DNA of 51,592 bases from Bacteroidales bacterium (lineage in GTDB: Bacteria > Bacteroidota > Bacteroidia > Bacteroidales > WCHB1-69), in NCBI GenBank assembly GCA_012838875.1, contig DUOL01000037.1, forward strand, positions 1-51,592. Direction: 5' to 3'. Position 1 is the stretch's first letter; the number at the start of each line of letters is the position of its first letter. The notes beneath the pieces were generated by a model. That model made no database searches, had not been told where the DNA came from, and saw nothing but the letters and a program-made list of their open reading frames with translations. The translations under genes were made by a program, and so were the position numbers. Below are positions 1 through 51,592 of the stretch, one piece after another.

Positions 1-1571
1 AGCGTTCCGGCACCGAAAATTGTAAATGCCGTCATCGCTCCAATACCATGTTTTTTCTGAGTCGTTAAAATTGTGCCAATACCGGGATAGAGCATCGAAT
101 AGAACGCCGCCTCAGGTCCGACAAACCGCATCTTCTTTAAAGAAATATCCGTGAAAGAATGATTGTTAAACTTTTTATCCTTAACATTGAAAAAATAACT
201 CCCTGTGGGATAAAGCTCTGAAAATAAGATAGTGTCAATCATAGTAGCCCACGGAGCATCTTTTTTATGAATTTTAACTTTATATTGGTTAAATTTCGCT
301 ACCAACTCTTTGGTTTCCCAAATTAGAGATAGCTGAATTTGAGAACTCGCTTGTACAAAAATATTCTCTTTGGTAACCGGTAAAATATCGGGCGAAGATA
401 GCAACGAATCAATAAAAGCAACAAGTTTCTCCTTTTTAACTTTATAAATAGAAGTATCACAAATAAATGTGTCCAACAAAAATAGAGATTGATTTTTACC
501 AAGCGTATCAACCTTTATTTCAACTATTCCTTGTAAAGTTCCGCACGGCAAATCTTCTATAAATTTATTTAGCCAATCCTCAATTCTAGAATGCAAAGAG
601 TCCATAACAGCAGGGTACGCTTCATAATAATCAAAAATCTTTTTGTCTCGAATAGACAAAACTTCAATTTTCTTCTCAATTTCAACCAATTGTTCTTTAG
701 CAAACAGGTGAGACGAATCTAAAGTGATAATTTTTTCAAAACTCTCTTTAGCTTTATAAAATTGATTTTTCGCGAGGAAATTTTTCCCTTCTTCCAACAA
801 AAGTGCAACATCTCTGTTTTTAATTGCCAATTCAACTAATTTTCTCTTTTCATGGTAAATTTCTTCATATTTTTGAGGAGGAAAAGCGGAATCTAACTGC
901 GAAAAAGCCTTCTCAAACTCCCCAATTTCATATAAAGAATCTGAAAGCTGCAATCTATAAAGAAAATTTGCTTCCTGCAACTTTTGTTCTTCTATCTGTT
1001 TTATTTTATTTTCTTGATAAAGTTTCGCTTGTTCGGAAATTTCGGTAGGATTAAAATATAAAAATGTAAACTCTTTACTCTCTTCATCAACTCTTTCCGT
1101 AAAAATAGCATTTGAATTGGGAGTCATTTCAAATAGAAAAGTGCTCGTATTATCGTCTGTTTGGCTTGCGATAGGGTTCGGATAACTCGTTGTAAACTCT
1201 TGAAAAAGAATCTGATAACACTCTTCATTGATTGAAAGTTTCATAATATTATTAAAACCGGGGTTATCATACATTTTCAATAAAATATAATTGAAACTCA
1301 TCGTAAATTGCCAAACCGTCTCTCTATAGGATACGGTATCATTATCAAAAATTAATTGTTGCTTCTCCGTTTGTGAAATTCGTATCCATTTTGGCGGTGA
1401 AAGAATCTCATCCAAATGGTCAACATCATGCTGATAAATAACTTGTAAAATTTCAGTTGACAAACAGTTAGAGGGAGATTGAGCTTTTACAAACGACAGC
1501 GGAGAAAGAAATAAGAAAATTACTAATAATTGTAATTTTGCAATTGCATTATTTAAAGAAAACTGTTCCAT
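1..1571 (-). CDS. Hypothetical secreted/membrane protein, partial (C-terminus lies outside the window)
   Basis: Minus-strand frame is open from the ATG at 1571-1569 to nt 1. Hand translation starts MEQFSLNNAIAKLQLLVIFLFLSPLSFVKAQ... and is still open at the edge (...GIGAMTAFTIFGAGT). It is missing from the ORF track because it has no stop in the window. The N-terminus looks like a signal peptide. No family recognised. Confidence 0.7.
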   Translation of the reverse strand, partial: MEQFSLNNAIAKLQLLVIFLFLSPLSFVKAQSPSNCLSTEILQVIYQHDVDHLDEILSPPKWIRISQTEKQQLIFDNDTVSYRETVWQFTMSFNYILLKMYDNPGFNNIMKLSINEECYQILFQEFTTSYPNPIASQTDDNTSTFLFEMTPNSNAIFTERVDEESKEFTFLYFNPTEISEQAKLYQENKIKQIEEQKLQEANFLYRLQLSDSLYEIGEFEKAFSQLDSAFPPQKYEEIYHEKRKLVELAIKNRDVALLLEEGKNFLAKNQFYKAKESFEKIITLDSSHLFAKEQLVEIEKKIEVLSIRDKKIFDYYEAYPAVMDSLHSRIEDWLNKFIEDLPCGTLQGIVEIKVDTLGKNQSLFLLDTFICDTSIYKVKKEKLVAFIDSLLSSPDILPVTKENIFVQASSQIQLSLIWETKELVAKFNQYKVKIHKKDAPWATMIDTILFSELYPTGSYFFNVKDKKFNNHSFTDISLKKMRFVGPEAAFYSMLYPGIGTILTTQKKHGIGAMTAFTIFGAGT

Positions 1572-1596
1572 ATTTTATTTACTCTTTTTAATTAAA

Positions 1597-1604
1597 CAAA
1601 AATA
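1597..1604 (-). promoter_or_regulatory. Bacteroidota -7 promoter box (TATTTTTG on minus strand)
   Basis: The reverse complement of caaaaata matches TAnnTTTG, 26 nt upstream of the ATG at 1571. Confidence 0.4.
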
Positions 1605-1680
1605 CATTTTTTTAATAACAGAGAGTAAAATAAAAGTTAAAATTAGAAAAATAAACCTAAAAAAGTAGTTTTTTTCAATT

Positions 1681-2736
1681 TTATATGAAAGATTCGGCAA
1701 TTCTTTTCATTTCCGAAGCCACATTATTGCCTTCGTATAAAACCCCATAAATAGTTTCCACAATTGGAATTTTCAGGTTATATTTTTTATTAATCTCATA
1801 CACACAGCGACAGGAGTAGTATCCTTCGGCTATCATATTCATCTCAAGTTGGGCAATGCGAACCGATAAGCCGTGCCCAATCATATTCCCAAAAAGTCTA
1901 TTTCTACTAAATCGCGAATACGAAGTAACCAACAGGTCGCCGAGATAAACGGAGTCCGCCAATGTACGAGAGCTTGGGTAAAGCTGATTTACAAAATCTT
2001 TCATCTCTTTAACACAATTTGATATATAGGCGGCAATAAAATTATCACCATAGCCCAAACCGCTATAAATTCCGACTCCAAGTGCATAAATATTTTTAAG
2101 CACAATCGCCATTTCCACTCCCATAATATCACTCGACACGGAAGTTCGCACATAACGATTCGTAAACATTTTCGCAACTACTTCTGCCAGCTCTAAATTT
2201 TCAGACGCAACGGTAAGAAAAGTAAATTTTTCTTGGGCAATCTCTTCTGCGTGCGACGGACCGCTAACGATAGATAAATTTGAAACCGGAATATTAAATT
2301 CACTACGCAAATAATCGGTAATTACTTGCATTGTCTCCGGCACAATCCCTTTCACGGCAGTAACTATCTTTTTACGATTTAATTTACTTTTTTTAAGAGG
2401 CGCTAACGTATCGTGCAAAAACGCAGAAGGCGTAACAATAATAACATAGTCCGCTCTGGCAAGTGTTTTCCGCAAATCGGTGCTCACTTTTATCTCCTTA
2501 GGATTAAAAAAGATAGAACTCATATAGAGAGGATTATGACCATATTTATTAATTCCCTCCACAATTTCAGGTTCTCGCACCCACCAATGAATATGCTCTA
2601 AATTATCCGCTAATATTTTTACAATCGCCGTTGCCCAGCTCCCGCCTCCAATGACCGCTACACGATAACGCAAACGATGTTTCTTCTTACGTAGTGGCAC
2701 AGAACCGGTATCCATAGATAATGATTGTTCTTTCAT
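1681..2736 (-). CDS. gpsA: NAD(P)H-dependent glycerol-3-phosphate dehydrogenase
   Basis: Rossmann motif VAVIGGGSWATAIVKILA and GpsA-like length and layout. I prefer the ATG at 2736 (MKEQSL...) because the TTG at 2763 in the track overlaps a TAATTTTG promoter box. Confidence 0.85.
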   Translation of the reverse strand: MKEQSLSMDTGSVPLRKKKHRLRYRVAVIGGGSWATAIVKILADNLEHIHWWVREPEIVEGINKYGHNPLYMSSIFFNPKEIKVSTDLRKTLARADYVIIVTPSAFLHDTLAPLKKSKLNRKKIVTAVKGIVPETMQVITDYLRSEFNIPVSNLSIVSGPSHAEEIAQEKFTFLTVASENLELAEVVAKMFTNRYVRTSVSSDIMGVEMAIVLKNIYALGVGIYSGLGYGDNFIAAYISNCVKEMKDFVNQLYPSSRTLADSVYLGDLLVTSYSRFSRNRLFGNMIGHGLSVRIAQLEMNMIAEGYYSCRCVYEINKKYNLKIPIVETIYGVLYEGNNVASEMKRIAESFI

Positions 2737-2760
2737 AATATAGCTTCGTTTTTGGTTTTG

Positions 2761-2768
2761 CAAAATTA
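2761..2768 (-). promoter_or_regulatory. Bacteroidota -7 promoter box (TAATTTTG on minus strand)
   Basis: Matches TAnnTTTG about 25 nt upstream of the gpsA ATG at 2736. Confidence 0.4.
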
Positions 2769-2833
2769 AACATTATTTTGATACTCTATTAAAAAAAGTT
2801 AATTTTTAAATTTTAAAAACATTTTTATATCTA

Positions 2834-2881
2834 TTATTAGGGCGACGCCCCCGAGCGGAGCGAGGGGGCACGCCCTAATAA
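2834..2881. repeat. Hairpin-only copy of the GC-rich repeat family; possible terminator of the 2947-3843 gene
   Basis: The sequence ttattaGGGCGACGCCCCCGAGCGGAGCGAGGGGGCACGCCCtaataa is an imperfect palindrome. Its core matches the terminal module of the repeats at 16297-16460, 32048-32208 and 32379-32542. It lies just downstream of a minus-strand CDS. Confidence 0.75.
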
Positions 2882-2946
2882 AAATTATGAATTAAAAGTT
2901 ATAAATTAATAGGAACTTGTAATTTTTAAAAGGTCTATTCTTTCCT

Positions 2947-3843
2947 CTATTCGTCAAGTGAATATGTTCTTTTTATTTCATATAACTTACGATAACTTTC
3001 GGGATCTACCTCATCGGTAATGTATTGAGTTAATTGCTTGTTCTTGCCCGACTCGTCATAGATAAATTCCGTCCACGAAATTATTTTCTTATTTTTATCC
3101 AAAATAGATACTTTGATTACATTTTCCCCCTCATATTGGTATTGGGTGAGCTTATATTGGTTCAAGTCCTCCTCTTCGACCTCTACAACACGGTTTTCAT
3201 CATTATACTTTGTATAACTTTTACTTATTAATTCGTCGTTGTAATTGTAAATCAACTCTTTAACTCTATTATTTCTTTCATCATATTCGTAATCGTAGGT
3301 ACGTTTATCTTTTTCAAGAACTTCTATCTTAGTTGTTTGCTTCAAAGTTCCATTTTCGAAATAGGAGTACTCGAAAATATATTGCTCTTTCCCATCCTCA
3401 TTAAAATGTATCTCTTTAATTAACTGATTGTTATCATTGTAAAAATATTTCTTCTCAACTCCTTCCAAATCTTCTTCCACATAGGCTTCCTGCTGAATTA
3501 ATAAATTATTTTCGTAAACAAAACGAGTAACATAACACGGCGAGCCTTCTCCGTAGAAATTATTCTGTCGTTCGACTTTCCCATTCAAATTGTAGAAATA
3601 TTCTATCTTTTGCAGCAACTCTTCATTTTCGTCAAATTCCGAAGTAACTACTAGATGATTTTGTTCGTTATACTCATTTAACACGACTGAGATAATCTCT
3701 TTGTCGGGGGAAAAGTGTTCTTGTTTTACAATATTACCGGCTTCGTCGAAATGGAGTAGCATTTCCGTATATTGCTCCGAAATAATATCATCTTTTTGAT
3801 ATCCTACACGCAGATAATTAATTTTCTCAATTTTTTCAATCAT
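2947..3843 (-). CDS. Hypothetical cytoplasmic protein with YD/RHS-like degenerate repeats
   Basis: 298 aa with no signal peptide. It has recurring Y-x-Y-(N/D)-x-x-(G/N) units: YFYNLNGKVERQ, YFYNDNNQLIKE, YEYDERNNRVKE, TKYNDENRVVEV and FIYDESGKNKQL. Confidence 0.6.
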   Translation of the reverse strand: MIEKIEKINYLRVGYQKDDIISEQYTEMLLHFDEAGNIVKQEHFSPDKEIISVVLNEYNEQNHLVVTSEFDENEELLQKIEYFYNLNGKVERQNNFYGEGSPCYVTRFVYENNLLIQQEAYVEEDLEGVEKKYFYNDNNQLIKEIHFNEDGKEQYIFEYSYFENGTLKQTTKIEVLEKDKRTYDYEYDERNNRVKELIYNYNDELISKSYTKYNDENRVVEVEEEDLNQYKLTQYQYEGENVIKVSILDKNKKIISWTEFIYDESGKNKQLTQYITDEVDPESYRKLYEIKRTYSLDE

Positions 3844-3869
3844 TCTAAATCATTTTTAAATATAGACTG

Positions 3870-3877
3870 CAAAAGTA
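3870..3877 (-). promoter_or_regulatory. Bacteroidota -7 promoter box (TACTTTTG on minus strand)
   Basis: Matches TAnnTTTG 27 nt upstream of the ATG at 3843. Confidence 0.4.
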
Positions 3878-3890
3878 GTAGAAAAAACTC

Positions 3891-3898
3891 TATCTTTG
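3891..3898 (+). promoter_or_regulatory. Bacteroidota -7 promoter box (TATCTTTG)
   Basis: Matches TAnnTTTG 21 nt upstream of the ATG at 3919. Confidence 0.4.
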
Positions 3899-3918
3899 CA
3901 AGTGATAAAAAAAAGATA

Positions 3919-5337
3919 ATGAAATGGTTTAACGAATCTTATAAGAAGAAGGTCTTGTTAGGAGGCACTTTTTTAGGAGTTGTACTTATTTTTTTAGGTA
4001 TATTTTTCTATTATATTTTTTTCAAACAACATAATGCTAATTTAATAGAAACTGTACCGGTAGATGCGGCTTACATTTTATTATTAAATGATAATGAGAG
4101 TTTTAACAAAACATTGGCACAAGTTTCGCCCTTTTTAAATGAGGTTTTCTTTTTTGAGGCGTTTCAAGGTTGTCAATTTATCGTAAATAAAGCTCCCTCA
4201 AAACATCAAAAAAAGGAGAACAATATTATTGCGTCCGGTCATTTTGTTGAAAATAAGGGAGTTCTTTTATACTCTACTCAAATGTCGGAGTTAAATTTCA
4301 ACTCTTTACTCAATTCTTTGCAAATTGACCGCCGCAATTATGTAGAATTTGAAAAAGAGCGAATCTATACGTACGGAACACATTATAAACAGTTTTATTT
4401 TGTTTGTCATCACTCTCTATTTTCGATTAGTGAAAATCTATCTTTATTAAAAAAATCTATTCAGCAACACAAACAGTTACAAAACATTACTTCTAAAAAG
4501 GAGTTTAAAAAAGTGTATTCGATTACGGAAAAGAGTGAAAAACAGAATTGGATACTCTTTAATCATGCTATTTTTCTAAAGCAGGCGGCGACGCATTTGT
4601 CGTCTATCTATCGGACTCACTTAGCTTCATTTGCAGAAAAGAGTTCGTGGTCTGCCTATCAAATTTCGTTTTCTTCTTCTGAGATGTTTTTAAATGGTTA
4701 TTTTCATTCTCAGGATGATTTTTTCAATACTTTGAACGAGCCTTACACGCTACAACATTTTCCGGCTCAACATTTTCCATTTTCCACTTTTTATTATGGA
4801 ACGGTAGCGGGAGACAGCACGCATTTTCAGTTTAAATTACTACAGGACAGCGTTTTATTATCTTTTCTATTATTAAAAACGAATGAGCAGTATAGTACGC
4901 CCGAAGCTCTATTCCCCGTAGATTACTCTTTAGATTCTGCCACACGATATAAGAAACAACTAATTTATAAAATTGATAAAGAAAAGAAAAAGGAGATATG
5001 CACGAAAAATGCGACTTTTTATAATTACTTTAGTTATTCTAGCGGTTACTTTATTTTAGCAGATTCGATATCGTCATTGCAGAGCTACTTCGACCAACTT
5101 CACTCTAATTCTTATACTTTAGCCGATGCTCCTCTATACCGTTCAGTAGAAGTGAATTTACCTTCGGAAGTAGCTTCACAATTTGTCTTTTTATTATCAA
5201 ATTCCAATAATAAGAAAGAGTTTTGGAGTGATACGGAGACTTCCTCTTATTATTCGCAACACCTTACGGCACTTGCTTTTACATTTACGAAACGTAAAGA
5301 TGGAGTTATCGGTTCTCAAATTTACATCAAGTTTTAA
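3919..5337 (+). CDS. Hypothetical membrane-anchored protein
   Basis: The in-frame ATG at 3919 (MKWFNESYKKKVLLGGTFLGVVLIFLGIFFYYIFF) is followed by an N-terminal TM helix. The longer track ORF from 3772 would overlap the divergent gene and both promoter boxes. No family recognised. Confidence 0.65.
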   Translation: MKWFNESYKKKVLLGGTFLGVVLIFLGIFFYYIFFKQHNANLIETVPVDAAYILLLNDNESFNKTLAQVSPFLNEVFFFEAFQGCQFIVNKAPSKHQKKENNIIASGHFVENKGVLLYSTQMSELNFNSLLNSLQIDRRNYVEFEKERIYTYGTHYKQFYFVCHHSLFSISENLSLLKKSIQQHKQLQNITSKKEFKKVYSITEKSEKQNWILFNHAIFLKQAATHLSSIYRTHLASFAEKSSWSAYQISFSSSEMFLNGYFHSQDDFFNTLNEPYTLQHFPAQHFPFSTFYYGTVAGDSTHFQFKLLQDSVLLSFLLLKTNEQYSTPEALFPVDYSLDSATRYKKQLIYKIDKEKKKEICTKNATFYNYFSYSSGYFILADSISSLQSYFDQLHSNSYTLADAPLYRSVEVNLPSEVASQFVFLLSNSNNKKEFWSDTETSSYYSQHLTALAFTFTKRKDGVIGSQIYIKF

Positions 5338-5401
5338 TAATAGTCTTTTATACAAAATCGAAATATTTTAATTTTATTAATAATTCAAAATTTATTTTAC
5401 C

Positions 5402-7060
5402 ATGAAAAAACAAACTTTTACACTTTTAATCTGTTTAATTAGCTTTAGCGCTATGACAATTTCATGTAAATCGAAAAAAGATGCTTCGGAGACTCCTAAC
5501 GTACAATCGGAGATGGAGCTCAAGGTGGCAGAATATGCTTTTGTGGATTTACATTCGGACTTATATAATAATCTGTCTGAGAACGAGAAAGAGCTTATTC
5601 CCATTTTCATGCAAATCGGTGAAATTATGGATGGGCTATTTTGGAAACAAACTTTTGGGGACAAATCTTTAATTGATACCATTCAAGATGCGGCAACAAA
5701 AGATTTTGCCATTATCAATTACGGACCTTGGGACAGATTGGATAACAACAAGCCGTTTGTTCAAGGCTACGGAGCAAAACCGCTGGGTTGTCAGTACTAT
5801 CCCATTGACATTACAGCTGAGGAGTACGCCAATTTTAGCGACACGACTAAGAAGAGTTTATACACGGTATTGCGAAGAGACGAAGCGGGGGCATTAAAGA
5901 CCGTTTGGTATAGAGATGAGTATCGCGAGGAGTTGACGAAAGTTTGTGAATTGCTTGACAAAGCTATTGAAATTTGTGAAAACAAGGGACTTAAGAATTA
6001 TCTCATTGAACGGAAGAAAGCATTTCAAACGGACGATTATTTTGCGAGTGACATGGCGTGGATGGATATGAAAGATGGAAATATTGATTTTATTTTTGGA
6101 CCTATTGAAAACTATGACGATAAGCTTAACGAAGCAAAAGCTTCTTATGAGGCATTCATTTTGCTTAAAGACGTTAAAAGAAGTGCGGATTTAGCGCATT
6201 TTATAGCTTTACTACCTGCTTTACAGAAGGAGTTACCTTGTGCACCGGAATATAAGACCTTTGTACCGGGAGCGGCTTCCGATTTGAATGTATATGATGC
6301 TATTTACTATGCCGGCGACTGCAATGCGGGCAGTAAAACGATTGCCATCAATTTACCCAATGATGACCGCGTTCAAGAAAAGAAAGGGGCAAGACGACTT
6401 CAACTTCGCAATAGCATGCAAGCTAAATTTGATAAAATTTTATTACCTATCGGTAAATTAATTATTGAGCCGGAACAACAGGAATATCTGAAATTTGATG
6501 CTTTTTTCTGGAATGTAACGTTTCATGAAGTTGCGCACGGATTGGGTGTTAAACAAACAATTAACGGCAAAGGTAGCGTTGACGATGCTATGGGAAGTGA
6601 AAAAACCTCTTGGGAAGAAGCAAAAGCTGACATTTTAGGACTTTTCTTAGTTTGTAATTTGATTGAGAAGGGTGAAATCAAGGATTTGAGTGTTGAAGAG
6701 GCTATTACGACATACATTGCAGGCATTTTACGTTCTGTAAGATTCGGTGCTTCCAGTTCGCACGGAAAGGCAAATATGATGTGCTATAACTTTATGGAGA
6801 AAGCCGGCGCTTTCACACGAAACGAAGACGGCACGTACCATATTAATTTTAAAAAATCTAAGGAGGCTATCAACGAATGGTCCGGTTTAATCTTAAAAAC
6901 ACAAGCTACCGGAGATAGAGCATTTGCTGAAAAATATAGAAACGAGAATGGCTCCATTCCTGCGGCTTTACAAGCAGATTTAGATAAAATTAACGGCGCC
7001 GGAATTCCACGCGATATCCGTTTTAACCAAGGACTCGAAATTTTAGGAATTAAAAAATAG
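5402..7060 (+). CDS. Lipoprotein zinc metallopeptidase, DPP III (M49)-like, pentapeptide HEXXH type
   Basis: Lipobox-like signal (LISFSAMTISC). Motifs FHEVAHGLG and a downstream WEEAKADILG resemble the two zinc-binding motifs of the M49 family. Confidence 0.55.
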   Translation: MKKQTFTLLICLISFSAMTISCKSKKDASETPNVQSEMELKVAEYAFVDLHSDLYNNLSENEKELIPIFMQIGEIMDGLFWKQTFGDKSLIDTIQDAATKDFAIINYGPWDRLDNNKPFVQGYGAKPLGCQYYPIDITAEEYANFSDTTKKSLYTVLRRDEAGALKTVWYRDEYREELTKVCELLDKAIEICENKGLKNYLIERKKAFQTDDYFASDMAWMDMKDGNIDFIFGPIENYDDKLNEAKASYEAFILLKDVKRSADLAHFIALLPALQKELPCAPEYKTFVPGAASDLNVYDAIYYAGDCNAGSKTIAINLPNDDRVQEKKGARRLQLRNSMQAKFDKILLPIGKLIIEPEQQEYLKFDAFFWNVTFHEVAHGLGVKQTINGKGSVDDAMGSEKTSWEEAKADILGLFLVCNLIEKGEIKDLSVEEAITTYIAGILRSVRFGASSSHGKANMMCYNFMEKAGAFTRNEDGTYHINFKKSKEAINEWSGLILKTQATGDRAFAEKYRNENGSIPAALQADLDKINGAGIPRDIRFNQGLEILGIKK

Positions 7061-7088
7061 TCTTACTCTGATTTGAGTTAGTTGTTAT

Positions 7089-8228
7089 ATGACTAAGAAA
7101 TTGTCTATCAAAAGTGTTCTATTTTTCCTATTGACTTCTTCTATTTTTCTCTCTTGCAACGTAGACAAAAAGAGAAAGATAGAAGAAGTTCCAATACAAC
7201 TCAATGAAGAGACCGTTACAATCTTCGGACACCAAATAGAAAGAGCAATTTATAATGATGATGCAAATTTTTTCAATGGAGCTTTTGATACAAATTTTAT
7301 TAAAGAAAAAATCTCAGAGAACTCTTTAATATACAGTAGTTTAGACGCCGAGTTCGGGAAAGCCCTCTTTAAACAAGCTATTCATCAAGGAGATTTTGTT
7401 TTAAAAGAGTTTAACGAAGGAGGACATTTTAAACTAATCTCCTATTACGAAAAAGAGAACAAACATCATCTTATTTTTAGATTGTACTCAAACTGGAGTA
7501 TTTATATTGAAGACTACGAGGTTGATACCGTTAATAATGAATTAAAAATTAAAGAGGGTTTTAATTATAATCTTGGGATATCTTTTACTGATAAAGTTAA
7601 ATACTCCATGTTATACTCTATTTTGTTAAAAACCGATTCTAAAGGCATTATTTCACTTTTTTTACAAATCGACTCTCTTATTCAAAAGGAAAAAATAGCA
7701 GCCGCTCTTGAATTGTTAACAACAAACGAAGCGTTGCTTAAAGAGTATCCTTATTATCAACAGCAACTTATTCAAGTTCAATATCTCCATAATCCTAAGG
7801 GATTTATTGATTTTTTAGAAGGTTTACATTTAGATAAACGTTGCAAGTTAGTTCATAAATTGCTTTTTTACTCGAATAACGGACACGTTGAAGAGTCTTA
7901 TGCAACAATAGATGAGTTAATTAATATAACCGGAGACGACCCCATTTATCTGTTTTTTTACGGGCGGGCTCATTTTCTTGCAAAAAAATATAAAGATGCT
8001 TTAATTTGTTACGAAGAAGCTGAAAAGGGTTTACCACTCTTTTGGGATTTATGGTATTCAAAATTAGAAGTCTATTATAATTTAAAACAGGTAGATGCCT
8101 TTATAGAAACTTTATGTTTAAGTGAAGAACATTACGGAATGGATAAACGAGAGATGTTAGAATTAACCGAAGAGGAATTTCCAAAGGTTTACAAAAAAGT
8201 GAGTGAAGTGTTCGAGAAAGATTTTTAA
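7089..8228 (+). CDS. Hypothetical lipoprotein
   Basis: Signal peptide plus lipobox (SSIFLSC). The C-terminal part is helical-repeat-like. No family recognised. Confidence 0.6.
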   Translation: MTKKLSIKSVLFFLLTSSIFLSCNVDKKRKIEEVPIQLNEETVTIFGHQIERAIYNDDANFFNGAFDTNFIKEKISENSLIYSSLDAEFGKALFKQAIHQGDFVLKEFNEGGHFKLISYYEKENKHHLIFRLYSNWSIYIEDYEVDTVNNELKIKEGFNYNLGISFTDKVKYSMLYSILLKTDSKGIISLFLQIDSLIQKEKIAAALELLTTNEALLKEYPYYQQQLIQVQYLHNPKGFIDFLEGLHLDKRCKLVHKLLFYSNNGHVEESYATIDELINITGDDPIYLFFYGRAHFLAKKYKDALICYEEAEKGLPLFWDLWYSKLEVYYNLKQVDAFIETLCLSEEHYGMDKREMLELTEEEFPKVYKKVSEVFEKDF

Positions 8229-8248
8229 TAAGTCAACAGTGTTATCAG

Positions 8249-9367
8249 ATGAAATTTAAGTTCTTCAAAAAGCGAACACCAAAAGAGTACCAAGCCGTTT
8301 CCTTAAGCTCTTTAACATGGAAGAAGTTTAAAAAAGAGAGTCAAGGAATGGTTTCAATAATTTATATTGGAATCGTTATTGTTATTGCTATCTTGGGTTA
8401 TCTCATAACTCCTGATGATTCGCCTTACTGTAATCGTCAACAGTTAGAAATTGCCTTACGAAAGCCGGGATTTAAAGTTGAAATGTTACAGAAAAAGCAG
8501 GATCGTGAAATAAAGAAAGAGAATTTCTTACGCAGAATGTTATTTGGGCAACCTCCGCTATATCAATTAGTTCCAATTGAGAAATGGCATCAAAGGGGCG
8601 ATTCTCTTTATGTTTTGCTGTTTGAACAGAGTGACATGGAGGATTATATTGCTTACTCTTTAACGGATTTAAAGAGTGTTGAACCCGTAAAAACGTATCA
8701 TTTTCCTTTAGGCACTGACCGGTACGGGCGAGATGTTTTGAGTCAACTCATGATGGGGAGTCGTGTTAGTATATCGGTAGGTTTTATTTCCGTATTTATT
8801 GCGTTAGTAATTGGCATTTTAGTTGGCTCAATAGCAGGCTTTTATCGAGGGAAGGTTGATGATATTTTACTTTATTTAATCAACGTTGTTTGGTCTATTC
8901 CTACTTTATTATTGGTAATTGCGATAAGTTTTGCTTTAGGTAAGGGTTTTTGGCAGATTTTCATAGCGATTGGTTTGACGATGTGGGTAGATGTAGCGAG
9001 GGTTGTGCGTGGGCAGACCATCAGTTTACGTGAGAAAGATTTTATCGAAGCGGGGAAAGCGTTGGGTTTTAACAACTTTCATCTCATTTTTAAACATATT
9101 TTACCCAACTTATGGGGTACTATTGTCGTTATTGCCGCTTCAAATTTTTCTTCTGCGATATTAATGGAAGCGGGGTTAAGTTTCTTGGGCATCGGCGTTC
9201 AACCTCCCATGCCTTCTTGGGGGACAATGATAAAAGAAAACTATGCTTACATTGTTTTAGACAATGCTTATTTGGCTATCATTCCGGGGCTCGCAATTAT
9301 GTCGTTAGTATTAGCTTTCATGCTCATGGGCAGTGCCTTACGAAATGCGATGGACGTAAAAAGCTAA
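8249..9367 (+). CDS. ABC transporter permease, OppC/DppC-like
   Basis: [25 protein letters not shown] and a following multi-TM region are typical of peptide/nickel-type permeases. There is a long loop after the first TM helix. Confidence 0.75.
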
Positions 9368-10572
9368 AACTTAAGATTATGCCCCATTTTATCCTGTTTT
9401 GTCTTTAGATATTTTTCATTTATCTTATTAGGTTCTATGATGATAGGAACCGTTTCGACAATTTGAATACCGTGCCCAAGCAATCCGGCACGTTTAGTCG
9501 GATTATTAGTGATAAGTCTTATTTTCACTGCCTTAAGTTCACGTAAAATTTGTGCTCCGATACCATAGTCTCGTTCATCGGCACGAAATCCCAGCTCTAT
9601 ATTTGCTTCCACGGTATCGCGTCCTAATTCTTGTAAGTGATAGGCTTTCAATTTATTGATAAGTCCGATTCCTCTACCCTCTTGATTCATATACAAGACT
9701 ATACCTTTTCCTTCTTTTTCGACCATTTGCATAGATTTATGGAGTTGTGAACCGCAATCGCACTTACACGAGCCAAAAATGTCGCCGGTAACACATGAAG
9801 AGTGCACACGTACGAGAACGCTATCTCCTTTTTTCCATTCTCCCTTCGTCAGTGCGAGGTGTGTTTCATTTGTATTTAATTGTGTAAAGGCGGTAAGGTC
9901 AAATTCGCCCCACTCTGTGGGTAACTTAACTGTTTGCTCCTTTTTAATAAGTGTTTCCGTACGAATACGATAAGCTATTAAATCTTGAATTGAGATTAAT
10001 TTAATATTATGTTCTTGAGCAAATTGGTACAATTGAGGCAATCTTGCCATGGTCCCGTCCGGATTAATAATTTCAATCAGCGCACCTACGGGAGAAAGTC
10101 CGCTTAACTTAGCCAAATCGACTGTTGCCTCCGTATGTCCGGCACGCACCAAGACGCCTCCATTTCTGGCACATAAGGGATTAATATGTCCGGGGCGTCC
10201 CAAGTCTTCGGGTTTTGTATTTTTATCGGCGAGGGCGGCAATAGTAGCGGCTCGGTCATGCATTGAAACTCCGGTAGTACAACCGTGTCCTAGAAGGTCT
10301 ACGGTAACTGTGAACGGAGTGCCGTGAAGAGAGGTATTATTGGGAACTTGCATCTCCAATTTCAGTTCATAACAACGTGCCGTTGACATAGGCACGCACA
10401 GGACGCCGCGCCCGTGCGTAAGCATAAAATTAACTTTTTCCGGAGTAATTTTCTCGGCGGCGATTATAAAATCGCCTTCATTTTCACGATCTTCATCATC
10501 AACAACGATAAGGAATTTTCCCTCTTTAAAATCTTCTATCGCCTCCTCAATTGAATTAAATTTAACTCCCAT
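9364..10572 (-). CDS. ribBA: Bifunctional 3,4-dihydroxy-2-butanone-4-phosphate synthase / GTP cyclohydrolase II
   Basis: N-terminal DHBP synthase motifs ([24 protein letters not shown]). C-terminal GCH II motifs ([30 protein letters not shown]). Confidence 0.92.
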
Positions 10573-11447
10573 TACTTTATGAAATCTTCTTTAACTCTTA
10601 ATTGTAATTGATACGTATCACCATATTTAGATAAAATTCCTCTAACCGTACAAGGTGTTTCGGGGATTTTCATTCCTCTAAATGTTGCATAATTACTTGT
10701 ACGAACGATTATTTTACTTACGGGGATATCAGGTATTCCTTCAGTACCTGCAATCCATGCAATACGATGTTCTGTCGTAGCGATATCGCCGGATAGCGGT
10801 TTCCCGAAAGAAGCCTCATTAAAAATGCAATTCTGAATCTCTACTAAACGACAAACCATAGGATCGTCAGCCATATCGACGTAAGCTTCAACTATATAAA
10901 TATTATTCCTATCAATTGTATATACAGAAGCATTTTCAACTTTTGGGAGCCCATCTTTAAAGATGTAGTCATCGACAAAATTGGCATTTATTTGTCCCAC
11001 AGCATCTTGGTAAATCCAGCCCATTCTGTAGTAACCTTTGATTTCGCCGCTTATTTTCTTTCCGTACATATCTACACAAAGCCCATTACATTTAATGTAT
11101 ACCACTTGTCCCACTTGATATTCGGGATACATACCCGTTTTATTAATTTCTATTTCAATAGCTCCCGTTGAATCTTGAACGACCAAAGATTTGTAAAAAT
11201 TCCCTCCTTCGTCCGAGCTTACAACAACAGCCCTAACAATAAAATCAGGATCTGATTTCCGGGCAATGGAATCTACATGGGCAGTTCCGGTATTATCGTA
11301 TTGTGCTTTAATATCGGCTATTGTACGGTTAGCTGCCGGTCCGGTATATTTTGGAATTTCAAATTTAGGCTCTTCATACTTTTTATCACAAGCTGAAAAA
11401 GCAACTATTAGCCCTAATAAAAACAAAACAACTATATTTTTTCTCAT
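10572..11447 (-). CDS. Surface lipoprotein with OB-fold-like module (DUF5689-like)
   Basis: Lipobox (VAFSAC). The segment [31 protein letters not shown]...[12 protein letters not shown] is paralogous to the next gene. Its stop overlaps the ribBA ATG by 1 nt. Confidence 0.6.
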
Positions 11448-11471
11448 TTTTTTGATTTTTCTATATTATTA

Positions 11472-12728
11472 TTAATATTGTTCAAGTCCTATTATTTTCA
11501 CTGCTCTGACATATACTTTTGCATCAGAACCACTATATCTCAAGGCGACAGCTTTCGCAGAAGTCGGGAGTGTAAGATTAACATAATCCCATACTTCACT
11601 ATTATAAGCCGGTAGAATCATTTCCGTCCAATTATTTATCTGAAATGGGTCATTGGGATTATAATTCACTGTTGAATAGTAAAGAGAAAAGTGCGTATCT
11701 GACAGCGGCAGTATCATTCTTTCCAATTCGATATAGGGGTTTGAACAAGTTGATAAATCCAAATTTGGAGAAATAAGCCAAGAATCACTCTCTTCGTTAT
11801 TTCCTATTATTTGGAATGACTTTTGACTTTTCATTACTGACCATTCAACCCCATTGGCATTTCTTTTAACTTGGCGCCAGCCAAACATCGGTTCTTCAAG
11901 GTGTTCCTCTAAATCGTAAATCGTTTTAGCAATTTTAAAATCAATATCTTTAATTGAACGAAGGACGATTTGATAATCGTTATTAAATTTAGTAAGGATG
12001 CCACGAACCGTACCTTTTCCCGGAGGGGTTAGTGCGAGGGCAATTTGAGGTTTAACGTATTTACTTGTATTAACGACTAATTTCTTTCCGCCAATAGAGA
12101 GAGAAAGTTCACGTGAAGTATAGGCAATAGCGGCATAAGGGTCTACAAAAGGAACTCCGACTACTTTGAAAGAGACATCCGGAATTTCAATATACATATT
12201 CAAATGATCTAATAAATCGGCTTCCGTAGTAGTTGCCGTAATAGTAAACGGAGCAGGTTCTTTTTTCACGAGTCCGTGTCTATAAATATGATTAAACTCT
12301 AATTTGGAAGGGATATCTGCTAATCGGGTGGGATCATCCGGGTTGAGAGTACCTACTTGAGGAAGACCACCATATTGACCAAGTCGTAAACCTTGACATT
12401 TTACAAAAACTTGCTGTCCTATCGGATATCTATTAAAAAGAGATGTATTAGCAATTTTTATTTGTATTCCTCCTGTCTCATCTTGAATAACTAATGTTTT
12501 ATAAAAATTCCCTTGCTCATCGCTACTAACTACGATTCCTGTAATAGTACTATCCGGAAGCTGTCCCTCGCCATACTCCAACAGTTCACGAATAGTCCAA
12601 TTTGCCTCTCCGTCATAGGTTATATAAGGAGCTATTGCCACCTCTTTATCACAAGAAAAAAGAAATAGAGACAATATGGCAAAAAGTATTAAATTTTTAA
12701 TATTTCTCGTTATTTTATTCATGGTCAT
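11472..12728 (-). CDS. Surface lipoprotein, OB-fold-like module plus C-terminal choice-of-anchor-J-like domain
   Basis: Lipobox (LFLFSC). The segment ITGIVVSSDEQGNFYKTLVIQDETGGIQIKI...IGQQVFVKCQGL is paralogous to 10572-11447. The C-terminal part (DSWLISPNLDL...) resembles surface-anchor/MAM-like domains. Confidence 0.6.
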   Translation of the reverse strand: MTMNKITRNIKNLILFAILSLFLFSCDKEVAIAPYITYDGEANWTIRELLEYGEGQLPDSTITGIVVSSDEQGNFYKTLVIQDETGGIQIKIANTSLFNRYPIGQQVFVKCQGLRLGQYGGLPQVGTLNPDDPTRLADIPSKLEFNHIYRHGLVKKEPAPFTITATTTEADLLDHLNMYIEIPDVSFKVVGVPFVDPYAAIAYTSRELSLSIGGKKLVVNTSKYVKPQIALALTPPGKGTVRGILTKFNNDYQIVLRSIKDIDFKIAKTIYDLEEHLEEPMFGWRQVKRNANGVEWSVMKSQKSFQIIGNNEESDSWLISPNLDLSTCSNPYIELERMILPLSDTHFSLYYSTVNYNPNDPFQINNWTEMILPAYNSEVWDYVNLTLPTSAKAVALRYSGSDAKVYVRAVKIIGLEQY

Positions 12729-12771
12729 TAATATTTATGTATCATTATTTAATTAAAAGAGTTAGTGCTAA

Positions 12772-15270
12772 CTAAAAAGTTATATTAAATCCTGCATAAA
12801 AAGTTGTACCGAAGGCATAATAATATTTTATAGGATATTTGTTAACATCGTTCTTTTTATAATCAAAACGATACTGTTCCCATGCCGTAGTTACTAAATT
12901 CTTATTATTCAAAATATTTGTAGCACTTAAATTGAATCCTATGATATATTTTTTAACTCTCCAAGATTTACTAAGCGAAGCATCGACCGTAAATTGTCTT
13001 TTTAAGCGTGTTTGGTCAATAATACTATGAAACAGTTCCGAATTTTCGTCCAGTGTACCTCTGGCAGCTGTTGTTCGTCTTTCCGGGTTCATATCTGCAT
13101 ACATTCTATCGAAATAGTTCACATTAATCCCTGCCCACCAATAATCATAGTTATATTTTATACCGACACTTCCTGCAACTTGTGGTCCGGCAGCAACATG
13201 ATAATTTTTAAAATAGACAGTATGCGAAGCCGATATCTCATCACCGATAAGCATAGCGTAACCATTATCTGCAATGATTGTTACTTCCGGATTATTAGTA
13301 TATGTATAATCTCCGATATTAGCCGCTCCTACCAACGAAAATCTATTTCCTAATTTCAAATCAAAACCGAGTTCGATACCCATATAACGTTGGTCGATAC
13401 CTGTCATTGAATAATTTACTAAAGCTCCATACTCGTCGTGATAAAAAGTGGTCAACTTGGAAATATCGTAAAATTGCGTATAATATCCTGTCAATCGCAT
13501 TTTAAAGATAGGATAGGTTACCAAGTAAGAAAAGTCAGCAGAAAAATATTTTTCATTATTCAAATTATCAACGTATTTATTGTGCGTTCTAGGAGATAGA
13601 AAGACATTATTAATTGTAGGTGCTGCACTAATCGCCGAACCATTCAAGATTAAATAATTTCTTCCGTTAATTTTGTAAGTAAGACCTGCCTTTACGCCGA
13701 AATTAAGAAAACTTTTTATTTCCGAATTTCCTTTAGAGTTATCCGGGAAAAGACCATTTCTCATTAGCCCTTCACGCCAATATTGTGATGAACCTACGTC
13801 AGCACCGAGGTGGAAGTCAATAAACGGGAAAGAAAATTTTGCTATTGCCCAAACTTTTTCATTGAAAATATTGAATCTATAGTCATAACCGTATTTATCT
13901 CCGACCTTTAAAACGCTATCTTTATTATCTAAGTCATTATAAAGCACATCAGGATTTTCCGGTGAATCTCCTTCTGCATATTTATTATAATCCGTCCAAA
14001 ATAAGCCTCCTAACATATCGGAAATTTGTTGATAATTACGTTGACTATAGCCTCTAACATCGAGACCGGCACTCAGTTTAAGGTAAGGAGCGAGTTGAGC
14101 AACAATATGAGATGCCCCTGCTAATTGAAAATGGTCACTCACATAATCTTTTAAAATATACTGAGCTCTTTTATTAATAGCCGCATTATATTGGTTAATT
14201 TCATACATATTATCCCAATCAATTTGTCGAACATTAATATTGTTTTTCCATTCTTCTTCTATCATTGCTCTCATGAGAGGATCTTCTTGATAACTTGGCA
14301 GGTAGCGATAATAATCGGGACGTGGATCCGAAACGGAGTACCAATCAAGCGAACCGCTTTTCGCTTTTCCAAATGTAGAACCGAGCGTTGAAGTAATTTG
14401 ATAATTTTTATTTTCCGGTTTAAAGAAATGAGTTAACAAAATAACCGGTTCATGAGTTTTCTTAACTTTTGCCGCTCTGGGCTTCCCGCTTTGTAATCCC
14501 CAATTAGGATTATAATAATGCGTCCCCAATAATTGATATATTTCATTTACGGCATTTCCCTGCGTTGCTCTATCGGTATAAGCACCAAACACCGTTAAAC
14601 CCAATGAATGAGCAGCATTGAACTTCTTTTCCGCTGATAAAAAATAACTCAATCCATTATAATAGGTGCCGTCAACATAAGAGAGAGCATTGCCAAAACG
14701 TGTTGACAGCGATGCGGTAAAAGCCCAATTATTTTTCATCAATCCGGTTGAGCCGGTAACCATTAAACGATTATTATAACTTCTGTTTGAGAGTGAATAA
14801 GTAGCTCGAATTTGTTGACGGTAGGTAGATGCTCGCAGCGTATAGTTTGCTGTCCCTCCGATACTTCCGAAAGTAAAAGTTGCCGGATTATTATTTAAAA
14901 CATTATCCGGATAACGAATAACGTGATTAAGTCCGCCCCATTGAGAATACGAAGCACGTCCGGTAATCGGATTCGTTAACATTAGACCGTTCATGCAAAT
15001 TGTTTGATATTTTGAATCCAACCCGCGAGAACGGAACCAGGCAATGCTTAGGTTATATCCCGTATTGGCAACAAAAACATCAGCCGATGAATGAAGTAAA
15101 CCCGGTATGTAGGCTGCCCCTCCCGTCTCCTCATCAAAAAAACCTTCATTAAAATCATCGCTGGACAACAGCTCTAATTCATTCTGTAGAGCAGTGCTAT
15201 CCGGTTTTTGTGAAAAAACTAAACTTAAAGAAGCAGAAAATAATAAAATCAATATTAGTTCTTTTTTCAT
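12772..15270 (-). CDS. TonB-dependent receptor-like outer-membrane beta-barrel
   Basis: Signal peptide, plug-like region (WFRSRGLDSKYQTICMNGLMLTNPITG), an aromatic-rich beta-strand pattern and a terminal F (FNITF). Confidence 0.7.
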   Translation of the reverse strand: MKKELILILLFSASLSLVFSQKPDSTALQNELELLSSDDFNEGFFDEETGGAAYIPGLLHSSADVFVANTGYNLSIAWFRSRGLDSKYQTICMNGLMLTNPITGRASYSQWGGLNHVIRYPDNVLNNNPATFTFGSIGGTANYTLRASTYRQQIRATYSLSNRSYNNRLMVTGSTGLMKNNWAFTASLSTRFGNALSYVDGTYYNGLSYFLSAEKKFNAAHSLGLTVFGAYTDRATQGNAVNEIYQLLGTHYYNPNWGLQSGKPRAAKVKKTHEPVILLTHFFKPENKNYQITSTLGSTFGKAKSGSLDWYSVSDPRPDYYRYLPSYQEDPLMRAMIEEEWKNNINVRQIDWDNMYEINQYNAAINKRAQYILKDYVSDHFQLAGASHIVAQLAPYLKLSAGLDVRGYSQRNYQQISDMLGGLFWTDYNKYAEGDSPENPDVLYNDLDNKDSVLKVGDKYGYDYRFNIFNEKVWAIAKFSFPFIDFHLGADVGSSQYWREGLMRNGLFPDNSKGNSEIKSFLNFGVKAGLTYKINGRNYLILNGSAISAAPTINNVFLSPRTHNKYVDNLNNEKYFSADFSYLVTYPIFKMRLTGYYTQFYDISKLTTFYHDEYGALVNYSMTGIDQRYMGIELGFDLKLGNRFSLVGAANIGDYTYTNNPEVTIIADNGYAMLIGDEISASHTVYFKNYHVAAGPQVAGSVGIKYNYDYWWAGINVNYFDRMYADMNPERRTTAARGTLDENSELFHSIIDQTRLKRQFTVDASLSKSWRVKKYIIGFNLSATNILNNKNLVTTAWEQYRFDYKKNDVNKYPIKYYYAFGTTFYAGFNITF

Positions 15271-15303
15271 TACAAGATATTTTTATTCATAAAATTAATG
15301 TTG

Positions 15304-15311
15304 CAAAAGTA
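15304..15311 (-). promoter_or_regulatory. Bacteroidota -7 promoter box (TACTTTTG on minus strand)
   Basis: Matches TAnnTTTG 34 nt upstream of the ATG at 15270. It is the likely promoter of the barrel, lipoprotein, lipoprotein, ribBA operon. Confidence 0.4.
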
Positions 15312-15388
15312 ATAAAAATAACAGTTATCACAATTTTTCAAGCCCTATTTTTATAATTTTCTGTTGCAAAAGAAGTTATAATTTTTAT

Positions 15389-15396
15389 TATTTTTG
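15389..15396 (+). promoter_or_regulatory. Bacteroidota -7 promoter box (TATTTTTG)
   Basis: Matches TAnnTTTG 16 nt upstream of the ATG at 15412, implying a very short leader. Confidence 0.3.
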
Positions 15397-15411
15397 CATA
15401 AAATATACATT

Positions 15412-16284
15412 ATGAGTAATTTAAAGACTATTGTTGCTATTGCTTACGACTTTGACGGCACGTTAGCTCCGGGCTACATGCAAGAGTATGATTTTATTCC
15501 AAATATTAAGATTGCCAATGAAGATTTTTGGGATAAATCGGATAAACAAGCAGCCAAACATGACATGGACGGCGTGCTTTCATACATGCTGTTAATGCTT
15601 AAGAAAGCAAAAGAGAACAACATTTCGATAAAAGAGGAGAATTTTATTAATTACGGTAAAAGCATACAATTTTTTGAGGGTGTTGAAGGTTTTTTTGACA
15701 GAATCAACAAATACGCCGCCACAAAAAACATCTTATTAGAGCACCATATCATCTCCTCGGGGTTAAGAGAATTTGTTAAAGGAACAACTATCGCAAAACA
15801 TTTCAAAAACATCTTTGCATCGGGTTTTACTTACGATGAGCAGGGAGCTGCCTGTTGGCCTGCGCTGGTCGTTAACTACACAAATAAGACTCAATTTCTT
15901 TTTAGAATCAACAAGGGCATTAACAATGCGTATGACAACTCTCTGATTAACAAGAGAATACCTGAAGAGCAAAAGGTTGTACCTTTTGAAAATATTATTT
16001 ACATTGGAGACGGAGAAACTGATGTCCCTGCCATGAAGATGGTCAAGTTGCAAGGTGGAACGGCTATTGCCGTGTACAATCCGCATGTAAAAAAATCCAA
16101 AAATGGAGAATTGACTCCTCGCGAAGTCTGCAAAGGATTGATTGAAAATGATAGAGCCGATTATCTAGCGCCTGCAAATTACTCTGAGAATCAAGAACTT
16201 GACATTATTCTTAAGAAAATCATTGATAAAATCAGTTCTGAAATTGAATTGCAAGAGCTGAAAGAGGCAATTATGAAGAGGTAG
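15412..16284 (+). CDS. HAD-superfamily hydrolase
   Basis: Motif I is DFDGT (AIAYDFDGTLAP) and motif IV is GDGETD (IYIGDGETDVPAM). The ATG at 15412 is preferred over the TTG at 15394, which overlaps the promoter box. Confidence 0.7.
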   Translation: MSNLKTIVAIAYDFDGTLAPGYMQEYDFIPNIKIANEDFWDKSDKQAAKHDMDGVLSYMLLMLKKAKENNISIKEENFINYGKSIQFFEGVEGFFDRINKYAATKNILLEHHIISSGLREFVKGTTIAKHFKNIFASGFTYDEQGAACWPALVVNYTNKTQFLFRINKGINNAYDNSLINKRIPEEQKVVPFENIIYIGDGETDVPAMKMVKLQGGTAIAVYNPHVKKSKNGELTPREVCKGLIENDRADYLAPANYSENQELDIILKKIIDKISSEIELQELKEAIMKR

Positions 16285-16296
16285 AAGTTTTCGGTT

Positions 16297-16460
16297 GCGT
16301 GAGGCGCTTAGGTGGAAAGCCCGCAAGGGCGGAAGCCGCTGGGGACGCGGCGGCAAAAAAGCGAGCTTGTAAGCTCTTTTTGCCGCTTTGCGTCCCCACG
16401 GCTTGTGCCCGCGGACTTGTAACCGGGCGCCGACCCCGAGCGAAGCGAGGGGGCACGCCC
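16297..16460 (+). repeat. GC-rich structured repeat, copy A (full length, forward)
   Basis: 164 bp running from GCGTGAGGCG to GAGGGGGCACGCCC. It aligns block by block with 32379-32542 and with the reverse complement of 32048-32208. It lies between convergent genes. Confidence 0.85.
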
Positions 16461-16579
16461 TAATTATAAATATGATTATTATAAATTTAAAAATTAGGCT
16501 AAATATCTTGTTGTGTGCCTTAGAATTAATAATAAAATGCCTTTGTGTCTTCGTTAAGAGAGAGAGTCTTTTAATTCCT

Positions 16580-17803
16580 TTAATCGTGTGACGGTTTATT
16601 AGTATCAGCAACGGCTTCGTAGAAACTCTCGATTTTTTTGGTAATGACCTCATTATTATGCTTTAACATAACAAAATTGCGGGCATTTTCTCCGATAATT
16701 TTGCAAATATCGGGAGTATTGAGGCATTGTTGAAGAGCAGCTATAAATTCTTCGGCGTTAGAAGCTATGAAAATATTCTTTCCGTGTTCGATTTCAAGTC
16801 CTTCTGCACCAATCGGAGTAGTAATAATAGTTTTCCCAAGCGCCATTCCCTCAATTATTTTCACTCTAATCCCGCTCCCTGCCAAAATAGGAACAATCAT
16901 AATGTCATGCGATAACATAAATTCATTCACGTTCTCTATTTCACCAACAACATTAACGTTAGGATAGCCTTTGTCAGCAATAGATTGAGGGATATGCCTT
17001 CCGGCAATAGTGAATGTTAAATTAGGGAAATGTTCGACTATTTCATACCAAATTTCATCTAAAAACCACTGAATACCTTCAAGATTGGGTTGCCAATCGA
17101 GGCTGCCGAGATGAAAAAGCGAGGGATTATCCGATGGGATATAATCTTCAGGTTTATAATTTTGTAAATCAACGCCGAAAGGAATGGTGGTCGCCGGTAT
17201 ATCAGGGAATTTACTGTGAAAATATTCAAAATCGTGCGAAGAAATCGGCATATAACCATGGATATGGTTAAACGTGGATAATTCGACCTTTTTAAGTTTC
17301 TTGGTCAACGAGGTAAAGATTAACTTTTTAAATATGGAAGATTGCTGAGCGGTACGTCTTTGCCATATTTTATGCTCGATATTGTGTGTTCGCAATATGA
17401 TTTTTGCTTTACTATGACGTTTAATAATAGGAATGTAAGGAGTTACAAAAATAGATTCCAATTGTACTATATCGAAAGTCTCTTTTGAAAAAATCTCAAC
17501 CAGTTTTTTTTCCAATTCTTTAGAATAGAAGCGACTTATATAATACGAGCGGTTGAATAGCATCGTTTTAAAAATCTTAAAAAGATTTGTTCCCGTATTA
17601 ATAAAAACAGTTTCAAATTTAGTTTTTTTATAATAATCGGCATCTAAATCTTTACTATTTACAGGATGTTTTGGTGTTGAAATAGCTACAACTTTAACTT
17701 GATGGTTCTGCTGTAAAAGTCCTTGCGTAATGTTATTCATTGCGATGCACCCTCCATCTTTCGGGGGCAAGGGCGGTTTATGGCAAAGTTGTAAAATTTT
17801 CAT
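16580..17803 (-). CDS. Glycosyltransferase, family 4 (GT-B, Glycos_transf_1)
   Basis: The C-terminal half carries the typical EGMALGKTIITTPIGAEGL motif. Length and layout fit GT4. Confidence 0.8.
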   Translation of the reverse strand: MKILQLCHKPPLPPKDGGCIAMNNITQGLLQQNHQVKVVAISTPKHPVNSKDLDADYYKKTKFETVFINTGTNLFKIFKTMLFNRSYYISRFYSKELEKKLVEIFSKETFDIVQLESIFVTPYIPIIKRHSKAKIILRTHNIEHKIWQRRTAQQSSIFKKLIFTSLTKKLKKVELSTFNHIHGYMPISSHDFEYFHSKFPDIPATTIPFGVDLQNYKPEDYIPSDNPSLFHLGSLDWQPNLEGIQWFLDEIWYEIVEHFPNLTFTIAGRHIPQSIADKGYPNVNVVGEIENVNEFMLSHDIMIVPILAGSGIRVKIIEGMALGKTIITTPIGAEGLEIEHGKNIFIASNAEEFIAALQQCLNTPDICKIIGENARNFVMLKHNNEVITKKIESFYEAVADTNKPSHD

Positions 17804-17805
17804 AA

Positions 17806-19236
17806 TTATGTCTCTTTTTTATTTAAAAAAAACAATTTTCTAAACCATTTTTCGTATACTTCGACTGAGAACACGGCAGAATCGGCAGTAGCCTTGTAAG
17901 TTAGGAAAACACAAATCGGAAATAGAACGAACGTGGAGAGCCACATTCCGAAAAAGACCGGAACGCCGTCTACTTTGGCGATATTTTCTCCGATTAGTGA
18001 TAAGGCAAAATGAAGCGTAAAGAAAAAGACGGTAATTACCAATGGAATACCAATTCCTCCTTTACGTATAATAGCTCCTAACGATGCTCCTATAAAAAAG
18101 AAAAGAAAACATGAGAGAGATAAGGTAAATTTCCGATGTAATTCTATTAAATTTCGTTTTAAAGATTCATTTTGTGCTTCTATTCTTTCGTGCTGAAAAA
18201 GGAGAGAGGATGAGCCTAAATCGGCGTATTGGACGGCGTAATCGAGTACCTGTTTTTGTTTTGTTATTGACGACTCTTTCGTAATCGGGATAAAATTCTC
18301 ATTTCGCTCACTTTGTATTGTATCTTTTAAAATATAGTTATTATAAAAATGCAAGTTCCTTAAAAAATCATTCGGGAGTTCTTGTTTAAGCTGAACTATT
18401 TCACCTCTTATCGTATCATTTTGTTTTGATAGTTCGCCCACTGTAGGCAGCAGTCTATCTTGAAAGAAAGAGGCATCTGTTGTTTGTTGAAATTGGAAAG
18501 TGGAAAGGTCAAATTTTTTATACTGCTTTTTAAATTTCGCTCGTGTTAGAGGATTTTTATTGTATTGTGTATTATCATTTATACTTTCGTCCCAGAAATA
18601 ACCATCGTATAATGTTAATAAGAAAAACTGGTCGTCCGGCGTTATTTTCATCGTTCCGCTTTTAGCGTATGTGATAGTGGTATTTCCTTGTCTTCTGGAA
18701 TGGTCATAGATGAGGATATCCGATATTTTTTCGCCATTTTTCTCTTTTTTCCCAATTCTGATAATGTAATTGGGTAGCCCGTCGTAAAAAACTCCTTCGT
18801 CTATTTTAAAGACCTGTTTTAACGTTTTGATATCATAGTAGCGACACGAAGCTTTGGTATTGGCTATAGGGGCTACGTTATTAGCGAACCAAAAGGAAAA
18901 GATGCCAATAAGTAGAGAGAAAACGGCAATCGGCATCATAATTTTCACTAATGGAATGCCGGACGATTTCATCGCTACTAACTCATATTTTTCTCCTAAG
19001 CTCCCGAAAGTCATCAACGAGGCTAACAGAACCGCTAACGGCATCGCCATTGATACGAAAGATGCCGAAGCATAAAATATAAACTCAAGAATGACATGTA
19101 TTTCAAGACCTTTTCCTACAACATCATCAACATATTTCCACAAAAATTGCATTAAGAGGATAAAAATTGCAAGGAAAAAAGTAAGAATAAAAGGACCTAT
19201 AAATCTTTTTATTAAATACTGATATATAATTTTCAC
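17806..19236 (-). CDS. LptF/LptG-family (YjgP/YjgQ) permease
   Basis: N-terminal IIYQYLIKRFIGPFILTFFLAIFILLM, three N-terminal TM helices, a large loop and three C-terminal TM helices. Confidence 0.7.
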   Translation of the reverse strand: MKIIYQYLIKRFIGPFILTFFLAIFILLMQFLWKYVDDVVGKGLEIHVILEFIFYASASFVSMAMPLAVLLASLMTFGSLGEKYELVAMKSSGIPLVKIMMPIAVFSLLIGIFSFWFANNVAPIANTKASCRYYDIKTLKQVFKIDEGVFYDGLPNYIIRIGKKEKNGEKISDILIYDHSRRQGNTTITYAKSGTMKITPDDQFFLLTLYDGYFWDESINDNTQYNKNPLTRAKFKKQYKKFDLSTFQFQQTTDASFFQDRLLPTVGELSKQNDTIRGEIVQLKQELPNDFLRNLHFYNNYILKDTIQSERNENFIPITKESSITKQKQVLDYAVQYADLGSSSLLFQHERIEAQNESLKRNLIELHRKFTLSLSCFLFFFIGASLGAIIRKGGIGIPLVITVFFFTLHFALSLIGENIAKVDGVPVFFGMWLSTFVLFPICVFLTYKATADSAVFSVEVYEKWFRKLFFLNKKET

Positions 19237-19248
19237 GTTCCGAAAATT

Positions 19249-20094
19249 TTAGTAATCACCCAACGTTTCCGGAAGTTGGCTTAATGCTATTTTAAATTGC
19301 TCATCATTTGGAGGCGTTCCGTGCCATTTATGCGTTCCCATCATAAAATCGACTCCCATTCCCATTTCCGTTTTCATTAAAATAAGTACGGGACTCTGTT
19401 TGCCTGTCAATTCCTTAGCCCTCTCCAGACCCCGTAGAAGCTCTTTCATATTATTTCCGTCCATTTCTATCACTTTCCAATCAAAGGCTTCAAATTTGGC
19501 TTTAAGGTCGCCCAAGGAGAGTACATCGTCAGTAGAACCGTCTATTTGTTTTTTATTATAATCGACAATTGCAATCAGATTATCGATTTTATTAGCTCCG
19601 GCGAACATGATAGCTTCCCAATTTTGTCCTTCTTGGAGTTCTCCGTCACCGACAAGCGTATAAATTAGTTTCGTATCTTTATTATTTTTTTTAGCTATGG
19701 CTGCACCGATTGAAACGGACAAACCTTGTCCAAGTGACCCGCTACTCGCTCTAATTCCGGGCAATCCTTTTACTGCTGTAGGATGACCTTGTAAGCGGGA
19801 ATTTAATTTTCTAAAGGTTGCAAGTTCGTCAATAGGGAAATAACCTCGTCTTGCCATGACACTATACAAAAGAGGTGAGATATGTCCGTTTGACAGAAAG
19901 AACATATCTTCATTTGCGCCCTCTTGTGTGAATTTTGTCGGATTTATATCAAGAAAATGAAAAAAGAGTACCGTAAGCAGGTCCGCACACCCTAAAGAAC
20001 CGCCCGGGTGCCCTGATTTAGCATCATGTATCATTCTAATGATATCACGTCTCACTTGTTTTGCAATTTGTTCTAATTGTTCGATATTAGCCAT
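19249..20094 (-). CDS. Transketolase, N-terminal (TPP-binding) subunit
   Basis: SGHPGGSLGCADLLTVLFF and GDGELQEGQNWEA are typical of a split transketolase N-terminal subunit, as is the 281-aa length. Confidence 0.85.
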   Translation of the reverse strand: MANIEQLEQIAKQVRRDIIRMIHDAKSGHPGGSLGCADLLTVLFFHFLDINPTKFTQEGANEDMFFLSNGHISPLLYSVMARRGYFPIDELATFRKLNSRLQGHPTAVKGLPGIRASSGSLGQGLSVSIGAAIAKKNNKDTKLIYTLVGDGELQEGQNWEAIMFAGANKIDNLIAIVDYNKKQIDGSTDDVLSLGDLKAKFEAFDWKVIEMDGNNMKELLRGLERAKELTGKQSPVLILMKTEMGMGVDFMMGTHKWHGTPPNDEQFKIALSQLPETLGDY

Positions 20095-20114
20095 AATATA
20101 TGTCTATTGATTTC

Positions 20115-20612
20115 TTATCTGCTTTCTTCTTCTAATTGAATAAGAAAATATATACCGATAAGCGTTAATAATTCAAGGTTTTTCACATAAAAGAAATCTT
20201 TTAGGAACTCAATATCTCCTTTAATTGTTCCGGCAATAATCGGCTTATATTTAAGTACTAATTGATTTTTTTCGTTGGTCCATCCCCACTGATTTTTCCA
20301 AAGGTTAATCATTTTGAAATAAAAAGGCATTTCGTTAAGCACGATTCTTGTGTGTAATTTAATATCAAGATATGCGGTAGTTTCAATAAGTTCCAGTTTT
20401 TCATCTGTAACAGTGATATAAGGTTTAAAGAAACCGAATCTTTCAAGTAAAAAAGAGCTTTCTTGAGTTTCAACACGGGCAACACTATTTTTCATAATAT
20501 CGAGGGTCCCATATAAATCATCGCCCAGTTTTATTTCATAAAAATTCTTAATAATATCAGGTTTAACAATTTGTAGTGTTGTAATCGGACTTTCGTTAAT
20601 TTTTTTTATCAT
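20115..20612 (-). CDS. Hypothetical protein with C-terminal TM helix
   Basis: 165-aa ORF packed tightly in the minus-strand gene string. No family recognised. Confidence 0.5.
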   Translation of the reverse strand: MIKKINESPITTLQIVKPDIIKNFYEIKLGDDLYGTLDIMKNSVARVETQESSFLLERFGFFKPYITVTDEKLELIETTAYLDIKLHTRIVLNEMPFYFKMINLWKNQWGWTNEKNQLVLKYKPIIAGTIKGDIEFLKDFFYVKNLELLTLIGIYFLIQLEEESR

Positions 20613-20641
20613 AACGTATTGTCAATATTTTTTTTTAATAA

Positions 20642-21040
20642 TTACAATTTAACAGAGTTTGATATTTTTTTGGCTATCTCTTTAAATTCTGCATCTGTGA
20701 GTTTCACTTTAGGGTTCGAAAAATTCAAATCTCCGAGATGTTTAAGTGGAACAAGATGTACATGTGTATGCGGCACCTCTAGCCCGATGACAGCAATGCC
20801 GATTCTCAGACAGTCCATATTTTTTTGTATCGCTGCTGCAACTTTTTTCGCAAAAATCATTAACTCCGCTAAGGTATCATCATCAAGGTCAAAGATATAA
20901 TCATTTTGTATTTTAGGTACGACAAGTGTATGCCCTTTTGCAAGCGGGGAAATATCAAGAAATGCAAAAAATTTATCATTTTCTGCGATTTTATAGGAAG
21001 GGATTTCTCCTTTAATAATTTTAGTAAAAACGGTTTCCAT
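20642..21040 (-). CDS. HIT-family (histidine triad) protein
   Basis: Histidine triad HTHVHLVP. The ATG at 21040 (METVFTKIIKGEIP) is preferred over the TTG at 21061, which would overlap greA. Confidence 0.85.
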   Translation of the reverse strand: METVFTKIIKGEIPSYKIAENDKFFAFLDISPLAKGHTLVVPKIQNDYIFDLDDDTLAELMIFAKKVAAAIQKNMDCLRIGIAVIGLEVPHTHVHLVPLKHLGDLNFSNPKVKLTDAEFKEIAKKISNSVKL

Positions 21041-21041
21041 A

Positions 21042-21515
21042 TTATCGTGATATTTTAACAATTTCTAACTCTATAACACCTGCGGGGACGACAATTTCCA
21101 CAATATCCTTCTCTTTTTTCCCGAGTAAACCTTTAGCTATGGGAGAGGTAACGGATATTTTGCCTTCTTTTAAATCCGCCTCTGACTCCGGCACGATGGT
21201 ATATGTCATTACAGCATTATTTTTCAAATTTTTCATTTCAACGATAGAATAGATAAGCACTTTAGATTTATCTAATTTTGAATCATCAATAATTCTGGCA
21301 TTAGCGATAAGATTTCTCAGCTTAGCAATTTTAAGTTCAAGAAGTCCTTGCGCTTCTTTAGCGGCATCATATTCTGCATTTTCCGAAAGGTCTCCTTTAT
21401 CTCGGGCTTCAGCTATCATGGCAGAGATTTTCGCCCGTTCATTAACCTCTAATTGGGTCAACTCTTCTTTTAAAGCAGCTAAGCCTTCCTCGGAATAATA
21501 CTTAACTTCATTCAT
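21042..21515 (-). CDS. greA: Transcription elongation factor GreA
   Basis: GDLSENAEYDAAKEAQ in the coiled-coil N-terminal domain, and a 157-aa length. Confidence 0.9.
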   Translation of the reverse strand: MNEVKYYSEEGLAALKEELTQLEVNERAKISAMIAEARDKGDLSENAEYDAAKEAQGLLELKIAKLRNLIANARIIDDSKLDKSKVLIYSIVEMKNLKNNAVMTYTIVPESEADLKEGKISVTSPIAKGLLGKKEKDIVEIVVPAGVIELEIVKISR

Positions 21516-21590
21516 AATTATTAATTTTAATAATTCAATTTAAAACAATAAAACTAAAGAGACATAAACGTCTCCTTAGTTATTAATATT

Positions 21591-21611
21591 GAAAAAAGGA
21601 AAACCTTTTTC
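21591..21611 (-). terminator. Hairpin terminator candidate downstream of the PorV-like gene
   Basis: AAAAAGG-AAAA-CCTTTTT lies immediately after the stop at 21612. On the minus strand the stem runs into a T tract. Confidence 0.45.
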
Positions 21612-22772
21612 TTACAATTCTACTTTAAGTCCTATATAATGATTTCCTTTCCATCTGTTAGTAAATCGATAACCGTAGTCAAGGAGTAGTCGAGACGTTC
21701 CTTTACTTTTAGGCACGAGTGGAATACCCAATGATACTCCGGCGGCAGGTCCGCTATACCAAGTTGTAGTTCCCCCTTTGCTGAGGACTCCACCTTCGAG
21801 GTTATAACCGGCACGAATCATAAAATAGGTACTAAAACCATACTCAACGCCTAAAGCAAAAATGTCTGTTGAGAACGAATTAGCAGTAAACGAAGCCGCT
21901 ACTGTAATTCTATGCAGTGCATCATCACGAGTTAAACCTTCATCTTTTCTATCAACTTTTGACATCTCTTTATATTCTCCTCCCCAAATCAAAAAGTCAT
22001 AAGATGCGCCCAATGTCAATAACGAAGGCATTTCATATTCAGCAGAACGTTGTTCTAATGTCAGCTCATGATCTGTTTTATTAACAACTCCGCGAACAGA
22101 AAGCCCATCTCCACGATAACTCATAGGCAGACCAACATTTTTCATGGTTATCCCTATTTTGAAGTGTTCAAAATCACCTGCCAAATATTGCACTCCTGCA
22201 TCAATAGCAAATCCTGTTGCGCTACAGTCGGAAATACTTTCATTAATCAATTTAACGGTTACTCCCCCGTGTATAAATTGGTTGAAGGTTTTAGCGTAGG
22301 ATAAGCCGATATACATAAGATTAGGGGAGAAAGTTCCCATACCGCCTTCAGGTTGATCGACTGTTGTAATCTGAATATCGCCGAACCCCATAGTAAAAAC
22401 AGAAAGTGCAAGCACGCCTAAATCCCGTTTTCCACCATCTTTTCCTTTAAGAGTAAGATGCTGAGCTACGGCAAACGAATTGATACCAATTCCTGTGCCT
22501 GAGCCTACTAAGTATTGTGTTCTTGAGAAGCCAAATTCTGTTTTATTAACAAAAGCGACTCCGGCAATATTTGAAAAGATAGCTTCCATACCACGTATTT
22601 CAGCGACACCTGCTGTTCCCCATCCGCTTGAGCGGGCAAAAGGATCGATAAGTAGGTGTTGCGCTCCGGCCTGACCTGACCTATCTCTATTCCCTGCTAA
22701 CAATTGAAAGCTAGGAAGAAAGAGAATGCTTATTAACGTGATGATAATTGTATTTTTATATATTTTTTTCAT
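21612..22772 (-). CDS. PorV-like T9SS outer-membrane beta-barrel protein
   Basis: Signal peptide followed by SGQAGAQHLLIDPFARSSGWGTAGVAEIRGMEAIFSNIAGVAF, which matches the N-terminal signature I recall for the PorV/LptO family. The 386-aa length also fits. Confidence 0.6.
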   Translation of the reverse strand: MKKIYKNTIIITLISILFLPSFQLLAGNRDRSGQAGAQHLLIDPFARSSGWGTAGVAEIRGMEAIFSNIAGVAFVNKTEFGFSRTQYLVGSGTGIGINSFAVAQHLTLKGKDGGKRDLGVLALSVFTMGFGDIQITTVDQPEGGMGTFSPNLMYIGLSYAKTFNQFIHGGVTVKLINESISDCSATGFAIDAGVQYLAGDFEHFKIGITMKNVGLPMSYRGDGLSVRGVVNKTDHELTLEQRSAEYEMPSLLTLGASYDFLIWGGEYKEMSKVDRKDEGLTRDDALHRITVAASFTANSFSTDIFALGVEYGFSTYFMIRAGYNLEGGVLSKGGTTTWYSGPAAGVSLGIPLVPKSKGTSRLLLDYGYRFTNRWKGNHYIGLKVEL

Positions 22773-22807
22773 AATTATAATATTTAAAAAATTTTACATT
22801 GTTAGGG

Positions 22808-25800
22808 TTAAAAAGCATTCAAGTCTGTAGGTCTCATTGCAGCGAAGAATTTCAGAGTTTTCTCGCCGACACCGGGAACTTGAACATGAACTATATACAT
22901 ACCGCTTGCTATAGGGATACCTGCACTATTCTTCAAATCCCAATTTACATAGGTTGATCCGCTATCACCTTTCGATAATCTTCGAACGAGAATACCGTTC
23001 ACCGTATAAATTGAAATAGTACAAGTTTGTGGAAGGTTTACAATTTTAATTTGGTTATCTAACGCCGATGATTCGTAAGCAGAGAAGCCATAGTACGGAT
23101 TAGGAATTATATTGATATTGTCAAGAGCCGAAACTGCCACATCGAGTACATTATGTTGTACAGCAACAGTACGGGTAGAGAATCTATACATCGGGAAGTT
23201 GTCATTTTGAACTGTTTGAGGTTCTGCTCCTTTATAAGAAGACCATCTCAAATAGGGACGTGTAACACGTATTTTAATTGTTACGTCATTAGAGAGCCAT
23301 AAATCTTCTTTTTTGTCGATTGCCATAGGAATACTCGTCCACATAACATTATTGAAAAGTTCGTTCTTTTTCTGCTTTCTTGAATCATTATGTGTCGATA
23401 TGTCAACAAAATTACTAAATTTATTTTTCAACCAAGCACCTTCGTCATAAGAACCGCAGTCCATATTTGCATTATAGCTTCGAGTTGCGCTAGCTCCTTG
23501 GTAGAAGTTTGTACCTGTATTTCCTGAGCTTCCGACAATGTAGATAAAGTGTTTTCCTCCGAAGGACGGATTGGGGAAATTATTTGGAAATTCTCCTACT
23601 GTTTCTTGGTAATATTTATAGAGCGCATTATAATAACCTTCGCTCAGTGGATTTCCTTCTTCGTCGTATCCATATACAGAAGTTGGGTTAAAGAGCATAT
23701 CGTCTCCATTATTTGCCGTATCGGCAGAATTTTCAGAGAACATAATATTCAATCTTTCACCGGTTTCAATATTGATAGCGTATCCCGGGAACCAGCCCAT
23801 TCCTGTGCCTGAACCGTCTGGTCTTCCTTCTTTATCTACAGAGGGTGATTTTCGCGGCTCAAAACGCCAAGCATTTCCGATAGATTTTGTACGATCTTCA
23901 CATGCTTCCAATACAACACAACGTGTCCACTTACTTTTATCAGGCGTTAACACTATATCCACAGAATAGAGATTAATCATACTTTGATTGTAGTGGTACT
24001 GATTAAAGTTACTTGTTGTAAAATCGGCATAAACAGATCCCGATTTAATTTTACTACCCCAATAGGGATCGAGCGGTTCTGTCATATTGCCTGGATAATC
24101 GGGATAAACATATTTTTGTTGCGGACCTCCATCATACGTTGTCGCTAACACATACGGAGCCCATGTACCATTAACAACATTTTCAAATTGCTCTTTCGGG
24201 TCTTTCCATGCTCTCGAACGCCAACTTTGATTTAAGGTTCCTTCCGGAACAATTAAGAAGTAGTCTTCCGTCTTCCATTGGTGATATTTATTTTCTACAC
24301 CGTCTTGAACGCCTTCGGCAAAGTCCCAAGCTCCGGCAGATTGATTTCCTGAACGTATCCAGTTGCCGATATATCCGTTAGTAAAGTCATAAGCACCACC
24401 TAGCCATTGTTTTGTTTTATCCGCATAAGTTATAGAAGAACCTATCAACTGTACTTGTGCAAATTTAGCTAAATTTTGATACGTTTTAGTTCCAAATATA
24501 CTATTTTCTGCAACCTCTTTTTGTAAAATTTCAAAAGGTTTATTTAAAATAGTAATAGCTATTCCGTGACTTAAGATTAACTGTTCATTTAATAAACTAA
24601 TCGTTGATTGGGAAGATAACGTATCAATTTCTCCATTTTCGTTGGTATATTCTAAAATCCAACTCGTATTTTCTGTCACGTCATTAGCTGCCGGCTCAAC
24701 AAATTTAATAATATAATCTCTAGCTTGTAATTTCAACGGGTCAATAACTTTAACTCCGATTGGACCTGCATCTTTTTCATACTCTATTTCATCAACTTTC
24801 CAGGGATATCCGGCCATAATTTGTTCTTTTGTTTTTTGAGAAATTTCGCAGAAAAATCCGCCATTCCCTTGACCTTCGATTCGTGTAATAACCGGTTGGG
24901 TTCCATATTCAGCATTAAGTACTGTACCTCCAAATTGAGGTGTAACATCGTGAGGAATTCCAACAACAGGTTTAATAGAACCGCCGCCAGCTGCTTTACG
25001 TCCTGCAAGGAATACTTTTTTCTGTCCGAGTAATCCATTGTCAATATTAGGATCTATGGAGAATGGTGCATATTCATTATAAGCATAGGCTAACACCATG
25101 AAATAATATTTTTTATGATTTACAAGAGTTGTGCTTCCTGTCGCAAAACGGTCTTCCGTAATAACCTTAGAGTGGTAAATACCTTCATTCGACCCTGCAA
25201 CTTTCTCAACAGGTACGGAGGTTGCAAGTGCATCGCTATATTCCCAATTAATCAACTGACCGATAGCCGTTCCATTAGATCTATAATTTTCCACGTCACA
25301 CTGCCCGATTAATTGAGCTAAATTCGGATCTGACAAATCTGTGATACTAACATTCTCATTTCTTAATTGATAGATGAGATAGCCTTCAAATTTATAGCTT
25401 CTTTCATCTTGTGTGTATTCGATAACATTTTCAACCGCATTATAATTTTGGTAGTATATAACCGTATCAACACCGTTAATATTAGTTACAATAGAGTCTA
25501 AGGTAATAGTAGTTGTTGTAATAGTTTGTGTGCGAGGTATTTGATTATCTAATTCTGCATAAGATTCTTGATAGTTATTACTTATCGGGTCATCATTTGA
25601 GATATAAAGAATTAATTTTTTATCTAATTCACGAATAGTAATATCCGGTGCATCGGGTCCGTCAAGAACTTTAAAACAGTTTTCAAAAAGTGCTTGGCAC
25701 TTATCATCAGCTATTTTCAAAAGTTTCACAGATTCCCAAGCTCCACCTGAAGATGCTCTAGCCCATGGAATACCAACTGTAATATAGTTTACAGCTCCTG

Positions 25801-27442
25801 CTTTAAGCGTGAACGGACCTGCAGATTGCATAAATCTACGGTCTGCAGGGGCATTCCCAACGTTAGCTTCAGTCCACCCCCCATCTCCATAAGAAGTTGG
25901 ATCGGGATCTATTCCTTGTGTACCCCAATTACATAGGTCGGTAAGTCCCGGAAACATAAAATCACATTCCGGACCTGTAGCTCCATTTGACGTATGAGCA
26001 TTTGCCCCATATTTCATTTTCGTACCATCTTTCCAATATCCTCTCAACATATAATAATATTCATACGCAACACTTGGGTCACCAACAACTGAATGGTCAT
26101 TGTTATGATAAACAAATCGTCTCATACCGAAACGCTCATTATCAACGATACCATCACCAAAGTTAACACCGTTAATTGCCATTGGGAATTTTTTATCGTC
26201 CCACTCTAATCCTGCTTCGGCAGGATTATTCAAGAACTTATCACAATAGGTGGGGTCTAAACGAACTGAATCAGGATAAAATTTAGGATTATCGATTCCA
26301 TCATCATCCATATAAGGACCTTGGAAGAAGTCAACCCCTACTGCTGGCGGGTGATTTCCGTAATGTTGTGCCAGCCCTTGTCCGTCAATATCATATCCGT
26401 TGTAACAATAACCTAAGCCTCGTGTAACATCGCAACCAACATAATCGTCTCCCTCGTAACCTAAGTCCGGGTCAACCCATTGAGAGAAGAACGTTTGAGT
26501 TAACTCAAAGGTAGAACGGTTGATAATCTCATAAGAGTAAAATGTCATGTTATTAATTTCGTCATTAGTAGCAAAGCCGAAGGCTTGTCCTCTAATTTCC
26601 AATCCGATAGGATCTCCTTGTGACTCGGTATGTTGTCCTCCCTTATCATTAAAAATCCAATATAACGTTTCATCTCCTTTCAGTACGTGGTCTGCGTAAA
26701 TCATTCCCTTTGTTGTACCTGATAATTCTTCGGGAGTTTTGGGCAGTGCGTCTTGTTGTGCTAATTCAATATTCTGCTCAGTCCACGGGCAAAGTGCGTT
26801 ATCTAAATCATAGTATGGATAATCTCCCTTTTCCGGTTTATAAACTCCGTCATTATCAATATCAAAGAACGGTGCTAAGTAGAACGATTGACCTTTTTCC
26901 ACATCTCCGTGAGCGGGCCAATTCTTGATACTATTAGGAATAACATAGCCGGGAGCAAAAGAGTTTGTTTCGCTATTCCAAGCTCCACGGTGAGCTTCTA
27001 CCTCTGCACGAGTAATTTTAAAGTGTTTGTCGTACTCTTTACAAGTAACTTGGTCAACCGACGCACCGGTAAGGGTCAAAGGTCCTGTCCAGAAGTCGTC
27101 ACCAACCTGACGAAAACGCACAGCCGCTAACTTCAACTGTTTATTAACATCAAGACCTCCAATCCACAAGGCAGCAGCAAACATAGATGTTTTTCCTGAA
27201 CCTTTAGGAATCTCATAACGTGCAATTTCTTTAAACCACATAGTACCGTTGGTTTCAAGGTAAGCGCGAACATTATTGATTGTTAATTCATTAGAATTTG
27301 TTGCAGGCAAACAAGCAGCAGCCTTGATATTTTGCATATTCGGACTTGGTCTAACTTCTCCTTTAAATTTCTTAGCAGATAGAGGAGTTGCTATGCTGAA
27401 GACTAAAACTGCGAGTATTAAAAATTTACTTACATTATTCAT
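22808..27442 (-). CDS. Very large secreted protein with T9SS C-terminal sorting domain
   Basis: 1544 aa with a signal peptide. The C-terminal roughly 90 aa (IIPNPYYGF...CTISIYTVNGILVRRL...WDLKNSAGIPIASGMYIVHVQVPGVGEKTLKFFA) fits the T9SS type-A CTD pattern. No catalytic motif recognised in the body. Confidence 0.65.
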   Translation of the reverse strand: MNNVSKFLILAVLVFSIATPLSAKKFKGEVRPSPNMQNIKAAACLPATNSNELTINNVRAYLETNGTMWFKEIARYEIPKGSGKTSMFAAALWIGGLDVNKQLKLAAVRFRQVGDDFWTGPLTLTGASVDQVTCKEYDKHFKITRAEVEAHRGAWNSETNSFAPGYVIPNSIKNWPAHGDVEKGQSFYLAPFFDIDNDGVYKPEKGDYPYYDLDNALCPWTEQNIELAQQDALPKTPEELSGTTKGMIYADHVLKGDETLYWIFNDKGGQHTESQGDPIGLEIRGQAFGFATNDEINNMTFYSYEIINRSTFELTQTFFSQWVDPDLGYEGDDYVGCDVTRGLGYCYNGYDIDGQGLAQHYGNHPPAVGVDFFQGPYMDDDGIDNPKFYPDSVRLDPTYCDKFLNNPAEAGLEWDDKKFPMAINGVNFGDGIVDNERFGMRRFVYHNNDHSVVGDPSVAYEYYYMLRGYWKDGTKMKYGANAHTSNGATGPECDFMFPGLTDLCNWGTQGIDPDPTSYGDGGWTEANVGNAPADRRFMQSAGPFTLKAGAVNYITVGIPWARASSGGAWESVKLLKIADDKCQALFENCFKVLDGPDAPDITIRELDKKLILYISNDDPISNNYQESYAELDNQIPRTQTITTTTITLDSIVTNINGVDTVIYYQNYNAVENVIEYTQDERSYKFEGYLIYQLRNENVSITDLSDPNLAQLIGQCDVENYRSNGTAIGQLINWEYSDALATSVPVEKVAGSNEGIYHSKVITEDRFATGSTTLVNHKKYYFMVLAYAYNEYAPFSIDPNIDNGLLGQKKVFLAGRKAAGGGSIKPVVGIPHDVTPQFGGTVLNAEYGTQPVITRIEGQGNGGFFCEISQKTKEQIMAGYPWKVDEIEYEKDAGPIGVKVIDPLKLQARDYIIKFVEPAANDVTENTSWILEYTNENGEIDTLSSQSTISLLNEQLILSHGIAITILNKPFEILQKEVAENSIFGTKTYQNLAKFAQVQLIGSSITYADKTKQWLGGAYDFTNGYIGNWIRSGNQSAGAWDFAEGVQDGVENKYHQWKTEDYFLIVPEGTLNQSWRSRAWKDPKEQFENVVNGTWAPYVLATTYDGGPQQKYVYPDYPGNMTEPLDPYWGSKIKSGSVYADFTTSNFNQYHYNQSMINLYSVDIVLTPDKSKWTRCVVLEACEDRTKSIGNAWRFEPRKSPSVDKEGRPDGSGTGMGWFPGYAINIETGERLNIMFSENSADTANNGDDMLFNPTSVYGYDEEGNPLSEGYYNALYKYYQETVGEFPNNFPNPSFGGKHFIYIVGSSGNTGTNFYQGASATRSYNANMDCGSYDEGAWLKNKFSNFVDISTHNDSRKQKKNELFNNVMWTSIPMAIDKKEDLWLSNDVTIKIRVTRPYLRWSSYKGAEPQTVQNDNFPMYRFSTRTVAVQHNVLDVAVSALDNINIIPNPYYGFSAYESSALDNQIKIVNLPQTCTISIYTVNGILVRRLSKGDSGSTYVNWDLKNSAGIPIASGMYIVHVQVPGVGEKTLKFFAAMRPTDLNAF

Positions 27443-27480
27443 TTTTCTAACTATTTTTATATATGAACGATATTTACTGA

Positions 27481-30400
27481 TTAAAATGAGAACTGTATTC
27501 CAAGACGTGCTCTAATTGGTTGTGTATAGTTATATGGGTCTTTCATTCTAATACTATATAAATCATAGTACGAATCTTGACTGATTTGAGATTTTATCTG
27601 TTGTTGGTATTCAGCTGCCGACAAATAACCGTCATCATCTGGATTTCCTGTATATTCATACACATAGATAATATTTTTCAAATTTAATACATTTAATAAG
27701 TCTAAATAAATAGTAAGAGCACCCGGTTTCTTACCTCTTGTATTTCCGTCTTTATCCTTAGCATTTTTCCCATATAGGTTAAAAATGAAAGTTTTATCAA
27801 TACGTATATCACATTGGAAAGTCCACGGTTTATTAGAACCGTTGATAGAACCTGACAACTGTGATTTTGTTCCCCCCACATATTCGGAGAATGCTTTACT
27901 TGAACGGCTATACGGAGTTCCTGAACGTGCAGCTATGTTCAAACTAATACCTGCGTTCTCGAACCATCTAATTTCGGTAACTTCATTGGTTTGTTTATTT
28001 ACTCTCTTACCCTTAGGTCCGTTATAATCCAACCCTTGACCGAAATGATAATCTAACCACAAGCCTACGCTATGTCTTTGGTCAAAAGAGAGATCTGTTA
28101 AAGTTCTTAAATTGGGTTGTCCTGAAGCAATAATTGCCAAACCTGACGTAGCTGAAGAACCTGTTCCCTTTGCAAACTGAAGCGTATAATTAGCTCTGAA
28201 AGCAACATTCTTAAACCTTTTTAATTCATAACTTAATGAAAATCCTTGTACCGTTCCAAAGTCAAGGTTTGCATACGAATAATAAGTGCTGGGATACGCA
28301 CCCGAATAACGGAAAGATTGAATTTGGTCACGTTTTTCCGAATAATAAGCAACTAATCCGATTGCAGAATTTTCTCCAATTTTTTGTCTGAAACTAATTT
28401 CATATTCAATACTTCTTGAAGGTTTCAAATTAGGATTCGTAACAATGTTTCCTGCTGATGAACCAAATTTTTCTATAAATAAATAATCTATTGGATTAAG
28501 TTGTAAGCTCGTAGGACGGCTTGTAATTATACTGTAATGAGCTGCAAAAAGAGAGTTATCAGAAACAGGGAATGAGAATGAAAGACGCGGCATCACTGAC
28601 CATTGTGGTTTATAGTCTTCAAATGCTTCGTAATGAACTTTCGTCAACGCTTGTCCTTGACCACCTTCTTGAATTGCAGTTTTCAAGATTGGACCACCAT
28701 TAGCTCCCAACATTGTTTCTGGGTCTACAATTTCATGTCCTTGCCAATCATACCATGTACTTCCGTTACGATAACCGATAATTGAAGTATTGTTAGCATC
28801 AAGGATTCCATCTTTTTGATTAACATATACAATCCAATCATCGCCAACATTATCGGGAATAAGAGTTTCATTAGTAATAGGATTGACAAATTCATTTTTA
28901 ACTTCACCGGCAGTGTAAGCACCTCTAAATAAGTATGGGTCTTTGAGTACTGATTGATTAGCATCAAATCTATCAACACGTACTCCAATATTGAATAATA
29001 AATTATTGATTGAAAATTTATCTTGTACCCACATAGACATATAAATAGGTTCGTAAGCTCCTATGCTATAAGTCTTATTTCCATATTCATCCGTTAAAGT
29101 AAAGAAGTCTTTAATTGATGTACTTTTATTATTCTTTTTACTTCCTGTATAATCGTAACCGTAGTAACTAATGAGCGGGCCTCCGCCTGTACCAACTAAT
29201 AACTCTTCTGCTGAAAACATGCCAAGATTAAAAGTTGACGGGTCATAATTATCAATATCGAGCCACTGGTCGCCATTAACAGGTAATCCTAAAGATGCAC
29301 GAAGATTTCTATCAAATGCAGTTTGTGCTTCCGTATTTATGTAGCGGTTATAACGAATTGTATCGTAACCTACAAAAATAGGATTATTGAGGTCTAATTC
29401 ATTAATATGTGCGTTCGCACTTTGACGCATAAGAGTCCAAAGAGCTACCGGAGCAAGTCCAAAACCTCTTGACGTAAGTTTTTCAAATTCATATCCTAAC
29501 TTTAATTCGTGGTTATCAATATTTAAAGATAAACTTGCTTTTGCTCCAAGCTGTGAAAATTGAGATTTGGAATATCTGTTAGATACAACGCCCGGTAATG
29601 AAAACAATCCATAACTTGTACTCGGAAGTTCACCGTTTAAAAGTGCTCCATACATTTGGTAAATTGTTTTATTATAGTTGTATCCGATGGCATCTGCTAC
29701 ATCTTCCGGAGAATAGCGATCCACAAAATTTTGAGTATAATAAGCCAAATCCGGATTTGATGAATTTCGTCCATCAAATGTTACTAATGAATCGTAGCCG
29801 ATATTTGCCATTACGTACATGCCGTAGTAATCTATACTATCAATTGTAATATCTTGATATTCATAAGATTCGGCTTTGTAAGTTTTAAATTTTCCGATAT
29901 GACCGTAATTAAAGTAATTATCTTTATGTCTTGCGTCTCGTGACCAACCATTAAAATAAGTATAGTTGACGTTCAAATTATACATCACATTCTTCACTCT
30001 TGCAGTGCCGGACGTATCGGTAAAAACTCTATGATTCAATCTTGCATGCGTACGAAGAGTAGAGTTCATTGACTCTGAGCCGTTTTGTCCGTTAAAAAGT
30101 GCGGAAGCAATAGACCACCCTTTACCTTTACGGTATTCATAAGATCCGCCAACGGAGAAGAGAATTTCATTTCTTTTTCCACCAACAAAATCTAATTTAC
30201 CTTGTAAAAGATATCCCCAATTATCTGCGTTATCACGAACTCTTTGTAATTTCAGGTCATCTTTTGTAATAAAATCGGCATTTTTATGAATTTGCGGAAA
30301 GCCACCGGCATCAACGTATCTATTTGGATTTTTAATCAAATAATCAATTGTCTCTTCTTTCGCTCTCCACGTACCTCCTTGTGCAGGATATCCGTCTTTA

Positions 30401-31233
30401 TCATAAGTAGCTTCTCCACTAAGTAAAAATCCTATTCTTAAAGGAGTTTTATCATTTCCTTTAAAAAGAGGTCCTGTAAGGTTGAAAGCTCCTAAGAAAT
30501 TATTATAACCATCTAAAGAACCCATTAACTCCACTGAACCGTGATAAACTCTTGATGCTCCTTTTGTCGTAATAACGGTAAAACTGGTACCGTCACCGTA
30601 TTCGGCCGGAATACCGCCCTGTATTAACTCCATTTCTTCAATTGAAGACATGGCTACCCCACTATTCCCTCGCACTTTAACACCGTCAATAATCATCTGT
30701 TGCCCATCAGGTCTGTTTCCGCGTACACTCATCACTTGACCGTCAACAGCGGAGACTCCTTCCATACTTGCTAAAACACTGGCAAGGTTGTGTCCCGGAG
30801 TTTGACGAACATCATCTCCCGACAATTTCACAGAAGCAACCGTTTTGTCCGCCTCAAAAACTTTCTGCGTGTACTTAACAACAACAACGTCTAAGTCAGT
30901 AGCACAATTCACCTTAACGTCAAGAAACTTCGTTTCTCCATCACTAACTTGCACTCCTTGTGTTGTAAATTTCGTTTTACAGGACATTTGCGCACTTGCA
31001 TCAACCTCAACATCGTAAACACCGGTAGCAATACCAAAAATTTGATATTCCCCCTTATCGTTTGTCAGAGCTAGGTTGATAATTCTATCTTCCTTTTTAA
31101 GATAAACGTTGGTATATTGCAAAGCCTGACCTGTTTGATCAGCTACTTTTCCTTTTATCGTTCCCGATTGGGAGTGAACAAAACCACTGAAAAGAATAGC
31201 AATTCCCAGAGTTAAGAGTAACTTTTTAAACAT
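27481..31233 (-). CDS. Oversized TonB-dependent receptor with CarboxypepD_reg-like N-terminal domain
   Basis: Signal peptide, then GTIKGKVADQTGQALQYTNVYL...GVYDVEV (carboxypeptidase-regulatory-like fold). A plug follows (MSVRGNRPDGQQMIIDGVKVRG), and the barrel ends in GIQFSF. Confidence 0.75.
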   Translation of the reverse strand: MFKKLLLTLGIAILFSGFVHSQSGTIKGKVADQTGQALQYTNVYLKKEDRIINLALTNDKGEYQIFGIATGVYDVEVDASAQMSCKTKFTTQGVQVSDGETKFLDVKVNCATDLDVVVVKYTQKVFEADKTVASVKLSGDDVRQTPGHNLASVLASMEGVSAVDGQVMSVRGNRPDGQQMIIDGVKVRGNSGVAMSSIEEMELIQGGIPAEYGDGTSFTVITTKGASRVYHGSVELMGSLDGYNNFLGAFNLTGPLFKGNDKTPLRIGFLLSGEATYDKDGYPAQGGTWRAKEETIDYLIKNPNRYVDAGGFPQIHKNADFITKDDLKLQRVRDNADNWGYLLQGKLDFVGGKRNEILFSVGGSYEYRKGKGWSIASALFNGQNGSESMNSTLRTHARLNHRVFTDTSGTARVKNVMYNLNVNYTYFNGWSRDARHKDNYFNYGHIGKFKTYKAESYEYQDITIDSIDYYGMYVMANIGYDSLVTFDGRNSSNPDLAYYTQNFVDRYSPEDVADAIGYNYNKTIYQMYGALLNGELPSTSYGLFSLPGVVSNRYSKSQFSQLGAKASLSLNIDNHELKLGYEFEKLTSRGFGLAPVALWTLMRQSANAHINELDLNNPIFVGYDTIRYNRYINTEAQTAFDRNLRASLGLPVNGDQWLDIDNYDPSTFNLGMFSAEELLVGTGGGPLISYYGYDYTGSKKNNKSTSIKDFFTLTDEYGNKTYSIGAYEPIYMSMWVQDKFSINNLLFNIGVRVDRFDANQSVLKDPYLFRGAYTAGEVKNEFVNPITNETLIPDNVGDDWIVYVNQKDGILDANNTSIIGYRNGSTWYDWQGHEIVDPETMLGANGGPILKTAIQEGGQGQALTKVHYEAFEDYKPQWSVMPRLSFSFPVSDNSLFAAHYSIITSRPTSLQLNPIDYLFIEKFGSSAGNIVTNPNLKPSRSIEYEISFRQKIGENSAIGLVAYYSEKRDQIQSFRYSGAYPSTYYSYANLDFGTVQGFSLSYELKRFKNVAFRANYTLQFAKGTGSSATSGLAIIASGQPNLRTLTDLSFDQRHSVGLWLDYHFGQGLDYNGPKGKRVNKQTNEVTEIRWFENAGISLNIAARSGTPYSRSSKAFSEYVGGTKSQLSGSINGSNKPWTFQCDIRIDKTFIFNLYGKNAKDKDGNTRGKKPGALTIYLDLLNVLNLKNIIYVYEYTGNPDDDGYLSAAEYQQQIKSQISQDSYYDLYSIRMKDPYNYTQPIRARLGIQFSF

Positions 31234-31338
31234 ATTACATTATTTTATATTAAACATAAAAATCTTCATTTTTTAAGGCGGTAAAAATATAAAAAAAAAC
31301 AATATTAATAAATAATATTAGATTTTTTTTATAAGTCT

Positions 31339-31794
31339 TTAACTATAAGGTCTTTTTAAAATTTCACTAAATATAATTCCTCTATAAAAATTCTCTTTAT
31401 TAAAATCTAACGCTATTTTACTCACTCCATCATCTCCCACAACATGCTCACCATCTTTGATTTCTACTATCTTATCACTTCTTATAGACTCTTCTTCAAT
31501 CAATAAATTCTCTTGTGACGAATCGGTGGTCTCATACGTAAAATAACTTTTTTCATCAACTGTTTCCGGTTCTGTCGACTCTATTGGCGATTCCGTCATT
31601 GATTCGCGCGTTTCTATATGGGGCTGAGTAAAATCGGGAAAAGGTGAAGGTGTGTCATACACCGGCGATTCTTCGTCCGACTGCGGTCCGAAAAGCGGAG
31701 GTGTCGACTTAGTCGCTCTTTTCTTACTCTTGTTAGGAGGAGTGAATAGAAAGTATATAATTACTAGAGCAAGAAGAATTAATAGATTGTTCAT
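31339..31794 (-). CDS. Small membrane-anchored acidic protein, hypothetical
   Basis: N-terminal TM helix (LLILLALVIIYFLF), a P/E/S/T-rich low-complexity linker and a short C-terminal globular-looking segment. Confidence 0.5.
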   Translation of the reverse strand: MNNLLILLALVIIYFLFTPPNKSKKRATKSTPPLFGPQSDEESPVYDTPSPFPDFTQPHIETRESMTESPIESTEPETVDEKSYFTYETTDSSQENLLIEEESIRSDKIVEIKDGEHVVGDDGVSKIALDFNKENFYRGIIFSEILKRPYS

Positions 31795-31816
31795 CTTGAT
31801 ACATTTTAATTATCTG

Positions 31817-31824
31817 CAAAAATA
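31817..31824 (-). promoter_or_regulatory. Bacteroidota -7 promoter box (TATTTTTG on minus strand)
   Basis: Matches TAnnTTTG 23 nt upstream of the ATG at 31794. Confidence 0.4.
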
Positions 31825-32047
31825 ATAAAAATTAGATTGAAAATACCTAATTTTTTTAGGATAAATTGGTGTAACATTATTTTTTATTGTTTTTTACTTA
31901 GTTAAACCTTCGTTTTTATTCTATTTTCCTTCGCTTAACTTTTACCTTTTCCCTGATTTTAAAACAGATAGCATAAATTATAAATTTTATATTAATACTT
32001 TTACTTTATATCACACAAAAGGGGAATAATAATTATATTTTTCTTGG

Positions 32048-32208
32048 GGGCGTGCCCCCTCGCTTCGCTCGGGGTCGGTCTCCGCCTCCAAGTCCGCAGG
32101 AAGGAGCTATGAATAGCATAGTCGAAAAAGGAGCTTCTAAAGGCGCTCTTTTTCTCCTTGCTCTTCAAAGCTCCTTCCTTTGCGGGCTATCCGGCTGCGC
32201 CCTCACGC
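32048..32208 (-). repeat. GC-rich structured repeat, copy B (full length, reverse orientation, most diverged)
   Basis: The reverse complement reads GCGTGAGGGCGCAGCCGGATAGCCCGCAAAGG...CGACCCCGAGCGAAGCGAGGGGGCACGCCC. It has the same block order as copies A and C, but with different stem sequences. Confidence 0.8.
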
Positions 32209-32378
32209 ACGCCAAGTTGCTTGTACAGAACTATTTAGGTCGAAAGTAGAGAGTGGAAAATGACCCCCGAAGAGGTAACATGATAATAAAATAAGTTTGG
32301 ACTAAAACCCTTAATATCAGTATAATAACGCCGTCCACGACTTGAAAGTTGCGGCAATTGTTATGAGAAAGATCTCCT

Positions 32379-32542
32379 GCGTGAGGCGGGAGGCGGAAAG
32401 CCCGCAAGGGTGGGAGACGCTGGGGACGCTGCCGCAAAAAAGCGACCAGCGGAAGCTCTTTTTGCGGCTTTGCGACCCCACGGCTACCGCCCGCGTACTT
32501 GTAGCCGTACGCCGACCCCGAGCGTAGCGAGGGGGCACGCCC
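32379..32542 (+). repeat. GC-rich structured repeat, copy C (full length, forward)
   Basis: 164 bp, the same length as copy A, running from GCGTGAGGCG to GAGGGGGCACGCCC. Confidence 0.85.
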
Positions 32543-32688
32543 AAATTATAATTATTATTAAAAAAACAGAAAATAGATACAATAACGATAGCAATTGCAA
32601 CGATTAAAAATATTTTGTCGGAAAACTCGTTTCTCTTAGATGTGTAAAATATTGATACGATTTTATTAATTAACTTAAAATTATTTTT

Positions 32689-34281
32689 ATGCTGAAAAAA
32701 ATAGGTTTTATTTTTGTTTTTACATTTTTTACGCTTTTTTTGTTCTCCCAATCTTTTACTACGCTTGAAGATTTTCAATGCACTTCGGTTACGGTTGGGA
32801 AAAAAGCATCAAAAGACGGGTCTGTCATGACTTCACATTCTGACGACAGTCATCGGTCGCGTACGGATATTTCCGTTGAGCCGGCTAAAACTCACCCTGC
32901 CGGCAGCATGCAAACGTTATATAAACGCACCACTGCAAAGCCTGAAAAGAACAAAATGCCTCGTTATGAAAATGTGGAAGTGGGAAAAATACCACAAGTT
33001 AAAGAGACTTATCAATTTTTAAATTCGGCATATCCTTGTCTAAACGAGGTACAATTAGCCATCGGTGAATCCACCTTTAGCGGTCGTCCTGAGCTTCGTT
33101 CCGATAATGGACTGATTGATTGTCCTTGTTTATGTATGCTTTTAATGCAACGTTGCTCCACCGCCCGCGAAGCCATACGCACCGCAGGCGAATTACTCAA
33201 AGAGTACGGCTGGATAGATGCGGGTGAATGTTTAACCATTGCCGACAAAAATGAAGTTTGGCATCTTGAAATTGTAGGTCCCGGGAAAGGGAAAAAGGGA
33301 GCCGTTTGGGCGGCACAACGCGTTCCTGACGATCATATATCCGTTAACGCTAACGCTTCACGAATTTTAGAAATTGATACGAAAAATAAAGATTACTTTA
33401 TGTTTTCCGACAACGTTTTCTCCGTTGCAGAAGAAAATAATTGGTACGACAAATCGCAAGGAGCTTTTCGTTTTGCTTACGCCTACGCACCTGAAAGCAG
33501 AGCTATGCTTGCCTGCCGAAGACGTGAATGGCGTGTCTTCGACCTTTTAGCACCCTCTCTACGCTTAGACCCAAATTCCGAAAACTATCCATTCTCCGTA
33601 AAACCGGACTCTCTCGTTACCCTTGACGATATGGTGCGTGTCTTCAAAGATTATTATGAAGGAACCGAATTTGATATGCGTAAAAATATCACCGTAACCG
33701 ACAGAGACGGTAAAACCGTCATTTCACCTTTTGCAAATCCGTTTATGAAAGTGGACGAATTAAAATTACATAAGGTAAACGGCGGCTGGCATGGCTTAGG
33801 GGAAAGAGCTATTGCCGTGCATTTCACCGTATATGCTACAATTATCCAGTGCCGCGACTTTTTACCCGATGAAGTGGGTGGTGTCTGTTGGTTCGCCCTG
33901 GATAATGTTGCTTCATCAATTTATATTCCAATTTACGGTTCTGTTACAGACCTTCCCGATACGTATAAAACTTGCGGACGAATAACCGGTTTTAGTAAAG
34001 ACGCTGCTTGGTGGGCTTTCAATAGATTAGGAACTATAACAGCTAAACGATGGGGCGATATGCATAAAGTAGTAGACGACGTTTGGAATCCTTTACAAAC
34101 TTCCTACTTTCAACAACAGAAAAAAATCGAAAAAAAGGCTCTCTCTTTGTTGAAAAATGAAGGAAAGTCAGCGGCGATTAACTATTTGACACGCTATACT
34201 AATGATTGCGGCATAGAAGTCGTGGAAAAAGCATGGCTCACCGGCGATTTAATATGGACCACCTTTGACGGTCGTTGGTAA
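32689..34281 (+). CDS. C69-family dipeptidase
   Basis: Signal peptide followed by the nucleophile context QCTSVTVGKKASKDGSVMTSHSDD, typical of Ntn-type C69 peptidases. The 530-aa length fits. Confidence 0.8.
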   Translation: MLKKIGFIFVFTFFTLFLFSQSFTTLEDFQCTSVTVGKKASKDGSVMTSHSDDSHRSRTDISVEPAKTHPAGSMQTLYKRTTAKPEKNKMPRYENVEVGKIPQVKETYQFLNSAYPCLNEVQLAIGESTFSGRPELRSDNGLIDCPCLCMLLMQRCSTAREAIRTAGELLKEYGWIDAGECLTIADKNEVWHLEIVGPGKGKKGAVWAAQRVPDDHISVNANASRILEIDTKNKDYFMFSDNVFSVAEENNWYDKSQGAFRFAYAYAPESRAMLACRRREWRVFDLLAPSLRLDPNSENYPFSVKPDSLVTLDDMVRVFKDYYEGTEFDMRKNITVTDRDGKTVISPFANPFMKVDELKLHKVNGGWHGLGERAIAVHFTVYATIIQCRDFLPDEVGGVCWFALDNVASSIYIPIYGSVTDLPDTYKTCGRITGFSKDAAWWAFNRLGTITAKRWGDMHKVVDDVWNPLQTSYFQQQKKIEKKALSLLKNEGKSAAINYLTRYTNDCGIEVVEKAWLTGDLIWTTFDGRW

Positions 34282-34285
34282 TATA

Positions 34286-34325
34286 TTTCTCAAAAGGAAT
34301 TGAAATTAATTGTATTTTTGAGAAA
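34286..34325 (+). terminator. Hairpin terminator candidate after the C69 dipeptidase gene
   Basis: TTTCTCAAAA and TTTTGAGAAA form a 10-bp stem around a 20-nt loop, 5 nt after the stop codon. The 3' arm overlaps a TATTTTTG box (34313-34320). Confidence 0.4.
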
Positions 34326-34453
34326 CTATTATCACAACCTATCAATTTACATAAAACACTAATAATCAATGGAATGAAATTTCAAAATCTACTTCTCTTT
34401 TGATTTCATTCTTCGATTTTAAAAAAAGAAATAACTTTAAATACAATTATAAT

Positions 34454-36229
34454 ATGTTCTCTTTGATAAAAAAACAAATTTTTACCGCTTTTATTTTCAC
34501 CGCATTCTTCTTATTTTCTTTTAAAATAGTAGCTCAAAACAATAGTTTTGCCGTTAACAATAGCAAAATGACGCAGTTTTTAAGGCAGATTGATGATCTT
34601 TATATTGACACTGTAAATTTTGACAAATTAGTAGAAAATGGTATTGTTGAGATTCTAAAGGAGCTTGACCCGCACTCTATTTACATTCCAAAGAAGGACG
34701 TTCAGCAAATGAACGAGCCTCTACAAGGTTCATTTGACGGGATAGGTGTTACTTTTCAGCTTATTAAAGACACTATTAACATTACCGAAGTAATTGTCAA
34801 CGGACCGTCAGAAAAGGTGGGGCTCTTAGCAGGGGATAAAATCATTAAGGTTGACAGCTTAGATGCAACCGGAAAAAAAATCAACAATAAGTGGGTACAA
34901 ACGCATTTACGTGGGAAGAAAGGGACAAAAGTGGTTGTTTTAGTCAAAAGAGGAAAAAATAAAACCCCGCTTGAGTTCACGATTATTCGCGACAAAATCC
35001 CTATGAATAGCATCAATGTTGCTTTTATGGTTGATTCTGTAACGGGTTACATTAGATTAGAACGATTTGCACAGACCTCGCCCAGAGAATTTAGAGAAGC
35101 TATAGGAAAGCTAAAAAGCGAGGGATTAAAAAATCTCATTTTCGATTTACGGGGTAATGGTGGCGGTTATTTAGATGCCGCTTTTAAAATTTCCGATGAG
35201 TTTATAAAGAAAGATTTGATGATTGTCTACACCGATAATTTCAGAAAAACAGGACAATCTTTTCGAGCCACAGAAGTTGGAAATTTTGAAAATGGGAAGT
35301 TAATTATTTTAGTTGACGAGGGGTCGGCTTCAGCGAGTGAAATTGTCTCCGGTGCCGTACAAGACTGGGACAGAGGTATCATTATGGGACGAAGAACATT
35401 CGGAAAGGGACTCGTGCAAAAACCGATTTATCTCCTCGACCAATCGATGATAAGATTGACAATTTCCAATTATTACACCCCTACCGGCAGATGTATTCAA
35501 AAACCGTATAATGACGGATTAAATAACTACTTCCGCGAACTTCAAAATCGTCAAAAGCACGGAGAATTTTTAAATGCCGATAGCATCTCTTTTCCCGATT
35601 CTCTCAAATATACAACCCCGCGAGGTAGAATTGTTTATGGAGGAGGCGGAATTATGCCCGATATTTTCGTTCCAATAGATACAAGTAAATACTCTTCATT
35701 TTTTAATGAAATGATACGAAAAGGTGCCTTCGGTGAATTTACCATGGAATATATGGAAAAACATCGTGATGAGTTGAAAAAGGAATATCCGACTTTTATT
35801 GACTATAAAAACAACTTCAATATCTCCGATAAAATGTATGACGAGTTCATGACTTTTGTCAAAGGGAAAGGTATTGCCGATACAGTAGCTTTTAATTTTG
35901 CTAAAAAAGTTGAAACTTTTGGACGAACCGAAAAAAAGAAATTAGATTCTCTCTTTACAACATTGGAGACTTTTGAACGAAAAAAAGAACAATTTGAAGA
36001 TCTATTAACGGATTATCTCAAAACTTCTTACGAGGAAGCAATAAAATTGAGAAATCTCTCTAAGGTTCCTGAGTTCACGAAAGAGTATCTTAAATTTGAA
36101 ATTGGACGTACTCTTTACAGCTATGGACAGGCATACGAAATTTTCCTTTTGAGTGACGATACTTTTTTACAAGCCTATAAAGCAATTAAAGACGATAGTT
36201 TATTTAAAAAATACAATGTAGATTTATAA
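34454..36229 (+). CDS. ctp: S41-family C-terminal processing peptidase
   Basis: PDZ-like region (GPSEKVGLLAGDKIIKVD) plus S41 motifs (DLRGNGGGYLDAA, VDEGSASASEIVSGA). The ATG at 34454 (MFSLIKKQIF...) gives a signal peptide. Confidence 0.85.
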   Translation: MFSLIKKQIFTAFIFTAFFLFSFKIVAQNNSFAVNNSKMTQFLRQIDDLYIDTVNFDKLVENGIVEILKELDPHSIYIPKKDVQQMNEPLQGSFDGIGVTFQLIKDTINITEVIVNGPSEKVGLLAGDKIIKVDSLDATGKKINNKWVQTHLRGKKGTKVVVLVKRGKNKTPLEFTIIRDKIPMNSINVAFMVDSVTGYIRLERFAQTSPREFREAIGKLKSEGLKNLIFDLRGNGGGYLDAAFKISDEFIKKDLMIVYTDNFRKTGQSFRATEVGNFENGKLIILVDEGSASASEIVSGAVQDWDRGIIMGRRTFGKGLVQKPIYLLDQSMIRLTISNYYTPTGRCIQKPYNDGLNNYFRELQNRQKHGEFLNADSISFPDSLKYTTPRGRIVYGGGGIMPDIFVPIDTSKYSSFFNEMIRKGAFGEFTMEYMEKHRDELKKEYPTFIDYKNNFNISDKMYDEFMTFVKGKGIADTVAFNFAKKVETFGRTEKKKLDSLFTTLETFERKKEQFEDLLTDYLKTSYEEAIKLRNLSKVPEFTKEYLKFEIGRTLYSYGQAYEIFLLSDDTFLQAYKAIKDDSLFKKYNVDL

Positions 36230-38188
36230 ATGATATCCAGACAAACTATTGATGAGATTCTTCTTGTTGCTAAAATTGAAGATGTAGTACAAGATTTTGT
36301 CGCTTTGAAAAAGAGGGGACAAAATTGGGTAGGTCTCTGTCCTTTTCATGATGATAGAAATCCGTCAATGTATGTTAGTCCTCGTCTTGGAATTTATAAA
36401 TGTTTTGTTTGTAATGCAGGAGGGAATGCCGTTAATTTTTTAATGGAATATGAAAAAATCTCCTATCCCGAAGCTCTCCGTTATTTAGCTAAGAAGTATA
36501 ATATTCAAATTCAGGAAGAGCGTGAATTGAGTGATGAGGAAATGTTAGAGAAGACAGAAAAAGATTCTCTTTTTGCGCTCAATGCCTTTGCCGAAAACTA
36601 TTTTGTTGAACAGATGCATAATACTGAAACAGGACAAGCTATCGCTCTCTCCTATTTTAAAGAACGCGGTTACAATAATGCTACTATTCAACATTTTAGA
36701 TTAGGTTATAATCCTGATGAATGGGATGCTTTCACCCAAGAGGCAATTAAAAACGGCTACAAAATCGACCATCTTTTAAAAGTTGGACTTACAAAAAAAA
36801 CTGAAAATAATAAACTTTTTGATTTTTACAGAGGGCGTGTTATTTTTCCGATTCATAACACCATGGGAAAAATAGTCGGCTTCGGAGGACGTACCCTTAA
36901 AAAGGATGACAAAATTGCCAAATATTTCAACTCGCCGGAAAGTGAAATCTACCATAAAAGCAATATTCTCTATGGATTTTATTTTGCAAAAAAAGCAATC
37001 AGAGCGAAAGATAATGTCTATTTAGTTGAAGGATATACAGATGTTATTTCTCTTTATCAAGCCGGTATTCAAAACGTTGTTGCCTCTTCCGGGACGGCAT
37101 TAACCGAAGGACAAATCAAGATTATCCTATCACAAACACAGAATATTACGATTCTTTATGACGGCGATAAAGCGGGCATCAAAGCGGCTTTACGCGGCGT
37201 TGATATGCTGCTGCCAACGGGATTGAACGTACAAGTTGTTCTTTTACCGGACGGCGAAGACCCCGACTCCTTTGTAAAAAACAAAAGAGACTCTGAAGTA
37301 GCTGATTATCTTGAAAATAATGCAGTTAATTTTCTATTGTTCAAGGCTGAATTACTCTCAAAAGAAGCCGGAAAAGACCCGATTAAAAGAGCTGAAGTGG
37401 TTTCTGAAATTGTCGAAAACATTGCAGAAATTAGAGATAATCTCGTCCGTGCCTTTTATATTAAAGAGTGTGCCAATCTCTTTCAAATAGAGGAAAATAC
37501 TTTGAACGTGCAACTGCGAAAAATCGTTTGGAGAAAACTTCAAAAAAGAGATAAAAATAGTAAACCCGAAGTTTTACCACAGACTATAACAACGCCAACT
37601 CCACAAAAAAAAGAATTTGAAGAGAACTTACTCAATATCATTGAAAAAGATATTATTCTGCTTATTCTCAAATACGGAATGTATGAAATTGCTGTAGAAA
37701 AAGATTCGGACTATTCTATAATGCGTATTGACCAATATATCTTCAATGAATTTCACGAAGATGAAATATATTTTAGTCAACCGTTTTTCCAAACTCTATA
37801 CGAAGAGTACGCTCTTATTGCCTCCGTAGCTAGAAATCAAGACGAAATTAAACGTTATTTCTCTCAACATGAAAACCAAGAAATCCAGCAATTTGTTATT
37901 CCCTATTTTTTAAGTCCTTCTCCTAGTTTTAGTGAAGAATGGGAAAAACGTTTTGACGTATTTACACACAGTAGCACCAATAATATTGAGAAGTTAAACG
38001 GAGAAATTATTGACCATATCAACATGTTCAAATTACGTATTATTGAAAATTACAGGAAATTATTGGATGTTGAACTTAAAGCCGAACATGACTCTGAGAC
38101 AACGACAATTATTTTAGAAAAATATATGAAAGTTATTCAACGAAGAAATGAATTAGCTGATTTATTGGGCATCGTTATCACAAAATAA
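36230..38188 (+). CDS. dnaG: DNA primase
   Basis: CHC2 zinc finger (CPFHDDRNPSMYVSPRLGIYKCFVC) and TOPRIM (LVEGYTDVISLYQAG, YDGDKAG). Confidence 0.93.
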   Translation: MISRQTIDEILLVAKIEDVVQDFVALKKRGQNWVGLCPFHDDRNPSMYVSPRLGIYKCFVCNAGGNAVNFLMEYEKISYPEALRYLAKKYNIQIQEERELSDEEMLEKTEKDSLFALNAFAENYFVEQMHNTETGQAIALSYFKERGYNNATIQHFRLGYNPDEWDAFTQEAIKNGYKIDHLLKVGLTKKTENNKLFDFYRGRVIFPIHNTMGKIVGFGGRTLKKDDKIAKYFNSPESEIYHKSNILYGFYFAKKAIRAKDNVYLVEGYTDVISLYQAGIQNVVASSGTALTEGQIKIILSQTQNITILYDGDKAGIKAALRGVDMLLPTGLNVQVVLLPDGEDPDSFVKNKRDSEVADYLENNAVNFLLFKAELLSKEAGKDPIKRAEVVSEIVENIAEIRDNLVRAFYIKECANLFQIEENTLNVQLRKIVWRKLQKRDKNSKPEVLPQTITTPTPQKKEFEENLLNIIEKDIILLILKYGMYEIAVEKDSDYSIMRIDQYIFNEFHEDEIYFSQPFFQTLYEEYALIASVARNQDEIKRYFSQHENQEIQQFVIPYFLSPSPSFSEEWEKRFDVFTHSSTNNIEKLNGEIIDHINMFKLRIIENYRKLLDVELKAEHDSETTTIILEKYMKVIQRRNELADLLGIVITK

Positions 38189-38198
38189 ATGAAATAAT

Positions 38199-39677
38199 AT
38201 GAAAAACAAATTAGTCGTACATAATACTTTAACGAAGAAAAAAGAGCTATTTACACCTATTCACAAAGATTATGTGGGTTTATATGTTTGCGGTCCGACT
38301 GTTTACGGAGAACCTCATTTAGGACATGCACGTCCCGCAGTTACTTTTGATTTAATATTCAGATATTTACAACATTTAGGTTATAAGGTACGCTACGTCC
38401 GCAATATTACCGATGTAGGGCATTTAGAAAATGATGCGGACGAAGGTGAAGATAAAATTGCTAAAAAAGCCCGTTTAGAACAACTTGAGCCGATGGAAGT
38501 TGCTCAATTTTACATTGACAGCTATCATATTGCGATGGACATGCTTAATGTAAAACGTCCTTCCATTGAGCCTCGTGCTTCCGGACATATCATTGAACAA
38601 ATTGAGATGATTCAAAAAATTCTCGATAAAGGTTATGCGTATGTTTCAGAAGGCTCGGTCTATTTTGATGTAGAAAAGTTTGATAAAAATTACGGCTACG
38701 GCAAGCTGTCCGGACGTGTATTAGAAGAGCTTTTTTCTAATACAAGAACACTTGACGGACAAGATGAAAAACGAAATCCCGCCGATTTTGCACTCTGGAA
38801 AAAAGCAACTCCTGAACATATAATGAAATGGAGTTCCCCTTGGAGCGTAGGTTTTCCGGGTTGGCATATAGAATGTACGGCGATGAGCACCAAGTACTTA
38901 GGCGAACATTTCGATATTCACGGAGGCGGGATGGATTTACTCTTTCCACATCATGAATCCGAAATCTGTCAAAGTACGATTGCTAACGGCGTTGAATCAG
39001 TGAAATATTGGCTACACAATAATATGATTACTATTAACGGTCAAAAAATGGGTAAATCCTTAGGAAATTTCATTACGTTAAATGAATTTTTCACAGGTAA
39101 TCATGCCCTATTAGAGAAAAAATACTCCCCCATGACGATTCGTTTTTTCTTACTACAAGCTCATTATCGAGGGACACTTGATTTCTCTAACGAAGCGTTA
39201 ATAGCTGCCGAAAAAGGCATGAACAAATTATATGCGGCATTTGAGACATTAAGCCGCTTAAAAATCAATGATACTCCTACTGAAAAAGCTCATCTTGATT
39301 GGGTTGAACGATGCTACGAAGCTATGAATGATGATTTTAACAGCCCCAAAGTTATTGCCGAACTTTTTGAAGCCACGCGACTTATCAATTTAGCACAACA
39401 AGGAGCAATTCACTTTAATCATGAAGAAATAACCGAATTTAAAAGAAATTTTGAGCTTTTCTTTTTTGATATTTTGGGTATGAAACGTGAAAATGCCGAA
39501 AACAACAACCAAGATTTAGTTGAACAACTGATGCAACTAATTTTACAAATTCGTCAACAAGCCAAAACAGATAAAAATTGGGAAATCGCAGACGCTATCC
39601 GTCAACAACTCAACACAATTGGAATTACTGTAAAAGATACTAAAGAGGGGGCTACTTGGGAAAAAGATGTTAACTAA
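38199..39677 (+). CDS. cysS: Cysteine--tRNA ligase
   Basis: HIGH-type motif (PHLGHARP), KMSKS-type motif (KMGKSLGN) and WHIECTAMS. Confidence 0.93.
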
Positions 39678-39753
39678 TTTTTCAAATGTAACTCTTTTAC
39701 ATAATAATTTGAATATTTTTTTTCAAAAAACGAATATCATGTTAATTTTTCAC

Positions 39754-39761
39754 TATTTTTG
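39754..39761 (+). promoter_or_regulatory. Bacteroidota -7 promoter box (TATTTTTG)
   Basis: Matches TAnnTTTG 30 nt upstream of the ATG at 39791. Confidence 0.4.
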
Positions 39762-39790
39762 CAGTGAGAAGTATTAAAATAGAGCATAAT

Positions 39791-40174
39791 ATGAAAACGC
39801 GATTATTTATACCCATAGTAATTTGTCTTTTTTCCTTGTTTTTATGTACGCAATGTAAAAAAGATAAAAGTTGTAAAGCAATCATACACGTATATTTTTC
39901 AAACAACGGCATTGATGCAGAAGAGCCTGCCGCAGGCGCTTACGTAGCCATAGGACAAAATGCAAATTATGCTGATTTCGCTAAGGCTGAAGGGTATACT
40001 AATGAACAAGGAATTTTTGAACATTCCTTTTTATATGAAGCATCCTTAGAAGTATATGCTACGTCTTCTAAAGATGTAGGCGATGTGCCTATCATGTACG
40101 CCGGAGCAACGCAAATCAAACTGGAAGCCGGTGAAACTACCGAAATCGACCTGCTTATAATCCCTGTTCAGTAA
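39791..40174 (+). CDS. Small hypothetical lipoprotein
   Basis: MKTRLFIPIVICLFSLFLCTQC has a lipobox. The ATG at 39791 is preferred over the GTG at 39764, which abuts the promoter box. Confidence 0.6.
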   Translation: MKTRLFIPIVICLFSLFLCTQCKKDKSCKAIIHVYFSNNGIDAEEPAAGAYVAIGQNANYADFAKAEGYTNEQGIFEHSFLYEASLEVYATSSKDVGDVPIMYAGATQIKLEAGETTEIDLLIIPVQ

Positions 40175-40216
40175 TATCGTTTACTATCTTTTTTGTTTTA
40201 CCATATTTATTAAACC

Positions 40217-41590
40217 TTGAAACCCGAAAAAAAAGGAGTTGTTTTTTTAATAGTAGCTACTATTGTTCTTTTTTCGACTTTTTTTATTCTTAAAGATAAA
40301 AATATCATTATTCCTATAGAACAGGTGGATAGCAAAAACAGCGATAAAAAATCGGACGAGAACGTACTACATGTATTATTGTTTACTCATTACACTGATT
40401 ATTTTATTCATCAAGGTATACCTATGGGTTTTCAATATGAGCTTCTCCAAAAACTAACAACATCTTTAGATAAAAAAATAGATATCACTCTTGAAAATGA
40501 CCCAAATTTAGCATTTTCAGCTGTTTTTTCTAACCAATATGACATTGTAGCTATGGATTTTAAACAGAGTGCTATCGTAAAACAATTAGTAACTACTTCT
40601 CTCCCTCATTCGCAATCTTATCCCGTTTTAATTGAAAGAAAAGGAAAGAAAAACGATAATATCGACACTATTCATAGAATATATATTCCGGCTCATTTCC
40701 CCTCTTTTATTTATCTTGATTCTTTACCTGAAAATACAATTTGGAAAATTAAATACAGTAGCTCTTACACTATCGAAGAACTTTATGATTTATTAGACGC
40801 AAAAAAAATAGATTATCTTGTATCCGATTACCATACGGCTTTAACGTTACTTCCATTCTATTCAAATCTAAAAATAAGTTATAGGTTAGGTGACAATTAT
40901 GATAGAAATTGGGTGTTAAATGATAATAATCATGGTTTGAATAAACAGATTAATCATTGGCTCTCTGATTTTACACAGTCAACAAAATATAAAATTCTCA
41001 CTCGCAAGTACTTTACCCCGTACAATACAAAAAACATTCCGGATTTAGAATCACGTTATAAGAAAATATCACCTTACGACCTTATGATAAAAAAGCATGC
41101 GAAAAAGAGTGGTATAGATTGGCGCTTTATTGCCTCCATAATGTATCAAGAATCGCGCTTCGTAGCAACGGCTGTCGGTATTGGGAACAGTTTCGGACTT
41201 ATGCAGTTCATGCCGTCTACAGGCGAACGATATAACGTTTCGCAAAATTCTTCCGAAGAAGAACAAATTAAAGCAGGTGTCGAATATTTACAATCAATGC
41301 ATAAATATTTTTCCGATATTGAAAATGATGAAGAACGTTTAAAATTTCTTTGTGCAAGTTACAACGCAGGCGCCGGGCACATACAAGATGCTCGGCGACT
41401 ATGCAAAAAACATGGTGAAAATGACAAAAATTGGGAAAATGTGTCAAAATATCTGATTTTAAAGTCGAAAAAAAGATTCTTTGAAGACGAAGTGGTTAAA
41501 AACGGTTACTTCCCGGGCAATCATACCGTTAAATATGTTGAAGAAGTTTGGACACGTTATATCGCTTATAAAGCAATTATTCATAAATAG
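40217..41590 (+). CDS. Membrane-bound lytic murein transglycosylase, MltF-like (SBP-like domain plus SLT domain)
   Basis: SLT catalytic region IMYQESRF...GLMQFMPSTG. The N-terminal half resembles a solute-binding fold. The TTG start is taken from the ORF track because no ATG precedes the TM helix. Confidence 0.75.
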   Translation: MKPEKKGVVFLIVATIVLFSTFFILKDKNIIIPIEQVDSKNSDKKSDENVLHVLLFTHYTDYFIHQGIPMGFQYELLQKLTTSLDKKIDITLENDPNLAFSAVFSNQYDIVAMDFKQSAIVKQLVTTSLPHSQSYPVLIERKGKKNDNIDTIHRIYIPAHFPSFIYLDSLPENTIWKIKYSSSYTIEELYDLLDAKKIDYLVSDYHTALTLLPFYSNLKISYRLGDNYDRNWVLNDNNHGLNKQINHWLSDFTQSTKYKILTRKYFTPYNTKNIPDLESRYKKISPYDLMIKKHAKKSGIDWRFIASIMYQESRFVATAVGIGNSFGLMQFMPSTGERYNVSQNSSEEEQIKAGVEYLQSMHKYFSDIENDEERLKFLCASYNAGAGHIQDARRLCKKHGENDKNWENVSKYLILKSKKRFFEDEVVKNGYFPGNHTVKYVEEVWTRYIAYKAIIHK

Positions 41591-41615
41591 TAAAATTTAA
41601 CGAAGAATAATTTAC

Positions 41616-41623
41616 TATTTTTG
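41616..41623 (+). promoter_or_regulatory. Bacteroidota -7 promoter box (TATTTTTG)
   Basis: Matches TAnnTTTG 20 nt upstream of the ATG at 41643. Confidence 0.4.
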
Positions 41624-41642
41624 CACTTTAATATAAAAGCTA

Positions 41643-42047
41643 ATGAAAGTTTCTGCTACACAAAATAATGTCAACGCATCTACTGAAAAAATATATCAGT
41701 TGATTGCAAATCCGAGAAATTTCTCACGCTCCCTGCCTGAACAAATTACTATTGAAGAAGTTACTGACGATTATTGTAAATTCAACATTCCCGGCGTTAC
41801 CAGCTTGACGTTAAGAATAGCTGAAAAGAATCCTTTTTCTAATATCACCTATGCCGCTGAAAATGACAAAAATATAACCACTTCGATTGCCATTTCTCTT
41901 CAAGCTATTCAAGACAATCTCTCCTCGTTGACCGTTGAAATTGATGTAGCAATTCCTATATTTTTAGCAGGAATGGCGAAAAATCCATTACAAAATTTAG
42001 TTACTTTAATCGCTGAAAGAATAAAGGTAAAAGCTGAAACAGAATAA
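41643..42047 (+). CDS. Small hypothetical protein, possibly SRPBCC-like
   Basis: 134 aa, located 3 nt upstream of lptB. The fold guess rests on size and pattern only. Confidence 0.45.
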   Translation: MKVSATQNNVNASTEKIYQLIANPRNFSRSLPEQITIEEVTDDYCKFNIPGVTSLTLRIAEKNPFSNITYAAENDKNITTSIAISLQAIQDNLSSLTVEIDVAIPIFLAGMAKNPLQNLVTLIAERIKVKAETE

Positions 42048-42050
42048 ATT

Positions 42051-42788
42051 ATGGAACAGAATACTATAAGAACGGAAAATCTTACCAAAAAATATCGTTC
42101 TCGTACAGTCGTCAATGACGTTTCCATTGAAGTAAAACAGGGCGAAATTGTCGGTCTATTAGGACCTAACGGTGCCGGAAAAACCACCTCCTTTTATATG
42201 ATTGTAGGGTTGATTAAGCCCTATTTTGGTAATGTTTATCTAAATGAGACCAATATTACAAAATTTCCTATGTACAAGCGTGCTCAAATGGGCATCTCCT
42301 ATTTGCCGCAGGAAGCGTCCGTTTTCCGTCATTTGAGTGTTGAAAATAACATTAAGGCAATTTTAGAATTTACATCATTGAGCAAAGAAGCGCAAAAATC
42401 GCGTTTAGAGGAGTTGATTAATGAGTTTAATTTACATAAAGTTAGAAAAAACTTAGGGAATAATCTATCGGGAGGTGAGCGAAGACGTACTGAAATCGCT
42501 CGTTGTTTAGCAGCGAATCCGAAATTCATCTTGTTGGACGAGCCGTTTGCGGGCGTAGACCCGATTGCGGTGGAAGATATTCAATCTATTGTCGCCCAAT
42601 TAAAGAACAAAAATATTGGCATCTTAATTACCGACCATAACGTACACGAAACACTCTCCATCACGGACAGAGCTTATCTGCTTTTTGAAGGAAGATTGTT
42701 AAAATCGGGGACGGCTCAAGAGTTAGCCGAAGACGAATATGTAAAGAAAGTCTATCTGGGTAAAAATTTTGAGTTAAGAAAATATTAG
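42051..42788 (+). CDS. lptB: LPS export ABC transporter ATP-binding protein
   Basis: Walker [10 protein letters not shown], signature [16 protein letters not shown], Walker B ILLDEP. The length and C-terminal tail are typical of LptB. Confidence 0.85.
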
Positions 42789-42795
42789 TTTTTTT

Positions 42796-44802
42796 TTAAT
42801 TATCCAAAATCAAAAAGACGGTACGTCTATTTTTCGCACGCCCCTCCTCCGTACTATTCGGCACAATGGGCATTAATTCACCGTAACCTTTATAACGAAG
42901 TCGTTGAGGGGAAACTTTTTTCTCAATAATATAACGATAAACGGACTCCGCCCTTTTTTCCGATAGTATCTGGTTATCTTCTTCTGTTCCAATATCATCG
43001 GTATGACCTTGTATTTCCACTTTTATCGTAGGATTATCCTCTAAAAATTCGACAAATAAATCGATTATTGCCCGCGATTTTGCGGTTAAATCCCATTTAT
43101 TAGTTGCAAAATAGATATTATTCAAATTATAACTTTTCCCCTTTTCAATCTTCTCAATATCAATATCGTCCGTTACAATTCTCTTTTCAATTTCTTCCAC
43201 GGTAATCAGCCGTGTATCGTAGGCATACCCCTCATTTTTAACATTAAGAATCAATTCTTCTTGCCCATCTTTTTTAATTTCTGCGGCTATGGCATACTTT
43301 CCCGAATATTCGTTAACTTTTGTTTCGGCGATAATATTCGAAGCGGTGTCACGTATTTGAACAATCGCTTCAATTTTATCACCTTCTACATCTTTAATCT
43401 CTCCTTTAATTAACAGCATATTTCGAGGACGTGCCTCTTCGTGTAATTCAAACTGATATATATTCCAATCTTTTCCATCTATATGATTGGAAGAAAAATA
43501 GGCGATATCGCCTTTAAGATTAACAAAAAAATCCACTTCATCCATTTCCGTATTGATAGGATAGCCGATATTGACCGGTTTTTGCCACCCTTTTTCGCCT
43601 AATTTAGAATAGAAAATATCCATGCCACCCATGCCGTCGTGTCCCGCCGAAGAGAAATAGAGTGTTTTACTATCGGTATGTAAAAAGGGCGAGCGTTCAT
43701 TGCGTGAAGTATTAATCATAGGACCGACATTTTTCGGTTTTCTCCATTTACCATCATCTCCTCTTTCTGTATACCAAATATCTGAACCGCCGAAGCCACC
43801 GGGGCGGTCGCTGGCAAAAAAGAGTAATTGTCCGTTGGAACTTAAAGAGGGCTGCGATTCCCACGAATCTATACGATTAACACTATCACCCAAATTTGCA
43901 GGTTCCGTCCACTCTCCACCTATCAATTCCGAATAATACAAATCATAATTGGGATAGTTTTGATTATTTATTTTCACATTAGTAACTTTCACAAATATCA
44001 AAAAATCGTTCCGTAGATTCACGGTCGGACTTCCTTCGTTATTTCCATCTTGATTAAATGGATAAGGCATCGGTTCTCCGACTTCAAAATCACCATTCTT
44101 ATTTCGTTTGCTATATGAAAAGTATTCACGATCTACGTAGTTTTCTTGAAAATATGCCTCTTGCATTTTAATAGTTTTTCGTCTCGTGAAATAAAAATAC
44201 TCATCATCTGGAGAAATAGTAGCCAAATACTCATCATGATGCGTAGAAATTCCCACAACGGGCTTAGGGTCAAATTTCACAGGATTTGATAAAATTTTTT
44301 GATAAAAATTTGATTTTTTAATAATCATTTCCGCCTCTTCAACGTAGGTGGATTTTTTTATCAAATCGGGATTTTCTACAATGACAGTTGCAAATTTTAT
44401 AGCATCATCAAAATTTTCAAGTAAATAAGAGAGGCGAGCGGCGTAAAGATGAACCTGAATATTATAAAATGGACATACATCGTACATCTTTTGGATAACA
44501 CGAATTGCATTTTTTGCATCTTGTGTGTTTTCTATAAGCAGTCCGTTAAGTTCAATCGGCAAATAATAACCGAGAGCTAAATAGTAGTTAACTTCCAAAT
44601 TATCCGGATATTCTTCCAAAATTTCATAATAAATTTTAAATGCTTCTTTTTTCTTACCTTCTTTTTGCAACTCACGACCTTTTTTAAACTCTCTTTCTAC
44701 TTGTTTGCTCATTTTCTGCACACAAGGGTCTTCCTCTTCCTGTGCTTTTAAAGTAGGGAAAATTAAAATGATTTGAAGTAAAAAAAGAAAGAGAAATCGC
44801 AT
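42796..44802 (-). CDS. OmpA-family protein with TPR region, TolB-like (PD40) repeats and C-terminal OmpA domain
   Basis: PD40-like repeats (SPTVNLRNDFLIF, PSLSSNGQLLFFASDRPGGFGGSDIWY, PFLHTDSKTLYFSSAGHDGMGGMDIFY). The OmpA-like C-terminus has GHTDDIGTEEDNQILSEKRAESV. Confidence 0.8.
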   Translation of the reverse strand: MRFLFLFLLQIILIFPTLKAQEEEDPCVQKMSKQVEREFKKGRELQKEGKKKEAFKIYYEILEEYPDNLEVNYYLALGYYLPIELNGLLIENTQDAKNAIRVIQKMYDVCPFYNIQVHLYAARLSYLLENFDDAIKFATVIVENPDLIKKSTYVEEAEMIIKKSNFYQKILSNPVKFDPKPVVGISTHHDEYLATISPDDEYFYFTRRKTIKMQEAYFQENYVDREYFSYSKRNKNGDFEVGEPMPYPFNQDGNNEGSPTVNLRNDFLIFVKVTNVKINNQNYPNYDLYYSELIGGEWTEPANLGDSVNRIDSWESQPSLSSNGQLLFFASDRPGGFGGSDIWYTERGDDGKWRKPKNVGPMINTSRNERSPFLHTDSKTLYFSSAGHDGMGGMDIFYSKLGEKGWQKPVNIGYPINTEMDEVDFFVNLKGDIAYFSSNHIDGKDWNIYQFELHEEARPRNMLLIKGEIKDVEGDKIEAIVQIRDTASNIIAETKVNEYSGKYAIAAEIKKDGQEELILNVKNEGYAYDTRLITVEEIEKRIVTDDIDIEKIEKGKSYNLNNIYFATNKWDLTAKSRAIIDLFVEFLEDNPTIKVEIQGHTDDIGTEEDNQILSEKRAESVYRYIIEKKVSPQRLRYKGYGELMPIVPNSTEEGRAKNRRTVFLILDN

Positions 44803-44847
44803 ACGATGAGTTATTGTTACATAATAATAAAGTTACCTTTACAAATG

Positions 44848-44855
44848 CAAAAATA
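44848..44855 (-). promoter_or_regulatory. Bacteroidota -7 promoter box (TATTTTTG on minus strand)
   Basis: Matches TAnnTTTG 46 nt upstream of the ATG at 44802. Confidence 0.35.
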
Positions 44856-44887
44856 ACAATTTTAAAACGAATTATAAAGAAAAAAGA

Positions 44888-46249
44888 TTAGTTTTTGATA
44901 CAACGAACACTATAACCATAATCTTTGGGAATCAATTCCATAAGCCCGGTTTCACAACTATAGCTTAAATGGAATGTCTCTGCTCTGTCATTATTTCCCA
45001 CTGCTGAAGTCCAATAATAGGCATTTCCTCGCAAGTTGTAAAAGTTATTACTGATAGGATTGTAGTAACCGCCCGGAAGTGAGGTAAAATCGGTTGCATT
45101 ATTACCCGGTACTATCCAATAATTCGGACTTTTCAGCTCATCGACGGGATAAGCAGTAAGGTTTCTATACTGTTCGGCTGTAGGGATATGCCAACCATCA
45201 GGGCAAAGACCTTGTATGGTATCCGAAATTGCCCCGTCATATCCGACCGGTAATCGCAGTGCCGAATACCAATCATACAATCTACCATAGATTGCTAAAT
45301 TCAAACTAGTATCAGGATACATCGCAGCCCAATAAACATGTGTTTCAGGAATAGAAGTTCCGTCCGTATAGAGTGTTGCTGCTGAGTTTTCTTTAGTCCA
45401 ACAATCGCAACCGACACGAACTGTATTATATCGTATATTATTCCCGTCATAAGCATAAAAACCATCACCACAAGGCGGAAAGGCAACAATAACATTCTGC
45501 GTACAATACAACACTTTATCAGCGATTGACAATGTCCATAAAACCGGAGTAGTATCACCGACAATGTATCGTAACGGTTCGTTATTTTGCATAGCTATAG
45601 GATATGGAACAACTTGTGGATGTTGGAGCGGGAAATTGGGGATATCGCTAATACTATAACCGGCTACCAAATGGGTGTCGGTAGGACAGGTTGCAACATA
45701 AACCATTACACCAACCGTGCTATCACAACCATGAATGGTTGGTAAAATAATCGTGTGATCTCCTTCACTATATAATATCGTGGAATCGTTATAGGCATAC
45801 GGTAATTGTGAATCATACACTAGGAGTGTATCTGTAACAAAATAGATGGGATGTATAGTAAGGTACAACTCGGCAACGGTGTCATAACGATGATACGAGG
45901 AGATTGGATAGTAGTTATCGGTAAAAAAATCTCCCGCTGTGTGTAAAGGCATATCAAAATTATGATGTTGATAATGCATTGTAGAATCTGCTTCTTGGCA
46001 GACCGTATCCATAATAATAGTATAAATAATATAAGGTTGCTGAACTCCTGCCGTAGCGGCTCCATTATTCTCAAGATGGGCGGCAAAGACTTGCCCATAC
46101 GTAAAAGTAACGTACTCTTGTTGAGGATCAAAAAAATCACCCATTTGAGACCCGATAGAAAGAAATCCTGACTGGGCAAATCCTTTTAAACTAAACAAAA
46201 ACAAGAAAAAAAAGAAGAAAATATTTCTTACTATTTCTTTAAAATGCAT
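44888..46249 (-). CDS. FISUMP-domain (Fibrobacter succinogenes major paralogous domain) secreted protein
   Basis: The C-terminal part carries YGRLYDWYSA...CPDGWHIPTAEQYRNL...FTSLPGGYY...GNAYYWTS...YSVRCIKN, the pattern I associate with TIGR02145. Signal peptide present. The N-terminal roughly 300 aa are unassigned. Confidence 0.7.
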   Translation of the reverse strand: MHFKEIVRNIFFFFFLFLFSLKGFAQSGFLSIGSQMGDFFDPQQEYVTFTYGQVFAAHLENNGAATAGVQQPYIIYTIIMDTVCQEADSTMHYQHHNFDMPLHTAGDFFTDNYYPISSYHRYDTVAELYLTIHPIYFVTDTLLVYDSQLPYAYNDSTILYSEGDHTIILPTIHGCDSTVGVMVYVATCPTDTHLVAGYSISDIPNFPLQHPQVVPYPIAMQNNEPLRYIVGDTTPVLWTLSIADKVLYCTQNVIVAFPPCGDGFYAYDGNNIRYNTVRVGCDCWTKENSAATLYTDGTSIPETHVYWAAMYPDTSLNLAIYGRLYDWYSALRLPVGYDGAISDTIQGLCPDGWHIPTAEQYRNLTAYPVDELKSPNYWIVPGNNATDFTSLPGGYYNPISNNFYNLRGNAYYWTSAVGNNDRAETFHLSYSCETGLMELIPKDYGYSVRCIKN

Positions 46250-46302
46250 ATATTTATTAGACTTTTTAGATTTTGTTAAGAATACTCCTAAAATTTAAGG
46301 GG

Positions 46303-46310
46303 CAAAAATA
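46303..46310 (-). promoter_or_regulatory. Bacteroidota -7 promoter box (TATTTTTG on minus strand)
   Basis: Matches TAnnTTTG 54 nt upstream of the ATG at 46249. Confidence 0.35.
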
Positions 46311-46380
46311 CAAAAAAAAATAATACAATCCATTAATTTCATTTCAAAATCTTTTTTATTTTTTTGTTGTGTTTTTTTTA

Positions 46381-46388
46381 TATATTTG
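46381..46388 (+). promoter_or_regulatory. Bacteroidota -7 promoter box (TATATTTG)
   Basis: Matches TAnnTTTG 62 nt upstream of the secDF ATG at 46450. Confidence 0.35.
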
Positions 46389-46449
46389 CAAACTTAAAAA
46401 AAAGGTATAAAAATTATTTAATTCAGTATTAATCAAATATATAAAAATT

Positions 46450-49400
46450 ATGCGCAACAAAGGATTGATTCTATTTTTCACAATACTCATTGCACTAACT
46501 TGCTTATATTGTTTATCATTCACTTTTGCCACTTGGCGGGTAGAAAAGGCAGCTAAGGAGTACGCACAAGATACGAAAAGTATAGAAGAAGTAAGAGCTA
46601 AAGCTGACGGAAATGCAATGTTAGAGAAACAATTAGTAGATTCTCTTATTTCGGAACGTGAGCATCAATATCTCATGAGAATGAACGATTCCGTTATTTT
46701 TCTTGGATCTACCTATAAAGAATGTAAATACAAAGAATTAAATATGGGATTGGACTTAAAAGGCGGTATGAATGTAACGTTAGAGATTGCCATTCCCGAT
46801 ATTGTTGAAAGTTTAGCCGAAAATACGACTGACCCTCTCTTTGCTAATAGTTTTAATAAAGCCCTCGAAACCTATTCTAAGACACAAGGTGATTTTGTTG
46901 ACATTTTTGTTGAGGCTTTTAACAATGAAAAAATTGAATTAAAGTTAGAAAATGCAAATTTAAGAACCTATTTTGGAGAACGTGCGGGTATAAAAAATGC
47001 AAAAGATGAAGATATTATTAAATTTATAAAACAAGAATCGGATGAAATTGTAGATAGAACATTTAAAATTCTCCGTACACGTATTGACCGTTTTGGTGTT
47101 GCACAACCCAATTTACAACGTCTACAAAGAGGTCGTATTTTAGTGGAACTACCCGGCATTAAAGAACCTGAACGTGTTACCGATTTATTAAAAAGTACAG
47201 CGAAATTAGAGTTTTGGGAAGTTTATAACGATGTTGTAGGAGGACAAACTATCCAACAACGCTTTCAAAAAGCGGATATACAGTTAGCTAAAGAATTAAA
47301 AGCTAAAAAAGAGTTTGAAAAAGACACCACTGCGAAAGATACTACGGCACTCGCTTTACAAGGATTAGATACTACTTCTGTTGAAAACAGCGAAGAAATA
47401 GGTGCTATTCTAAGCAAAGCAGTTGCAGGAAACGACGGAATAGCTATCGCCTACTTTAGAGAAGCCGATATGAAGGAGATTGACAAACTCTTACCCAATA
47501 TCACGCGTATTATGGGTGATAAAAGTATTGTTTTCTATTGGGGATCTCCTGAAAAACAATTTAAAAATGCATATCCTCTCGTACCTTTAAAAAGAAATAA
47601 TGATCGTATCGGACCTATTTTAAGTTCTGAAACTGTCGGTGGGGCACGCGTAGTTCGTACAGCGCGTCAAGATATTGACCAAAACAATAGAACTGTAGTT
47701 GTTATGACAATGGAAGATCGTGCTACGGAAGAGTGGCGTAAAATAACAAAAGCCGCTGTTGATAATAAAAGTAAAGCAACTTTTATTGCCATTGTTCTTG
47801 ATGAATTTGTTTATTCTCACCCACACGTAAAAAGCGAAATTCCTAACGGAACTTCTGAAATCTCCGGTAATTTCACTATTGATGAAGCCAAAGACTTGGC
47901 TACCGTGTTGAATTCCGGAAACTTAGAAGCAAAAGTTAATATCGTCCAATCAGAAATTGTCGGACCAACCTTAGGAAAAGAGTCCATTCAAGCAGGATTT
48001 CTCTCATTCCTCGTAGCCTTTCTCATTGTATTAGCTTTTATGTTATTATATTATGACCGTGCCGGATACGTAGCAAATTTAGCACTATTTACTAACCTTT
48101 TCTTTATTATGGGCGTTTTAGCTTCATTAGGAGCTGTATTAACACTTCCGGGTATTGCGGGGATTGTGCTCGCTCTCGGTATGGCCATTGACGCTAACAT
48201 TATTATATATGAGCGTGTCAGAGAAGAAGTTCGTGCCGGAAAAGGTCTACGACTTGCCATCGAAGACGGATATAAAAATGCCTATTCAGCTATTATTGAC
48301 GGACAAGTTACAACGTTAATAACCGCTATCGTACTCTATATTTTCGGTTCAGGTCCTATCCAAGGATTCGCTACCACTTTAATTATTGGTATCTTATCTT
48401 CATTATTTACGGCTATCTTTATTTCAAGAATAATTTTTGACCAACGTGTGAAAAAAGGAAAAAATATTTCATTCGGGAATAAAATAACTATCAATTTCTT
48501 CACTAATACAAATTTCGACTTCCTCAAACGGAGAAAACTCTTCTACATCATTTCCATTCTTTTATCGCTCATTATGATTATTTCCTTTATATTCCAAGGG
48601 TTGAATCCGGGTATTGACTTTACAGGAGGACGTAATTATGTAGTACGTTTTGACCAAAACATACGTACCGATGAGGTGCGTACTGCTATTGCCGAAGAGT
48701 TCGGTGGCAATCCTGAAGTGAAAACTTTTGGTGGAAATGACCAAGTTAGAATCACTACAAATTACAAAATTGATGAGAACGATGTAAGTGTAGATAAAGA
48801 ATGTGAACAAAAACTCTATAATGCACTAAAAGGTTTTTATCTAAAGAAAGATATTACAGAAAAAGATTTCACACAGCAAACAGACCCGCGCGGTATTCAA
48901 AGCTCTCAAAAAGTTCAACCTTCTATCGCAAGAGAGTTGGTTATAGATGCTTTTTGGGCTGTAGTCGTATCGTTATTCCTTATATTCATTTATATAGCCG
49001 TTAGATTTAAAAATTGGCAGTTCGGACTCGGCGGCGTAGTCTCGCTCATACATGACGCACTGCTTACTATCGGATTATTCTCACTCTTCTACAAAGTAAT
49101 GCCTTTCTCAATGGAAATCGACCAATCCTTTATTGCGGCAATCCTAACGGTTATCGGATACTCCATTAACAACGTAGTAGTTATCTTTGACCGGGTACGT
49201 GAAAATTTAGCTCTCTACCCGAAAAGAGAACTTTACGTCAATTTTAATACCGCTGTTAATTGGACATTAGGGCGAACCATGAACACCTCCGCAACAACAA
49301 CTTTGGTTATTTTAGCAATCTTCATCTTCGGCGGTGAAGTAATTCGCGGTTTCGTCTTTGCCATGGGAGCTGGTATTATCATCGGAACTTATTCTGCTCT

Positions 49401-49485
49401 TTTCGTCTCTACTCCACTTGCTTATGACCTTCTTAAAAATGCAGGAAAAAAAATTAAAAGAACAAAAGTTGAATTAATAAAATAA
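46450..49485 (+). CDS. secDF: Fused protein translocase subunit SecDF
   Basis: 1011 aa with an N-terminal TM helix, a large periplasmic domain and two 6-TM blocks (GIAGIVLALGMAIDANIIIYERVREE and IGYSINNVVVIFDRVREN). The fusion is typical of Bacteroidota. Confidence 0.92.
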   Translation: MRNKGLILFFTILIALTCLYCLSFTFATWRVEKAAKEYAQDTKSIEEVRAKADGNAMLEKQLVDSLISEREHQYLMRMNDSVIFLGSTYKECKYKELNMGLDLKGGMNVTLEIAIPDIVESLAENTTDPLFANSFNKALETYSKTQGDFVDIFVEAFNNEKIELKLENANLRTYFGERAGIKNAKDEDIIKFIKQESDEIVDRTFKILRTRIDRFGVAQPNLQRLQRGRILVELPGIKEPERVTDLLKSTAKLEFWEVYNDVVGGQTIQQRFQKADIQLAKELKAKKEFEKDTTAKDTTALALQGLDTTSVENSEEIGAILSKAVAGNDGIAIAYFREADMKEIDKLLPNITRIMGDKSIVFYWGSPEKQFKNAYPLVPLKRNNDRIGPILSSETVGGARVVRTARQDIDQNNRTVVVMTMEDRATEEWRKITKAAVDNKSKATFIAIVLDEFVYSHPHVKSEIPNGTSEISGNFTIDEAKDLATVLNSGNLEAKVNIVQSEIVGPTLGKESIQAGFLSFLVAFLIVLAFMLLYYDRAGYVANLALFTNLFFIMGVLASLGAVLTLPGIAGIVLALGMAIDANIIIYERVREEVRAGKGLRLAIEDGYKNAYSAIIDGQVTTLITAIVLYIFGSGPIQGFATTLIIGILSSLFTAIFISRIIFDQRVKKGKNISFGNKITINFFTNTNFDFLKRRKLFYIISILLSLIMIISFIFQGLNPGIDFTGGRNYVVRFDQNIRTDEVRTAIAEEFGGNPEVKTFGGNDQVRITTNYKIDENDVSVDKECEQKLYNALKGFYLKKDITEKDFTQQTDPRGIQSSQKVQPSIARELVIDAFWAVVVSLFLIFIYIAVRFKNWQFGLGGVVSLIHDALLTIGLFSLFYKVMPFSMEIDQSFIAAILTVIGYSINNVVVIFDRVRENLALYPKRELYVNFNTAVNWTLGRTMNTSATTTLVILAIFIFGGEVIRGFVFAMGAGIIIGTYSALFVSTPLAYDLLKNAGKKIKRTKVELIK

Positions 49486-49490
49486 TATTG

Positions 49491-49498
49491 TAACTTTG
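49491..49498 (+). promoter_or_regulatory. Bacteroidota -7 promoter box (TAACTTTG)
   Basis: Matches TAnnTTTG 66 nt upstream of the ATG at 49564. Confidence 0.3.
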
Positions 49499-49500
49499 CA

Positions 49501-49548
49501 AATTAAGGTTGCTAATTTTAAAAAAAATCTTATTTTAGCACCTTAATT
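49501..49548 (+). other. AT-rich 14-bp-stem hairpin, either a secDF terminator or a 5' leader structure of the next gene
   Basis: AATTAAGGTTGCTAA pairs with TTAGCACCTTAATT (one bulged T) around a 19-nt A/T loop. It lies 16 nt after the secDF stop and immediately after a -7 box. Confidence 0.45.
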
Positions 49549-49563
49549 TGTATATTTTATTAA

Positions 49564-51592
49564 ATGTTCGTAATTATGAAAATAAAAATAGCTTTTTTAT
49601 TATCCTTAACTATTTTATTTACAGGTGTTTCAGCAATTAAAGCACAACATCCTCTTAAAGAAGCAGACAATGCTTTTAAATACTGCCAATACGAAAAAGC
49701 ACTTGATGAATATAAAACAGGAATTCGAAAAATTAGAAAAAATCAAATCGAAGTTCGTAGAGTAACCTATCAAATTGCTGAATGTTACCGAATTATGGGA
49801 GATATAAAAAATGCAGAAAAATTTTATGAACGTTTAGAGAAAAAAAATTATCAAAAAGATAACCCAATGATTCTCTTCCATCTTGGGAATATTGCTTTAT
49901 CAAAAGGTGAATACGCAGATGCTTTAAAATATTTTGAAAATTTCAAAAAACGTGCACCCGAAGACAAACGTACGGACGTTCTCATCGAATCATGTCAAAA
50001 AGCGAAAACTTGGACAGAGAATCCTACTCGTTACGAAGTGGAAAATTTTAAAAAATTCAATACTCGACAAGATGATTGGGCACCACGATGGGGAAATCCT
50101 AATAAGCAAAATCAAATCATTTTCTCTTCTAATCGTGACGGCTCCGTGGGTAAGGGCACAAACCAATGGACGGGAGGCGGTTTTTCAGATATCTATAAAT
50201 CTGATAAACCAAAAAGCAAAAATACCGAATGGCCCGGTGAATGGTCGCCGACACTCCCCCTTGACGAAGAGCAAATTATCAATACTAGTGTCAACGAAGG
50301 CGAAGCCTCAGCAAATGCTAAAGGAACAACAATCTATTTTACAAAATGCCCGCAAGATAAAAAAAAGGTTTACGGCTGCTACGTATATCAAGCATCGCGA
50401 AAAGGTAAATCATGGAGCGTACCCGAACTCGTTGAGTTAGGTCCCGACTCCTTCAACTACGTGCACCCCTTTATCTCCGATGATGAACTAACTATCTATT
50501 TTGCATCGAATAAACCCGGCGGATATGGCGGTTACGATATTTACAAAGCAACACGTGCCAAAAAATCTGCTAAATTCGGAAATATTAAGAACTTAGGAAA
50601 TGTTGTCAATACACCCGGACAAGAAGTTTTCCCCGCTCTGCGTGGAGACTCCGTCCTCTATTTCTCCTCAGACGGACACCCCGGAATGGGAGGACTTGAT
50701 ATTTTCTACTCTAAAATTAAGGATGGAGTATTTGAAAAACCTGAAAATATGATGTACCCCATCAACTCCAACGCCGATGATATTGGTATGATGTTTGATG
50801 ATAGTAAAGTTATTGACCCAAAATCTAAATCGGAATATTTGGAAAAGGGATTTTTCTCCTCTAATCGTCCCGGTGGTCGCGGCGGTGACGATATTTACTA
50901 CTTCGTCCTTCGCCCACTTGTCTTTACCCTCTCCGGCTTCGTGAAAGACGCTCTCACCTTACAATATATTGATAAGGCTGATGTGGAAATTATCGGTACG
51001 GACGGAACCTCTTACAAAACTAAAACAGACATTAAAGGCTATTACCACTTCGATAAAACGATGATATTAAGTAATGTTACTTACAAAATGAGAGTAACAA
51101 AAAGTAAATACTGGGAAGAAAATAATACCGCTTCACAAACCACAGTAGGATTAACCGAAAATACTGACCTAAAACAAGATTTCTTACTAACACCTTACCC
51201 CGTTGAACCTATTGTTTTGCCTGAGATTCTTTATCCTCTTGATGAAGCTATCCTTCTACCTCAATATAAAGATTCACTTATGTCTCTTTATGAAATTATG
51301 ATTAAAAACCCAACCATTGTGGTAGAACTTCGCTCGCATACGGACTTCCGCGCCTCGGACGAATATAACGAAGACCTTTCTCAACGCCGTGCACAATCGT
51401 GTGTTGACTTTTTAATTTATGAAAAAGGAATCGATGCCGATAGAATTATTCCAAAGGGTTATGGAGAGTACAAACCGCGTAAACTTGAAAAAGACATGAC
51501 GATTACTTATAACAAAAAGAAATTTACTTTCAAAAAAGGAACCGTCTTAACGGAAATGTATATCACAGGGTTAACTTCACGTGACGAACAAG
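49564..51592 (+). CDS. OmpA-family protein with TPR region, TolB-like repeats and OmpA domain, partial (runs off the window end)
   Basis: Hand translation starts MFVIMKIKIAFLLSLTILFTGVSAIKAQ. It contains TPR-like text (YEKALDEY, NAEKFYERL), PD40-like repeats (IIFSSNRDG, LTIYFASNKPGGYGGYDIY, SVLYFSSDGHPGMGGLDIFY) and an OmpA-like motif (SHTDFRASDEYNEDLSQRRAQS). It is open at nt 51592 and is a paralog of 42796-44802. The ATG at 49576 is an alternative start. Confidence 0.8.
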   Translation, partial: MFVIMKIKIAFLLSLTILFTGVSAIKAQHPLKEADNAFKYCQYEKALDEYKTGIRKIRKNQIEVRRVTYQIAECYRIMGDIKNAEKFYERLEKKNYQKDNPMILFHLGNIALSKGEYADALKYFENFKKRAPEDKRTDVLIESCQKAKTWTENPTRYEVENFKKFNTRQDDWAPRWGNPNKQNQIIFSSNRDGSVGKGTNQWTGGGFSDIYKSDKPKSKNTEWPGEWSPTLPLDEEQIINTSVNEGEASANAKGTTIYFTKCPQDKKKVYGCYVYQASRKGKSWSVPELVELGPDSFNYVHPFISDDELTIYFASNKPGGYGGYDIYKATRAKKSAKFGNIKNLGNVVNTPGQEVFPALRGDSVLYFSSDGHPGMGGLDIFYSKIKDGVFEKPENMMYPINSNADDIGMMFDDSKVIDPKSKSEYLEKGFFSSNRPGGRGGDDIYYFVLRPLVFTLSGFVKDALTLQYIDKADVEIIGTDGTSYKTKTDIKGYYHFDKTMILSNVTYKMRVTKSKYWEENNTASQTTVGLTENTDLKQDFLLTPYPVEPIVLPEILYPLDEAILLPQYKDSLMSLYEIMIKNPTIVVELRSHTDFRASDEYNEDLSQRRAQSCVDFLIYEKGIDADRIIPKGYGEYKPRKLEKDMTITYNKKKFTFKKGTVLTEMYITGLTSRDEQ

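Follow-up and report, generated by a model that had tools for sequence, protein, structure and literature searches.

The GC-rich islands in the window (i.e., the whole 51,592-nucleotide stretch of DNA analysed here) are members of an undescribed, very abundant family of intergenic repeats of about 164 bp, whose source genome is that of an uncultured anaerobic-digester Bacteroidales. It is a newly recognised relative of bacterial repeats such as REP, BIME, BOX and MITE, and does not represent a gene, a terminator or any known RNA. The best explanation, to which we assign a probability of roughly 0.45, is that of a non-coding, interspersed, lineage-amplified repeat, selfish or mobile and folding as single-stranded DNA, which resembles REP/REPIN/BIME sequences in behaviour and has an architecture of its own.

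Three full-length copies (termed A, B and C) and one 36-nt short form, all belonging to one repeat family, lie among housekeeping genes in the 51.6-kb window:

2840-2875, forward strand: short form (the "stub"), a 36-nt near-palindrome, GGGCGACGCCCCC-GAGCGGAGCGA-GGGGGCACGCCC, with inverted A/T arms at about 2826-2892
16297-16460, forward strand: copy A, full-length, type 1, 164 nt, with the 5' GCGTGAGG head, a long rod and the 3' terminal module
16425-16460, forward strand: 36-nt near-palindromic core of copy A, GGGCGCCGACCCC-GAGCGAAGCGA-GGGGGCACGCCC, its apex being the mini-hairpin motif GCGAAGC
16461-16477, forward strand: conserved A/T-rich 3' tail of copy A, with information content above background over 95 non-orthologous sites
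32048-32208, reverse strand: copy B, full-length, type 2, 161 nt, with an A/T tail at about 32031-32047 (nhmmer E 3.1e-40)
32209-32378, no strand assigned: mosaic spacer of 170 nt separating the heads of copies B and C, an inverted pair
32212-32237, reverse strand: module X (TAAATAGTTCTGTACAAGCAACTTGG), directly 5' of the copy B head
32379-32542, forward strand: copy C, full-length type-1 variant, 164 nt, with an A/T tail to about 32559 (nhmmer E 2.4e-43)

The coordinates of all four copies, as proposed in the first-pass annotation, proved correct, and the 27-nt terminal module CCCCGAGCGNAGCGAGGGGGCACGCCC, which occurs four times in the window, was absent from 100 dinucleotide shuffles. Copy A (nhmmer E 1.9e-49, model positions 1-163) sits between convergent genes, starting 13 nt past the stop of a HAD-like ORF (15394-16284) and ending 119 nt from the stop of a glycosyltransferase ORF (16580-17803). 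The arms of copy B differ in sequence from those of type 1 while its fold is the same, and its type-2 sequence recurs at many other loci. The copy at 2834-2881 had been called a stub; it is no random fragment, and belongs to a recurrent 36-nt short form whose 5' end is the same at independent loci. The repeats also create spurious ORFs (16165-16653 and 32317-32778).

A search for additional copies, as suggested earlier, yielded at least 112 full-length copies in metagenome contigs (nhmmer) and a further 67 partial copies cut by contig ends. The metagenome scan matched at least 120 stretches, at least 137 tail matches were counted, and the copies occupy about 90 or more distinct intergenic sites, with 95 non-orthologous 3' flanks. 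Most copies (68 of 76) lie clear of any ORF of at least 100 aa. The gene contexts of the 48 fully classified copies comprise 14 convergent, 11 divergent (23%) and 23 tandem arrangements; in the latter, the orientation of the element is not co-directional with the genes (7 vs 16). Orientation relative to genes is random, a co-directional gene lies upstream of only half of the copies, and no orientation bias is evident with respect to local GC skew (28 vs 25 copies). A peptide-coding repeat (RPE-like) was rejected, as no reading frame stays open throughout the 67 unique copies (51 for the best frame) and the lengths of 161, 162, 163, 164 and 165 nt do not differ by multiples of three. Conserved in-frame coding, which the first-pass annotation had named as a point against a folded element, is therefore absent.

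In the fold predicted from the family alignment, each copy forms one long rod closed by GCGUG/CACGC, together with a conserved 3' side hairpin. Pairing is maintained in 97.6% of the alignment cells, compared to 37-50% when the partners are slid, and changes on both sides occur at 21 of the 51 pairs; the observed values were reached by none of 500 shuffles. Paired segments about 115 nt apart are more tightly linked than neighbouring segments, the normalised mutual information being 0.92, 0.89 and 0.74 for paired segments and 0.47 for the outer arm versus the apex. The earlier proposal of selection on a folded nucleic acid is strongly supported by the double-sided changes, the shuffles and this long-range linkage. 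Two of the substitutions on which it was based are real: the G-C to C-G swap of the inner stem, which holds at family level (at columns 56/89, 18 sequences have GC and 6 have CG), and the replacement of the A-type outer stem by the B-type. The proposed string of four separate hairpins gives way to one rod and one side hairpin, and its two local hairpins (AGCCC-GCAA-GGG and a second with the GCGGACTT loop) were rejected, since only 68% of their cells pair, no better than in shuffles. Unpaired nucleotides are conserved within the otherwise variable rod.

The fold is specific to one strand, with 93 G-T cells in the alignment versus 7 A-C cells. The sense strand is the more stable in 58 of 67 copies according to RNA parameters and in 66 of 67 according to DNA parameters. 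Predicted RNA folding energies are -105.7 kcal/mol for copy A (z -7.1), -85.9 for C (z -3.4) and -76.1 for B (z -4.6). Because the head and the 3' end pair with each other (GCGTG/CACGC), one strand folds as a three-way junction, which carries the rod of about 125 nt, variable but always base-paired, and a small, very stable hairpin.

The ends of the element are constant, with a 5' head, (T)GCGTGAGG, and a 3' module, CCGACCCC-GAGCG-N-AGCGA-GGGGGCACGCC(C). By definition, the palindrome of a REP sequence terminates on one side in a conserved tetranucleotide, GTAG or CGTC (PMC3733652); here the ends read GGGCG... and ...CACGCCC, and no terminal GTAG or CGTC is seen in the alignment. Past CACGCC, an A-rich tail of about 17 nt (CTAATAAAAATTAAAAT or CAAAAGAAAAATAAAAT) is conserved over the 95 non-orthologous sites, so that the semi-conserved AT-rich flank seen initially in the window copies holds for the family. 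The apex of the terminal hairpin is the "mini-hairpin DNA" motif, for which the consensus is GCGNAGC or GCGNNAGC, with any N (PMC13037366), and both forms are matched exactly: the alpha tail contains GCG-N-AGC (N = A, T, C or G) and the beta tail GCG-NN-AGC (NN = AC, TC, TT or CC). RNA versions of such mini-hairpins are much less stable than the DNA, and the DNA motifs, to which SSB binds poorly, are known from primase-dependent single-strand initiation sites, namely the phage G4 origin and ssiA (PMC13037366). The YY loops depart from the GNRA pattern of RNA; the beta loops GCCA, GUCA, GUUA and GACA break it and satisfy the DNA rule GCGNNAGC. The bare 19-nt hairpin, CCCCGAGCGNAGCGAGGGG, was found alone in 47 unrelated viral contigs and was rejected as a cross-phylum signal, being a generic stable hairpin. 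The family-specific unit consists of the hairpin and its closing helix (about 29 nt), the bare hairpin alone being insufficient.

The copies are mosaic and modular, and are mixed with other small modules. A 36-nt core, GGGCGCCGACCCC-GAGCGNAGCGA-GGGGGCACGCCC, terminates every full copy and also occurs alone as the short form (window 2840-2875, and loci L122 and L065). The short form of L044 has a perfect 15-nt inverted repeat, those of L065, L109, L122 and the window being similar, and a T-rich tract precedes the hairpin on both strands. In full-length copies, GCGTG/CACGC is all that the two ends have in common, and the position of the 5' boundary is variable. No direct repeats flank the short forms examined, and a target-site duplication was not found. 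Module X is present in about half of the copies, and 52 of 54 X-like matches lie immediately 5' of a head; further mosaic modules follow past X, leaving the 5' boundary ill-defined. A TTGACA-containing module likewise lies upstream of many heads. The presence of X shows no association with the direction of the upstream gene (13/27 vs 10/21), and X was consequently rejected as a promoter that is required when a co-directional upstream gene is absent. Spacers like that of the B/C pair occur at six other loci (L027, L045, L053, L069, L092 and L094), and for 26 of the 79 full copies a second copy lies head to head with it at a distance of no more than 800 nt.

Comparison of contigs places copies at strain-level rearrangement breakpoints, where the tail-side flank is constant and the opposite side differs between contigs. 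Some of the head-side differences may be assembly chimeras, the repeat being longer than the assembler k-mer. The window stub recurs in each of the 10 other contigs with the neighbouring gene. In strain contig L020, a full-length element occupies the gpsA-side junction at which the window has the short form, and the crossover lies inside the terminal hairpin; elsewhere crossovers lie near the head (L128) or in the middle of the rod (L134). Such a spread of crossover points along the element fits ectopic homologous recombination or template switching. The orthologous copies of L011 and L102 have exchanged hairpin arms. No clean empty site was recovered: every contig with the flanking genes of the window has the element on its tail side, and the flank-based search produced only the short/full-length polymorphism of the gpsA locus and the hairpin-arm variants. 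The comparison of orthologous intergenic regions recommended in the first-pass annotation thus revealed a polymorphism in element length but no site lacking the element. The nearest glycosyltransferase homologue is 62% identical, which makes nucleotide alignment across species impossible, and in a relative of the GC-rich lineage (DnaK 92% identical) the intergenic region is fully diverged.

The family is patchily distributed, in a Treponema and in two lineages of Bacteroidia. A search of 185,579 species genomes gave a single match, a Treponema MAG from the rumen (RGIG10158). A Bacteroidia lineage of 55% GC contains versions of 116-127 nt with the same end modules and different bodies. The versions of the GC-rich lineage and of Treponema, about 112-127 nt long, fold compactly into several hairpins and have compensating hairpin changes of their own. 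In 117 kb sampled from close relatives, there were no 164-nt copies and one diverged copy of about 90 nt. Common to the two distantly related Bacteroidia lineages and Treponema, on unrelated bodies, are the three-way junction GCGUG-A-GG ... CC-GA-[CCCC GAGCGNAGCGA GGGG]-G-CACGC and the A-rich tail. It is conceivable, though improbable, that this junction is the recognition module of a horizontally moving system, either a new class of non-Y1, hairpin-dependent ssDNA mobile element or a new widespread class of structured RNA in which any body is tolerated provided that it folds.

Searches for mobilising genes and for known families were negative. The window contains no transposase or recombinase, and Pfam assigned only housekeeping functions to all of its large ORFs. 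No multi-copy IS-like segments that could represent a parent IS were found in 1.2 Mb, in which the only repeats above 500 nt are paralogous genes for T9SS-secreted proteins. A phmmer screen of 5,418 ORF segments (1.6 Mb) for IS200 TnpA and YafM detected no relevant Y1/RAYT-like ORF, a weak negative, since the query sequences were approximate. The link to RAYT/IS200 transposases suggested in the first-pass annotation is therefore unsupported, given this screen, the missing GTAG/CGTC tag and the lack of GC-skew bias. Rfam 15 gave no match in the window at the gathering score, and only generic hairpin or miRNA families below threshold; at the elements of 11 loci from other lineages it gave none, the sole match there being an unrelated SRP RNA. 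The initial failure to recognise an RNA family is thus borne out in both gathering and E-value modes. Copy A had no match in plasmid and phage collections (blastn, distant mode), and a literature search with sequence strings of the element was likewise negative. No constant promoter or terminator was found across the copies.

The REP/BIME- or MITE-like option of the first-pass annotation is the best fit in kind, in view of the 90 or more sites, random orientation, inverted pairs, mosaics, short palindromes and patchy taxonomy. In this scheme, the form that matters would be the folded single-stranded DNA of the head-to-tail strand, and the conserved junction and hairpin would serve as a putative recognition site for a candidate trans-acting enzyme that disperses the element now, or did so once. 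Ectopic recombination or gene conversion between copies would then reshuffle the modules, and selection would presumably remove reshuffled copies that are unable to pair. Any effects on neighbouring transcripts (protection of RNA 3' ends, roadblocks) would be side effects. Counting against this reading, no mobilising gene, empty site or target-site duplication was found in the sequence searched, and the 5' boundary is poorly defined. A GC-skew bias might also be expected of a lagging-strand-dependent mechanism, and none was seen. Furthermore, the tolerance of G-T pairs, the tandem G-A pairs and the conserved internal loops are equally compatible with RNA.

The latter features belong to the foremost alternative, a structured RNA family transcribed from head to tail. 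Its members would be small RNAs whose termini pair, or else modules acting in cis to protect or process the transcripts that contain them; proteins would bind at the three-way junction, at the tandem G-A hairpin and at the internal loop (AAAGCCCGCAA / GCGGACUUG). Extensive, strand-specific covariation that tolerates G-U and not A-C pairs is consistent with such an RNA, as are the conserved unpaired nucleotides in the variable rod, the compact versions with their own compensating changes in the GC-rich lineage and Treponema, and the X and TTGACA-containing modules, which could be promoters. We nevertheless regard it, and with it the small-RNA option of the first-pass annotation, as less likely than the mobile repeat, at perhaps one chance in several: the elements are oriented randomly to genes, half lack a co-directional upstream gene, X occurs in about half of the copies regardless of upstream direction, there is no conserved promoter or terminator, and the 3' end is A-rich rather than U-rich. 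More than 90 near-identical copies would be unusual for a trans-acting RNA, no Rfam family matches, and the beta loops obey the DNA rule. The suggestion, in the first-pass annotation, of a terminator or insulator between genes fails on anatomy. The hairpin is indeed very stable, GC-rich and intergenic, copy A lies between convergent genes, and in a few phage contigs (L165, L187 and L203) bare CCCCGAGCGNAGCGAGGGG is followed by a T-run. The A-rich tail after the hairpin, however, is not that of an intrinsic terminator, and the T-rich tract of the short forms precedes the hairpin, the reverse of terminator polarity. Moreover, 11 of 48 copies lie between divergent gene starts, tandem copies do not follow the direction of transcription, and a scan for terminator-like structures showed no enrichment (13 found vs 14.6 expected); a Rho-independent terminator was hence rejected as very improbable.

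A DNA site recruited by the host in the manner of BIMEs (binding gyrase or a nucleoid protein, extruding a cruciform or hairpin, or priming ssDNA) and owing its persistence to selection and concerted evolution, not to transposition, is an unlikely reading. It is in accord with the BIME-like mosaic organisation and inverted pairs, with tail junctions that are stable in all contigs of the species, and with the presence of mini-hairpin motifs at primase-dependent initiation sites and their poor binding of SSB (PMC13037366). Yet the sampled relatives lack the 164-nt form and the same ends occur in an unrelated phylum, a pattern more readily explained by horizontal spread than by an ancestral role in the host; if the element primed synthesis on the lagging-strand template, a GC-skew bias should be visible, and none was seen; and the strand asymmetry speaks against a purely duplex or cruciform role. 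Very doubtful, in turn, is an attC-like or lox/dif-like site at which a site-specific recombinase would act on folded ssDNA or on a palindrome, the 11-nt GAGCGNAGCGA spacer being flanked by two inverted arms of about 13 nt. It would account for the one-sided sequence differences between strains, and it draws on the conserved ends, variable folded body and strand specificity typical of integron attC, the constant tail flank, the crossover within the terminal hairpin of L020 and the exchanged arms of L011 and L102. However, the copies lack RYYYAAC/GTTRRRY boxes and do not form cassette arrays of uniform orientation, no integrase lies nearby, and the crossovers are spread along the element.

The mobile, REP/BIME-like repeat that we favour can also be set beside known systems. 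Like the REP/REPIN/BIME sequences of Enterobacteria and Pseudomonas, which are mobilised by the Y1-type RAYT and typically flank its gene, it is a high-copy extragenic family with an imperfect palindrome of 20-40 nt (here the 36-nt core), frequent inverted doublets, mosaics with small motifs, recombination hot spots and single-strand folding. Unlike them, it mostly occurs as a unit of about 164 nt that is asymmetric in head and tail and contains a three-way junction; it has no GTAG/CGTC end tag and no sequence similarity to them, and no RAYT was found (1.6 Mb, approximate queries). BOX of Streptococcus pneumoniae, ERIC and Correia elements are structured modular intergenic repeats. They share with the present family a length of about 100-200 nt, modularity (here X, body and tail), a long imperfect hairpin, a hundred or more copies per genome, and mobilisation that is indirect or of undefined route. 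Their sequences are unrelated, and the present family differs in forming GC-rich islands in an AT-rich Bacteroidales, in the conservation of its ends across phyla, in its mini-hairpin-DNA 3' hairpin, and in that neither a TA duplication nor long terminal inverted repeats were seen in the full-length form. The GC clusters of yeast mitochondria (30-60 nt; organellar and eukaryotic) are mobile and are rearrangement hot spots; they too are short GC-rich palindromic islands of several subfamilies in AT-rich intergenic DNA, with no sequence relation to the Bacteroidales repeat. Integron attC sites (e.g., Vibrio VCRs) similarly have a conserved end sequence, a body preserved only in its fold and one folded strand, whereas the present elements lack R''/R' boxes (their ends are GCGTGAGG and CACGCC), are dispersed in mixed orientation and have no integrase in the window. 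IS200/IS605-derived palindrome-associated elements have strand-specific ssDNA hairpins at unlike left and right ends and are biased in orientation relative to replication; here the ends are unlike and the fold is strand-specific, but no bias relative to local GC skew was seen (28 vs 25) and no TnpA was found (1.6 Mb, approximate queries). Terminal inverted repeats, as in a MITE, occur in the short forms (perfect over 15 nt in L044), full-length copies having only GCGTG/CACGC in common at their ends; no target-site duplication, parent IS (1.2 Mb) or empty site was found. Mini-hairpin DNA itself is a structural motif and not an element family (PMC13037366).

The repeats break short-read assemblies, as seen in the 67 copies cut by contig ends, and together with the spurious ORFs and the strain breakpoints this makes them relevant to MAG quality and structural variation in digester and rumen communities. 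To our knowledge, few REP-like repeats appear to have been described in Bacteroidales, to which the present work adds a well-defined, covariation-supported family and a ready alignment. With its strand-specific folding, DNA mini-hairpin and cross-phylum end modules, the family lends itself to the study of a long-standing question about REP-like sequences, namely whether they spread as single-stranded DNA and by which enzyme.

The sequence at 16297-16460, 32379-32542, 32048-32208 (reverse strand) and 2834-2881 matches the description in the first-pass annotation, which also gave the size of copies A and C correctly as 164 bp; copy B measures 161 nt. The copies in the window are as follows:

2840-2875: short form, 36 nt
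16297-16460, plus strand: copy A, 164 nt, predicted energy -105.7 kcal/mol, z -7.1
32048-32208, minus strand: copy B, 161 nt, predicted energy -76.1 kcal/mol, z -4.6
32379-32542, plus strand: copy C, 164 nt, predicted energy -85.9 kcal/mol, z -3.4

The window contains four occurrences of the 27-nt terminal module CCCCGAGCGNAGCGAGGGGGCACGCCC, compared with none in 100 dinucleotide-preserving shuffles. All four copies lie between ORFs, amid ordinary chromosomal genes (gpsA, ribBA, lptF/G, a glycosyltransferase, TonB-dependent receptors, dnaG, cysS and secDF), and no transposase or recombinase was found among the window genes. The sequence belongs to an uncultured member of the Bacteroidales: the best named matches of the GpsA and the glycosyltransferase are 'Bacteroidales bacterium' MAGs. 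Two minus-strand ORFs, 16165-16653 (162 aa) and 32317-32778 (153 aa), span copies A and C; the stop-poor, GC-rich repeat has most likely produced them as artefacts, which could be mis-annotated as genes.

The large ORFs are all on the minus strand in 9364-31794 and on the plus strand in 32689-42788, with the switch at ~31800-32700, and cumulative GC skew is lowest at ~31-33 kb; the inverted B/C pair is therefore placed exactly at this switch of gene orientation and skew, which could be origin-like, the breakpoint of an inversion or a join made in assembly. Beyond the position of copy C, the genes differ in other contigs. A 60-nt inverted repeat (43603-43662 and 50656-50715, 80% complementary) links an OmpA/PD40-like gene with the right end of the window, which is richer in GC and itself contains a 46-nt direct repeat (50499-50544 and 50853-50898); both are probably paralogous coding repeats.

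The repeats form a new, abundant, non-coding and intergenic family. Whether further copies exist had been left as a question in the first-pass annotation, and there are many. In species-representative genomes a 24-nt tail pattern was found at 2 sites only, both in one rumen Treponema MAG; a metagenome scan with a 22-nt pattern yielded at least 120 stretches, of which those with descriptive record names are activated-sludge assemblies and the others JGI or ENA metagenome contigs. The metagenome matches listed include 137 tail matches, and nhmmer detected 112 full-length copies among the loci listed, so that the full-length total is at least 112. In these loci 67 further copies end at a contig edge, which is the mark of an assembly-breaking repeat. 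The density in the window, ~1 per 13 kb, implies by extrapolation a few hundred copies per genome. Lengths are tightly 161 nt (B-type) or 163/164 nt (A/C-type). A peptide-coding repeat was rejected, since no frame stays open and copy lengths do not keep to multiples of three.

The 3' boundary is sharp: ~17 nt of conserved A/T-rich sequence (CTAATAAAAATTAAAAT or CAAAAGAAAAATAAAAT) follow CACGCC, as the semi-conserved flank noticed earlier had suggested, and similarity then ends, with 95 distinct 3' flanks among the loci listed once orthologues are dropped. A semi-conserved motif, (C)ACTGAAAGATATAAATCAGGAnAT, occurs 25-55 nt after the tail in ~15-20 loci (e.g., L007, L058, L117 and L113; L-numbers denote other, mostly metagenomic contigs). 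The 5' boundary is not sharp. Module X (TAAATGGCTCTGTACGAGCAAGTTGG, 26 nt) stands directly ahead of the head, the conserved 5' end, in about half of the copies, 52 of its 54 matches directly precede a head, and more small recurrent modules in varying combinations lie past it. One of them, AAAAAGTTGACACTTTTTGTTATACATATTAC, with a perfect TTGACA inside, lies upstream of X in L018, L022, L033, L041, L060, L075, L116 and L134; others are CTTTTGCTACAATCATGTCACCCCTTCGGGGTTAGTTTTGAATTTTTAG, the hairpin GAGAATGGCAnnnnTGCCATTCTC and GTACTTTTGTCTTGATACAAAAGTAC, and their order varies among loci. The short forms (the window stub, L122, L065 and L090) share a common start within the full element, GGGCGCCGACCCC..., and are 36-nt near-palindromes between inverted A/T arms; that of L044 has a perfect inverted repeat of 15 nt, and that of L109 is a doublet of two inverted cores. 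In L097 (1430-4562), ~840-nt tandem copies, 92-94% identical, lie beside an element copy.

A family alignment of 29 diverse copies gives one consensus fold, in which the helix GCGUG/CACGC closes a long interrupted rod and CCCC-GA-GC-GNA-GC-GA-GGGG forms a side hairpin towards the 3' end. Changes on both sides occur in 21 of the 51 pairs; 97.6% of the cells are paired, a share that falls to 37-50% if the 3' partners are shifted by 1-3 columns, and the observed pairing, double-change count and covariation score were each reached in none of 500 column shuffles. The earlier claim that pairing is kept while the sequence changes is thus borne out; the small GCAA hairpin and the "second hairpin" also proposed there could not be sustained, as only 68% of their cells pair, not above shuffles. 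Entire stem segments are swapped for unrelated complementary ones (AGCCGGGAGGCG/CGCCTCCCGGCT, AGGAAGGAGCT/AGCTCCTTCCT and AGTAGCAGGCTT.AGGGG/CCCCTAAGCCTGCTACT), and the copies are mosaics in which outer, middle, inner and apex variants reassort. Normalised mutual information between pairing segments reaches 0.92 for the outer, 0.89 for the middle and 0.74 for the inner ones, compared with 0.47 between the outer arm and the apex located between the outer arms. Since recombination alone should weaken linkage with distance, the tighter linkage of distant pairing segments points to selection for pairing.

The selected fold is strand-specific. Among 69 distinct sequences, the paired columns hold 93 G-T cells in 8 columns, some at high frequency, but just 7 A-C cells in 6 columns, all rare. 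Of 67 copies, 58 under RNA parameters and 66 under DNA parameters have a head-to-tail strand predicted to be stabler than the opposite strand. The copies being related, these counts are not independent events. Together, the two observations identify one particular strand as the folded one. The apex of the terminal hairpin has two alleles, alpha (GCG-N-AGC, all four N represented) and beta (GCG-NN-AGC, where NN is AC, TC, TT or CC); a terminal hairpin of the second kind, CCCG-TGAGCG-NN-AGCGAA-CGGG, is present in nine bystander copies. These are exactly both consensus forms of 'mini-hairpin DNA', a motif whose stability is extraordinary in DNA and far lower in RNA (PMC13037366): one DNA mini-hairpin has a Tm of 83.5 °C, compared with 39 °C for r(GCGAAAGC) (review PMC13037366). 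Known locations of the motif are sites of ssDNA priming (phage G4 origin, ssiA) and the virion-RNA-polymerase promoters of phage N4, and SSB binds it poorly (PMC13037366).

In 68 of 76 copies there is no overlap with any ORF of at least 100 aa. The intergenic contexts are mixed (14 convergent, 11 divergent and 23 tandem, the last with 7 co-directional and 16 anti-directional copies), so that gene 3' ends are not preferred and orientation is not fixed. Orientation shows no relation to local GC skew (28 vs 25 copies). As in the B/C pair, 26 of 79 copies have a head-to-head inverted partner 56-266 nt away.

On its own, the 19-nt hairpin is no marker of the family, as 47 unrelated viral contigs also contain it. 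Hairpins of the form stem-GAGCGNAGCGA-stem are found in many unrelated viral loci (L158-L204, IMG/VR), several of them within each of L161, L166, L189 and L203, on a repeated unit in L163/L168/L177/L183, and followed by a terminator-like T-run in L165, L187 and L203. The family-specific signature, hairpin plus closing helix (CCGACCCCGAGCGNAGCGAGGGGGCACGCC) with the head GCGTGAG, recurs in two other lineages, the rumen Treponema and a 55%-GC Bacteroidia (DnaK 84-87% identical to 'Bacteroidia bacterium' MAGs). There the bodies consist of a different hairpin set (112-141 nt, one 215 nt) with its own compensating changes, and the 3' flank is again A-rich. In the latter lineage, a bacterial small SRP RNA (L017 1540-1634, minus strand) lies ~1 kb from an element copy. 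No 164-nt copy was found in 117 kb from relatives of both Bacteroidia hosts (GpsA 78-86% identical to that of the window host; DnaK 92% to that of the GC-rich lineage). The sole member there, L155 4468-4553 (minus strand; GpsA 78% identical), is diverged and ~90 nt long, with the family head and 3' end, a GCGAAGC-capped apex hairpin (TTTTGCGAAGCAAAA) and an A-rich tail; the family is therefore wider than the exact tail pattern of the scans. Patchy spread of this kind, with conserved ends and free interiors, is the pattern shown by mobile elements.

In every contig with the glycosyltransferase, the 151-aa ORF or the RHS-like ORF, the element occupies the identical tail junction, and the head side varies: a HAD gene in the window, elsewhere X with other modules and other genes. 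Crossover sites vary within the element (near the head in L128; a truncated copy joined at GGCGGC in L134). Part of the head-side differences could be mis-assembly, since the repeat exceeds the 141-nt k-mer suggested by 'k141' contig names. Mis-assembly hardly explains the gpsA junction. There the 36-nt short form stands in the window and in ten other contigs, yet L020, a SPAdes-style contig 99% identical over 2.85 kb, carries a full-length, X-bearing element and another left flank, only ~20 nt being shared at the switch point. Orthologous copies in L011 and L102 differ through hairpin-arm exchange. In their behaviour the elements are therefore hot spots for ectopic recombination or for template switching.

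We favour, at a probability of roughly 0.45, a selfish or mobile REP/REPIN/BIME-like element in which the top strand would fold as single-stranded DNA and the conserved junction and mini-hairpin may serve as a handle for a putative enzyme; gene conversion among copies would account for the mosaics. No mobilising transposase, target duplication or clean empty site was found. A family of structured RNAs is the leading rival, though less probable: no constant promoter or terminator was found around the elements, and the loops obey the DNA rule, the pyrimidine-pyrimidine beta loops departing from the GNRA rule of RNA. These observations, with the random orientation to genes, tilt the balance towards a single-stranded DNA fold. 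A domesticated DNA site with an architectural or priming role seems rather improbable, given the patchy distribution and the lack of skew bias. We give very little credence to an intrinsic terminator, for which the polarity is reversed, with A-rich sequence after the hairpin, and equally little to an attC-like or lox-like recombination site, as R boxes, arrays and an integrase are missing and the crossovers are scattered.

Lacking the GTAG or CGTC tag of the REP definition (PMC3733652), the element is not a REP/RAYT member, nor is it a classical MITE, an attC site or a member of any Rfam family, and its sequence strings do not occur in the literature searched. It is closest in mode of working to BIME/REPIN and BOX/ERIC-type structured repeats, and its genomic look is similar to that of yeast mitochondrial GC clusters. 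Should the shared junction define a new mobilisation system or a new RNA class, the importance of the family would be much higher.
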